From Lepidodermella squamata (Eukaryota > Animalia > Gastrotricha): a stretch of 64,000 nucleotides of DNA. Below the pieces are notes generated by a model. That model had not been told where the DNA came from. It did not search any database and saw nothing but the letters and a program-made list of their open reading frames with translations. A program made the position numbers and the translations under genes. Below, piece after piece: positions 1 through 64,000 of the stretch (the stretch's first letter is position 1; each line of letters starts with the position of its first letter). The stretch is from assembly GCA_047495785.1 (NCBI GenBank), contig JBLDXI010000034.1:186001-250000 (forward strand), given 5' to 3'.

Positions 1-3000
1 TGATTTTTCGATGGAAAATTAAAATAAAAAAAATTATAATATCCGAAATACCCCAGTTTCACAATCCAGCTTGCCCGAGTACACCTTGCTGTCAACGTAC
101 TGAGAGAAAATGAATATTTTTCGAAAAATTAAGGTGGAATTGTTGAATTCAACTCACGTTAGAAGAGCCAGTTGGACAAGAATTGAAGCAGCCGATGAAA
201 TCGCCCTGCATGTCGTGGCATCGAACATGCGAGACACCTGCAATTAAAATTTCATAAATTTCAAAAAATTCAAAATTATTAAAAATAAATTAATTTCGAA
301 ATTAAAATTTTAAATAATATCTGCGAAATTTGAGAACATTTTTATGAAATTACCTTGAAGACATTCAGCCAAAGTGTCCCTTTGCCCATCTTCACTAGTA
401 ATCTGAAATTATTTTAAAAAAATTATTCCCGATTCGACAGAAATGGCGAATTCAAAATTGTCTCACCTGGCCGAGAGGGCACGATTTACCAGCGGGATGG
501 CAGCCAATAGGCAAATTCGACTGCGAGTCAATACAGAATTGATGTCGCGCCTGAATTTAATAGAAAATTCAGTCTTCAGATTTGACCCCCGAATGATTAA
601 TTTTACCAGGTCACGTCCAGAGAGGCATAAATCGTAATTTTCCTTGAACGTTCCCAAAAACATCGGCAAGGCAACTTTCTCCAACGAGGAAGGGCAAGTG
701 TCCCCGGCGTAGCACGAATGGGCGCCGGTTACGTAGCTGTCGTAGCAGTGAACAACGCCCATTTCCTGCGGAATCGCCGCGGTCATGCAGTCGTCAGGAG
801 TCAAGAAAATTCGAGGAGTAATAGCCTAGAAATTTTTCATTATTTTCGATTTTAAATTCTTTTCAATCGATGGTTATACCGTTTGCACCAGTTCCCATTT
901 GCAAGGATAAATGGCTTTTTGACAGCCTTCAAACGCGCCACTCGAGTCGAAGCAACGACGGAACGACCCTAGAAAATATCGACAATTGTTGAAAAAATTG
1001 TAAAAAATTATTAAAAAATTTTAAGGCTCCAAATACATCAATGTAAAAGGAATTTCCAGGGTGATTCAAATATTTAGAAATTTCAAAGTTTATTAGTTGT
1101 TTATCTCTCCTAAAGAATTTCGAAATTTTTCGCAAAATTTTGAAATTTTAATTTGAGCCCTGAAAGGGTAATATCGGAGAATCAAATTTATAAACTCGAA
1201 ATAATCACCATTTTCACACGCTCCTCTCGATGGGAAAAACGAGCCATCTTTCTGAAGAATGACCTAATTTTAAAATAAAAAAATCAATAATAATTTCAAA
1301 TATTTCCACGCAGAATTTTACGATGTTATTCTCTGGGCAATTGATATTTTCCGGCACACAGAAAGCTTGCATTGAAGTCGCAACATTGTATCGATTATCG
1401 AAGCACATTTTGTAGTTGATCTATCAGTTTGAAATTTTCAGAATTTAGGTGGATTTCATTAAATCGAATTTCTTACTGCAGCGGTCGGGTCGATGCATCT
1501 AGCGTAATTCTCAGCAAATGTATCCGCATACGTATAGTTCACGATCTGGTAGAAAAAGTTGAAAACAAAATTTCAAATAATTTCTCATCAAATATAACTT
1601 ACAGATAGCGAGCCGTCGGAGCACGACTTAATGTCAGTCACGCATGACCAAGTTCCGGTAGGAGAAACACAGAACGTGACACCCTGTTGTAAACGAAACA
1701 AAAATTATTCTCAAATTAAAAGGAGAATTCACAGAAGCAAATAATAAAAATGTCAAATTTCCGATTGAAAATTCAAAAATTCGATTCTCAATAATCTTTG
1801 AAGAAAGCATTGAAATACGGTCAATTCCAGCTGTTGAAAGTTACAAATAAAAATTAACAGAATTAACTTGGATTTCAATTTTTGAAATTTTCTAGAAATT
1901 CGAACTAAAATTGGATAATTCCAGCAGAAAAATCTAACAAAAAAATAGAAAATTGCGCGAGACTTGCCCCAGAATTGCACGTTTCCTTGCTCCTCGAATA
2001 GAAAGGAGGGCTGGCCTGAAATTTACAAAAATTATTCCTTATTTTTAGAAAAATAAATTTATGAAATAACTGACCCATTTAATGTATTGGTCTTCGGTAC
2101 ACGTTTCTCGCGCGTTTTTACAGCCCAAAAATTCTCGCGTAACCCCATCGAAACACCTGACCTGCGGCTCTGTGAACAAAAATTTATAAAAATTATAAAA
2201 AATTGTCAAAAAATTGTCAAAATTTACCGAGTAAACACTCGAATTTATTCGCAAATGGCGCATCGCCGGCGGGCTGTTCAAAAATATTTGCAAAATTTGC
2301 GAAAAACATGAAAAATTTCAATTTTTACCAAAGAGTTGGGGCAATCGGTGTCTGATCTAACGCAACTTGGAGCCGGCATAGGCGGCGAGCAATCCGTACA
2401 AGCTTGGCAGAGCTTGAACTGATTTTGCTGATGAAACGAAAAAATTCCGTAAAAAAATTGCGGAAATTTCAAAACAAACCGAAGCGGTTAAGCACTCGTC
2501 AAAATTATCCTTGAATGAATCACTTCCGTTGAACAAGAACTGAAAAATAAAAACCCCCAGTAGCAGCAAATTCAGTGAAAAAAACGGAATTACCTGAGTT
2601 GATTCAACTCGGGACAGTTGCGAGCACGGTGTAGTATAGGGCAGGCATTCCAAAGCAGAGCCTTTAGCATAGCACAACACGGCGGGCTAATTCAGAATTT
2701 TTCAGAATTTTCACAGAAAATGAAGGAAATTATCGAATTTTACCCCTTGCAAGCAGGAAGTCCGAGTGTTGAAAACTTGTCTTGGATTCTATCAAGTATT
2801 CATCAGAAAATTATAAAAAAAAATTTAAGTTAATTATAAAATTAATTATAAAATAAAATATATGAATTCGGGATCATTTAATAAAAATAAATAAAAAATT
2901 CTTATTTATCAAAAATAATAAAATAAAAATGTGAAATTACAGCAGAGCTTCCTGTGGGACATGAATTGGATAGGTAACAGCCGACCAAGTCCGTTCCGTT

Positions 3001-6000
3001 GATGTAGCAGCGTTGATAGACACGATCTTCAAATAAATTTGAAAAAAATTCATATTTTTTCAAATTTGTATAAAAAACCTACTTTCCAAACAATCGGCCA
3101 AAGATTCAAACGGAGCCGAATCAGACATCGCCTAAAATGAATGAGTTATTCATCAGGTTTTTCCGGATTTTATTTTTACTCTCACCGAATTAGGCGGGCA
3201 AGATTTTCCTGAAGGCGCACAAGCTGCGAAAGAACCGTCGGCAGTTTTGCATTCAAAATGCGCAACCTTAACAATTTGAAAAATCATTTTTAATTTTGTT
3301 AAGCTGGATATCAACACAATAACAGGAAAACTAACCGGGTCTTTTCCGTTCCAGCATGACGCGTAGTTTTGCGCGAAAGAGCCATCGGCAATCCATGACA
3401 CCTTTTCAAAGTTTTCAAAAAAATTGAAAGAAATGTTGGGAAAATTCGAAAATAAACCTGTTCGGCATCATCAGAGCAACCAGAACTGCACGAATGAGAA
3501 CCAGTCTCGCTCGAATAGCAATGGGAGACACCCTTAAATTGAATTAAATTAAATTAAAAAATTTCGAATAATTTTACATTTTTTCAAATTAGTTTCAAAT
3601 TTTTCAAAATGGAACATACTCCTTTCTCGCACGTTTCCTTTGTTTCGAAAATGCCCGACGATCGATGCTGTGAGCGAGAAATAGGACAAAGTTAGTAGTG
3701 GAAAATCGGTTCGAGAAGGGAATCTATACCTGTTGATCACTGCAGCCGATGTAAGCCGGTTTGCAGCCGGCGAATGATTCATCTTCTCCGAAGCACCGCA
3801 AATGAGGCAACATGTCATCCTTAGCTGGAAAAAATTATTAAAAAAAATCAGCAATTATTTAATCAGATTTTTTAAATAATTTTGTCCAACCTGACTGGCA
3901 CGCCTCGAGTGAGCTGAACCTAGGCGTGGGAAGAGGCGTTTCCATATCATTGGCCTGAATAAATTCGATTTTCGATGAATAATTGGTTCAAAATAAACGG
4001 GGTCTCACCGGAGTTTTGCGACATTGCTGATCAACTGGGACGCAAGCGTCGCGGGCATAGGTCACCGGGTCAACGCAAAGCTGATGGTCAGTCTTAAAAA
4101 AATCGAAAACAAATATTAAAAAAAATCCCAAAAATAATTCAAGTACCTGAGCTTCACAGAGGCTCCTAGTTCGATAGCTGACTGGATTTTTGCCCTATTA
4201 AAACCAACAAATATAATTAATCATGTTAAAATTGGAAAAAAATAATTGCGCTGTTTTACCGCGTTTTGCCCATCTGGGCATAACGAGTTGGCCGGGATAC
4301 ACTCCTTGAAATCGCCGGAATCTTCATCGTAGCATCGAACATGGATCTCATCTTTGAAAAAATACAAAAAAATTAACAAAAAAATCGGGATTAAGATATC
4401 TCACTCTCGCGGCACTCGGCAAGAGAATTGTAAGCTGGATCATGAGTTGTCTAAAATAATAAAAAAATTGAACTAAAATTTAAAAGTTTTTCGGGAGGTC
4501 AAAATTTTACCTGATGAGCCGGGCAGTTGAAGCCTTGAGGTCTGCAACCAACGATGTTACACGATGAATTGTCAGCCGGGTCGTATTGCCCTTCGTGGCA
4601 GTGAAAGTGCGGAAACTAGATAAAATATTCCAAAATTATTCGAATAATCAAAAAAACTTCAATTTATTTTGAAATTCAAATTTTTGGAGTTTTCAAGCCG
4701 CGCAGAGACCGAATTCTAAGATATTTCGGACATTGTTCAAAAAAGTTTATTGACCATAATAGAGCAACAAATTTCATTCCATTAATTTCAAGAAATTTCC
4801 GAAATTTCGGAAAAATCACAGCTTTCGATTTTCGCGATTTTTCAAAACATTTGAATACCTTATCGTGACCGGCTTGGCAAATGGCCAGGTTCCTATCGTA
4901 AGAGCCTCCTTCCGTGATTGCTTGCCCGACTTGAGTACCATCGGGACATTTGTCCAGGCAAGAATGAACTCCATCAATGTAGCAATGATAAACAGGCTTT
5001 AAAATAAAATAAAATCAGAAATTACGATGAAAAAATTGAAAAAAAACTCACCCCTGAAAAACGGGAATCGATGATCGAAAAAACAAAAATTATCAATTAT
5101 TTAAAAAAACAAAAAAATTGTAAACTCACGTTTTTGGCAGTAGTAAATGTTTTTATACGCCGGCATAGCCGAGAACTAAATTTACAAAAAATTATTAGGA
5201 TATTTCGGATTTTCTGCGATTTTTTCACCTCTGAATCTGGGCAGGCGAAATCAACCGGGGCACAAATTGGCGGGAAGAACGGCGGCGGGCACCACGGGCA
5301 CTGCTGGCAGGGTTTGACGCTCGTTTTCTAATTGAAAAAATCAAGAATTAAATTGTTGATTGAAAAATATGGAAAAAATTACCTCATCTTGCAAGCAACT
5401 TGCGTAGTTTTGCTTGAAATCCGCGTGGCCCTCGTACGAATGGGACGTGGCCGGGGCGCTACACGTCTGAGATGACGGCGCTCCACACTTGCCTTCACCG
5501 TTAGCATCAGCGCAGTAAACAGCAGGCTTTAAAAATGGCAAAAATATATTTTAAAAATATTTAAAAAAATTAAAATTCTAGAAATTTCAAAATTTTCCAA
5601 TTAAACTCACCCCGTTTTCGCAAAACGGTTTGCTGCCGTAAGTTGTGTCATCTCGGGACTGAAATAACACGTAAAATTTCAATCGCAATTCGAATTTTCG
5701 ACCTTTGAAACTCACCGGCGAAGAATCAGGCGGGCACAAGTTAGGCGAGAAGCAGCCCAAAAATCGATCAGTCGCTCGACTGAAACACCGCTGATACGGA
5801 TGAACTGTTGAGAAGAAACGTTTTTTTGTAACAAAAAATTCGAAAAAAATCAAATCTCACTCTCGCCACACGCGGCCAGATTTTCAAACGGCTGAGGATT
5901 AGCGGTCTAATTTTTCAAATAATTAATCAAAAATTGAAAAAATTGAGGAAAATAAAGTTTTTACCGCGTTATTGGGACATTTGAACCCAGGCGGAATGCA

Positions 6001-9000
6001 GGCAACAACTGTGCCATCAGATGTCACGCATTCGTAATGATCAAGCTGAACAAAATTTGAAAAAATGGTTAAGGTAGAGTTTTGATAAAAAAAAATAAAA
6101 AATTTACCGTATCTTTGCCGTTCAAGCAAATCTCGTGGTTCTCAGCGAATGAGCCATCGCTGATCCAATTGACCTCGGTGAAGCCATCAGAGCAGCCGGT
6201 ACTGCTGCACTCATGCGAACCATCGGCGCTGTTGAAGCAATGTAACACGCCCTACGAAAAAAAGGAAAAATTCATCGACGTCCCCAATTCTTTTATATTT
6301 GCAATAAATTTACAGTTCGAACAATGAATATAGCACGCATTTTTGGCTTCATTATTTTGCTAAGGGAAAGATTTTTCAAGGTAGAGTTATTGCAAATCGA
6401 TGCGTAGCTCTAATTAATATTGAACCTGGCATTGAACTGTTTTTTTTCCAAATTTTGAGCCCAAAAAGCGAAAATTGACCTGGAACCTGGATTTGTAAGG
6501 TTTTCGATTTTCAAACTTCAAAATATCAATTTTTTCAGAATTCATAGAAAATTTCTAAAATAATCTTCAACGACAGAAAAATTGAATATTCAACACACCC
6601 TTGATTATTCAAGCCAATAATTTGATTGAAATTAAACAATTCCCCTCAAGATTCGAAAAGAAATTCAAGATTTTTTTATGGTCTTCACTTTTCGTTAGGA
6701 TTTTAGTGAAAAAAATGCCAAACTTCTCAGTAGGCCTTTCATCTCAGTTTTAAAATTCTCACTCAGATTTGAAATTTGAACTCGAAAAAAAAATAAAAAT
6801 TCGATTTTTCTTGATAGCAAAGAATGTCTCGAATGTCTCACCCCTGATTCGCAAGATTTTCTGGTGCCGAAAATTCCCGAGCTAGCGGTCTTGCCAGTTG
6901 AGCATCCGACGTAGGCCGGTTTACAGCCATCGAATGATTCATCCTCGTTATCAAAGCAACGAACATGCGGCAGAAAGTCATCGCTCGCTTTGAGAAAAAT
7001 AACAACAATAAAACATCAAAATTTTCTGGAAATTTGCAAAATTTTACCAGATTGGCAGTCTTCAAGCGTAGAAAATACGGCAGCAGGCAATGCAGTTTCA
7101 AACTCATTTTTCTGAAAATAAAAAGAAATTTGAGAAAATTAGCGAAAGTTCAATTAAAAAAACTAACCGAATCATTCGGGCAATTGCTATTGATTGGGAC
7201 ACAAGTATCACGGGCATAAGTGTCCGCTATAACGCACAGCTTATGGTCAGTCTTAAACCAATTATTGAAAGAATTAAAAAAAAATATTAGGAAAATAAAA
7301 AATTAATACCGGTGTTTCGCATAGCGCTTTGCTCGAATAACTAATCGGGTTGTCACCCTAGATAAATAAAAAAATAAAAAATTTAAAGTTACAGAACTTC
7401 GAAAATGAAACAAACCGCTGATTGGCCTTCAGGGCAGTTTTCGCTAATTAGAACGCATGGCCTCATATCCTTTGTTCCATCGTCATAGCAACGATGATAT
7501 AATTCGTCTGAAAAAAATGAAATTACAAATTTTGGAAACAAAATTGAAATTTTGAAATTGAAAATTTGAAAAAATTCCACCTTAAAAATTCGGTTTTTTT
7601 AAAGCTTACTCGCAAGACAAGCGGCGAGGGATTCGAATATCAAGTCGTGAGTTGTCTGGCCAGTCGGGCACTGGTAGCCATCAGGCCGGCAGCCAACAAC
7701 AGTGCAACTCTCGCCGAGATCGCCAACAGGCCCGTCGTGGCAGTGGTAGTGCGGGAACTAAAAGCAAAAAATCCAGAATTTTTTATAGTAAAATTACGGA
7801 AAATTTAAAAAATGCGAATAGGTTAGGAAATTCGCGTGAATGAAATATTCCGAGAAAATCGGAAAAATACCGAAAATTACATCAAATTATGGAGTTTTTT
7901 CGAGTTTTATATGCTTTTAGAGGCTTCGACTTAGAAGGCCAGATCTGAGCCTTCTTTTCAATTCATGAAAATAGCTAAATTGATGGCGAACCCAAGGAAA
8001 ACAAGAACAAAACGCGGGTTGGCAAGTATTTGCGACTGGCTGCTTCGAGTTCATCCATCGAAGAGTAATGATCAGGGCACCGAGAGGTTCTGTTATGGCC
8101 TCAAAACACAGCAATCCACCCGTTTTCACGCCTGGATTTGTAAGTTAACCTCAGCAGTTGTACAAGACCCTGTCACGTCGTAATCGAACGCGCTGATGCA
8201 GAAATTTGATCGATCTATGACTGTTAACCTGTTCGAAATTTCGATGGGCATTTTATTGGCTTCTTTCTCGGAAACTGTTAAATCGCTGATTGTAGATTGT
8301 AAGCGAGTATACTCAACACTTCATTGTCGAATTGCGCCTCAAAAAGTCGGTACTTCAGTCTTACCAATCGGCCCCAAACCCAATACCCACTTCTCGGCCG
8401 CGTTATCCCAAATGTTTCCGATCTCTACCAAGAAGGTTTCAAGACCCAAAAGTTGTTTTATTGGTCGCTATTTTCCACTTCCATACCTGCAACTGTTTTG
8501 CCCGCTAACGTCTAGCTTTTTCCTCATGGGAGTGATAGAATGGTACATTACGCTATCGTCTGAGGCGATCAGCGATGCTGGCATTGATGCTCATCTTACT
8601 GTGCTGATATGCTAGCTTACATGCCAGCCAATGCCGCAACTGCAGCTCATCCACTGGTCGATGTAAACCAGGAGAATGATCTGATGGTCTAGGCCCTGGA
8701 CGATAAAGAGAATAATCCACGAAAAAACGCTCAGACCGATCAGTTGGTTAAAGAACCTTCCGATCAGTTCGACGACACATTGATCCGATTCTATTCTAAC
8801 AGCTACATTCCCTGGCAATCGCCTTTCGAACATTTAAAAATATGTTGGTGTTCGTTTTGGTCACTTTGATTTCTTCGAAATCTTGCCATTCGTTTCTTGT
8901 GTAATACTTTTTACTACATAGGGTTTCCTTAGCAACTGATCTCTGTCTGTTAATGATCCCTCTAATTATGGATAGATGCCAATCTGTTTCTGCTCAAGAC

Positions 9001-12000
9001 TTGATTTATCGCTCTCTCTATCAAGCGAGCTCAGAAATCGCGAGATGACACTATTATTTGGCCTGTTAGGTTGATGGAAGACTGCTATAGAACGTCTTGA
9101 TTCTGCTACTTCTTTCATTACGAGCATCTAGAACCTTCTTTCCTCCTACGAAAAAGCATCTTCGGACAAGGACTACATCGATTCTTTTCATTCTTTAGCT
9201 TCGCTTCATCGCGAATACAGCATGGTGAGCGAAACGGACCGCAATTCATTGTCAAATCAGCAATACGCTTCTTTGCCGATTTGCTCTACAAAAAGTCAGT
9301 ACTTCAGTCTTACCAATCGGCCCAAACAGCCCTCGAACGGCGGCAGTTAAATCCGCGTTATCCCAAATGTTCCCGGTCTTTGACCGGGAATTTGTGAGAC
9401 CCAAACGATGTTTTATTGGTCGCGGTTTCTCATTTTCGCTACCTTAGAACGCTATCACTCTTACATTGAATTCCGGTAAAAATCATGATATTATTATCTC
9501 GATGAAAATCGGTGAAAATGTTGCTCAACTTCATATACTGTCTTGATGCCTGCTGAGCCCTTTCCTAGGTTCAATACTATTTACTCGATTTTACCTCTGC
9601 TCGCCTAATAAACCTTACAAGGGTGTATAGTGTCTGGAGCTCCGCATCAACGGTGAAATACAGTGCATAGAGTTAGCTTGGTAATTGGTAACTTTTGGTA
9701 AATCACTTAGGTTCCCCAGTGCTACTGAAACAGCTCAGCTGTTGCTGCAGCTAAGCCAGATTTTGATGTCGTTTCCAAGGTCAAATAGCGAGCGATATGA
9801 AACAGAGGTCGATAGGGTTACATGCCTTTAAATGCGTGATGAGTGCTTCCCTTTCAGGACGGGAATTGTTTTCTCGAGTTTGGGTACTTCAGAATTTAAA
9901 GGTTCAGTAAATTGTTCGAAGCTCACCTTATCCAAACCAGCCTCGCAGATTGCCATGTTTTTCTCGAAAGATCCGCCCTCAGTGATCGGATTGCCAACTG
10001 CAGTGCCATTCGGGCAAGCATCGAGGCACACATGGCGACCATCGATGTAACAATGGCGAACAGGCTGAAGATGAGAAAGTAGGAACAATCAAGATAGGGA
10101 ACCTTTCAATAACTGATTAAACTCACTCCTTTTTATTTAAGAAGCCAAGCAGGACGGAAAAAGAGCTTAAAAGACAATAGCAATGAAAAGGAAAGTAACA
10201 AACTCTTCCAGCAGCTGAAAACATTCTTGTACTCTGCAACCTCCTTAAAAGCGAACAAATTATTCCTGAGGATGGGCTTAGAAGATTCCTTACCAAAGAG
10301 CTAGGGCAATCGAATTTGGTCGGGGCGCAGAACGGGTTGTAGGGAGGCGGACAGCCCGGGCAAGGGTCGCAAGGTTTAACAGGGGTTTTCTTCGAAAATA
10401 ACAAAATTAAACGGCATCTAGCAATTCCCGATTTTTTTATACCTCATCTCGAAGGCAAGCTTCGTAGTTTTTACTGAATTCAACGAAGCTGGCGTAGTTG
10501 TATGGCGTAGCTGTGGCGGTACAGGTTTTCGAAGGTCCAGAGCACTCGGAATCCACGCCAAGCTCATCGCAATACAAAGCAGGCTGGAAAATTGACATTA
10601 CTAGGAAAATCCTACTTAAGTTAACTGAAAAGTTACCCCATTTTCGCACGCTGATTTGGCAGCAAAAACTGATGAATCACGCTCCTGAAATGGCATAAAA
10701 ATGTCTTAAAAGATCGAAGTAAACCGACGGCTAAACGAACACTTGAAGCTGTAGCTGGGCATTGGCGAGTGGGGAGGCATCCGATGAATTGATCGGTCGC
10801 CTTACTGAAACAGCGTTGATGAGGTTGATCTATAGGGGGAGGAAGAAAGTTGGCCCAAGATCTCCACAAATTCAAAGATTTCGAACCCTCCATACAGCTA
10901 GCCAAGTTTTCGAAGGTATTCGATGTTGGTTTCTAGTTACAAAACCGCAGGGTTCAAATGTGAAAAAAGTTAGGAAAATTCTTACTGAATCTCCAGGGCA
11001 GTTTTGACCAGCCGGGGCACATCCAGCAAAGGTTCCATCGCCCTTTGCACAGCTCGAATGTACCAACTGCAAGAAGTGAAACTGATAAAATTCCTACTGT
11101 GACTAATCGAATCTTTTACATCATCGACTCCTTTCACGCAAGTTGCGTAGTCGAAATCGAAATTTCCGCTGGCAATCCAATTGACTGGAACAGAATCCTC
11201 CGGGCAGCCAGAATCGCTGCAGCTGTGCGAACCGTCGATTGGCGAATAACAGTGGGAAACCCCCTGAAGTCACGTCGAATCTCCGATGCCACAAAAACGA
11301 AGTAAAAAAGAATTACCGTTGATTCGCAAACGGCCTTAGTTGGCATGATTCCAGAGCTTGCCCGCTATGAATAGAAAAATTAAGGATCGCGCAGTGGGAG
11401 AAATTCTAGAAGATACCTGTCCAGTTCCGCAACCCTTATAAGCTGGCTGGCAGCCATCGAATGTCATGCCTTCCGCTTCGAAGCACCGAATATGGGGCAA
11501 GAAGTCATCACTCGCTATTCAGGGATAGTGAGTTGCACCCAGATTTCTGAGAATTTAAAAAGTTACCTGCAGAGCATTCTTCCAGTGAAGAAAATTGAGT
11601 GCTTGGAACAGGGGATTCGAGGCTATTTGGCTGGAAAAATTATGAAAAAATTATTTTCCGAATTTGCTGTACAATCGAACTCACATCGTATTTAGGACAG
11701 TTGGTTCCAACAGGGACGCAGGTGTCTCGAGCGTAAGTTGTAGGATCCACACAAAGTTTATGGTCATCCTTCGGAGATAACAAATGCGATAGAAATTCGG
11801 GGCCTCGTTTCGGTGACTTACCACTTTTTCACATTGGCTCTTCGTAGCGTAATTTTGGGGATAGGCAATTGATCCCAGCGGACCCTTTATCGAACAGATA
11901 AGAGATTAAAATAAGAGCCGTAAAATTCCAGAACTTACGCCTCTTTGACCCTCTGCGCATTCTTTCTCGGCAGGAATGCATTGGAAATTGTCAGACTGCT

Positions 12001-15000
12001 CATCGTAGCAGCGATGATGAGGTTCGGCTTCAATATGAAAGGCTTAAAATACCGGAAATTCAACTCACAAAAGACTTACCATCTCTGCATTCAGACAGAG
12101 ATCCGAATTGCAGGTCAGTATGAGTGGTCTATTTCGAAAAATATGAAAAATCGAGTCAATAAACGGATTGCTATTTTACTTGGCCAGTTGGGCAAGAGAA
12201 ACCATCAGGTCTGCAGCCAAGAACGTTACAACTGCTCTCCGTATCACCCTGAATGCTTTCATGGCAATGGAAGTGAGGGAACTAAAAATAGCACATAGGT
12301 ATTTTGGGATCTCATCAAGAATGAAGGGCATACTCTATCCAAACCAGCTTGGCAGATGGCCAAATTGCGTTCGTAGCTTCCGCCCGATGTGATTGCCTGG
12401 CCGACTTGTGTGCCCTGTTTGCATTGATCTTCGCAGGTATGCACACCATCAGCATAGCAATGGTACACAGGCTATAGAAGAAGTGAAAAAGATTCAGCCA
12501 AAACCCACCTTACGAAAAACTAACCCCTTTTGGATGAAGAAAGGATGGCACAAAAGAAAGAAATCTCATAAGGAAAATTAAATTAATGGTTCAAGACAAA
12601 CTTTTCAAGCATTGGAAAATATTGCGGAAAGTTGGAACTACCTAAAAGAAATTTCATTGACCAAAGACGTCGAATTAAGCGATGAAACCCACGTCTGAAC
12701 TGGGACATTGCAACGCGGTCGTGATGCAAATGGTTGGGAAGAAGGGCGGCGGACACCACGGGCACGTTTGGCACGGTTTCACGCTAGTTTTCTTTAGATA
12801 AATGATTCATTTTAGTAGACAAACTCTAAATACGTTGTTACGATATACCTCATCAGTCAAACAGGTTTGGTAGTTCCTATCGAAATCTTCAAAATTGCTG
12901 TACAAATGCTGAGTACTGTCAGTTGCTGTGCAGGGTCTCGACGCAGAGCCACAAGTTCCTTGCCCATTAGGATCGGCGCAATACGAAGCGGGCTATTACA
13001 GAAAACATTAGTCGAAATTCATAAATTGCCCCTAAAATCCCTACCCCTGTTTCACAAGTCGATTTGCTGTTGAAAACTTGAGTGTCGCGTGCCTGGAAAA
13101 TCAATGAAACTCTAGGAATTCAAAATCAAAGCGAAGGGCTATCTCACATTCGAAGAACCAGTCGGGCAACGATTTGGCGGATAGCAGCCGATAAAGCGAT
13201 CCGTAGCTGTACTGAAGCAACGCTGATGAGGTTTGTCTGCAAAAATCTCTGAATTTTAACCCCAAATTTCGAGCGAAAATGTTGAGCTAACCCTCTTCGC
13301 ATTCAGCAAGGCTATCAAAGGCTTTAGTTCCAATATTCTATGGGAAAATAAATCCTGTATTCTCAGCTGTATTGTTGAAAGGTACCAACCGAAACTCCCG
13401 GACAGTTACTTCCAGCTGGAACACAAGCAACTACACTTCCATCGGACCCAGTGCATTCAAAATGCTGGATCTGTGACAGATTCCTCAATGTCAAGTAATT
13501 CTTAAAAGGACTCAAAGACTTACGGGATCCTTGCCACTCTTGCATATTTCGAAGTTGGCAGCTAGCAGACCGTAGGTGATCACAGCTACCTCATCTGAAT
13601 CTTCGGGGCAGCCTGACGCGCTGCAGCTGTGAGATCCATCGTCACTCGAATAGCAATAAGAGACCCCCTTCAAGATTGAATGAGAATTACTGGGGAAAAT
13701 GTGGGAAAACGCCTCAACCAACCCCTTTCTCACAGGACTCTCTAGTTGCGAAGATTCCGGAAATGCTATATTCCTTCATCAGTGCAGCACCGCAATCGTT
13801 ATATGCCGGTTCGCAGCCAGAAAACGATGTCACCACTGATACGTCACCGCTTCCAACAACGTCGAAACAGCGATGGTGGGGCAGATAGTCCTCACTAGCT
13901 GGAAGCGCAAACACTTCAACCTCAATCAATAAGAGCTTTAATTTAACAAACCAGCCATGCAAGATTCCAGCGAGTCAAAACGGGCTGTTTCAAGAGGCGT
14001 TTCCAAAGCGTTTTCCACATATGTTGGAACCCCGTTGACAACAGTGTTCGGGCAGTTTTTGCCCACAGGAATGCAGGAATCGAATTTGAAAGTTTCCGGA
14101 TCCACGCAAATCTTGTAGTCATCAACTTTCTCACAGGCAGATTTCGAAGGGTAGGAAAGAGCTTGGTTAGTCTACGGAAAACATCGCATGATAAAATTAA
14201 AGATATAAGAACAAGAAAATTGTGTTCTTACAACTTGGCAGTCGCGGCAAGTCGCAGACTGAGTTTCCGGGCAATCCTCAGTGAGCAAAATGCATTTGAA
14301 ATCATCCGAATTCTCGGCGTAGCATCTGTGATGTAATTGGCCTAAAATGTTAGGGGGTAAGAACGCTCAGAAGCATAATTTGAAGGCAACTCACTTTCCA
14401 AGCACTCGGCGAGAGAAGCAAACATTAAAGGATGTGAAGTCTAAATTCTGGAATTAGGAAAAATTCGGAATAATTATCGAAAAATACCTGTCCGTTCGGG
14501 CACACAAAAGTATCTGGTCTACAGCCGAGTATAACACAACTGTCATCAGTACCGTCCACAGGAGCATTATGGCAGTGGAAGTGGGGGAACTTGAGAGAAC
14601 AAAAATCAAATTTCCAAGTTCATAACAGGGTCCGGATTCGGCTTTACCTTATCCAAACCAGCTTTACAGATGGCTAGATTCTTTTCGTAGCTTCCACCTT
14701 CAGTTATGGCCTGTCCAACTTGGGTACCGTTCGGACATTTGTCCAAGCACTCGTGGCGACCGTCAATGTAGCAATGGAACACAGGCTAAGAAAAACCGCA
14801 ATTTTTGGACGAAATAGTAGCTTTCATAAGATTCCCTTACTCCTAAAACAGAAAGTCGAAATCTTCAAGCCCAGGAAATAGTTAGCAAAATCTTACTCTT
14901 TTGGCACTCGAAAATATTTCTGTACTCTGGCATTGCCTGTTGGTGAAAAATGGTAACAGTCGGACTTCAGTTGGCACCTCAACTGACCGTAGCATCAGGG

Positions 15001-18000
15001 CAATCCAATTTGCTAGAAATACAAATGGAGGGGAAAAACGGCGGAGGACACCACGGGCAAGTCTGACAAGGCTTAACAGGCGTTTTCTGAATTAAAACAA
15101 AATCGAAGAAATTGCGAATAATATTAGCTGCTGTCACCAACAAACCTCTTCTTGCAAACAAGCGGCAAAATTGCGGCCGAATTCAACGAATGAGTCGTAG
15201 AGGTATTGTTTCGCAGGAGACGCGCAGGGCTTGGAACTCGAAGAGCATTTCCCATCGCCACCATCGCATAGCGCGGCCGTCTGTAAAATGAAAGCTGAAG
15301 AAAAGGAATTGAAACATCCTGAGCCTTACTCCTTCCACACATGACGACAAGAGGGGATAGGTAGTAGGATCACGATCCTAAATCAAAAGATAGACGCTCA
15401 AACTTGGTTTGGACATACGAAAGATGTTTACGTTTGATGACCCCTCAGGACAGCGATTAGGGACGTAACAGCCAACAAAGCGATCGTCCGATTTGCTGAA
15501 GCAACGCTGGTGCTCGTGATCTGTTTTAGGTAAAAAAAAGCTGAAATGAAAGCTAGGAATAGGTCTAGAAGCTTACTTTCATAACATTCGGCCAAGTTGG
15601 AGAAAATGACCTTTCCAGAAGCCGGGACTGTTGTAGCCTGTGCGGCATCCCCGGGGCACGAACTACCAATAGGGGCGCAAGCGGCGAATTCGCCACCTGC
15701 CGTCGTACATTCATACGTCTCAAGCTGTTTCGAGAAAAAATGATCATGAATTTATAGCGTTAGAGTTGTATTCAAACTTACAGGGTCTTTCAAGCTCAAG
15801 CACAACGCGAAATTGTATTCGAAATTGCCGGCGACTATCCAAGAAACCTAGAAAGATATGTCAAGACAACATTGCCAAAATTAGGTTATCTCTATACCTC
15901 TTTTGAACCTTCTGGGCAGCCGCTATCGCTACAGCTGTGCGAACCATCAACAGTTGAGTAGCAATGAGAAACGCCCTGGAAATTGTGAAATGTCAAATTG
16001 GAAAGGTCGAATCAAATTTTAGATGCTAACCCCAGCTTCACAAGCCTTTTTCGTAGCAAAGTATTGGCCTCCGCCCGATCGAACCTATTCGGAGCTCAAG
16101 ATTAATTACGTCTACTAAGAGCTATGTGAACCTATACCGATCCAGCGTTACATCCGAGATAAGAAGGAAAGCAACCAGCGAAAGACTTGTCCTCGCCATC
16201 GAAACAGCGAATATGCGGCAATGAATCATCTTTCGCTGTAAAGTTCGGAAATATTCAATACATGAGGAGGCCTGAAGTTCATAAAATTAATGTTGTTTCC
16301 CAATAAAGATGACCTTTCCACTTCTCACCCAGAATATAAAAAGCTCATACCATTATCACATTCCTCTTTCGTGGAAAATACAGCAGCCGGGGGTGGAGAC
16401 TCGAACAGATTTGCCTGCCATAGGGGGAAAACTTGTAGAAAAAGGTCAAGACCAATATTAGGCTCTTACAAAAGGACAAGCCGTGTCAATAGGTACGCAA
16501 GACGTTTTCGTGAAGCCCTCCGGATCAACACACATCTTGTGCTCCGTCTTAAAGAAATACAACAGAAGTCAGTGACGGAATTCGTCAAAAAAAAGGCAAA
16601 CCTTCGCCTCACAGAGAGCCTTGCTATCGTAATTGACCGAATCATAGGCCTGGATAGAAGGAGCCCAAGTTTGAAAAAGCTCAATAATTCCGAATTTTCC
16701 AACTCACAACTGATTGGCCAAGTGGGCAACTGTCAATTTGAGGAACACATTGCTTGAAGTCGCCAGAAATGTCGTCGAAGCAACGTTGGTGAGGTTGAGC
16801 TGAAAGTCCACAATTTACGACCTGAACCCTATAATCTCACTCCAGACTAACCTTCAAGACACTGGGCGAGGGATTCGAACTTCTGATCGTGCGAATACTG
16901 TGTTTTTCAACCCAATGTTTATCAAAACAACAGAAGATGGACTGAAACTAACTTGGCCGCTTGGGCATGTATAACCCTCAGGCCTGCAGCCTAAAACTTG
17001 GCAATTGCCGTCCACAGTATCCACTGGCGCATCGTGGCAATGGTAGTGCGTAAACTATCGAAAACACCCAATATTAAGGTGGAAATTTCGACCGAATTAG
17101 AGCATACCAAATCCAAACCAGCCTTGCAGATTTCCAGGTTCTTTTCGTAGGTTCCGCCCGATGTAATCGGTTGGCCAACATCAGTTCCAGCCGGGCATTT
17201 GTCCATGCAATAGTGACGACCATCGATGTAACAGTGCGAAACAGGCTACAAAAGATTCCCTGATTGCAAACATTACCTTTTCCAGCCAAAGTCACTCACT
17301 CCTAGAAAATAAAACAAGTTATCGCGAAATTCAATGCGATTTTCGGAACTCACTTTTCCGGCACGAGAATCCGTCTTGGTACGTTGCAGAGGTCTATACA
17401 GGGATTTCAGTGTTTAGTGTGACCAGAAACGAGATGGAACACAATACCTGAGTTGAGGGGCATGAGAAATCGATGGAGACGCAAACTGAAGGTCTGTTGA
17501 TCTCCTCGCACCACGGGCACATATCGCAGGGTTTAGCCGGGTTTGTCTAACAGACCAAATCAGCGAATTAGGCTGGAACTGAGGTCTCAAGAACTATACC
17601 TCTTCAAGAAGGCAGTTACGGTAGTTCTGCTTGAACGAGACTCCACCGTCGTAGGTGAACTGGAAAATTGACGAAAATTACGAAAAATTCGATTTGGTCG
17701 AAAAACCAACCGAGACCCTTCCATTAGTGCAAGATCCAACGCACTTATCAGCCGCTCCATTGATACTGCAAGCAACGGCCGGCTGAAATTTCGAAGATTC
17801 AACTAATTTCAAAGTATAGCTTCGAAACTTACCCCACTTTCGCAGGACGACTTCGAAGCGTAGGTCTGGGAATCCCGATTCTGAAAAAACGAAACTAAAG
17901 CTAAGGCAAAGGTACAGAATAGAAACTCACGTTCGATTGGCCAGTCGGACAGGAGTTTGTAGCAAGGATACAGCCAGTGAAGTCGTTCGTGGAATCCGAA

Positions 18001-21000
18001 AAGCACCGCGTATGGGGCCGATCTGAAAATTGGTGACATTTCAAATTTTCCCAATTCGGAATTTTTGTTATTCATACTTTCGAAGCAATCGGCTAGGTTC
18101 GCAAAAGCTGGTCTGGATCCAATTGCCTGGTAAAAAAAGAGGGTATTGCAATAATTTCGAAGGAATGTTTTGTCTCACAGAATCTGCAGGGCATGATTGT
18201 CCCTGTGGAGCGCAAGCTACAACATCGCCGTTGGGTTCCATGCAGTCGAAATGGGGCAATTCTTCGGTTCCTTCCATGCAGCTAGCGTAGCGCTCGCCAA
18301 AGGTTGCGCCTTGAGTAACTCGGCTGACGGCTATGTAGGAGGCCGGGCAGCCGCCTTCGCTAGCAGCCACGCAAGAGTGAGCACCGTCAGTGCTCGAATA
18401 ACAGTGGATCACGCCCTGGTGAAACGTTAACACATTATATGAAAAAATTGAAAAATTAAAAATTAAAATAATAAATTTGCCTTAATCAAAAAATAAATTA
18501 AAATTATTATTTGATTGATTTTAAAATTATTTTAAAATTATTTCAAATTTTCAAATTTATTTTCAGTTTTCCTAAAGATATGCGTATACTTCCATATTAA
18601 AGAATATTAAAAAAATTGAAACGATAACTAACCTCATTTTGGCAGAGCTCGTATGTTTCGAATTCGCTAGCGGAGGCTTGCTATAAATTGGAAAAAATTA
18701 CGTAAAAAGGGTGATCTCGAAGTACGAATTTAAGACATACAGTTCCAGCTGGGCATCGAGTTGAAGCTCGGATACAGCCTTGGAACGATTTATCAGCTTC
18801 ACTGAAGCAGCGATGATGCGGCAAGTCGGGATCAGTTGCTTTTTATTAAAAATCCGCCTTAAATATTTTGATTTTTCTTATTTTCAAAACTGACCTGATT
18901 CGCACGCCTGCAGTGACGCGAATTTTAGGGTTCGGTTCGGGAATTCGGCGGATGGAGCCGGGCAGGTGGCGTCGATCGGGACGCATGATTGACGCGAGAG
19001 CGTTGTAGCATCCAAACACAACTTATACTCGGTCTGCAAAATTTTTTGAAATAATTCAACTTATGAGCTGCTTGGAAATCGATCGTTCTCACCGATTTTA
19101 GGCAATCAGCCCGATTCCAGTAAACTGTTGCATCCAAACCCTTGAGAGCAAAACACAAACAAAAATATTAAAAATAATTTTGAAATTTAAAAATTTTCAA
19201 CGGCTTGTAATTAAAATAAGAATTTTGAATCAAAATAAAACAGACGATACAATTTTCGATAAATTTATATAACTCGTAACGATTTCGAAAAAAATCCCTA
19301 AAAATTCAGGGAAAATAGAAAAAATCTCTAAATCTATAGAAAATCAAAAATCCCTTTCTTTCAAATTTTTTCCCTTGGAAAATATTGGATTTGGCTCAAA
19401 ATTGCCCCTTGTTACGTAAAAAAATAAATTTTCTAGGAATATTATGCAGCAGTTATACCCCGATGTAACCGTTCGGGCAAGGCCCAGAACCGGTCAGGAA
19501 GCAGCCGGCGAATTTTCTAGTAACTGCATCGTAGCACTTCTGGTGCGGTTGATCTGAAAAAATAAGAAATATTCGGGTGAAAAAAATCGCAAAAATCAAC
19601 TCACTGCTGACGCAATCGTCGTAACTTGTGAAATTTTGATCAGTAACCTGGCGAAAATTGCGCTTAAAACCTTGATAAAAAAAATAATATTAAAGCAACT
19701 CACGAGGCCATTAGGGCAAGTGTAACCATCCGGAACGCAGCTGGCCACATCACAGCCTTCGGTATGGCAATGGTGGTGCGGAAGAGCAGCCTTAATTAAC
19801 ATTTCAAAAATTTCAAAAAACGAAAAGAATTGTTTAAATTTAAATTTTCAAAAATTAAATTAAAATCGGAACAATTAATTTTTTTAGAAAAGAAATTTAC
19901 CGTCGTAACCAATTCACTTCGGCAAGCATCGTAATTGGTCTTGAAGTCTTGCGAGGAGAATGCTTTCAACTGAATCGAAAATCAAATGTGAACTAGCCTC
20001 ATTTAAAAAAAAACTAGTTCACCTCATAGCCATAAGGGCACTTGTCAAAGCAATCGGGGCCATTCGGGGTGTAACATAACGAAACACTCTGCGATAGAAT
20101 ATCGAAAATATCGCCTGAAATTCGGTTAAATTCACGGTACTTACTCCAACCGAGCAAGTTGCCATGTCAGCGAAAAATCCAGGCGAGTAAGTCTGAAAAA
20201 TCGAAATTGCTCTGAATTTTGAAAAAATTTAAGAAAAAATAACGAACGTTATCGCAGAGTTGGACAGCATTTTTGCAACCCAAAAACTGCTTAGTCGAAG
20301 AGTCAAAACACCGACGCTTCGGGGCTGTAAAAAATTAAAAAAATTAAAAATATTAAAATATCCACAGCAAAATATCGGAATTTTTACGAACTTGTTTGGC
20401 ATTGCGAGGCTGAAGTGAAGCTGAAAAACGGTGTCTTGACGATAATTGTATCCTATTTAGAAAATTAAATTTGAAAATTACGAAAAAATGGAAAATTTCC
20501 TTCACCTCTTTTCCATCGTAACATGTCCCAATAGTGACGCACTCTGCCGTAGTCGAAAAAGGTTCGTAACACAGCTCAAAGCCTTGGTTCTATCAGGAAA
20601 ACAGGGTTCAAATTTTTGCGGTGAAAATTCGACAAAATAGCATACTCCAATATTGCAGGTGTCGATAGTGTCGTAAATTGTTGGATCGAGCGACTAAAAA
20701 TTAGCGGAATTTTCGAAATTTTTTAAAGCGAGAATTTTTCCGAATAATTACGCTATCGCACGCTTGAATAGCCGGTTTGCAGGTGGAAAATTGTCCGTTT
20801 TCGTAGCAGCGATGATGCGGAACTGAAAAAATTGAAATTTAGCCAAAATTTAATTTTTGGCCAAATTTCTCACTTCTTTGGCAAGAATATTTCGTATGGA
20901 AAGGTCCTTTGACGAACTGAAAAATTTAAAAACAAGAATTAAAATCGAATAGGAAAAAAGAAGAAAATTACTCCGGAAAAATTATTTCGAAAATAAATTT

Positions 21001-24000
21001 GAAAGGAATTTCTTACATCTGCCCCGCATGAATCAGCCACTTCACAGGTTAGCACGCCGCCAATGGAACATAAGTCATGAGGATCCTAATAAAAAATTTG
21101 GGAAATTAAAATAAATAACGAAAATTAAAAAAAAATTGGAAAAATAAAAGGCGGCTCATTTTTTTACCAGGTCGTCTAAACAAGCGCGGAAATTAGATGC
21201 GAAGTTGGGCGTCTCTTGCGATGAATTGTAAATGATCTAAAACAGAAAAATCTCAATTATTCCTTTTCCGCAGCGAAAATTGATGAGTCGCATGCCCTTT
21301 CGTAAGGACCACATTCGACTCCAGTTCCTTCATCGCCAACACAGGTACTATCAGCCTCGGAGTAGCAGAAAATCGCAGCCTAAATTGGGAAAAATTAATT
21401 TCTTCAAATTTTATAATAAAATGCTGACCCCATTCTCACACTCGGCCATGGTAGTAAAGTTTTTCGGGCTAAAAATCTGAGGGGAGATTTTGAAAAAAAA
21501 TCATATCTTTTTTCATTTCCCATTCAATTCAACTCACATTTGTCTGACCATTAGTGCAGGACAAACTTGCACTCTTGCAAATGACAGAGCGATCGCCGAG
21601 GAAACAGCGGTGATACGGGCCTGTATTAGTTTTGTCTAATAAAGAATTTCCGAATAATTTTGAAATTAATTGGTAAATCAGAATAATTGACCAACTTTGA
21701 GCTTCTTTGCATAAAGCCAGCGTTTGGTATGTCGCGCCAATGCCAGTATCCGCGGGGCAGGGAAAAGCCGCCAAATTCGGTAAGCATACGGCAATATTAC
21801 CCGTGGGAACGACACAACCTTTAAATTCAATCTAAAATTTGGGAAAAAATTTGAAATCGAGAAACAGCTATCGAAGAAACCCACCGGGGCTGAATCGCTA
21901 TTGCACTGGCGGAAATTTGAATCGAAATTCGTAGTTTCTGACCCGACAAGTGAGACCTGAAAAATCGAAAAAAACGTAAATATTTCCCGATATAAAAAAT
22001 TCTTAGAAAAAATCGGAAAATATGAATCACTCAATTTAAAAAAAAAATAATCATAGTAATATCCAAATTCAATCGCATATTTTATTAAAAAATTTACCTG
22101 AAACAAAGAATTGGTCAGAAAAAAATCGAAAAAATCGAAAATTTTTTGAAAATTGACTTTTGAAAGATTTTCAAAAATTCAAAGCTCTTCATTCTTCATT
22201 ACAGTTTTCAAATTAAATTGAATTATTTATCTAATCTAAACCAGATTTTAGTGGAATTTCAACCATTTTTCAATTGATTTTCCTTTACCTGAGACAAAGA
22301 AAGCACGGCAGTACACTGCTGAGGCGCGTCGCTTCCAACGCAGCCGAATTTTCCAGAAGCCGAGGCGAAACAATAATACGCCGCCTTAAATTGAACAGAT
22401 AATTTGAAAAAAATTCAGCATAATTTTCCCGCTCAAATTTTACCCCAGTTTCACATGAATGGAGCGTCGGAAACACTTTAGGGCTTTGATTCTGTTCAGG
22501 ACACGATCAATTAAAAATCCATGGCTTTTTTAGCCCGGAAAAATCAAACATTATTTTGTCCAGCTGGGCAGCCGTTGGCCATCTTGACACAGCTCGAGAA
22601 CGTAAAATCGTTATTGAAACAGCGAGCATGAGGCAACTGGGCGTCTTGAGCTGAAAAAATCGAACAAATTTCAATAATTTTTCAAAAGTTCAAAAAATTT
22701 CAAAATAACCTCCAAGACATGGATTGACAGTTGGAAACCTGACACCGGTCGAATATTGATTCGTCTAAAATAAATTGATTAAATTATTTTCTAGTCAAAA
22801 AATTTAGAAAAAAATTACAGTGCCAGCTGGGCAGGAAATTCCAACCGGAGCGCAAGTTTTAACAGCGTACGTTGACGGATCCAGACAAAGAACATGATCA
22901 TTCTGAAAATAAATCCAGGATAAAATGTTTGCAAAATTACTCGAATCAAGAAATTGCAGCTTACGTTGGGCAAATTTTCACTGCGACATGCGCCGTAATT
23001 TGTTTTGAAATTTCCGCTTGAATAATTTTTTATCTAAAATCGAAAAATTCAATTTTTCCTCATTTTTGATAATATTTAAATATACCAGGTAACCAGTTGG
23101 GCAAGATTCAAGGCACGGCAGAAATGTTACTGGGCCAGTTGCTGGGTAACACAAAACCGTGGGCTGAAAAATTCAAAAAATTCTCAATTACATCTTAAAA
23201 TAAAAAAATAAAAAATACCCCGGCGTCGCAATCATCATCCTTCCCGAAGAGAAGCGAGCTGTAAGTCTATGAAAAAACAATTAATAAAATTTGCTCACTT
23301 TCGAAATTTCATTTTTTTCCTCACATTTTTTTGTCCACTAGGGCATGGACTGGCGATAGATTGGCAAGCGACGAAGGCTGAGCCATCAGACAGGAAGCAT
23401 CGTTGTTTAGTATTCGTGAGGTAGGTTTTGCACAGGGACAAATTGTCAAACACCTTTCCAACAGCCTGAAATTTACAAGAAAAAATGAATGAATTTGAAT
23501 GAATGAAATGACCAAATGAAAAATAAATGAAAATTTAAAATCTAAATTTGAAATTAGAAAAAGGCCCAAGTCTCAGAAAAAAGTTGAACTTCCAGCGATT
23601 TTCGAACATCTCTTGGAAAAATTGAAAAGCCTCAGAAAGTACCTCAGAAATTTGGTAACGCAAACACAGAAAAAGGGTTCCGAAACTCTTAAGAAAAAGA
23701 GGAAGCCGCATCTCATAGCCAACAAAATTTAACAAAAATTAAAAAAATTACGAGAATACTAATCGAGTACGTCACTTGTTAATGGGATTAAAAAAATCCG
23801 GAGAAATTTGGTCCAACCGCGAAAAATACCGAAAATTACCGAACCAGTTATCATCGGAGTTTTCCGGGCTTTCTCATTTTTCATTTCTTCGGTAGATTTA
23901 ATTTAAATTTTTTTAAATTTTCTACAGAAAGTTGCCGAATTTAAAAAAGATTGTGCAACTTCTGGGACACGCTTTCAAATCGAGGTATGAAATTTGAAGG

Positions 24001-27000
24001 TTTCACTTATATTTTCAAGCCGAACCGATGGATCTCACTATTTACGCTTTTGACCCGGCCGTGATCACGTCGAATTTGATCGAACAGACCTTTTTCCGAT
24101 TTCTATAAAAATTGATGCTTTTTTGCCCGATTATTTGCCTGAGCTCACCCGCGCAGGCACAAAGAGTAGTTTGACGTTTGACTCCACTCTCGCCGTACCT
24201 GGTTGGCTAGGTGAGTCGCTTTGACCTAGTTTCAGACATTTCCGATTTTTTTATTCCATAGTAATATTCTCGTAAAATTCCGACCTGCCATTTCCAGGAG
24301 ATAAATTCGCTATTTAACAGCTAAAAGATCGGCTCACACAGCTTGGCGAAAAATGAATCATCTTTCAATTTTCGAGTAAAATGGCAGATCGAAGCTTTAC
24401 GATGGTATAATCAAAAAATCGGAAATCACAGATACGCAACTTGTCGAAAATCAGTTTGTCTGAAACCAGGTCAAATCGACTCGCCTTGCCAACCAGGTAG
24501 ACTAGTGCAACGGAGGTAGATTCAAACTGCTCCGTGAACAGTCTCGTGTGAACAAAACCCGGAGAATATTCTCAAATTACGCCGAAGGCGGGGAATTTTG
24601 AAAGGATTTCATTAAAAATTGGGCAACAGGTAAATAAAGGGTTAGAAATTTCGGGTTTCGGGGTATCGACTTCTATTGGTTTCTAAATGCATTCTCATCT
24701 GAATTCTGAATTTACTCGTAGACTCAATTTTTGGCTCTTTCAGATGCATTATGAAAATTTTCCGTTCATCGCTCGAATTTAAATCATTGCTAGACTTTGG
24801 GCATTTCCGAGTTTAAGAGTTGAATTAGTGCGCATTTCGTTCAGAATTTGCAGTCAATTAAGCTGAGGTTACTAATTATTTATTAAAAAATCCAGGTTAT
24901 CGTGTGTTCAAAATACGAAGGCTCACGGTTTCACCTGGATCTTTCTTTCTCTTCTTCTTTGATCTCGATAATATTCTTTGATCTCGATAATATTTTTTTT
25001 AGGTATAAATTAAAAGTTGATCTAGGAGTGACTTGATAAATTTCCATTATCAAAATCTTGCTTGCCAACGGGAAAATTTTACTGCGGTACCAAATTTTAT
25101 TCAATTCAATCATTCCATTATTTTACTGGTTAGGGTTAGGGTTAGGGTTAGGGTTAGAGGCTGGGTCATAAAATTGGGCAATTGGAACTTATTGGAATAA
25201 TTTTGTGCAGAATTCAATAATTTGGTATTTAATTCACTATATCCCATTGCCAATAGCTCTTCTCAAACGCAGCATTCCGAAATCAGTGCTTACATGAAAT
25301 TGACTGAGTTTTGGTCTGATACCGTAACGGGTCCAAATTATAGACAAAAATGGTGTTTTTTTCATTTTTCGTCTGAAAATTTCGGAGAAAAATATGAATT
25401 CTTTGGGGGAAGATTCTGGATCGACAGGTAAGTTTTGAGAATTTTTGGACCTCACCTTGATTTTTAAGAAATCATCATTTGCATATGCTAATTATACTGT
25501 GCGCAAATTGTATTCCCTGTTGTGCGGTTGTTTTGTGTTTTTAGCAGCGACCTTGATTGAAACAGAAAAAGGTTAGCTACCAAGATATTTCTAGTGGCTA
25601 TTAAGGCGAAAGAGGCCCATTTGTCACAAGCTAGAGTTTTCGGGTTTCAAAATGTTTCGGCGCCAAAAATGAATTGAAAATTATGAAGAAATACTAATCA
25701 CATTTTTTAAATTTTTTAAATTCCAATCTCAAATCTCAAATTCGAGAAAAATTTAGTTCCGAACCCTCAATTTTAGCGGTGCAAATATTTAGATGCCAAG
25801 AAATTTCGAAAATAAACTTCAATTATATTTTTAAATAATTCAAAATTCACCTAAATTTAAGTTTAAAAATTCATGAAAACATTCAAACCCATACCAATGA
25901 TGATCCCGTGCAGGTGAGATTGGCATTCTCAGGTTGGCAAATCAGGGTACCAGGCGAGTTGGATTTCTCGCAAACTTTGTACTTGACCGGGGCTGTATCG
26001 CTCGAACACGCGGTCAGCGCTGCCCGAATCGTCGAAGTCTGCTGAATTGTCGTGATCTGCGATTCGATAAAAAATAAATCAATTGATTAAGTTTAAGGAG
26101 GAATATTTTCTCACCCGAATTGAATTAGCCTTGTAACGAGAGCACGCTACAGCCGGGTCGTCAATTGCGCAGAAATACGACGAATCAGTCGGGTCGTAGC
26201 AATATTGCGCACCCTATTTAAAAAAATCCCGAAAAATTCTAAAAAAGAATTACGGAAAAATGTGAGCAGTTACCGTCGAGTCACAAGCTGCTTTTGTGCT
26301 GTAAACTTTCGGGCTGATGGCCTGGAAAATTTGAAAAATTTAAATTTAATTAAAATTGGGTTTCAAATTCAATACCGATGATTCGCCAGTCGGGCAGTTT
26401 GGTGCCCGTTTACAGTCCGTAAAAGTGCTATCGGCGGACAAAAAGCACCTGATATGTGGCAACATTTCGGTACCAGCTAGCAAAAAAAACAAAAATCGAC
26501 ATATTAAATCTACTCCATTGTGAATTTTCGAATTTATTTTCAAAAAATTTGAATATTATAATTTTGAAAATTCAATTTTTATCAAACCTGACATGCAGCG
26601 TTGATAAGTTGGGAAGTTGACTTCAGCAGGAAATCCTTCAATCTAAAATTGTTCTAAATTAATTTCGTTCATTTTTTTACAATTCAAAAAGTTACCGTTG
26701 GGGAAGGGCACGTAATGTTAGGCGGAATGCACCAGACACGGTTCAGTGAACTGCTATCATGGCAAAATCGGAACGAAGTCTAGAAAAATTTGCAAAAAAT
26801 TCGTAAACAAAATTTGAAATTTTTTCCAAAACTCACAAAGGAATTTATGCGATCAATGCAAAGCTTTGAATTGTTGGCAAAACTCGTAGAACTCGTGAAA
26901 GTAGCAGCCTATCATCGAAAAAACGGCCGGTTATGGAATTTTCAGAAAAAAAAATCTCTGAAAAATTAACCAGATAAGCGCTGGGCGAGCAAGGAGTGAC

Positions 27001-29477
27001 GCAGGTTGGCGGAGTAGTATCGGCTGTAAAACACAGGCCAGCACCCTGTCGAGAAATACAAATTCCGAAAATCAATTCATAATTTTTAAAATAATCAAAA
27101 TTTCAAAATTTTAAGGAGGAATTTCAATATTTCAAATAATATTTATCAACTTACGGGGTGTATATTTTTTCGTCAGCTATTTCCATGTTTTGTCAGCTAA
27201 TTCCAGTTTTCGTCAGAAATACCATTTTCTGTCAGAAATGACACTTTTTTACAGCTAATTTAATATTTAATTTATATTTATATTTAGAAGTGCTCAGTAA
27301 CTCTATTTCCCGCCCAGTTTCACGAAAAATAACGTAGGAAAATGTTGAAACCTTTTTCCAAAATTATTGGCTCTATGGTTTCGGATTTTGATCGCACGAC
27401 GTCTTAGTAGCACATGTTGACCTTACGCGTTTACAGGTAGAAAATACCTATATAGGATTGCTACCATAGTTTTTCCGTGGCACTACGGTAAAAACCAGTA
27501 GTACGCTAAAAACCAGTACTATAACCAGTATAGTAAAGAATCGTTAAAGAAATCAGCCAAAATATGGATGGGACACCTTGATGTTTACAACTGAAGACGT
27601 GACTGTCTCGCCTGGAATTAACTTCGAAAAATGCACTGAATGGGTATGGACAGTTTACGGTAAAATCTCGCGAATAAGTCTGGCAACGCTGTTTTTGCGT
27701 TTTTGACGCGTCAGAACCGCATAAACTTGGCTGCCGAGCCCTGAAATCTATCGGGATTATTGAACTGGGGGCGCACCTTTGCGAACAAAAGGTCGAAATG
27801 GATTCCGCTCAGGTTTAGCTAGGGATTTATGATCGAAAACATAGCACCAGCAATATTTAAAAAATTTCCGCGCTATTTACGTGAAATTGGGAACACTATG
27901 TAGTTTTAATTGTAATAGTAATTAAATCAGTAATTGAATAGGTATTAAATTAGCTGTAAAAAAGTGTCATTTCTGACAGAAAATGGTATTTCTGACGAAA
28001 ACTGGAATTAGCTGATAAAACATGGAATTAGCTGACGAAAAAACATTAACTCAACTTACGCCTCCGCTGCAGTAGTTGAAGTTGAAGTATGGGCTCGTTG
28101 AAACGTCGCCAGTTGAGCAGCTGATGGCGCATTGCTTGAAAGCGCTCGTAGACGGATCGAAACAGCGCAATTGTGACTTGCTTGAATCGGGAATGCTCAC
28201 TGCGAAACAATAATATTATAAATTGAATATTTTAGCCCAATTTTTTTTAATTTAAATTTTCAAGTTTGGATTTCAAAATGAATTCAAAATCCATAAATAA
28301 AAATAAATCGATAACTACTCGTAATTTTTCTACTTTTGGATGAACAAAATTGAACAAAATTGAACAAATTTCAAAATATTTCATGGTAAACGTAAAATTT
28401 AAGCGTTCATTTTGAAAGAAATAACACCCTTCAAGAGTCACAGAACTAACCACCGCTCCTATCCAAGCAAGAGGTCAGCCCATTGTAGCCACCAACGCTG
28501 GTCCAGCTGTATTTCGAGCAGGGAAATGACGACGGAAGCGGTAGACAGGCGACGTTCACGCCGTTGGCCGCGCAACGGCTGTACTGCCCAGTCTGTCATT
28601 CGAAATAGCACAAAAATCACAATTGGCTCCAGAATATTAGGTAATTTCGAACCACAAGAGCGCCATTAGAGGCTGTTTCGCTGTTGCAATTAGCCAAATT
28701 CGTCGAAATAGCAGTCCCGGACCATTGTTTTACCTTGAAAAAAGAAATTATTAAATAAATTGATCAAAAATTCGCCGGCGTAACAAACGTATGAAAAAAC
28801 GAATAATGACGAATGATTCAGGAAAAATCAATTACCACTGTGCCTATCTGAATTCCTTTAAAGTGAAAGGCGAAAATTTGTGAACGAGTGCGCAATAAAA
28901 CTGAGCGCGTAAATGTAGGTCACGCACTAGGTCGGGCTTAATTACTATCAAGGTAGGCGTAATAACGCGGCCGAATGAGGTCAAGCAGCCGCCGCTCTAA
29001 TTAACGTCGGCTATCTCTTGCGTCTGTTTTTCTACCGTCAAAGGATTGAATCCCTTTTCACTTTTTGTTCGATTTTCGCGTTAGCCGCCTTAAAATTATG
29101 TAAATTTACCAAAATTTCATCGCCGGTACATCCGGGGTTACCGGGGACGCATCGCCAGGAGCTCGTTTTCCAGTTGTAGCAAGCCACGGCATTCTGCGTT
29201 TCAAAATTTTCATCAGAAAAATCAAAGAATAAAAATATACTCACTCCATTTGAGCAAGTAGTGCTGGCCGGACCGACCTATAATATTTTATAAAAAAAAT
29301 CGTTCTTTCAACGCATTTTTTTGCGGCTTATTTTACCGATAATTCTGTTAGAGCATTACAACTCGTTTTACAACCAGCAAAACCGTTTGTCGATCGGTAG
29401 AAACACCGAAATGATTGGCCATCAACCTGTGAACCTGTGAAAAAAATCAACAGAAATGCGAGAAACTCGGCTCGCAT
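1..29477 (-). CDS. Giant secreted Cys-rich repeat protein, >100 small exons, 3' end beyond window
   Basis: ATG at 29477 gives signal peptide MRAEFLAFLLIFFTGSQVDG then QSFRCFYRSTNGFAGCKTSC. Successive GT-AG bounded exons (e.g. 29337-29477, 29245-29277, 28060-28199) splice into repeated ~40-55 aa modules [H/Y]xxC[FY]..C..CP..[YF]..C. Same-type exons continue to position ~1. I found no in-frame stop in the exons I translated, but not every junction was checked. Confidence 0.85.
760..18415 (-). repeat. Higher-order coding repeat: ~10-module super-repeat, five complete copies plus a diverged sixth and the start of a seventh
   Basis: The GV.HCY..DG.HSC module starts at ~18415, 15975, 13667, 11263, 6251, 3532 and ~760. 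The KPC..CP.CPPP module occurs at ~17500, 15050, 12750, 10350, 5290 and 2390. The PV.HCY.DG.H..IT.GG module occurs at ~17200, 14750, 12440, 10030 and 4960. Confidence 0.9.
8340..9425. repeat. Diverged direct duplication (~130 bp; ~8340-8470 and ~9290-9425) inside a ~2.1-kb intronic insertion
   Basis: Both copies share AAAAAGTCxGTACTTCAGTCTTACCAATCGGCCC, GCGTTATCCCAAATGTT and GACCCAAA..TGTTTTATTGGTCGC. Confidence 0.7.
24198..24497. mobile_element. TA-flanked MITE (Tc1/mariner-like)
   Basis: ~45-bp imperfect TIRs CCTGGTTGGCTAGGTGAGTCGCTTTGACCTAGTTTCAGACA / TGTCTGAAACCAGGTCAAATCGACTCGCCTTGCCAACCAGG, with TA on both sides. Confidence 0.7.
25128..25157 (+). repeat. Interstitial (TTAGGG)n tract
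   Basis: GGTTAGGGTTAGGGTTAGGGTTAGGGTTAG within an intron. Confidence 0.85.
27156..28050. mobile_element. Non-autonomous Mutator-like element with ~100-bp TIRs and 9-10-bp TSD
   Basis: TIRs ~27165-27265 and ~27943-28043 (TTTTTCGTCAGCTA...ACAGCTAATTTAATA and its reverse complement). TCAACTTACG is duplicated at 27146-27155 and 28051-28060. Confidence 0.75.
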
Positions 29478-29901
29478 TGTGAAGAAAAAATCAGGAAAAA
29501 TCAAAGCAATATTTTGTAATAAATCTAAAATTCGAAAATTTTTTGTTTAGAACAGCTGAAATTTTAAATGAATTTTTATGATAAAAAACAATGTTTACAA
29601 GACCTGAAAAACGTAGCCGCTCGTTTGGGAATCGCGTGCGTTTGGCGATCGCGTGGCGCCATTGCGTCATAAGGTTTGTTTTTTCGCAGAATATTTGTTA
29701 ACAAATACCTAAATCTCGTAATTGCCAAAGCTTAACATGTCCACCTTAATCCTAAACCGATGACCAGGTTTGCCAAAAATTGTCCGTTTATTTTATTGTT
29801 ATTCCAAATTTTACATAATTTTTTTATAATATTTGTGATGAATTTATGGAGTGGGAATTTTTCAGAATTTCTAATGATTTTTGCATTTTTTTCTTGATAG
29901 G
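29478..29901. promoter_or_regulatory. Putative bidirectional promoter region
   Basis: ~425 bp between divergent start codons 29477(-) and 29902(+), with a CG-rich patch at ~29610-29670 in otherwise AT-rich DNA. Confidence 0.5.
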
Positions 29902-32900
29902 ATGCGCCTGATTTTATTAATTCCAATTTTGAGCCTATTTTCAATCGGCTTTTGTGCTGACAATGAAAATGACGTTGAACCGACGAAAATTCCCGAAGTC
30001 ATTGATCCGGAAAATCGGCATCGCGATACTGTTATAAAATTGGCTAAAAAACATGGCAAATTCGGGAAACGGTTGAAAATGATCAAAGCTAAAGTCTCGA
30101 AAAAATGGACTCTACCAATCAAGTACACCTTCGATTCTGAAATGGGTTTGTCCCAATTTAGTTTTAAATGCCAATTTATTTCTGTGTTTTAATAGAGTTG
30201 AAGCAGAAATTGTGGGCGAATAAATCGCTTGTCGATTGGCAGCGTAATACGTGTTTGAAATTCGAATTTATTCCAAACGAGAGCGAAGTAACTGGCCCGG
30301 CTATCCATTTTGCTGGGACTGATGGGTAAAAATATTTGAAAAATTTGGGAAAAATATTTTCAATAATTTTGATTCTCAGAGCAACCCATGGCGGCGGAAA
30401 TAGGGAAGGAAAATACCCGCATGGTGTTTCGATCGAAGTCTCAACAACTGTATCACCGGTGAGAAATTGGAAAAATTTGAAAATTCCGAAAAGTTTAATT
30501 TTTTTTTAATTTTTCAGTACGGTGACCTACTTTTCTATGTCGGCTGGGTGTTGGGTTTGACCTATGAAATGCGACGACCAGATCGCGATCAACACCTTCG
30601 AGTTTTCCATCCGTAATTTGTACTCAAATTTAATTTTAATTTTTCGACAAACTTCTTGATTTTTTCCAGCGATGTTGCTGCGTATGAAATGAACAAAGAT
30701 GCGATGATGGGCGATACGCCGTTTGATTACGACTCGATAATGAGCGCCGATTTTCAAGGCGCCTTCGAACCGCACGACCTGCGCCACCTGTACTCGGTGT
30801 CCCAAAATAGCTATGTCTCATTTTTGGACAGAAAGCGCATCAACTTCCTTTACGACTGCTCTGGTTTGAAACTAATATAATATAATTTTTTTTCGAAAAT
30901 ATCGTTTCCACGCTTCTGACCCGTTTTTAATAGGAATTCACTTATTTACAAATTTTCAATGCCTATTTTTCGAAATTCGATATTTTGAAATTCAAATTTG
31001 AAATTAAAAAATTCTGAAATTCAAATTTTTTCTTGACCTTAATAATTTAAAATATTTTTTAAATTTTTGGATGTTTTTTCGAATTTTAGTTCAATGTGCT
31101 AGCAAAGTGCCGTGCCTGTATGGCGGTTACCCGAACCCGATAACCGACTGCCGTCAATGCATCTGCCCGCCGGGCTTAGCCGGCACCCACTGCCAGTTTG
31201 TTGCCCTGCCAACTGCGGCCGAGTGTGGCGGCGAAATATTTGTGGAACCCTGCACGTCTAAAACCATCACATCGCCGCAATACCCTGACCAATACCCGGC
31301 TGGGTCAAAATGCTCTTGGATTGTTCACACGGTGAGTTACAAAAATTGATGTCCTCAAAAATTCAAAAAATAAAATTGAAAATAAATGGGACAATCTAGC
31401 ATTTATTTTGGCCCATCAAATATTTATTTTCTTATTTTTTTGCTTTTTTTAAGGAGGAGGGCAGTGGGCTTATTTTCGGTTTCGAGTCTCGTCCTGGAAT
31501 GCCCAAGCATGACTTCTGTGAGCTAATTTTCTTGAAAAAACCTTCAATTTCACATGTTAATTTTACAGATGAGACTTGCGCTGATTACGTGTCCATTCGC
31601 GAACTGAACGATGAGACCAATAATGTCTTCAAGTAAGCGAGAATTTATACGCGAAATATATAATCACTATAATTTTTTATCAATTACAAATATAAATTTT
31701 AGCACTTCAGTGATTCTCAAACTGAATTTTTTCAATTTTTTAAAAATTTAGAAATTTTTCAAATGAGGAAAATTTTCCGAAATTGTTGGAAAAGTGTTTT
31801 TGGGCTCAAAAATCAAGACCCAAAAATAATTAGGGTAAATTACGTATTAATTAATTATTTCTTGATATTTTCGGTTGATTTAAGATTTTGCTCTGCTGGG
31901 GTCAATTCTGGGCGCGTTTTCGTCACCAACCACTCCGAAGCCCTGGTTCACTTCGAATCTGTCCTGCAACAACCCGCGCATGGCTTCGAACTCGTCGCCT
32001 ACGCAACTTGCCCTGACATTGCCGCGACTGAAATGACAAAGGAATGCGTTATCACTGACTCGGGCTACGACTACGAGGGCGAAAACAGCGAATCGCTGAG
32101 TGGTAAAAAATGCAATTTTTGGGCCGGTCAACGCGATTTTGCGCGCCTCGACTTCCCGCGCGGCCGCCTCGATGCGGCGATGAATTTTTGCCGAAATCCA
32201 GACGGCGGCAATTCGACGGCTTGCTTCGTCGATGATGGCTATGCTCAGCTCGAAAAATGCCGATATCCTGGAAAATGCCGTTAGTAAACATATTTTTCAT
32301 GAGAATTTAAATTTTAGACTTCAATTTGAAATTTTGAAAATTGTATGCGTATTTTTCAATTTTTTTTTAATTAATTCAATTACAGAGTCGTTGATGGTCC
32401 GTTGCTTGAATAAGGAAACGAAGGAATTTTCTCAATTCCGCCCTGCCAAACCTGGGTGTTCAGCTGAAGAAATTCAGATGGGCGATAAATTTTTCGGACA
32501 TACCGTAGAATTCGGGGTAAATTTATTCATAAAATTCTGTTATTTATCTTTATTCAAAAATCAAATTATAGGGCGTTAACAAATGCTACGATCCCAAGGC
32601 TGATATCAGCCGTTGCGTTGCCGAAGAATTGCCTTGTGAAGCTCAAGAAGAAATCATGGCGACCTTCACCGATTCAAAGTATTTCAATCGAAATTTAATG
32701 ACCTGCTCGCACCAACCGGGAAATGTGAAAAAAATTCCAATTGTTTTCATAAAATTTAAAAATATTTTTTAATTTTTCTCTTAGACCTATGTGAGATGCT
32801 ATTCGAAGTATAACCGTTTCCGTGATTGCCAACGCGAGAAATTCGGCTGTCGCCAAAACGAGGTCATAAAATTCCAATTTTTTTCGTCGAATTTTTTCAA

Positions 32901-33025
32901 TTTTTCAATTATTATAGGTTGCTGTTGGGAAATTCGAAACACCATCAGCTTGCTACGAATATTCAAACGGTGCTGAGATTGAGGCTGAACTTGAATCGCC
33001 TATTTTTCATGAAAATTCGGACTAA
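29902..33025 (+). CDS. Astacin-like pseudo-metalloprotease: signal peptide, M12A-like domain, EGF, CUB, kringle and three Cys-rich modules
   Basis: MRLILLIPILSLFSIGFC signal; KW.LPIKYTFD, W.RNTCLKF, RRPDRD, PFDYDSIM and SFLD.K.IN.LYDC astacin motifs; CLYGGYPNP..C..CICP.GL.G..C EGF; CGGEI..ITSPQYP.QYP..CSW CUB; YEG..S.SGKKC.FW..NFCRNPDG kringle. Stop TAA at 33023-33025 and AATAAA at 33101. Confidence 0.85.
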
Positions 33026-33158
33026 CCATCTGCAACTTGGATTTCTTTCCTAAATTATGACAAATTATTTAATTGCGTTATAACAATTTTCTGGAATTTT
33101 AATAAAACAATAATCGTGTTGAAAGATCAAATTTTATTAACCTCAAAAATTCAAATTT

Positions 33159-36100
33159 TCAATTCATGTTCAAATGCGTATTGTCAATAATAAGGTCATT
33201 ATTTTGTTTGAGCAAGGGCACGAAATTTGGCGTGGTCGGTGATAGGCTGCCTGCCCCTCGAGAAACGCTGCGGCTTTGACTCGTAGGGACAGCTACGTTG
33301 AATTCTTCCAAGTCAGCCAGAGCTTGCTTAGCGAGGTATTTTTCGCGTTTTAGCTTCAACTTGAGCTGCCACGGAATGTCGGGCACAGCTAGATCGATTA
33401 GACGTTGAATCCCGAACACTACATGCTGGAAAGAAAATAAAACAAAATCGTCAACAAATTCCAAAAATGTTCTCATGTTCAATTTTTAAATTATTTTTAA
33501 ATTATTCCTCATTAAAAGTTGAATAAAAAATCCAAGAAATCTAAGAGGTCGAACGAATTGAACGATGGAATTTTCGATATTTTGAAATTTTTTTAAATTC
33601 AAATTCGAAAATTAATTAGGCTAGTACTCACTTCAAAGACAATAACAAATGCCAGCCGGAGGATGAACAGTTTATAGTAGAAAATCGTCGGTTTCCCATC
33701 ATTATCCCGATAGTCCAGGTACCTAGAAGTTCGATTTTATTAGTTTTAAAATTCTTTTTCCCAACTCACCTGCATTTGATCGATTCGCCGTCCACGTCGA
33801 TGACAGAATCTTCAGGAGCCCAAGCCAAGGAAAAATTGACATAACCAGATAGGGAACCTTCATTTTCAGCTTTATAAAGCTGAAAGAGCTTATAATGAAC
33901 AGGAGAAAAAGATTCGATCCTAATCCTTTACCAGTTGAGGCAGAAAATCGGAGGTGAAAGCGATAAGAAACGCATTCCCAATAACGCAAATCCTCGTCAG
34001 AGCCTGGAGAAAAGTTTCGAAATTTTTTAGAAATTAATGGGGCATTAAAATTAACCTGAAGAATTTTGAACCATATTCCAATGTTTCTTGCCCTTCGAGC
34101 AACTGGTCTTTTAAAAATTTAAAAATTGTGGATTTTTTGAAATTTAAAAAATTGTCGAATTCCAACCTTCGAGTTTTGCAGACAAATTTTTGAGCATCCA
34201 ATCGAATTTCAGCCCAGTTATTGATAACGGCGAAAAGCGGGGCGAGCGGGAAGGCGGGGGCGAAAATGGTGATGAAGCCGAACTGAAGCACCATTTCGAG
34301 GTATTCTTGGAACAAGCCTTCGTTTTCGATCATTTCGTAGTCTTCCTCCCAGCGAGGTCGTACAAAACGTTTTTTGTTTTTTGTTATGGCAAAATTCCAG
34401 CCGCCAACTTTGAACCGGTGATGCAAAGTTTTCATGTAACTGAAAAATTGAAATTTCATGAAATTTCATGAAATTTCGGGAATTATTTTTTTTTCACAAA
34501 CGGAATCGCTATTTCTTTCAAGTTGCCGAGAAGCTGCTTGCCGATCATGATAACCGCCAGCTGAAAATAAATTATTTAAATAAAATTGAAATTCAATATT
34601 TTCAAAATTTTGAAGAAATTATTAATTTTTTAATTTTTTAGGAAAATTTTACCTGCTGGGCTAATTCGATTAAGCACGATCCGTTGCCGCACTCTTCGGG
34701 TCTCAGGCCGAGAAATGAGGTGTAATGACCAGGATAGCCGACAAATTTGCCCTTTATGAAGCCAACGTAGATGATTGAAGCGTAGTAGTTGACAAAATGA
34801 AACAGGAATCCTTTTGTTATCAACGCATCGTCGAACGAACTCTGCGTTCTATGCATCTCTAAAAATTGAAAAAATTTCGAAAAAATTGAAAAAAGCTTGA
34901 AAGTTAGAAAATGTCTGAACTGAGGTCAAATTTTGACTTCTGAATTTTGCAAGTTCAAAATACAAAATTGTATGAAAAAATGAGACGCAGATTTAAAAAT
35001 GTCCGAAATGAGGTCAGCATTTTATTTTTTGCAATTTTCAACTTCAAACAGCGTCAAATCAAAATTAAAAAAAAACTTGCCCCATTCTGTGAGTTTGACT
35101 GCAAATAGATTGTAGACGTTCGAAAGAGCCATGATGAGCACGAGATTGACGAAAGCGCCAGTAAAGTTGGCGATGAGACGCGAATTGCTTCGAGTAAATT
35201 CCAGGTCGTACAACGGCCCACTGACTAGAGATCGATACAGGATCACAGCTATGATGAAGGTCAAAACCAGCGATATCTGAAAAAACGATAGAAAAACAAC
35301 AGAATATTGAAAATGTCAGAAAAATGGAGGAAAAATTCGAAATATATTTTTAACATTTTCAGGAATTTTCTGAAATTTTTGGAAGATTTAGAGTTTAGAG
35401 AGATTTTTGAAAGATTATTCTCACCATAAAAGCTACAGCTACAACAGTTGAAATTAAGCGAGGAACTCTTTTGAAGCCAGGAACTGTCGAAAAATTTACA
35501 GCTTGAATTAGAAATTCAATGTTTTTCGAATTTACAGAATGGTTCGACAACTCCTGTGATAGGATTTCGCCCACTAGTTGGAGCCAGAGCGGCGTATTTT
35601 GGCCGAATCGGTTCGATTTCTTGCGAAAATTCATAACAGTCCCAGCGATAAGCAAGCCTAGCATTCGTTCGCTTCCAAAATTCCAGAAATAATACAGCTA
35701 GAAAAATCAAATAAAATGTTCAAATAAATTCAGAAAAAAGTTTTAAATTACCCCATAAGGAAATAAGTATTGAATACAACACAGTTCCGCCGTTATCGAA
35801 TAAGTAACTTAATCGTGCGTAGTGGCAACTTGGAAAATTTCGGAAAAATCATAAACTTTTTTTCGGTTGAAACTTGAAAACTTACTAGTCACCATAATGC
35901 CAAGTTTCGCAAGCATCACAGGCAGGACACATTGTAAAATTTTGATCTGTCGCCTCGCAAATTTCCTGACTGTGAAAATTTCAAAAAATTTGTTCGGATT
36001 TTTTAAACTCAACAAATTAATCGAACTATTTTTGAATTTGAATTTGAATTGAATTTTTTCTTACGATTTCAAGTCTGTATGCAGAGTGAAGACGCCGTAA

Positions 36101-39100
36101 ATGAACAAAGCTAGGCCGAAAATCGCTGCAGGTAGCAACCATGCCGTATAGTACCCCAGCCAAGCAAAATACAACCCGACTTGCTCGCCGAAATACGCTC
36201 GAATATGCTCGAGAGGCTGGTATTTAAACATCAAACCCCATCTGGCCCAACATTTGCGCAAAATTTGCCGATCGTTCAAATTAGACGGGTCAGGTTGGTC
36301 ACGGCTATTGCTGCTATTGCTACTGTCATTTGGGTCGGTTTCGTCCGGGCCACTGTGAAGAGGGTAGGCTGCGGTGAAAATTTGCTCCTCGAGTAATCGC
36401 TCGATTCCAACTTGAGCTAGTCCCCTTTGACCATAAACAGTCTCAGCTAATTAATTAAAAATTATGAAATTTTTGAAAAAAATTGAGATTCCAAACTTTT
36501 TCAGAATTTTGTTAAAGATTATTTCAATCTCTAAATTATCAATTTTCTAAATTTAAAATTTAAAAATCTAAATTCAAGTTCAAGTTCAAAATTTAAATTT
36601 TTACGTGTCTGAAGTTGGCGGTCCAATATTTTCAAACCTTAGCGAACCATCTCTAAAATTATTTTTTCCACCATGCCAACTCACTTTGACGTAGTGCCGA
36701 CCGTGGCACATCTTTTAAAATATATTGTGGGAGCTAAAAAATCAATTTGACATGGTCCGCTGAACCTGGTTCGCCAACTTCCGTATAGGGCCGAATATTG
36801 AAGTTGGCGAACCAAGTGTCAGCGAACCACAATGACACCATCTGAAAATGTGTGCCAAGACTTGACCATTCCAAGAATATATCATGACACATTAATTGAC
36901 CCATTTAATTATGTGCTAAGATGAAGGAACAAGCTTTATTGAAAGCAACTAAGTGGATAAAATGCTGGGTTAATCAAGTTAGTTTCTATGGGAAGGAGAA
37001 GAGTTTCGTCAATCATGCTTCAACAAATCTTCTTGTTCTGCGCGCTATTTGACTCGTTCGGCCAAAAGCAGCGTTAGAAACAGGTCCGGTCGACGGACGC
37101 CGTTCCGGGTCCGTTCCCGTTCCAAATCCGGCATCGGTAGACCGGGTAAAATCCAAGGAAAACCAGATTTTCCTGTTTCGCTCATTGTCCTACCTGTTAA
37201 CATGCAACTGTTAGTGCGGTAGTGCCATGTTTTGCAAGCGTATCGGAGGTTTGGGGGTGGGTTTGCGGCTTCCGAACTAATTTACTGACCTTAATCGAGA
37301 GGCCCCGTGGGTCTTAAAAGCCTCCCAATAGAGATTGATTTGATTTTTTAGGTTAGTATCGCAATTATATGCGTTATGTTCGCTATTTTCTTGCGATTTT
37401 AATCATGCAGTTCCAAACCCGGTAGAACAGGCCGTTCCCGTCCCGGTCCAGGTTGACTTACACCGTTCGCAGGTCCGGTTTGTGTCTGCAAAACCCTACC
37501 AAAACGACGGCCAGGGTAGCGGATGCAAACTATGCTCGATACTTCGAGGCTCGCTCAAGCAGAGGATGTGATGAAAAGCTAAGGTCTTTTCGAATTACCC
37601 CCACTTGCGTATCTAAGCTAAACCCAAACTTCAAACGTAACCCTAACCTTAACCCAAACCCTGACCCTAAACCTAACCCTAACCCTAACCCTAAACCTAA
37701 CCCTAAAAAAGATACGCAAGTGGGAAATTCGCCAGTGGGGTACACCCGTCTTTTCGCCCTTGGACAGTGTGAGGTCAGAAGGAAAGGGATGGGAATCGAC
37801 AATACCCGTCAGCGGTCGCCTGATAGTCGCCAGGTTCCAGGGGCGGCACTGAAGGTCACAATCGTCCAGTGCTCCTACAAAATTCGGACGAAGATAATGA
37901 AGATATGACATGCTTCAAGCGCAAGCTGAGCTTTTCCCAAGACATGCTCTTCTTATGGTCATGGGGGACTTGAACGCTAAGGTTGGATCGAACAACCCCG
38001 GCTACGACAGTCCATGGGTACGCACTCGCCGGGCACCCGAAAAGATAACGGTGAGTTAGTAAACTAAGTCAGTAAAGTGCTGGGTGAATCAAGTAGCGGC
38101 TTCAATCTGAGGTACTGCTCCCCATGCATCAACGTGTTACCATCGGCGTGATTAAGCTCCACAAAGAGATTGCCTCTTAGCCAGCCCAGAAGCATGGTAG
38201 TAGTAGTAGTAGTAGTTGTAGTTGTTTTAGTGCTGCCTCCCCGCACATCCGACTCTTTCTTGAGTCGACAGGTGATAAACGTGTGAGTTCCGTCAAGGCT
38301 GCCAAGGTGCGGAAACGCCCCAGATCGTGTCCGCTATTTCGCGTAGCCTCGTCGTCTTAGCCTGCAGCTGTTCAACGCAGGTCGCCAGCAGAGCTAAATC
38401 GTCGGCGAAGTCTAGGTCGTGAAGCTGCTTTGAACAACATCCACCTAATCCCATCATTTTGCCGCTCAGTGACAGTACGCATCACGAAATCAATCGCAAC
38501 GCAGAATAGAATCGGTGAAAGGATGCAGCCCTGCCTGACACCAGACCATGTCCGCTAGGTCGGCTGCCGTTTGGGGATGGCTGCGCTTGCTGACTGCAAG
38601 CATGTTCGTAAGCCGTCTCAGCTTGCTGACAGATTTGTGGGGCGAAAAGACCGTAGCTTTTCCTCACTTACTCTGCTTGAGAGAGCCTCAAAGTTTCGAG
38701 CAGCGTTTGCACGATGAAACCCAACTCTTGACACCAGTTTTACATCCGGTACCGTGGCCTACCTCGCTCGACTGCCTTTGCAGCTTTGGGCAAAACGAGT
38801 CGAATAGCGCGAAGAACAAGAAGAAATCTTGAAGCATGACTGACGAAAATATTCTCCTTCTCTTAAAAACTAGCTTGATTCACCCAGCACTTTACTAACT
38901 TAGTTGCTTTCAATAAAGCTTGTTCCTTCATCTTAGCACATAATTAAATGGGTCAACTAATGTGTCATGATATATTCTTGGAATGGTCAAGTCTTGGCAC
39001 ACATTTTCAGATGGTGTCATTGTGGTTCGCTGACACTTGGTTCGGCAACTTCAATATTCGGCCCTATACGGAAGTTGGCGAACCAGGTTCAGCGGACCAT

Positions 39101-40330
39101 GTCAAATTGATTTTTTAGCTCCCACAATATATTTTAAAAGATGTGCCACGGTCGGCACTACGTCAAAGTGAGTTGGCATGGTGGAAAAAATAATTTTAGA
39201 GATGGTTCGCTAAGGTTTGAAAATATTGGACCGCCAACTTCAGACACGTTAAATTTTTGAATTTAAAATCTCATAATGAAAATGAAACGAACCGAGAATT
39301 TCCCAAGCTATTCTTGATCGATTTGTCTCGCTGAAAAACGTATCCTTGTTATCCGAGCCTAGAAACCGGTCGAATTTGCTGTTTCGAAACTGGCACGTGT
39401 AGAAATGAAGCGGACTTCGAGGTACGTCTTGCTCGAACGGGTTTGAAATGCGGCATTTTCGAAGTAAATCGGCCGTGAAATTGTCAACTTTGTATGGATA
39501 GGCTTGAAGTGGCGCTCGTAAGGCTAGATGCTCGGCGTAGTAGCACAACATGTCGAATGGAACATGAATTTTCAGGTAATGAATCACCTTTTCCGAGTTG
39601 ACTTCTTTTATCTGATTACGAAAAAATACAAAAATTAATTCTAAATTTTTAAATTTTTTGAAAATTTCAGCAGATTTAAAAATTTTCAAAAAATTTATTT
39701 TTAAAATCTAAATTTCAAAATTTAGCAATTACCTCTTCTTCGATTTGAGCTTTTTTCCTTAAATTTTTCAGAAATTTCTGGCGCCATTTTTCTCGTTTGA
39801 TTTCCTCCGTTGATTTCGCTCGCGGAATAGCTTGCAACATCGGGGTCTCACTTGTTCCCGATTCCTCCTTAGTTTCGGACCCGAAAGTGACATGATGTTG
39901 ATTTTTAACATCATTGCTGCTACTACTACTGGTTGGTGTGTCCCGATGGCTATTATTGATGATTTCCTCCCATACAAGGACAAAATCAATGCGCCGCTTG
40001 CCGTCGCGGAAAAAACAGCTAGGATCGGTTGGAAAATCGGCATCGCCTAGCCGGCTGTTGAATAAATTCTCATGAAGTCGGACAGCTTCTTGACTTTCTT
40101 CATTATCAATTTCGTTAGCCTGGAAAATTTAATAAAATATATTTTACCATGAATTAAAAATTCAAAAAAAATGATAAAATGAAAGGCCTTCCTCAAAATT
40201 GATAAAAATTCAATTAAAAAATACTAAAATAAAATTGATAGAAAATGAGGGGAAATACCTGTGGTAGAATGTAGCTAACTCGAACGCTGTGATGAGGAGA
40301 ATCGGACTCCCCTTCAGGCGATTTCTGCAT
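33159..40330 (-). CDS. Anoctamin / TMEM16 family Ca2+-activated channel-scramblase
   Basis: [93 protein letters not shown] and VPDIP motifs. Likely ATG at 40330. Confidence 0.95.
37591..37731. repeat. Degenerate (CCCTAA)n array enclosed by short inverted repeats
   Basis: CCCACTTGCGTATCT (~37600-37614) and AGATACGCAAGTGGG (37710-37724) flank telomere-like hexamers. Confidence 0.8.
37780..38050 (+). pseudogene. Fragment of a non-LTR (RTE-like) AP endonuclease
   Basis: Frameshifted [14 protein letters not shown] / KVTIVQC and MGDLNAKVG motifs. Confidence 0.7.
38290..38482 (-). pseudogene. Fragment of a non-LTR (RTE-like) reverse transcriptase
   Basis: MRTVTE..GIRW (frameshift) [22 protein letters not shown], the catalytic xADD motif. 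Confidence 0.75.
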
Positions 40331-40613
40331 AATAGTACCTAGATTTATGAAGAAATTTTTGCATCAATCTCCGCAGGATCACGTTAAATATTAGAAATAT
40401 AGCTACTATCAATGAATGAGAAAAAAATTGAATCGCATGGCTATCCTCTTCGAAATCGCGTGTTGAATACTTTTTTAAACCGCTTTTTCTTCCAAATTTT
40501 CCGAAGCCTTCAATAATAGCAGTTTTTCATGTTGCAGAATTTTCCTTAGCGGGCCATGGATCCTTGTAATGAATGAGGAGACATTTTATTCAAAATAATT
40601 TGCTTAAGAATAG

Positions 40614-40809
40614 GGCGGTACGGCGACAAAACAGCAACTACGCAAAACAGCGAGTGCGACAAAACAGCAACTTTTTTATTTCGCGACAAAACAGCGAAAA
40701 CTTACTATGTAAAAGATGCATTGTGTTTCTGCTGTTATGTCGCAAGTAGACAATTTTGCTGTTATGTCGCGTTTGCTGTTTTGGGTATTTGCTGTTACGA
40801 CGGTCTGCC
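40614..40809. mobile_element. Small element with inverted arrays of GCGACAAAACAGC-type subrepeats
   Basis: Several (GC)GACAAAACAGC copies on the left, GCTGTTATGTCGC/GCTGTTTTG on the right; AATAG duplicated on both sides. Confidence 0.55.
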
Positions 40810-41066
40810 AATAGGGCAAGTTAAAATACTTGGCTATTGAAATGAGCCCAACCAAAAAACACGTGTGCACCTATAGCTACTCGAAATTTGAGCAAACAAT
40901 CCCTTTCATCCCCAGCTTTATATCAAAACATGCCACACAGTTAGAAAACAAATTATCCATTTATTTCAATGAAAAATCATTTTTAAATCTCAATTTATTC
41001 ATTCATCATTGATTTATTATTATTTGTTCGTTATTTTCAGCTCAAATTATTTTTGTCGCTAAATTT

Positions 41067-42453
41067 TTAAATGTTGAGGACCGAATATTCGACTGATCGA
41101 GAATTCGGGCGGCTGGTTTTAAGGCGGAAGTAATTCGCCCGCACTTGGTATTGGCTACACGCGCCAACCACCTGTTGCATCTCGCAAACCGAACCAGCCG
41201 AGCAGATGCTTTCAACACTGAACGTCTGCTCTTCCAAGAACGAATCCGAGCTCTCGAGACGCCAGTCATACTGCGTAACTTGGCTGAACCCTAACGTCAG
41301 CTTGAACTTGGTCTCCAACTTCTGGCTAGTCTCCTTAGTAATCGAATTTCCCTCCGAGGTCGTGACAGTCCGGGTGGTTCCAACCTTCTTACGATACGTG
41401 CATTTCATAGCTTCGTGGCTTTGAGAAGCATCGCACGTGTAAATTCGTTCGTAGTAATCAACAGGAACCTGGCAAATTTCCATAGGAACTTCGCTGCATG
41501 TATGGTCGTAGCGGTACATGCCCGTAGGACTGCTGCGCTGCAGGTGGAAGTACTGCATCAGTTGACCGGCTGGGCATTTAGCATGGTGACGGTCCAGGTA
41601 GAACATATTGCCCTTACCGTCATCGTTAAATTGCGTATGATGCATGTCATTGTTCGACGCGCCTTCAACCTGCAAATGAGTTTTCGAGGTCAGAGCAACA
41701 TTCAAGTTTGAGGCGGAAATCTCAAAGACGAACTTTGGAAATCTTTGTCGGTCTTTGATCAGGAATCCGCCCCAATCTATGCTCTATCGTTAATGTATAG
41801 GATTTCCTAATCAAAAGTGTTCAAGAAATGAGCAGTGCGTCATTGAAAATGAGGACTTCGAGCGCGCGAACATCACTCATCTTGACCTATTTCTTTCAAT
41901 GACGCACTGCTCATTACTCTAACACTTTTGATTAGGAAATCCTATACATTAACGATAGGGCATAGATTGGGGCGGATTCCTGATCAAAGACCGACAGAGA
42001 TTTCCAAACTTGGTCTTTGAGACTTGCGTCCTGAAGTTGGGAATTCTGAAAACTCACCGTACAGCAGGTGTAGCGATACCTCATGTTTTGATTATCCCTA
42101 CTTTGCCTGTCCAACCGGAATCCCTTCAAAAACCCAGCCGGACCACAGTTGACATGTTGCCTATCTAGATAGTACGCATTCTTAGTGTAGCTATAGTCGT
42201 TGACGCGTTCGTAGCACTGGTTAATGTTAGGGACACTGCAGCATGTGAATTCGTAGTTGACCAAGTTTGAGCCAGGGCGTTTCAGACCGAAAGAGGTCAT
42301 TAGGTGGCCATCAGGGCAGTTTACGCTATGCCTGTCCAAGTAGACAACATCCCCATTTCCGGCTAAATCAGCCGGCGTGCTGTAAGACTTGGTCGAACAA
42401 GCATTAGCCAGGCCGAGAGCGAGGCCGAAGAGTGCGATCTGGAGAAAAGCCAT
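41067..42453 (-). CDS. Secreted protein A: three YLDR[HQ]..C repeats plus Ser/Thr-rich aerolysin-like C-terminal domain (candidate beta-pore-forming toxin)
   Basis: Exons 42058-42453 (signal MAFLQIALFGLALGLANA) and 41067-41669, phase-0 intron. C-terminus CTYRKKVGTTRTVTT..KFKLTLGFSQVTQYDW..QQVVGAC. The gene model is solid; the product call is an inference. Confidence 0.7.
41720..42022. mobile_element. Palindromic (foldback) MITE in the intron of protein A
   Basis: ~130-bp arms TCTCAAAGAC..TTTGGAAATC..GCGTCATTGAAA / TTTCAATGACGC..GATTTCCAAA..TCTTTGAGA with a short spacer. Confidence 0.85.
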
Positions 42454-42722
42454 TTTCCTCGAAAACTCAACAAAAAATACTGAGGCATTGCGGGCGTAGG
42501 TCACGCCAGTTTTTTCGCAAACAGATAAGGACAGGTACAGTATCAGGTGAGCAGAGATAAGACTTATTGTCGCTAGAGTCACGTCGTGCAAAGACAGGGA
42601 GCTTCGAGATAAGACTCCGTTCTCGATTTTTCAATGTTTCAGAGATGCAACACCTCACGAATTTTTTTATTTAATTCTCCCAGGGTGTAGTACCAATTGC
42701 AAAAAGATTTTGCTGACATTTT

Positions 42723-44042
42723 TCAGCTGTCATTATTTAGTCGAATGAAGTAATAAATATCGGCTGCGAAACCAAGAATCATCACTGCAGTGCCTAGAAT
42801 GATATCGGCCAGTCGGGCGTAGCACAAGTGCCAGCGACCAACTTTTACCCGCCTGCATTGCTTGATCCGGCCAGCGAGCGGTACCGTGACGAGAGTATAC
42901 ATTGTGATGACAAGACCAACAATGAACTTGATTATGACCATCGTGACCAAGTACATCGTTTCAGATGTTGGCGGCATGCCGGAGAAGACAAGGGAAAGCA
43001 AGACTGCGTTTGCTAGCACAGCAGACATGGCAAAAGCCGGTCTGGAAAATTCAAAAATAAAATGCGATTATTAAAAATAAATCTAAGGTAGACACAAATG
43101 GGAAAAATGTTTAATTTAGACCAGTGATCGAAGTAGGATCCTAGGGCTAGGGACTAGGACTAAGGTCCCTCTTTGGGCTTTTCGGGTTTTCTTGCGTGGA
43201 CCTCTGGAGGTAGGTGGTACCCCAGGAACTTCGTACACTTCATGTCCCGATTTAACGAAATAATTACCTATTTGGTAGTTTTGGAGGTAAGACGAGGCAA
43301 GTCACTTGGAGGAAAAAGGTCGCATAGGACGGAATCATCATGCTAGCAAATTCGAACTTAAGGAAGCGTCTGTTCCATAGAAGGTCACATCGTACCAAAT
43401 AAAGTCGGCAGTTTCGTCCGTCTCGAATCTCATCTCGCAAGTTAGTGAATCGAATGGGAAGTGTTTGAAGGAAAACGAAGTGCATGCCGTGTCGATACGC
43501 CGCACGTACCCCGCAACGGCCATGGGGCCTGTAGATTTGAACGGCATGATGAAGAATGTATCATCTACAGGTTCGCTTTCGAATGGCCTCGGTTGTAGAT
43601 AGGCATTAATGTGGCCAAGGCAAGGATGCCAAACATCACGAGGTGTAACAATGAAATAGAGGCTTTCAATGCGATCTGTCGGCATGTTACACAGTGGAGA
43701 TCCAGGCACTACGTCCTCGCAGTCGTAAATCGGGCACGGGAATTTCCATTCGAATGTGAAGTACAGAAAAAGAGACATTCGCTGCTCGACGTCGCTTATT
43801 TCGATGAATCGGAACAGATAGGCAGATGCGGCAACGCGGAAGGCTTGAGTGAAGTTATTCGTGGCGATGGTTTCGCCAGGCAAGCTCTTCGACGTAACAA
43901 CTGGGCACCAAGTTTGAAGGTATTTATCGCGCAGCTCATCGATCAGCGCTCTGGTTGGTACCTTTTTAGTCTCAGCGCTGCTTAAGCTGTGGAGAATAAT
44001 GCAAGTTGTCGCTATCAAAGTCAAACTTTGTTGAAGCTGCAT
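42723..44042 (-). pseudogene. Divergent Cys-loop ligand-gated ion channel copy 1, frameshifted by a 151-bp deletion
   Basis: Paralog of copies 2 and 3. The sequence matching 48429-48579 of copy 3 is absent at ~43348, giving SSNLLA-stop; M1 and exon 2 (42723-43041) are retained out of frame. Confidence 0.85.
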
Positions 44043-44778
44043 AATAGCTAAAACGTGAGAAGTCAACTCGAATTTGATTGTTAACTGGGTGATCCATTAC
44101 TGTCAATGGAACTAGGAGAATATCGGTGTGATCGAATTTTGAATGCTTTTGAATAATTAACACTCTATGGTTAAATTGCGCATATTTGCGCATACGAAAC
44201 GTCCAGATAATAGCCGTAGGTTGTAGGATGCATATTATCTGCTTACGCCAGACTGGTGTTTTTCGATTTTTTTCTGGTGAACTGCATACAAAACCACTAA
44301 AATATTCATGGTAATTGTCAAAAGAAATCACCTGGACATATCATAGAATTGAATTTAAAACTCGGATGCCTTGCCATATTTTCAGGCAACCGAGAAAGCG
44401 TCATAAAGATCGAAGGGTATGCGTATTTTTCTAACTTTCACTATTGCTTTTTTCAGGTTTTGGTTTCTGCATAGAGAGACTCAAGCCACTTCAAATTTTT
44501 TAAATTTTCCTTTTAAAATTTCTCCATAAGCACATTTTAAAGGACATTTCAGCCTTCATTGTATCCTGGCTTTGTAACGAGAGTTTTCATCCATCAACGA
44601 CTAACGATTGGCGGCTTTGGCTATTTCAGGCGGAAATCATCGATGCCTTTCTTGATAGGGAAGATCGATTTGGACAATTCGATTTTGTTAGCTAAGGTCT
44701 CGTGAAGCTCTTTGATATATGAAGATATATGCGTGCCGGTTGTTCTCCCTCATTCGGTTTGGCTTTATTGACATGTTT

Positions 44779-46240
44779 TCAATTTTCATTATTTAGCCGA
44801 ATGAAGAAGTAAATATCTGCTGCGAAGCCGAGAATGATCACTGCAATGCCTAGAATGATATCGGCCAGTCGGACGTAGCATATGTGCGCGCGACCAATAT
44901 TGAGTTGTCTGCAGTGCTTGATCCAGCCAGCGAGTGGAACCGTGACGAGGGTATACATTGTGATCAAAAGACCAACGACGAACTTGATAATGACCATTGA
45001 GACGAAATACACCGTTTCAGATGTTGGCGGTATGCTGGAGAAGACAAGGGAAAGCAGGACTGAGTTCGCTAACACAGCTGACATAGCAAAAGCCGGCCTA
45101 TGGGGAAAAAGAAAGGTAATAAATTGAATGAACAATTTATGGCAAATTTTTCAAGGTGGACAAAAATTCAATTTAAAAACTTAATTTAAGGAAGTAGGAT
45201 CCTCGAATAATGGGTATCCGGGGGTTTTCGTGCTTTCCAGATGGGGTAAGATACACCCTTTCCCCTCTACTTCGTACACTGTTTGAAATTAGACTCTCTC
45301 AAAGGTATTTTCAAAGTTATTACCTATCTGGTAGCTTTGGAGGTAGAATTAGACAAGTAACTTGGAGGAAAAAGGTCGCATAGGACGGAATCATCATGCT
45401 GGCCACGTAATAGTTGTATTTCCGCCTAAAACGGCTTGTTAGGACCATTCGAGAGAAAACGCCAGTCGACTCGGTTATGTTACGACTTTCGCCTGTGAAG
45501 GATCTTCCCGGGTCATCCGGATATTTTAATTCCCAAACATCAGTGTCCGTTATCAAATTCGAACTCAAGGAAACGTCTGCTCCAAAGTATGTGACGTCGT
45601 ACCACAGAAAGTCGACTGTTTCCTCCGGCTCGAATTTCATGTCACAAGTAAGAGAATCAAATGGGAAATGCTTGAAGGAAAACGAAGAACACGACGTGTC
45701 GATTCGACGCGTGTAGCCAGCTGAAGCCGCGGGCCCTGTGGATTTGAAAGGCGAGATGAAAACTAAATCATCTCCAGATTCGCTTTCGAATGGCCTTGGT
45801 TCGACATAGGCATTCATGTGGCCGAGGTAGGGATGCCAAACGTCTCGAGGCATCATAATGAAATAAAGGCTCTCAATTCGATGTTCTGACATGTTGCATA
45901 GTGGAGAATCAGGCACTACATCCTCACAGTCGTAAATCGGGCATGGGAATTTCCATTCGAATGTGAAGTAAAGAAAAAGGGACATTCGCTGCTCGACATC
46001 GCTTATTTCGATAAATCGGAACAAATAGACAGCTGTTTTAACGCGGAGGGCTTGGGTGAAGTTGTTTGTAGCGATTGTCTCGCCAGGTAAGCTCCTCGAC
46101 AGCACAACTGGGCACCAAGTTTGAACATATTTTGCCTGCAGCTCATCTATCAGAGCTTTCGTTGGCGCCTTTTTAGTCTCGGCGCTGCGGAGAAGTAACA
46201 AAGCAATCGTTATCAAGGTTAAACTTTGCTGAATTTGCAT
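44779..46240 (-). CDS. Divergent pentameric (Cys-loop) ligand-gated ion channel subunit, copy 2
   Basis: Exons 45324-46240 and 44779-45097. Signal peptide, ISDVEQRM, VWHP, C..FPFD..C loop, RRKYNYYV pre-M1 and four TM helices. Confidence 0.9.
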
Positions 46241-46564
46241 AGATGTAGAAGGTTGAAGTTAAATTGCAATTAACTGCTGAGGGGGCTATATTAAAATGCA
46301 TTATTTTCATTGGGGACAGGGGAATATCGGCGACTGAATTTTAGAATGCGATTCCGTTGAATTATTAACACTATGGTCAAAGTGCGCACATTTGCTATAC
46401 GAAATCGTGCCTATTTCCGTACTCGAGAGTGATTTCCCCCTTGTTTCCTGCTCGTGAGCTGCATACTTGAACATCTGATATATACTCATGGTAATAGTCA
46501 ATTAAAGCTAAAAATCACGGAAAAACTGCGTTATGGTTCGAAAAATCAGTGGTTATCGAATATC

Positions 46565-46852
46565 GAGGGTGACTTTTTTATAGTGGCAATAATCCATGTT
46601 AGCAATAATTGCGTCTAGTACTGAATCATCTTTGTATGGCGAGTACTTGCATGTCGATTTCTCCAAACTTAACGAACTCGTGCTAGCAATAAAATTTTAT
46701 GAATGGCCTGGTATTACGCGATAATTATCAGATAGAGTTTGAAGAGTTTGGAGAAATCGACTTTAGTGCAGTGCAAGTACTCGCAATACTAGACAGTACT
46801 AGTCCCGATTAATGCTAACAAAGATTATTTCCACTATAAAAAAGTCACCCTG
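46565..46852. mobile_element. Tc1/mariner-like MITE
   Basis: AGGGTGACTTTTTTATAGTGG / CCACTATAAAAAAGTCACCCT termini plus internal inverted blocks; TA after the right end. Confidence 0.7.
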
Positions 46853-47724
46853 TAGAATGAGCTTACCTAAAGTTTACAACGTTTTCAAACAACTCCCTAA
46901 TCAGCAGGTTCCTTGGGTTTACCTTCGAACTACTACTACAATAACTACAAAGATTCGGTGCCAATTGGGGTGATCTTGTAAAACCACTTGAGCTACGTCA
47001 ACAGAGAAATTCAAATTATCACCCACATCGCGCCCACATGTCGCAACACTGGAGTCTGCGAGGATGAGATCGCAATTGGAGAAGAACCAGCCTCTATCCA
47101 TAGCAAAGCCGGACCGCCGACGTATGCGAAATCATCCAGGCATTGCTGTTAAGTTATCCTCGACTAAACGTCGATAACTGGCTGTTCTTCATTCGGCCCA
47201 TGGGGATATCAATGGCTTGAAGGTGTTAATGCTAATCGTCCTCGGACACGCTGCTGTATTATGATTAAAAAAACACGTGAATACCTTCAAGTGTGAATTT
47301 TCGAAAATTTTGTCGGTTTTGAAGTCTTTTGAAGTCGATTGAATATGAAGCTCGTTCGAAAAAATAGAGGAAATTGTGAGGTTTTTTCTGCCGCGGCGAA
47401 CATAAATTCGACGGTATTTTTTATTTTTCACTCAAATTCTAATTCTAAAACATTTCTCCTGTTGCCCATCCTATAATGAAGGATGAACTGGTATATCGTC
47501 GCCCTTGTTTTAGGTTGCTCCGATTGCACACCATTGCACACAAGCCGGTCAACAGAGGCGGGGACGAAACATAAGCGGGCCTATGGAATCAATTGAGAAC
47601 CCACTCATTATGGTTGGGAGCACCTTGGGGCCCAAATATCATCCCATGTTTCCCTTCGCTTCGGGTTCCCTTCATCGCTCATGATTCATCAAAAAGCTTT
47701 TCAAACATTTTATTGAAAATGTAT

Positions 47725-49265
47725 TCAATTTTCATTATTTAATCGAATGAAGTAGTAAATATCTGCTGCGAACACGAGCATTACCACTGAAATTCCTAAA
47801 ATGATATCAGCGATTCGTACGTAGCTCAAGTACCAGCGGCCAACATTAAGCTGTCTGCAGTGCTTGATCCATCCAGCGAGTGGAACTGTGACGAGAGTAT
47901 ACATTGTGATCAAAAGACCAACAACGAACTTGATTATGACCATTGAGACAAATAACACCGTTTCAGAAGTCGCTGGTATGCTGGAGAAGACAAGGGAAAG
48001 CAGGACTGAGCTCGCTAACACAGCTGACATGGCGAAAGTCGGTCTGGAAAATTAAAAATTCAATTCAATTTCTTTTAAAGGTGGACACACATATATTTAA
48101 GGCCAGTTTACAAAGTAGGATCCTCCAGCTAGGAGTGAATTAGGTACTTCCGGCTCAGAATCTTCGGACCAAAGTGTCCCTCTGTGGTGTCTCGACTTAA
48201 CTCCCGACTAAACCCGTGTACCTCCGGAGCTAGGGGGTACGACTCCCCAATTCTCCCTTGTAATTCGTACACTCCATGTGGCTTGAATTTCCCTTCTATC
48301 TATTTGGTATTTTTGGACTGTTTATGTCTCGATTTTCCCAAGTATTACCTGTCTGGTAGCTTTGGAGGTAGGGCAAGACAAGTCACTTGCAGGAAAAAGG
48401 TCGCATAGGACGGAATCATCATGCTAGCGATGTAATAATGGCACTTTCGCCTGAAACGGCTAGTTAGGACCAATCGAGAGTAAACGCCCGTAGACTCGGT
48501 TATATTCCGACTTTCGCCTGTGAAGGATCTTCCTGGGTCATCGGGGTACGCCAATTCCCACACATCAGTATCGCTTATCAAATTCGAACTTAGGGATGCG
48601 TCTGTTCCATAGAATGTGACGTCGTACCACAGAAAGTCAACACTTTCCTCCGGTTCGAATTTCATATCGCAAGTAAGAGAATCGAATGGGAAGTGCTTGA
48701 AAGAAAACGATGTGCATGACGTGTCGATTCTCCGCACGTACCCAGCAGAAGCCATAGGGCCTGTAGATTTGAACGGCGAGATGAAAACGACGTCATCTCC
48801 AGATTCGCCTTCAAATGGCATCGGTGTTAAGTAGGCATTCATGTGTCCGAGGTAAGGATGCCAAACATCACGAGGCGTAACAATGAAATAGAGGCTCTCA
48901 ATGCGATCTGCCGGCATGTTACAGAGTGGAGATCCAGGCACTACGTCCTGACAATCGTAAACCGGGCAGGGGAATTTCCATTCGAATGTAAAGTAAAGAA
49001 AAAGAGACATTCGCTGCTCTACGTCGCTGATTTCGATGAATCGGAACAGATAGGCAGATGCGGCAACGCGGAGGGCTTGGGTAAAATTATTCGTGACGAT
49101 AAACTCGCCAGGTAGGTTCCTCGACATAACAACTGGGCACCAAGTTTGGACATATTTCGCCTGTAGTTCATCGATCAAAGCTTTTGTAGGCGCCTTGTTA
49201 GTCCAAGCGCTGCGAAGAAGGAAGACAGCTGTCGTGATCAAGGTTAAACTTTTTTGAAGTTTCAT
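47725..49265 (-). CDS. Divergent pentameric (Cys-loop) ligand-gated ion channel subunit, copy 3
   Basis: Exons 48349-49265 and 47725-48043; colinear with and highly similar to copy 2. Confidence 0.9.
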
Positions 49266-49815
49266 AGCTATAGAATGTTTAATGTTAAATCACATAGTTA
49301 ATTGCGATTAAAAGGAGTTATAGTTGAATCCAACATTTTTATTGGGCACTCGGGAATATCGGCGACTGAATTTTGTAATCAAGAATGTATTGAATAATTA
49401 ACACGCTATGGTCCAATGGCGCATATTTGCTAATCGAAATCTTGCAGAAAAAACCGGATAAGGCCTATTTCCGTGCGCGAGGGAGGTTTTTCTCCTGGTG
49501 GTTTTTTCCTCGTGAGCTGCATACTTACTTTTTATTATTACTTAATTTCGAGGATTAATATTCATGTAAAAAATATGATGGTACTGAATTCGTGGAAAAA
49601 TAAGGGCACGCAGGCCACTCGTGAAACTCTAAAACATGAGCAGTTAAAATAATTTTACAAGATTGCAGTGTCTGAAAAATCCAGTTTTTGCATTTTTGAT
49701 TTAAAGACTTTGGATTAGTTTCAACTTTTTCAGTAGACAGAGAAACATGAGACGGCAATTCGTACTAAAACGGGAAGAACTCGATTGAGGCAAGTTGAGG
49801 AAGGTTGAGAAAAGT

Positions 49816-49945
49816 CCCGTATCAACAATTTTCAGTAATCCGTGATGCTAATGAGCACTTTTCATTGTGATTTCACGCACTGAACAATGAAAAGAGCTCA
49901 TTAGCATATTTCATCTTACGGAATACTGAAAATTGTTGATACGGG
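49816..49945. repeat. Palindromic mini-element
   Basis: CCCGTATCAACAATTTTCAGTA..ATGCTAATGAGC..TTTTCATTGT / ACAATGAAAA..GCTCATTAGCAT..TACTGAAAATTGTTGATACGGG. Confidence 0.75.
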
Positions 49946-50476
49946 GTGTTCTTGTAGATAGGGGTTCGACGTGGGAAGGAATAGACAAATCGCGCGAAAA
50001 AAATATGGGACCGGGATTGAGCTCAATCAATTATTCAAGTAACAATCAGAATGTTCAATCAGTGATCATCGATTATCGATTATCGATTAATGCAAGGTTA
50101 CCTCAGTACCTGGCTAACCATGAAGCCCATTGGACGCTGCTTTAAGCAGCAAAGAACTGGAACAGCAAAGAACTGGAACCCACGTGATTAATCTCACATC
50201 TCACTTCGTTATTCTGAAAAAAAACAACGCTGCCTCCTTAAATCTGATTTATTTCTCAATATCTCTTAGACCTCTAAAACAAAAATGACTTCTAATGCTA
50301 AATAACGTGAACATGCTAAGATTATTGGTTAGCAGCGATAGGGCTAGAAAAATTATGTCTATAAGTAGTGATTTTTGGATCTTTGAACTACACAGGAATA
50401 TGCATTCTATATATTTGATCTGGAATCTTATTCTTTTTCATAATTTCTATTTCTATACCATCTCAACGGGACCTTA

Positions 50477-51731
50477 TCAGATGTTCAAGGCCATGTACTC
50501 AGCCGTTCCATTTCCAGGTTTGATTGTCTTCAATCGGAAAAACGGTGCCCTCACGACATAATGACCGCAAGTCCCAACAATCTGCTCAATATCGCACGAA
50601 AACCCAGACGGGCACGTGATTTGAAGATCCTTCTTAGTCTCAGGCTGGTAGGACTCGGGTGATTCAAGGCGCCAATCGTACAGGGTCGAATTGCTGAAAC
50701 CAAGGCCAAGTTTGAACTTGCCAATCAACCTTTCCTTAGTCTCATCAGTTAGGCTGTTGCCCTCCGTGTTCCCCGCAATATTTCTGGACACTCCAATGCT
50801 CTTCACAAAGCTGCACTTTGTCGCCTCGCGACTAGCAGTGGAATTACAGCTTTTGACAGTGTCAAACTGGTCGATGGGCGTTTTGCAGATTTCCGACGAA
50901 ATTTCGGCACATGAGAAGTCATAACGGTACTCGCCGCCTCCAATCTTCCGCGCGAGATGGAATTGATGCAGCAACTCACCGGGAGGACATCTGGCGTACT
51001 GGCGGTCCAAATAAATCACGTTCCCATTGCCCTCGTCGTTGTACTTCGTCTGATAGCTAGACAAATTCATATCGCCTTCAATCTGAAATTACGTGAAGAT
51101 TTTAAACAAGTTTCGAAGAACCAATGAGAATTCTTCGATATTTCGGATATTTGAAGCTAATAGGTTTGCCCCCCTGGACCCTGGGATTGACTTACAGAGC
51201 AGCAGGTGTAGACGTATCTAGCGTTTCCATCCTTGCTCTCCATGCGGAAACTCTTCATAACTTCCCCATCGCCACAGAGTATATTCTGGCGGTCCAAGAA
51301 AAACGCACTTCTAGCCTCAGTCCACGCGTTCACTTTCTCCTTGCACGCCTTGATTGTTGGGGCGTTACAGCAGGTGTAGTCGTACCTCATGTTGCTGATA
51401 CCGGTTCGCTTCACCCCGAACGACGTGAGAACATTACCACTGGGACATTCAACCGAGTGGCGGTCTAGATAGGCAACATTACCCTCAACATTGCCACCGA
51501 ACTCCTGCTCCTTCGTGCTGTAGACCTTTGCCGAACATGAATCCATCCCAGGTTCTAGGAGTAGCAATCCAAATTAACAAAAGGAACTTTTCGATGTATG
51601 AATTTACCTCTTCGGCATGATTTCGACCAAGTGCTGAGGAAAACAGCGACTGCCAACGGTTTGAAGTGCCTTGCTCGTCGTAGGGCTGATCGTGTGAGCT
51701 TCAGCTGAAGTTTTTTCGTGTTTCCTTTCAT
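50477..51731 (-). CDS. Protein B, paralog of A (three YLDR repeats plus aerolysin-like tail); 5' exon tentative
   Basis: Exons ~51196-51554 and 50477-51082, with the intron at the same position as in A (TCCS|IEG versus TCCT|VEG); conserved KFKLGLGFS..YDWRLES and QIVGTCG. A putative first exon 51608-51731 is phase-compatible but gives a poor signal peptide. Confidence 0.65.
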
Positions 51732-52640
51732 CTCTCCGAAAAATTTCTGGCTGATGCAATTAACATCTGAAATCGTGACATTGAGCGACAATTCTGCAAA
51801 GGAAAGAAATAATAAGTCTTGGAAGTTCAGAGATTTTCCAATGAATTACTATTGCGGCAATTCACGTAAACGAAGGTCGTACATAGAATAGCTAATGTCA
51901 GTTTATTAATCATTTTAATTTTTCCAAGTTGAAATATTTAGGTTTAGATAATAACATTTCCTTCATCTTTTTTCATATTGAATTTCTGAACAGCTGAATT
52001 GTCATCTTTCATCGATTTTACGTGAGAATGTGCCGATGGCAGCGGCGCGTAGTGAATCCACAAAAGGTTCAAAAATTTCACAATGAGAAATTACTTTGCT
52101 GATGGCCTCAACGAGCAGCATGCATTTGACGATTTGAAAACTAAATAAAATGCAACAAATGAATTTTCGCTCCTGAATGAGTACGTATTTCTTTTTGAAA
52201 AGGGCTCCGGTTTTGGGCGCCAGAATCAACAACTTTTCATTAATTTTAGAATTAGAATGCCAATACATATTTTGAAACCATTTCCTTGGTTCAAAGACCT
52301 GAAAAGCGATAGATTAAAACGATGCTTCTGTCACAACGCTTTACTGCAAGTTTATTACCCGATCCGATCATATAAATCATGCTTCTTCACAATGAATTCA
52401 TCAATCATATTATGTTTGTTAGATCAGTCTTCATAATATGTTCCGTAAGAATTTATGAAGTTAAACTTGGTCGCCGTATATTCGAGTCACCCTCGTGTTT
52501 GTTTAGACACCGCTGCCAACTTTGATGAGTGCTTTTCGAGTATCTAACTTCTAACTCAAGCCTATAATTTATTTTCTGCGCGTTCCAAACATAATTGTAA
52601 AAAGGAATTATCTTTAAACTTTTAAGTGTTTCCAGTTGTC

Positions 52641-52895
52641 ATGGCGAGACTTCTAGTTTTATCACCCTTCTCGTAAGATCGACTTTCCCTGTGTGTGTTT
52701 TTTTTACGTTTTTTCCTGTTTAACAGACTGTCCGTTTGTTGATGACGAATGGCGATGTATTGCATGAGGAAAGCGTGAAGAACCTGCTCCAGAAGAAGAG
52801 ACAAAAGAAGAGCTCGCAAAACCTGTGACGGCAAGGCTGGTATGCGCGTGAAAGATACAAATGGAGATCGTGCTTGTAAGGCAAATGGTAACTAG
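52641..52895 (+). pseudogene. Decayed third copy of the small disulfide-peptide precursor
   Basis: ATGGCGAGACTT..|GTAAGAT first exon of 32 nt (33 nt in intact copies); RCIA-stop-GKREE..PEEE and C..GKAG..ACKA remnants lie in different frames; shared upstream GAGTGCTTTTCGAG motif at ~52527. Confidence 0.7.
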
Positions 52896-53669
52896 AGCCT
52901 GCCTAGGCAGGCGAACGGAGGATTTGATTAAGTGAACTGAATGAGGATAGCATTGCTACTACTACAAATCCCCAAGGTGCCGGTTGCGGGTTGCGCAATC
53001 GAAGAAATGGAATCATGAGATGGAATCAAACATCAACACGGGAAGCTCGAGGGACAATAAGTTAGCGAAGGCTGAGAAAAAACTTGCGAATGAGGAAATC
53101 AGGCGGAAATGTTTCGCTTGAAGAATGCGATTTCGGTGTCAGTACGAATTTTGCTATATTTTTGCTTAAAAAATGAAAAAATACTCTTCTCCAAGTCACC
53201 ACACAACGAGTCATGTGTGGTACGTCACTTCCATAGGTCCATGGAGCGAAGTAGGGCAGCAGACTGGTTAGCATAAGGCGAATCGACATAGGCCCCCCCC
53301 CCCCACCTTTGATCTTTGACTGAGATCACCATGCGGACCTATGGAACTAGTAGCAAGGATGATCCCTACCATCCATAGCGGTACTTCGCTCACTACTCAC
53401 CACGGTAAACCAGCCTGCTTCTAGGAAGTCATCATTGACACAGAGCAAGATAGCCTGCCAAATTGGTAAACGAAATACCCGACTGTTAGATATTGATCAT
53501 TCTTCCTTCATTACTCTAAACAACAAGTTTATTACGCGATCGGATGCGTTAGAGTTAATTAGCATCTTCCCGTTTAATCCATCAATCTTGTTTACTGCCG
53601 TTTATGATTTGGTTCGTTTGCTTCGTCCAGCCTATCTCGTCATATCAGTTGTCTGCTGATTCCGGATGT

Positions 53670-53997
53670 CTAAGCCTTGCATTCGAGCCTGTGCTTTCGG
53701 ATATCTTCCTTCCAATGGCCTTTCTGGCCTTTGCTCGTAGTGCATTCGGCTCCTTCACGCTTCTCATCTTCTCGCTGAACTTCTTCGCGCGCTTCCATTG
53801 CAACACAGCGCACCTTGCCACCGACGCGCTTCATTAAGCCGTTCTTATTATTATCCGTCAAGCACTTGTCGCCTAAACTACCAGCGAAGGCAACAACAGC
53901 CAAAACAGCCTGTCAAGAAGCAAATCATCATGAACCAAAGACGGAACTAGGAATTTCATCTTACTAGAAGAGCGATAACCAAAACAAGCCTTGCCAT
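53670..53997 (-). CDS. Small secreted two-peptide precursor 1 (90 aa)
   Basis: Exons 53965-53997 and 53670-53909: MARLVLVIALLAVLAVVAFAGSLGDKCLTDNNKNGLMKRVGGKVRCVAMEAREEVQREDEKREGAECTTSKGQKGHWKEDIRKHRLECKA. Confidence 0.85.
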
Positions 53998-54670
53998 GAT
54001 AACTCGAAAAATTAATAGGACTATTCCTTTGTGTTAATTGAATTTGAAAGAAAAGAATGAACTGAGCTGAAGTAAGATATACTCGAAAAGCACTCGACAA
54101 GGCATAAAGTCATATCTGTTTTCATAATTCTTGTCGGGCAGCTGAATTGTTTTCCTTCATCGTCTTACATACGGGGAAAGCGAAAATGTACTGAGTTTGG
54201 CAGGAGCAGAGAACACAGCAAGTTGAAAACATCAAAATAAAGAAATTTATCCTGCTAACAGGCTAGCTTATGAGAGAATTACTCCCTTGTTATGGAAGAA
54301 TTACGCGTGGACAGTTTTCATGAGATAAGAATGAAATTCTGCAACCCGTGCTGTAGCTAGTCTACTTATTTGAACCTCAATTAATCATTTCAAGCAATTT
54401 CCGGAGGCGCGGGGATTCAGAATTACTAGGAGACTTTGAAATCCCCAAACTTATCTACTATTGAAATTATTGTTTACCACTGAGGATGCCAAAACATTGC
54501 CGAAAATCTTTCAATATCTCAAAATCTTTCCGCTATACCATCAAATGGTTCGCTTCAACATTTTCAACTCGAAGTTACGATTGGATTACGGCGCTTGGAT
54601 ACAGGCAAAAATTGAACTTCTGAAGCGCCGTATCTTACTCAGCTTTCTGCCTCAAACTCAGCTGGCCATT

Positions 54671-54810
54671 TGCTCCTGAGGCTAACCGAACTGACGAATG
54701 ATCAATAAATAATGTCTCAAACATCAAGGAATACTCGAATTTTTATTTGAAGGCCGAACAATGTATTGATCATTCGTAAGTTCGGTTAGATTCGCTTAGC
54801 CCCAGGAGCA
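54671..54810. repeat. Imperfect palindromic mini-element
   Basis: TGCTCCTGAGGCTAA..CCGAACTGACGAATGATCAATA / TATTGATCATTCGTAAGTTCGG..TTAGCCCCAGGAGCA. Confidence 0.6.
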
Positions 54811-55777
54811 GCCGGGCAAACGGCTAAATGATTCGTTGAACGGATGGTCCCGAATGAACGCTCTTAGGGTTCGCTCATAGGGACTACCTAGTCGTCTTTA
54901 GGACAGCTAGGTAGTCTTGCTGACTGGCACTCTTAAAACACCACTTTTCACTTTTGCAGCACGATGGAGTGGTCGGCCACCGTCGGGGTATAGCGTTATT
55001 GATAAATCACGGTCGAACCGGGTGGGGACCGAACTCGTGCCCATCGATCTTGACGCTCAAGGCACAGCAGACAGCCCCTTCTGCCTTCTGCCTTCTGCCT
55101 TCAATGTTCTGGTGCGTAATCTAGAGGGGAATAAATTACTGCTTACTGTCATTGTTTTCATCAAATTTGTAGTTTAACATGTGGCCTATGCTGTCTCATC
55201 AGGAAACAAGCCCGGCATCTAGCAGTTGTAACGAATAGCGATGTCTGGCATGGCGTAAGTTGAATCAGCGTGAAAGATGGCAGAACAGAAGGCCTGAATG
55301 CTGCACGCAAGACGCAAAAATGATCTCATATGCGAATAGCGTAATTTCTATTCTCCGTAGTTCTTCCCGCTAGCCGAAAAATGAGCCCAATCATCAAAAC
55401 ATGTGATCGCAACTTGAAATCGATCTGCTATTCTAATCTACGTAATAAAACGTGCTTTTCCGATATATGCCTGCGTCCGTCGCTAGGTAGGCATTTTTTT
55501 AACAACCATAATGCCACGTGAGATATCGCCTCGTCACGTGCCTTGTCAAATTACGAAGTACCTAGAAGTGTAGCTGGCGGCTTGAATAACAACACGTAGA
55601 TACTTACTCTTTGCTATTGAACAAAAACCGCCAATTTACAATCTGCCGCTGCGGTCACGCATACTATAATAGTAGGTCATATTTTATGCCTTCATATACA
55701 CAGGCAATTGATAAAAAAGTGTTTAAAGCTTAAATTTGCTTGTTTTGAAAAATTGCCTAGAAAAAAGTTCTATCACA

Positions 55778-56820
55778 ATGTCATCTGAAAAGAAAATTAT
55801 TTCTGTTGTTGGAGCAACTGGTCAACAAGTAAAAGAATGATTTTCCTATTCTTCTTGTGAATTGCTCCATTTCTAAAGGGTGGTTCTGTTGTTCGAGCGA
55901 TTTTGGAGGATCCGAACACGGAATTCAAAGCTCGAGCTTTAACCCGTGATGCCGATTCCGCAAAAGCCAAGGCCTTAGCCGAGCAAGGTGTTGAAGTCGT
56001 TCAAGTCAATGCTAATGACGAGGACGCGTTGGCTGAGGCTATCAAAGGCTCTTATGGCATGTACTGTGTCTCCGTTATCGACTGGACCGATCCAGATAAA
56101 GAAATCGCACAGATCAAATCTATGGCGAATGCGGCAAGGCAAGTTTATAATACGATACTCGTAACTAATTTCAAGGCTCATTTTTCAAGGAAAGCGGGGA
56201 TCAAGCATGTTATTTGGTCAACCTTGGATGACACTTCGAAATACGTACCACTGAGCGACGATCGAATGCCGACTTTGCACGGCAAGTACAAGGTGCCTCA
56301 ATGCGAAACGAAAGCTAGCTCTGACAAATTCTTCGATGGCCAGCCTGTTACCTTCATAATAACCCCCGGTTTTTGGGACAACTACTCTACCGGCATGTTC
56401 CCGATTCTTCGTGGCCAAGATGGCAAATTAGCGATCTCATTGCCTATGGGGCAAGCTAAATCGCCTGGCATGGCTGTCGACGACATTGGCCGGTGTGCTT
56501 ACGGAATTTTCAAAGACCCGACTTGGATTGGCAAGCGAATTGCGCTTGCTAGTGAAACGATGACGATTGGCGAGCAAGCAGCTAAGGTTGGCAAGGTTCT
56601 AGGCGAGGAGATTGTGTACCAGCCCGTGCCAATCGCTGTTTTCCGGACCTTGCCGTTTCCTGGCGCGAGCGAAATGGCGAATATGATGCAGTTTGTTCAG
56701 GATTTTAATGAAGAAATGAATGCTACCCGTGATTTTGCTGGGACGAGAAACCTGAATCCGAAGCTGATGTCTTTCGATCAATTTTTAGAGAAATACGGCC
56801 ATCTCATCAAGGCTCATTGA
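55778..56820 (+). CDS. NmrA/HSCARG-family NAD(P)-binding protein
   Basis: MSSEKKIISVVGATGQQ|GGSVVRAIL Rossmann motif (intron 55829-55878), RALTRD, KHVIWSTL, FWDN, DIGRCA and FPGA..ANM. Second intron 56139-56189 is GC-AG. Confidence 0.9.
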
Positions 56821-58336
56821 AAGCCGTGGCAAAGCAACGCGCAATCATCGCAAGACACTGCCGAATTTGCTAACCCTTAACAGGAAATGCTAGCAAATGT
56901 AGGACCAGAGTAATACTTATCCCAAAGTCAAAATATATCAAACAGTTATAGCTGAAAATGAAAAATAAATCTGACTGGCAACTGCAGCAGCATAGCTGAT
57001 ATACAGTAAACCTTACCGTAAATTCGTGAACATTAATCAGCTTAATGTTTACACGCAGTGTGCGACTTTCAGGAGGGCTGGAGGGGATCATCCCCTCCAG
57101 CTTGACAGCGAAATGAGAATCTATCCCACTGTTTCATTAATTTTGAGATGTTTCAGAGCGTGGTTTAGTGGGAAATCTTCGCCTCGCTCGCTATGTAGTC
57201 AATATAACTAGTCATTTTGGCAAATACGGCAAATAAAATTGTTCCAACCCTGGCAGCTCCGGGATCGAAGATCGCACCCTGTTTACACGCAGATAAATAT
57301 GTTATTTTGAGTAGAAGTGACACTGAAAAAACGAGTTATCGATATGTGGAAGAGGCAACATGTTACGTGTTTCTTCATTATCAGTCAGTTTCTTGAACTC
57401 GAAAAATAGTGAACAAAATCGGGCAATTATTCTAGCGGGCTTTTATTCGAGGGAGGCAATCATTAACTTGGAACGTCACGTCAACACTTCAATCAAGCCC
57501 ATGATCAAGTTGACATGAACAGCTTCCAAAAGGCTTTCCAGGTTGGACTACCTCCTAAAGATTTCAAGCAGTAGTGATTCCGCAGTCGGGAAAGCTATTC
57601 CTAGTAGTTTCAGACCATATTATTTTCAAGGCTTCAACCTGTTTTTATGCCGTATGACTATTATTGGAGGCGGGCTATTATTAATATTTGGACACAATAT
57701 ACAAGTGCAATTTTTGGGCTATTATTGGAGGGGGTTATTATTGGAGGTAGGATATTATTCGAAGATATACCGTGCTTGATGATGCTTGATGAGTCGAACT
57801 GCGTTTGGCTACAGTTTGGTTCGTATCACTTTCGCTTGTATGATGTTATCCGTGAGCACTGTGAACTAAAAATCGCGAAGCAAGAAGCAACTCTTCTCCG
57901 ACCGTGCACAAAGGTTTACCCGACAATTTAAGGTTCCAGTGGCTGGAGTGGTTGGTATGCCTGCAGAGCGCAGTGGGGTGCGGTCGGCGTGTAGTCATGG
58001 TTTGCACATTGCGTTACTATTGGAATAGGACAATGCACAGTATGCTGGGTGTGGTTGCACACTGGCGGCATACAAAGATTTCCACGTCACAAACGGCGGC
58101 AGTACGGGGGTTCCCCCGGCATTGGGGAACACGGCGATCATTTCGCATTCTCCACGGCTATTTATAGAGCGATAATGATTAATTTAACAAATTCGCCCGA
58201 CGACATTTATAGGTTGAAAATGCTTGTATTACTTCGTTGTCGATAGATAAATCGTTGCGATTAAGGCAAAAAAATTGGCTCGTTTTGCTTTTTATTTAAG
58301 AGGCTTTCAGCCACGCCACCCGATGCGCTCTCAAAA

Positions 58337-59352
58337 TTATATATCCATGGATGGCGGATCAACGGGAGCAACTGGAGGATCAGCATGTTGAAAGGAATTG
58401 CTAAACATGGGATTCGAAAATTACTAATTTTAAAAGATGCTTAGAAAAACTCAATTATAAACAATACCTTCCCATCATTTCTAAAGGTTGCTCAGGAGCT
58501 GATTGCGTTTCAAGAACACTATCCATCTCTGAAAATGATCGTATTAAAATCAAGCCTCCTTGTATTCAGAATTAATTCAAATACTGTCGTTAACCACAGC
58601 AGATTCGTTAGCTCTCGGCCTGGAGCGTCCCAATATAAAAGTGTAACGAATTTTAGGATGGTTTAATGTTTAAAGCAAGAACTCACTCGAGAAAGCTACT
58701 TTGAGGTGAGATGTCGGTTAATCCGGGCACGACTGGTTCTAAAGGTGCAAAAGCAATGAAAATAGCTTATGAGAATGCAGTCCACGACCTACCCGCGGCA
58801 TGAAATCTTTAAGGATCAAGGAATAATTGAAAAAATCGAATTAGAAAAAGTGATGAAATTCAAAACACTGGAATACTCATTAGGCAGTGGATCCGTTTGC
58901 ACCATGCGACGTAGCTGTAGTTCCAAGGAGAGGAAATAGAGTAGGTACTTGAAAACAGTAGTGGGCTGTTATACCGTTTCACATTGATTCCGCTGATGCT
59001 CTATTATTTCTCGCATTTCTCGCTTAGCAGCGACCGCCGTGTCGGAGTTCTCAGAGGATCTCAAAACTTGCCACAAATTCTGAGCTATGAAGCTAGCAAA
59101 GTCAGAATCATATGGCTCGACGGTGACAATCACCCAAATTATAGTTTCATTGCTCAACTTCTCCCAAAGGTCACAAAAAGTATGCAAGGCCTCGAATGAT
59201 GTTCGTTTACGAACAACGCGTCTTACGAAATCATCGTTGAACTGTAGGCGGTAGTGTTCGGGCATTTTTTGCAGTTCATCGGTCAGCCGAGCTGCGTCAA
59301 ATGTTCTCCGACGGCATGCCCGAATAACGCGCTCAAAGCCTCCAGAAGCCAT
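58337..59352 (-). CDS. Orphan multi-exon gene: ~125-aa helical N-terminal exon plus Pro/Ser-rich micro-exon tail
   Basis: ORF 58969-59352 is followed by GT-AG bounded small exons, the last two splicing to ..MDSVLETQSAPEQPLEMMGSNSFQHADPPVAPVDPPSMDI-stop; AATAAA (minus) at ~58291. Confidence 0.6.
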
Positions 59353-60734
59353 AGCGGGAAGTAGGTATTTTAGTTGATTGTGCTGCTTAAACGAAGAATT
59401 AATATAAACTTATACAGAGCTGATTAGTTTTCATAGCCACGCTGTGATAAGGACGGGCTGCAGTGACAAGAGTTGCGATAAGCCTCTCACGAATCCAAGT
59501 CTTCTGGATGTTTGATTGGCTGCCTTTCTAAACCTGACGTAAAGAAAGGGAAACTCCACAACCTACAACGCTAATTTTCAGCGTCGGATTCAGTATGAGC
59601 TTCTTCAATTCAGCTGGCGATAGTCTCTGCTGGTGATAGTCTCTTAATGGGACCGATCTGGGAAAAGGGAAAAAAATTAAGCTTACGACTCGCCCTATCC
59701 AAGGCTGTTGACTAACGACGCAACGATCATACCGACACGCCCTATGACAGAGATAACACCAAAGCCTGTTCCGCGCAGCACACTTTGGAAAAGTTCAACA
59801 GCGTAAACGTATAGAGCCGCTGAACAAATATGAAATAAATTGATAGAGGAGTTCAAGGTTTTCATACTGAATGAGTAGCAGACTGCAAATTTGCCAAATG
59901 CCGCGATGCTGACTGTCGATACTGGCCAAAAGATGAGTAAATTGTAAGATCAATGACGAACAAACCTGACGGAATGAAAGAAACTCATGACGTAAACTGC
60001 GATCAACAGGAATCCAGTCAGCATCGAGACATTGTTAAGAAAACAAGCGCATGGCAGCAAAAAACACCAGCAAAGGATGCATTAACTCGTATTTTTTCGC
60101 CGGCTGTGTGGTTCATCGGGCAGATCATCGTGCCAAGCCATTCTGAACGCTGGATCAGGTTAGATTTGCTCATGCTGCGTAGTTGATCGTTTCAGCCGAC
60201 TGTTCGTAAGTTGAGCTCTAATACTCTAATACTAAAACTAATAGCTGTCCCTAGTACAAATTGGGGCGTGAAATTAATGATATGATCAAGAAACTCAGCA
60301 ACTTTCGTTTTTTAGTCATTTCACACCGGTAATTTCATGGGTTTCGCGGGCTACTGAACCTATTTTAAAGCCATTGCCTAGAATTCACTGGTTCCCAAAG
60401 GATAACCTCAAGAGCCCTTAAAAACTCGCTCAATTCTGGGCACAATTGGAGGGTAAAGGTGGACTGGAGCGCAACTGTCAATGCGACAAAAATGCATTTT
60501 AAGAAGGAAATCCTCATTGAAACAAGGTATCAGTCCGGCCAGATTGGTGAAAAATTAGATACCAAAAATGCTTCCTTCTGTACTCCCTACAGCAAGTTTA
60601 TTACTCAGTCAGAAAATGCAAGCATCTCCACACAAAAAATGTTGTTTACAGCCGATTGTGATCTAATAGTAGAGGCAGCATTACATCGTCCAGTCCATCT
60701 CATCGAAAAAACTGCCTGATTATACCGGATGGCT

Positions 60735-61076
60735 TTATTGCTCAGCCCTGCATTCCCACTTCTTCTTCTGCCTATTTTTCTTCCAATTGCCTTTCTGTCC
60801 ATTGCTCGTAGTGCAGGGGGATACTTCTGCTCGTGCCTCTTCTTCCGGCTCGAATTCTCTTCCGGGTTGTTTAGCCCAAGCAACGCAGCGCACATTGTTA
60901 CCGATGCGCCTCATTGTGCCTTGCTCCTTAAACTTGGTAATGCAATGTTCGCCGAGTCTTGCGCCGGCGGAAACATGAGCCATAAGAACCTGTTGAGAAG
61001 CAAATGGTCATCAACAAAGGACGAAATGGCTGTTCGATCTTACCAATACAGCGATAACCAGAAGAAGCCTTGTCAT
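60735..61076 (-). CDS. Small secreted two-peptide precursor 2 (95 aa)
   Basis: Exons 61044-61076 and 60735-60989: MTRLLLVIAVLVLMAHVSAGARLGEHCITKFKEQGTMRRIGNNVRCVAWAKQPGREFEPEEEARAEVSPCTTSNGQKGNWKKNRQKKKWECRAEQ. Confidence 0.85.
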
Positions 61077-63287
61077 GATAACTCGAAGAATTAATTGGAT
61101 AATTCCTTTGTGTTAATTAAATTTGAAAAGAAAAGAATGAAGTGAGCTCGGGCAGGATTCTCGAAAAGCACTTGTCCAGGTCGCATGCGGCTTCCGAGCA
61201 AACACCAGGATCTTTTCATTGTTGTCATAATTCATTTCAGCCAGCTGAATTGTCTTTCTTCATCGATTCTTGCGGGGGAAATGCGCTGAGGATGGCTGGC
61301 TATGGAGAATAGAAAAAAGTAAGGAACACCTGAACAAAGGAATTTTGCCTTGCCAACAGCCAATATCGCGGGTGGAACGACTTAAATAGAACCAGTTGGC
61401 GAAATGCACTTGATTCACACACAAAACTGGTGTTCTAGTGATCTTACACGCAAGAAAATTCCTTTGCTTAGATGTCCTTAACTTTTGTTGTTTCCATACT
61501 GCCAGCCATCCTCGGTGCATCCGCGCTGCAAGAATCGATGAAGCGAGTAGAATGAAAATCCTATGAGTTGAGATCATGAGATTAGCTCCAAAAATCCCCG
61601 AACCTTTCTTTTACCGAAATTAAGTGGCACGTGGAAATTGCTGATTTAAAGGTTAGGTAACCCTTGGGACTGATAGCAGTATGGACTCGAAACTAGCGGA
61701 AAATTCATCGGATCGAGGCAAAAAATACGATTTCTGTGAGTGAGGCAAAATATGGGGTTTTAGCAATAATAACAAGGCCTTTTGCTGCATTCTCCCATTA
61801 CATTCATTTTTTCAGGTGGGCCCGACAATTAGCGGCTTAACTGCTTCTCAGGTGTGAGTGCTATGACTATAGGACTTGGATTTTTGGATTTGCCTCCATC
61901 AGATGAATTTTGTATGTGATTGCAAAGAAGTGTCGAGTCCATATTGCCAAAACGACTCGTCGATGCGACAGGCTCCAAATAGGACAATAGGTCTGGATGA
62001 CCGTTGCGGAACAGCTAGCGACATAAAAGAACAATGGGTTGGGTCGCGTCTCAAGGGTGAAAATCGCATAATTTGGGCGCAACATCACGGCAAGGGGGCG
62101 ACAATGGAGTGTTAAAGGTAAGATCATTTAGCAGTATTATGTAAATTTCAGTTTTTTCAGCCCGGAATTTATCTGACCAGATGGTCGCTGTGGGTTTTGG
62201 GGATTTTCTTGCCTCTCGTGCCCCTGTAACCTCGGTCTTCACACGCTGGGAACTGCGACAATGCTCCCTCATCACCAAGGCGATGATTCACTGTTTTAGT
62301 CTTCGTTGCAAATTATGGCTTGTTTGTATGTAAGACACTTCATACAGGGCCCTGCCTATTTATTTACCCTCTGTCCTTTACACAGGTTCTGCCCTATTTT
62401 TTCGTCCTGCCTAATAATTCGTAGAATTCGGTAGAAGGATTCTGTAAATTGCGCTGAACTCAGCGTGGTCAATAGGTTGGAAAAATCGACTTTTTGCCTT
62501 TAGATTCCCTATAGGGGAGATCTTAGGATTATCTAGTTGAGCTCTTTGGATCTCTAACCGTAACACCTGGATGCTTTAAAAAATTATTTTCAAATTCTCC
62601 GAAATTGATTTAGTAAAGAAATTATCTTTCAGATAGTTCCATTTCAAAGAGTGAGTCCAAAGAGTGAGGTCAGTCAACTTGAGTTAGGGTTGGTTAGGGT
62701 TAGGTGTCATCTTGACCCACAACCCCATTTATATCGAATGACCTTTGGCGGTCATGATCACTCTAAAAGATCTTTTCTTTGCTTAATTAAGTGCGGATAA
62801 TTTGAAAATCAAAATTATAACGCAATACTAAATGATAATCTGAAGCAGCTTGGGTGTTGATTATGAAGCAATGCTTTTCATGGTTCTTTTCAACCTCAAT
62901 CAAAGGTTATAACGCTTGAAAATTCGCGAATCTTGCCTTTCCTCTATTGAATTCGCCGATTCTTAGGAGGTTTTCATTTTGGGATTAGCCTCGGAGAACT
63001 GCTCGAGGTTTGTTAAGACTATTATATGTCGGGCCTCTTTCTGCTCGTCGACCAGAATATACACAAGCGTCTCCTTCTTAATGCCCACTATAACAGTGAA
63101 TATGCATCTTCAAATGCCGGCTCTAATAACTCGCTGTCAAAACAAAACAAGCTCTCGTAAGGAAGCTGAACATCCACTAAGGCACTCGTAAATTACTTGC
63201 TCAAACAACAACTAAGCACGAAAAGCCACACGTAAAGACCTTCTCCACTAGTAATATATTGCGTCAAATTTTAATAGACCCCAACAA

Positions 63288-64000
63288 ATGTCATCACTTG
63301 TAGCAATTCTCGCCACAATATCGCTGATTTCAACTTATGGTATGAATTTTGATTAAATTAGCCCCATCAGCAGCTTTGTTCTTACAGGTGAATGTCAGAC
63401 CCCATGGCCGCGCCCTGAGTCACTGGTTTTCCAACTACCCCTCGACCTTAATTATCAACTCAACGACACAATTTGCAATCTTCTGCCTTTCGCCGCTTCA
63501 TCCAGCATCATTGTCTCGCCGAGCCCGGGACCGTTCGGTAACGCCTCAACCTCGGTCGAGATTCGCGACTTCCCAGACCAGATCGGGGTTTCCTTGGCCG
63601 AATACCGTAATATCCCCCTTAAAAATGGTTTCACCATCGCGTTTTACTACTACCAAAGTGGCAAAAGTGCGAGCGGAGTTCTCGAGTCCGAATTTGAGGA
63701 TGGAATTCTAACGATTGTCATCACAACCGATGGCGTTGTGATGGTTCAACTTTTCGACAAAATTCAGGGACAATACACGACGAAAATCGAACTGGCTGTA
63801 TTCAACAAAAGTCAGACCTGGGGATTCGCAGCATTGTCCTATGACATGCTCAGCCAAAAACTGCGTCTATTCGCCCCTGGCGCGGATTTGAAGCCTGTTG
63901 AAGCCGACTCTACGTTTCAATTCATCAAAACATCTCTCGTGACGTGGGCGAGGTTCAAAATTGGAGGGGCAGCGATTCGAGGCGTTCCTCCCCGGGTTTA
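63288..64000 (+). CDS. Secreted concanavalin A/LamG-like domain protein, partial
   Basis: Signal MSSLVAILATISLISTYG with an intron at ~63340-63387, then a frame open to the window end with FQLPLD, PGPFG, GFTIAFYYY and WGFAALSYD..LRLF beta-sandwich-like motifs. It is missed by the ORF track. Confidence 0.65.

Follow-up and report, generated by a model that had tools for sequence, protein, structure and literature searches.

Two lectin/aerolysin-like pore-former candidates flanking a tandem triplet of compact ligand-gated channel genes in Lepidodermella squamata

Layout of the locus

Positions 41067-51731 of the analyzed window (the whole stretch of DNA, 64,000 nucleotides in length) contain five genes, all on the minus strand, as determined by sequence reading and splice sites. 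The sequence-only reading had described five co-oriented, intron-poor genes in this interval, and both parts of the description are correct, with one or two short introns per gene. The features are as follows.

41067..42453, minus strand: gene B, paralog of gene A (332 aa; sequence reading)
41703..42039, no strand assigned: MITE-like inverted-repeat element inside the gene B intron
42723..44042, minus strand: B-proximal channel, pseudogene (three-frame translation, repeat spacing)
44779..46240, minus strand: middle channel, intact paralog (411 codons; Pfam, open frame)
47725..49265, minus strand: A-proximal channel, intact compact subunit of the pentameric ligand-gated channel (pLGIC) type (411 aa; splice sites, open frame)
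50477..51731, minus strand: gene A, three YLDR repeats (beta-prism-like) followed by an aerolysin-type tail (about 362 aa; reading, splice sites)
51756..51765, minus strand: 10-mer GTTAATTGCA, 25-34 nt upstream of the gene A ATG

The spacers between these same-strand genes are short (only 270 bp from the stop of the broken B-proximal channel to the gene B ATG), which counts against incidental adjacency, and the upstream regions and poly(A) signals are separate for each gene of the locus. The MITE-like element consists of two 146-nt arms that are 90% complementary and lie 45 nt apart. In the 39-54 kb region, scans for Rfam families and tRNAs detected no non-coding RNAs. Exons were searched one by one, with L003, a paralog without introns, standing in for a full-length A/B-type protein; exon joining was limited to a frame and length check of the two intact channel genes.

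Genes A and B and their aerolysin-type tail

Gene A consists of three exons (51731..51608, 51554..51196 and 51082..50477, minus strand) separated by introns of 53 and 113 bp, and gene B of two (42453..42058 and 41669..41067, minus strand). Both encode three Cys-rich YLDR repeats followed by a C-terminal module. Gene B starts with a clear signal peptide (MAFLQIALFGLALGLANA), and its product is clearly predicted to be secreted; the N-terminus of gene A is atypical, i.e., a long basic stretch followed by a short hydrophobic core. The two genes are paralogs with 45% identity (gene B compared to exon 3 of gene A), gene B is 62% identical to L003, and the clade of all three has support of 100/99, with a long branch for A (0.97) compared to that of B (0.14).

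The AlphaFold model of gene A exon 3 (pLDDT 84.5 overall, above 90 in the tail) has, in the tail, the elongated beta-sheet fold of a pore-forming module. All top tail matches in VIA-align belong to the aerolysin family (CEL-III, Z 7.8; monalysin, 6.6; Cry23, 5.6; LIP, 5.2; ETX, 5.0), these Z values being moderate and not decisive. Foldseek on the tail returned lysenin (probability 1.0, E 4e-3), and the best ESM-feature cluster was the molluscan "aerolysin-like C-terminal domain" (0.93). Pfam produced no Aerolysin, ETX_MTX2 or CEL_III_C match for A, B, L003 or L004; sub-threshold matches were found for distant tail homologs, one to ETX_MTX2 (P0091, 20.1 bits versus a cut-off of 22) and one to CEL_III_C (P0131, E 8e-3). 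A word-index protein search with exon 3 of gene A found nothing, and the same search with L003 found only five distant unnamed proteins. Nothing relevant was found in a PDB sequence search with the gene A exons and the tail profile, the sole match of the profile being VMO-I, via the VOMI rows of the alignment. The tail is partnered by VOMI or another domain elsewhere in the genome, and by PAN outside this genome. The predicted fold, the ESM features, and the shuffling with known lectin domains all support the earlier designation of A and B as lectin/aerolysin-like pore-former candidates, and the structural models support assignment of their C-terminal module to the aerolysin family, of the CEL-III domain-3 type.

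By analogy with this family, A and B would attach to a target surface and oligomerise, and a Ser/Thr-rich loop together with a helix would refold into a beta-barrel stem. The loop between G97 and S130 is 32-34 aa long in A, B and L003, with 33-34 residues in A and B, versus 44 aa in outside homologs, i.e., 10-12 residues shorter. The outside homologs have two clearly amphipathic strands in this loop; in A and B, the second strand alone is amphipathic (KFKLGLGFS and KLETKFKLT), and the L003 loop is highly charged. The shortened stem of A and B makes this inferred pore-forming step uncertain. The short, half-amphipathic or charged loops, along with the long branch and the atypical N-terminus of gene A, are consistent with a different reading that we consider possible but doubtful, namely, that pore formation has been lost while the aerolysin fold remains, A and B being secreted proteins of a lectin-like or agglutinating kind, or that A is drifting towards loss. 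However, every invariant tail residue (C66, G97, S130, W137, Q167 and C172) is retained, a hairpin of 32-34 residues could still cross a membrane, and the stem of CEL-III is also hidden as helices, matching the helix predicted in the tail.

The YLDR repeat domain

The three internal YLDR repeats of A and B are clear by sequence, and Pfam has no match for them. An initial guess of dermatopontin was rejected, as Pfam showed neither DERM nor any other match. The model of the YLDR part has a pLDDT of only 50-79; its best matches are to Vip3 domain III (Z 7.8 and 7.5, 126-128 aa), and the comparison to the PCSK9 C-terminal domain gave Z 4.4, with a Foldseek probability of 0.9-0.96. The three repeats are probably a glycan- or surface-binding beta-prism. 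The hhalign comparison of the YLDR and VOMI (PF03762) profiles was not significant (probability 0.9%, E 0.06), despite the CP-G...F-L columns being in register. YLDR repeats were also found with MACPF and Tectonin domains, and the profile of the full-length protein has 1957 relatives in public data, mostly through the YLDR repeats.

The channel triplet

The genes between A and B had been described as orphan ion channels, and the Pfam, PDB and ESM results agree that they are divergent channels. The Pfam scores for Neur_chan_LBD are 26.3 bits for the middle copy and 25.5 bits for the A-proximal copy, with a third score of 22.0, at a cut-off of 26; the A-proximal channel matches GABA-A beta3 in PDB (E 9e-4), and its ESM features score 0.97 for a pentameric ligand-gated channel. 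The term "orphan" is fair in the sense that a word search of a channel exon against 5.8 billion proteins found no relative at E<=1e-5, although the above results point to the pLGIC superfamily.

The exons of the A-proximal channel are 49265..48349 and 48043..47725 (minus strand), with GT-AG splice sites and an open frame of 411 codons, and those of the middle channel are 46240..45324 and 45097..44779 (minus strand). The proteins combine a Neur_chan_LBD ectodomain, containing the F/Y-P-x-D loop, with four helices. The Cys-loop CTSFSFKHFPFDSLTC carries FPFD and has the spacing C-x14-C. On sequence reading, the M1 proline lies in ...MMIPSYATFFLQV..., followed by PDR-PTFAMSAVLASSVLLSLVFSS, M3, a loop of about 25 aa and M4. 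The M2 helix is canonical (T2', S6', L9' and V13' after P-D-R), and the Asp at -1' points to a cation-selective pore. A large M3-M4 intracellular domain of the metazoan type is absent from these 411-aa proteins.

The middle and A-proximal copies are 85% identical with a dN/dS of 0.13, a ratio by which the two intact channels are judged to be under purifying selection. The B-proximal copy has a raised dN/dS of 0.29-0.33. Its ATG is at 44042, its second exon is at about 43041..42723, the splice sites are retained, and the second-exon reading frame 43028..42723 is still open; a deletion of 151 bp in the first exon (repeat spacing of 2207 versus 2056) removed about 50 codons, corresponding to beta8-beta10/pre-M1. 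As a result of this loss, the frame breaks after "...SSNLLA" and the remnant of M1 lies in another frame. If the sequence-only reading listed the channels in coordinate order, it assigned the pseudogene to the A-proximal copy; that copy is intact, and the broken one is B-proximal.

Identity is 81-85% among the three copies and 70-73% between them and paralogs outside the locus. Each of the 3.0-kb tandem units in which they lie includes a duplicated upstream segment (repeats D6 and D7) and a poly(A) signal. The family comprises at least 130 genes in this genome, and these channels would most likely be neuronal or chemosensory receptors like the other members.

Linkage of the two families

Whether the two families are linked elsewhere in the genome was a question raised with the original description. 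Linkage was assessed from match coordinates and the 1.5-kb flanks of paralogous loci, with 129 of 1667 channel candidates in the genome scored. When 16 tail-bearing and 49 YLDR-only matches were compared to the 129 channel matches, the families were adjacent at this locus only, and there was no second adjacency among the matches listed. Every other tail-bearing locus is more than 40 kb away from the listed channels, with 211 kb between the sister gene L003 and its nearest listed channel, and the 1.5-kb flanks of tail-bearing paralogs contain no channel neighbor. Conversely, neither YLDR nor tail matches occur within 40 kb of the closest listed channel paralogs (C16, C7 and C66; 70-73% identical). 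Outside tail homologs are located on metagenome contigs of 1-4.5 kb; two larger contigs, carrying distant YLDR homologs, have neither a channel nor a tail neighbor.

The expected number of chance co-locations of both families within 10 kb is 0.13-0.37, a lower bound because 129 of the 1667 channel candidates were scored. Co-orientation by chance has a probability of about 1 in 4, with the tandem triplet taken as one unit. A gene arrangement exceeding chance is not shown.

These comparisons bear on a pairing of toxin with target or immunity factor, in which the channel would be a receptor, decoy or self-protection factor for the adjoining pore formers. Adjacency is all that favors such a pairing, we know of no precedent for it, almost all of the at least 130 channel members are unlinked to tail genes, and no channel neighbors the other tail paralogs, whether in the 1.5-kb flanks or at up to 40 kb from the listed matches; we consider the pairing very improbable.

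A shared upstream motif

The 10-mer upstream of gene A also precedes the middle channel (46265..46274), and the A-proximal channel is preceded by an inverted 9-mer (49297..49305). In both gene A and the middle channel, the 10-mer (TCAGnnGTTAATTGCA context) is found 33-34 nt before the ATG. The 9-mer has three matches in the 64-kb window, all of them at these sites upstream of A and the two channels, and the genome-wide (121 Mb) count of the 10-mer is 279, versus 174 for the reversed control. A rough post hoc estimate for the shared position of the 10-mer is P ~0.02. The motif is absent upstream of gene B. The shared 10-mer hints only weakly at co-regulation.

Such co-regulation would be expected of a sensor-effector cassette, in which A and B would be secreted by the same cells whose channels sense a cue from microbes or prey, under a shared operon or enhancer. 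The co-orientation and close spacing of the genes are in line with this proposal, as is the proximal motif common to the promoters of A and the channels (three occurrences in 64 kb, 279 in 121 Mb). It nevertheless appears unlikely: the linkage is unrepeated among listed paralogs, gene B lacks the motif, whose P value was estimated post hoc, one "sensor" of the three has already become a pseudogene, and each channel copy comes with a promoter segment and a poly(A) signal of its own. Slightly less probable still is the specific form in which a shared homeodomain-type element (TCAGnnGTTAATTGCA) or a trans-spliced operon drives a chemosensory-effector cassette of all five genes. Rotifers use spliced-leader trans-splicing, and operon-like co-transcription may apply to this locus if the host uses it as well. 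If the cassette were real, one cell type would both sense and attack microbes or prey.

Origin and significance of the locus

We consider it fairly likely that two unrelated lineage-expanded families have been juxtaposed here, and that functional coupling is not needed to explain the locus. Local gene duplication most likely produced the arrangement as a by-product because, apart from one weak shared promoter word, only adjacency links the families. A and B are old paralogs and would predate the arrival of the channels. A compact, probably cation-selective pLGIC gene would have landed between them, or a flanking gene would have moved; the channel gene would then have been triplicated in tandem units, each with its promoter region, and one copy would have decayed. 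The identity of A and B (45%), compared to that among the channels (81-85%, versus 70-73% to outside copies), fits such a later insertion and triplication. The sequence-only reading had proposed a functional link (sense-and-respond, or a toxin with its partner or target), which has no support beyond adjacency and is unrepeated at paralogous loci. It had also held chance co-location in a fast-evolving region to be equally possible; chance co-location stands, whereas its equal footing does not, chance being the better supported.

Since the arrangement is probably incidental, it does not define a new kind of system. The analysis does reveal an uncurated family of small aerolysin-type modules, without a passing Pfam model, that have been shuffled onto YLDR, VOMI, PAN and other binding domains. 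The YLDR repeat domain, which is also combined with MACPF and tectonin, is likewise uncurated. These observations widen the catalogue of animal lectin-type pore-former candidates, and the locus is a case in which birth and death can be dated within a very large family of compact ligand-gated channels without an intracellular domain.

Comparison with known systems

The channels resemble pLGICs (GABA-A beta3 being the best solved, and GLIC/ELIC the comparison for compactness) in the beta-sandwich ectodomain, the FPFD Cys-loop, M1-M4 and the 9' leucine. They differ in having 14 residues between the loop cysteines, compared to the usual 13, in an M3-M4 loop of about 25 residues in place of the large intracellular domain of metazoan subunits, and in Pfam scores that are borderline for the family.

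CEL-III of Cucumaria echinata (PDB 1vcl) has lectin domains followed by a C-terminal aerolysin-type pore-forming domain, an order also proposed for A and B, and the future stem of its monomer is partly helical, as in the predicted A/B-type tail. The tails of A and L003 match it better than any other structure (Z 7.8 and 7.3; 111-113 residues; rmsd of about 3.5 A), with sequence identity of only 7-12%. Targeting in CEL-III relies on two ricin-type beta-trefoils, whereas A and B have a Cys-rich three-repeat domain, and their stem region is shorter.

The natterin-like proteins, Dln1 and lamprey LIP, which join a jacalin beta-prism to an aerolysin module, follow the same logic of N-terminal binding and C-terminal module, and are animal proteins linked to immunity. 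Dln1 and LIP are among the fold matches, and these families are also represented among the ESM neighbors. Unlike theirs, the N-terminal domain of A and B is disulfide-rich, is without a jacalin or DM9 signal, and is nearest to Vip3 domain III; the A/B tail (about 135 aa) is also smaller than their module.

The VOMI-tail proteins (C16:56-60 kb of the same genome; metagenomic P0078, P0131 and P0134) have a recognizable VMO-I beta-prism as the targeting domain, unlike the YLDR domain of A and B. They belong to the A/B effector family because they carry a homologous tail, 24-32% identical, with the same CC-x-C-P-x-D junction.

Gene models at the locus

The assembly searched is eukaryotic and comprises 121 Mb in 151 contigs; the window corresponds to C34:186001-250000. 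In the window, two paralogous genes, A and B, flank three channel copies; read from the sequence, all five genes lie on the minus strand and are thus co-oriented, as the sequence-only reading had proposed:

51731..51608, 51554..51196, 51082..50477, minus strand: gene A, GT-AG introns of 53 and 113 bp
49265..48349, 48043..47725, minus strand: A-proximal channel, canonical splice sites, open 411-codon frame
46240..45324, 45097..44779, minus strand: middle channel, canonical splice sites, open 411-codon frame
ATG at 44042, minus strand: B-proximal channel, splice sites retained, first exon short of 151 bp
42453..42058, 41669..41067, minus strand: gene B, 332 aa

The copy adjoining B is a pseudogene, because the loss of 151 bp from its first exon leaves ~50 codons (beta8-beta10/pre-M1) missing and the frame shifted. 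That one channel is broken had been recognized correctly, but the position next to A, which that reading implies if its gene list follows coordinates, does not hold. Searches and folding used exons separately rather than joined spliced proteins; exons were joined by script for the two intact channels only, for frame and length, and for a full-length protein the paralog L003 (C34:688 kb, 331 aa), which has no introns, was used as a stand-in.

The intron of gene B contains a 337-bp MITE-like element (window 41703-42039; 146-nt arms, 90% complementary, 45-nt spacer). The next gene downstream of B is an anoctamin/TMEM16 gene (window 33000-40000, minus strand), with exon ORFs at 39249-39689 (Anoct_dimer, E 8e-23) and 34034-34459 (Anoctamin, E 1e-26). 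The distant flanks hold an NmrA-like ORF (55903-56820, plus strand, E 1e-35) and a Kringle-domain exon ORF (31763-32284, plus strand, E 3e-11).

Origin of the channel and A/B copies

The annotation of the three copies as ion channels is supported. Their first exon is at or just short of the Pfam cut-off for Neur_chan_LBD, matches GABA-A beta3 in the PDB (E about 1e-3) and has ESM features at 0.97, and the hallmarks of pentameric ligand-gated ion channels include a C-TSFSFKHFPFDSLT-C loop, in which 14 residues separate the cysteines, and the M1 proline. M2 has 2' T, 6' S, 9' L and 13' V, preceded by P-D-R, and the M3-M4 loop is ~25 residues long. There are at least 131 channel matches genome-wide, with large arrays on contigs C30 and C19. 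The local copies form three tandem units of ~3.0 kb each, upstream segments included, and are 81-85% identical; the nearest paralogs among the channel matches listed (C16, C7 and C66) are 70-73% identical. The intact pair has dS of 0.67 and dN/dS of 0.13, and dN/dS of the broken copy is 0.29-0.33.

A and B share 45% identity; L003 stands closer to B (62%, tail exon) than A does. L003:1084-2079 (C34:687.6-688.6 kb), a sister of gene B that encodes 331 aa, has no introns; the one common to A and B between repeats 2 and 3 has been lost. The gene could be a retrocopy, and the stem loop of its product is highly charged. The simplest history would be an old A/B pair, followed later by insertion and triplication of a channel.

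Linkage of the two families and the shared upstream word

The Cys-rich YLDR repeats and the C-terminal tail of A and B were followed through complete match lists, in which all candidates were scored; the channel set compared consisted of 129 scored of 1667 candidates. We found no other tail-bearing locus within 40 kb of any of these 129 channel matches (211 kb to the nearest for L003), and no YLDR or tail match within 40 kb of the closest listed channel paralogs. There were no cross-family matches in the 1.5-kb flanks of 30 paralogous loci outside the window; a single YLDR-only gene, on C7, has a distant channel paralog 10 kb away. The proposed sense-and-respond link between the families finds no support in linkage elsewhere in the genome among these matches. 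The number of chance co-locations expected within 10 kb is at least 0.13 for tail genes and, for YLDR and tail clusters taken together, at least 0.37, both lower bounds because only 129 of 1667 channel candidates were scored. The outside homologs sit on short metagenome contigs; at two larger loci that carry distant homologs of YLDR, no channel neighbour was present.

Near-identical gene pairs in the same local order occur on different contigs (C25:2284-2287 kb and C26:574-577 kb; C16:1056-1066 kb and C7:1484-1491 kb) and represent either haplotigs or homeologous regions. The window region is without such a second copy.

A co-regulated cassette of the five genes is hinted at by their common strand and short spacers, and by a word upstream of three start codons:

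51756-51765: GTTAATTGCA, upstream of A
49297-49305: inverted 9-mer, upstream of the A-proximal channel
46265-46274: GTTAATTGCA, upstream of the middle channel

In both A and the middle channel, the start codon follows the 10-mer at a distance of 33-34 nt (context TCAGnnGTTAATTGCA); within the window the 9-mer has no further occurrences. However, the region upstream of gene B is without this word, and the P of about 0.02 for its sharing is a rough, post hoc estimate. Genome-wide, the 10-mer occurs 279 times versus 174 for the reversed control; the 8-mer TTAATTGC is located ~90-140 nt upstream of the closest listed channel paralogs (L024, L025). We consider such a cassette improbable. Chance co-location, which had been raised as the alternative, is, by way of local duplication, the best reading and probably the correct one, given the expected frequencies and the lack of recurrence at the paralogs compared. 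Of lasting value at the locus are the YLDR and tail domain families, both uncurated, and the compact channel family, rather than the arrangement.

YLDR repeats, tail fold and comparison with known pore formers

Neither A nor B has a Pfam match, and no Pfam model exists for the YLDR or the tail domain. Both proteins have three repeats of ~50 residues each (G-x-G-N-x-V-Y-L-D-R-H-x-V-x-C...F-x-L-x-R...R-Y-x-Y-x-C-C) and a tail of ~135 residues. Searched with a profile, 1.84 billion representatives yielded 1957 matches at E<=1e-3, the majority to the repeat and a smaller set to the tail. The repeat is also found in stand-alone three-repeat proteins, and it is combined with MACPF in one metagenomic protein (P0005) and with Tectonin in another (P0012); the tail stands after VOMI or before PAN (P0057). 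Because the repeats occur with MACPF and Tectonin and the tail with PAN, YLDR seems to be a targeting module used generally by pore formers and lectins. In this genome, a VOMI-domain ORF lies upstream of the tail (L011:367-957 with L011:1495-1968, and L015; C16:55-62 kb), an ORF pair that may form a single gene, and at L017:1474-2430 (C2:1897 kb) the tail is preceded by another domain of ~190 aa, both within a single open frame of 319 aa. The association with VOMI on C16 and with a different domain on C2 indicates, as judged from these open frames, that the tail module undergoes domain shuffling.

AlphaFold models were obtained for exon 3 of A (pLDDT 84.5, tail >90) and for L003. The N-terminal three-repeat domain was modelled at pLDDT 50-79, below the tail, and this low-pLDDT model is similar to the Vip3 domain III beta-prism (Z 7.8, 126 aa) and to the C-terminal domain of PCSK9. 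Homology between YLDR and VOMI was not demonstrated in their comparison. Structural matches of the tail in both models are almost exclusively aerolysin-family pore formers, with moderate Z values: CEL-III domain 3 (Z 7.8, 113 residues, rmsd 3.6 A), monalysin (6.6), Cry23 (5.6), lamprey LIP (5.2) and epsilon toxin (5.0), together with lysenin (Foldseek probability 1.0), Mpp75, Cry78, parasporin-2, BinAB and Tpp80. Between invariant G97 and S130, outside homologs have a loop of 44 residues with two amphipathic strands; in A, B and L003 it is only 32-34 residues long, with a single amphipathic strand. Because of this shortening, and because A is atypical at its N-terminus and has a long branch, pore formation by A and B is a property that we only infer. 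The assignment of the tail to the aerolysin family is itself reasonably safe as a structural prediction, and agrees with the view of A and B as candidate lectin/aerolysin-like pore formers: the match list is consistent, the top ESM cluster is "aerolysin-like C-terminal domain" (0.93), distant homologs have sub-threshold matches to ETX_MTX2 and CEL_III_C, and a predicted helix of the tail model sits where CEL-III hides its stem.
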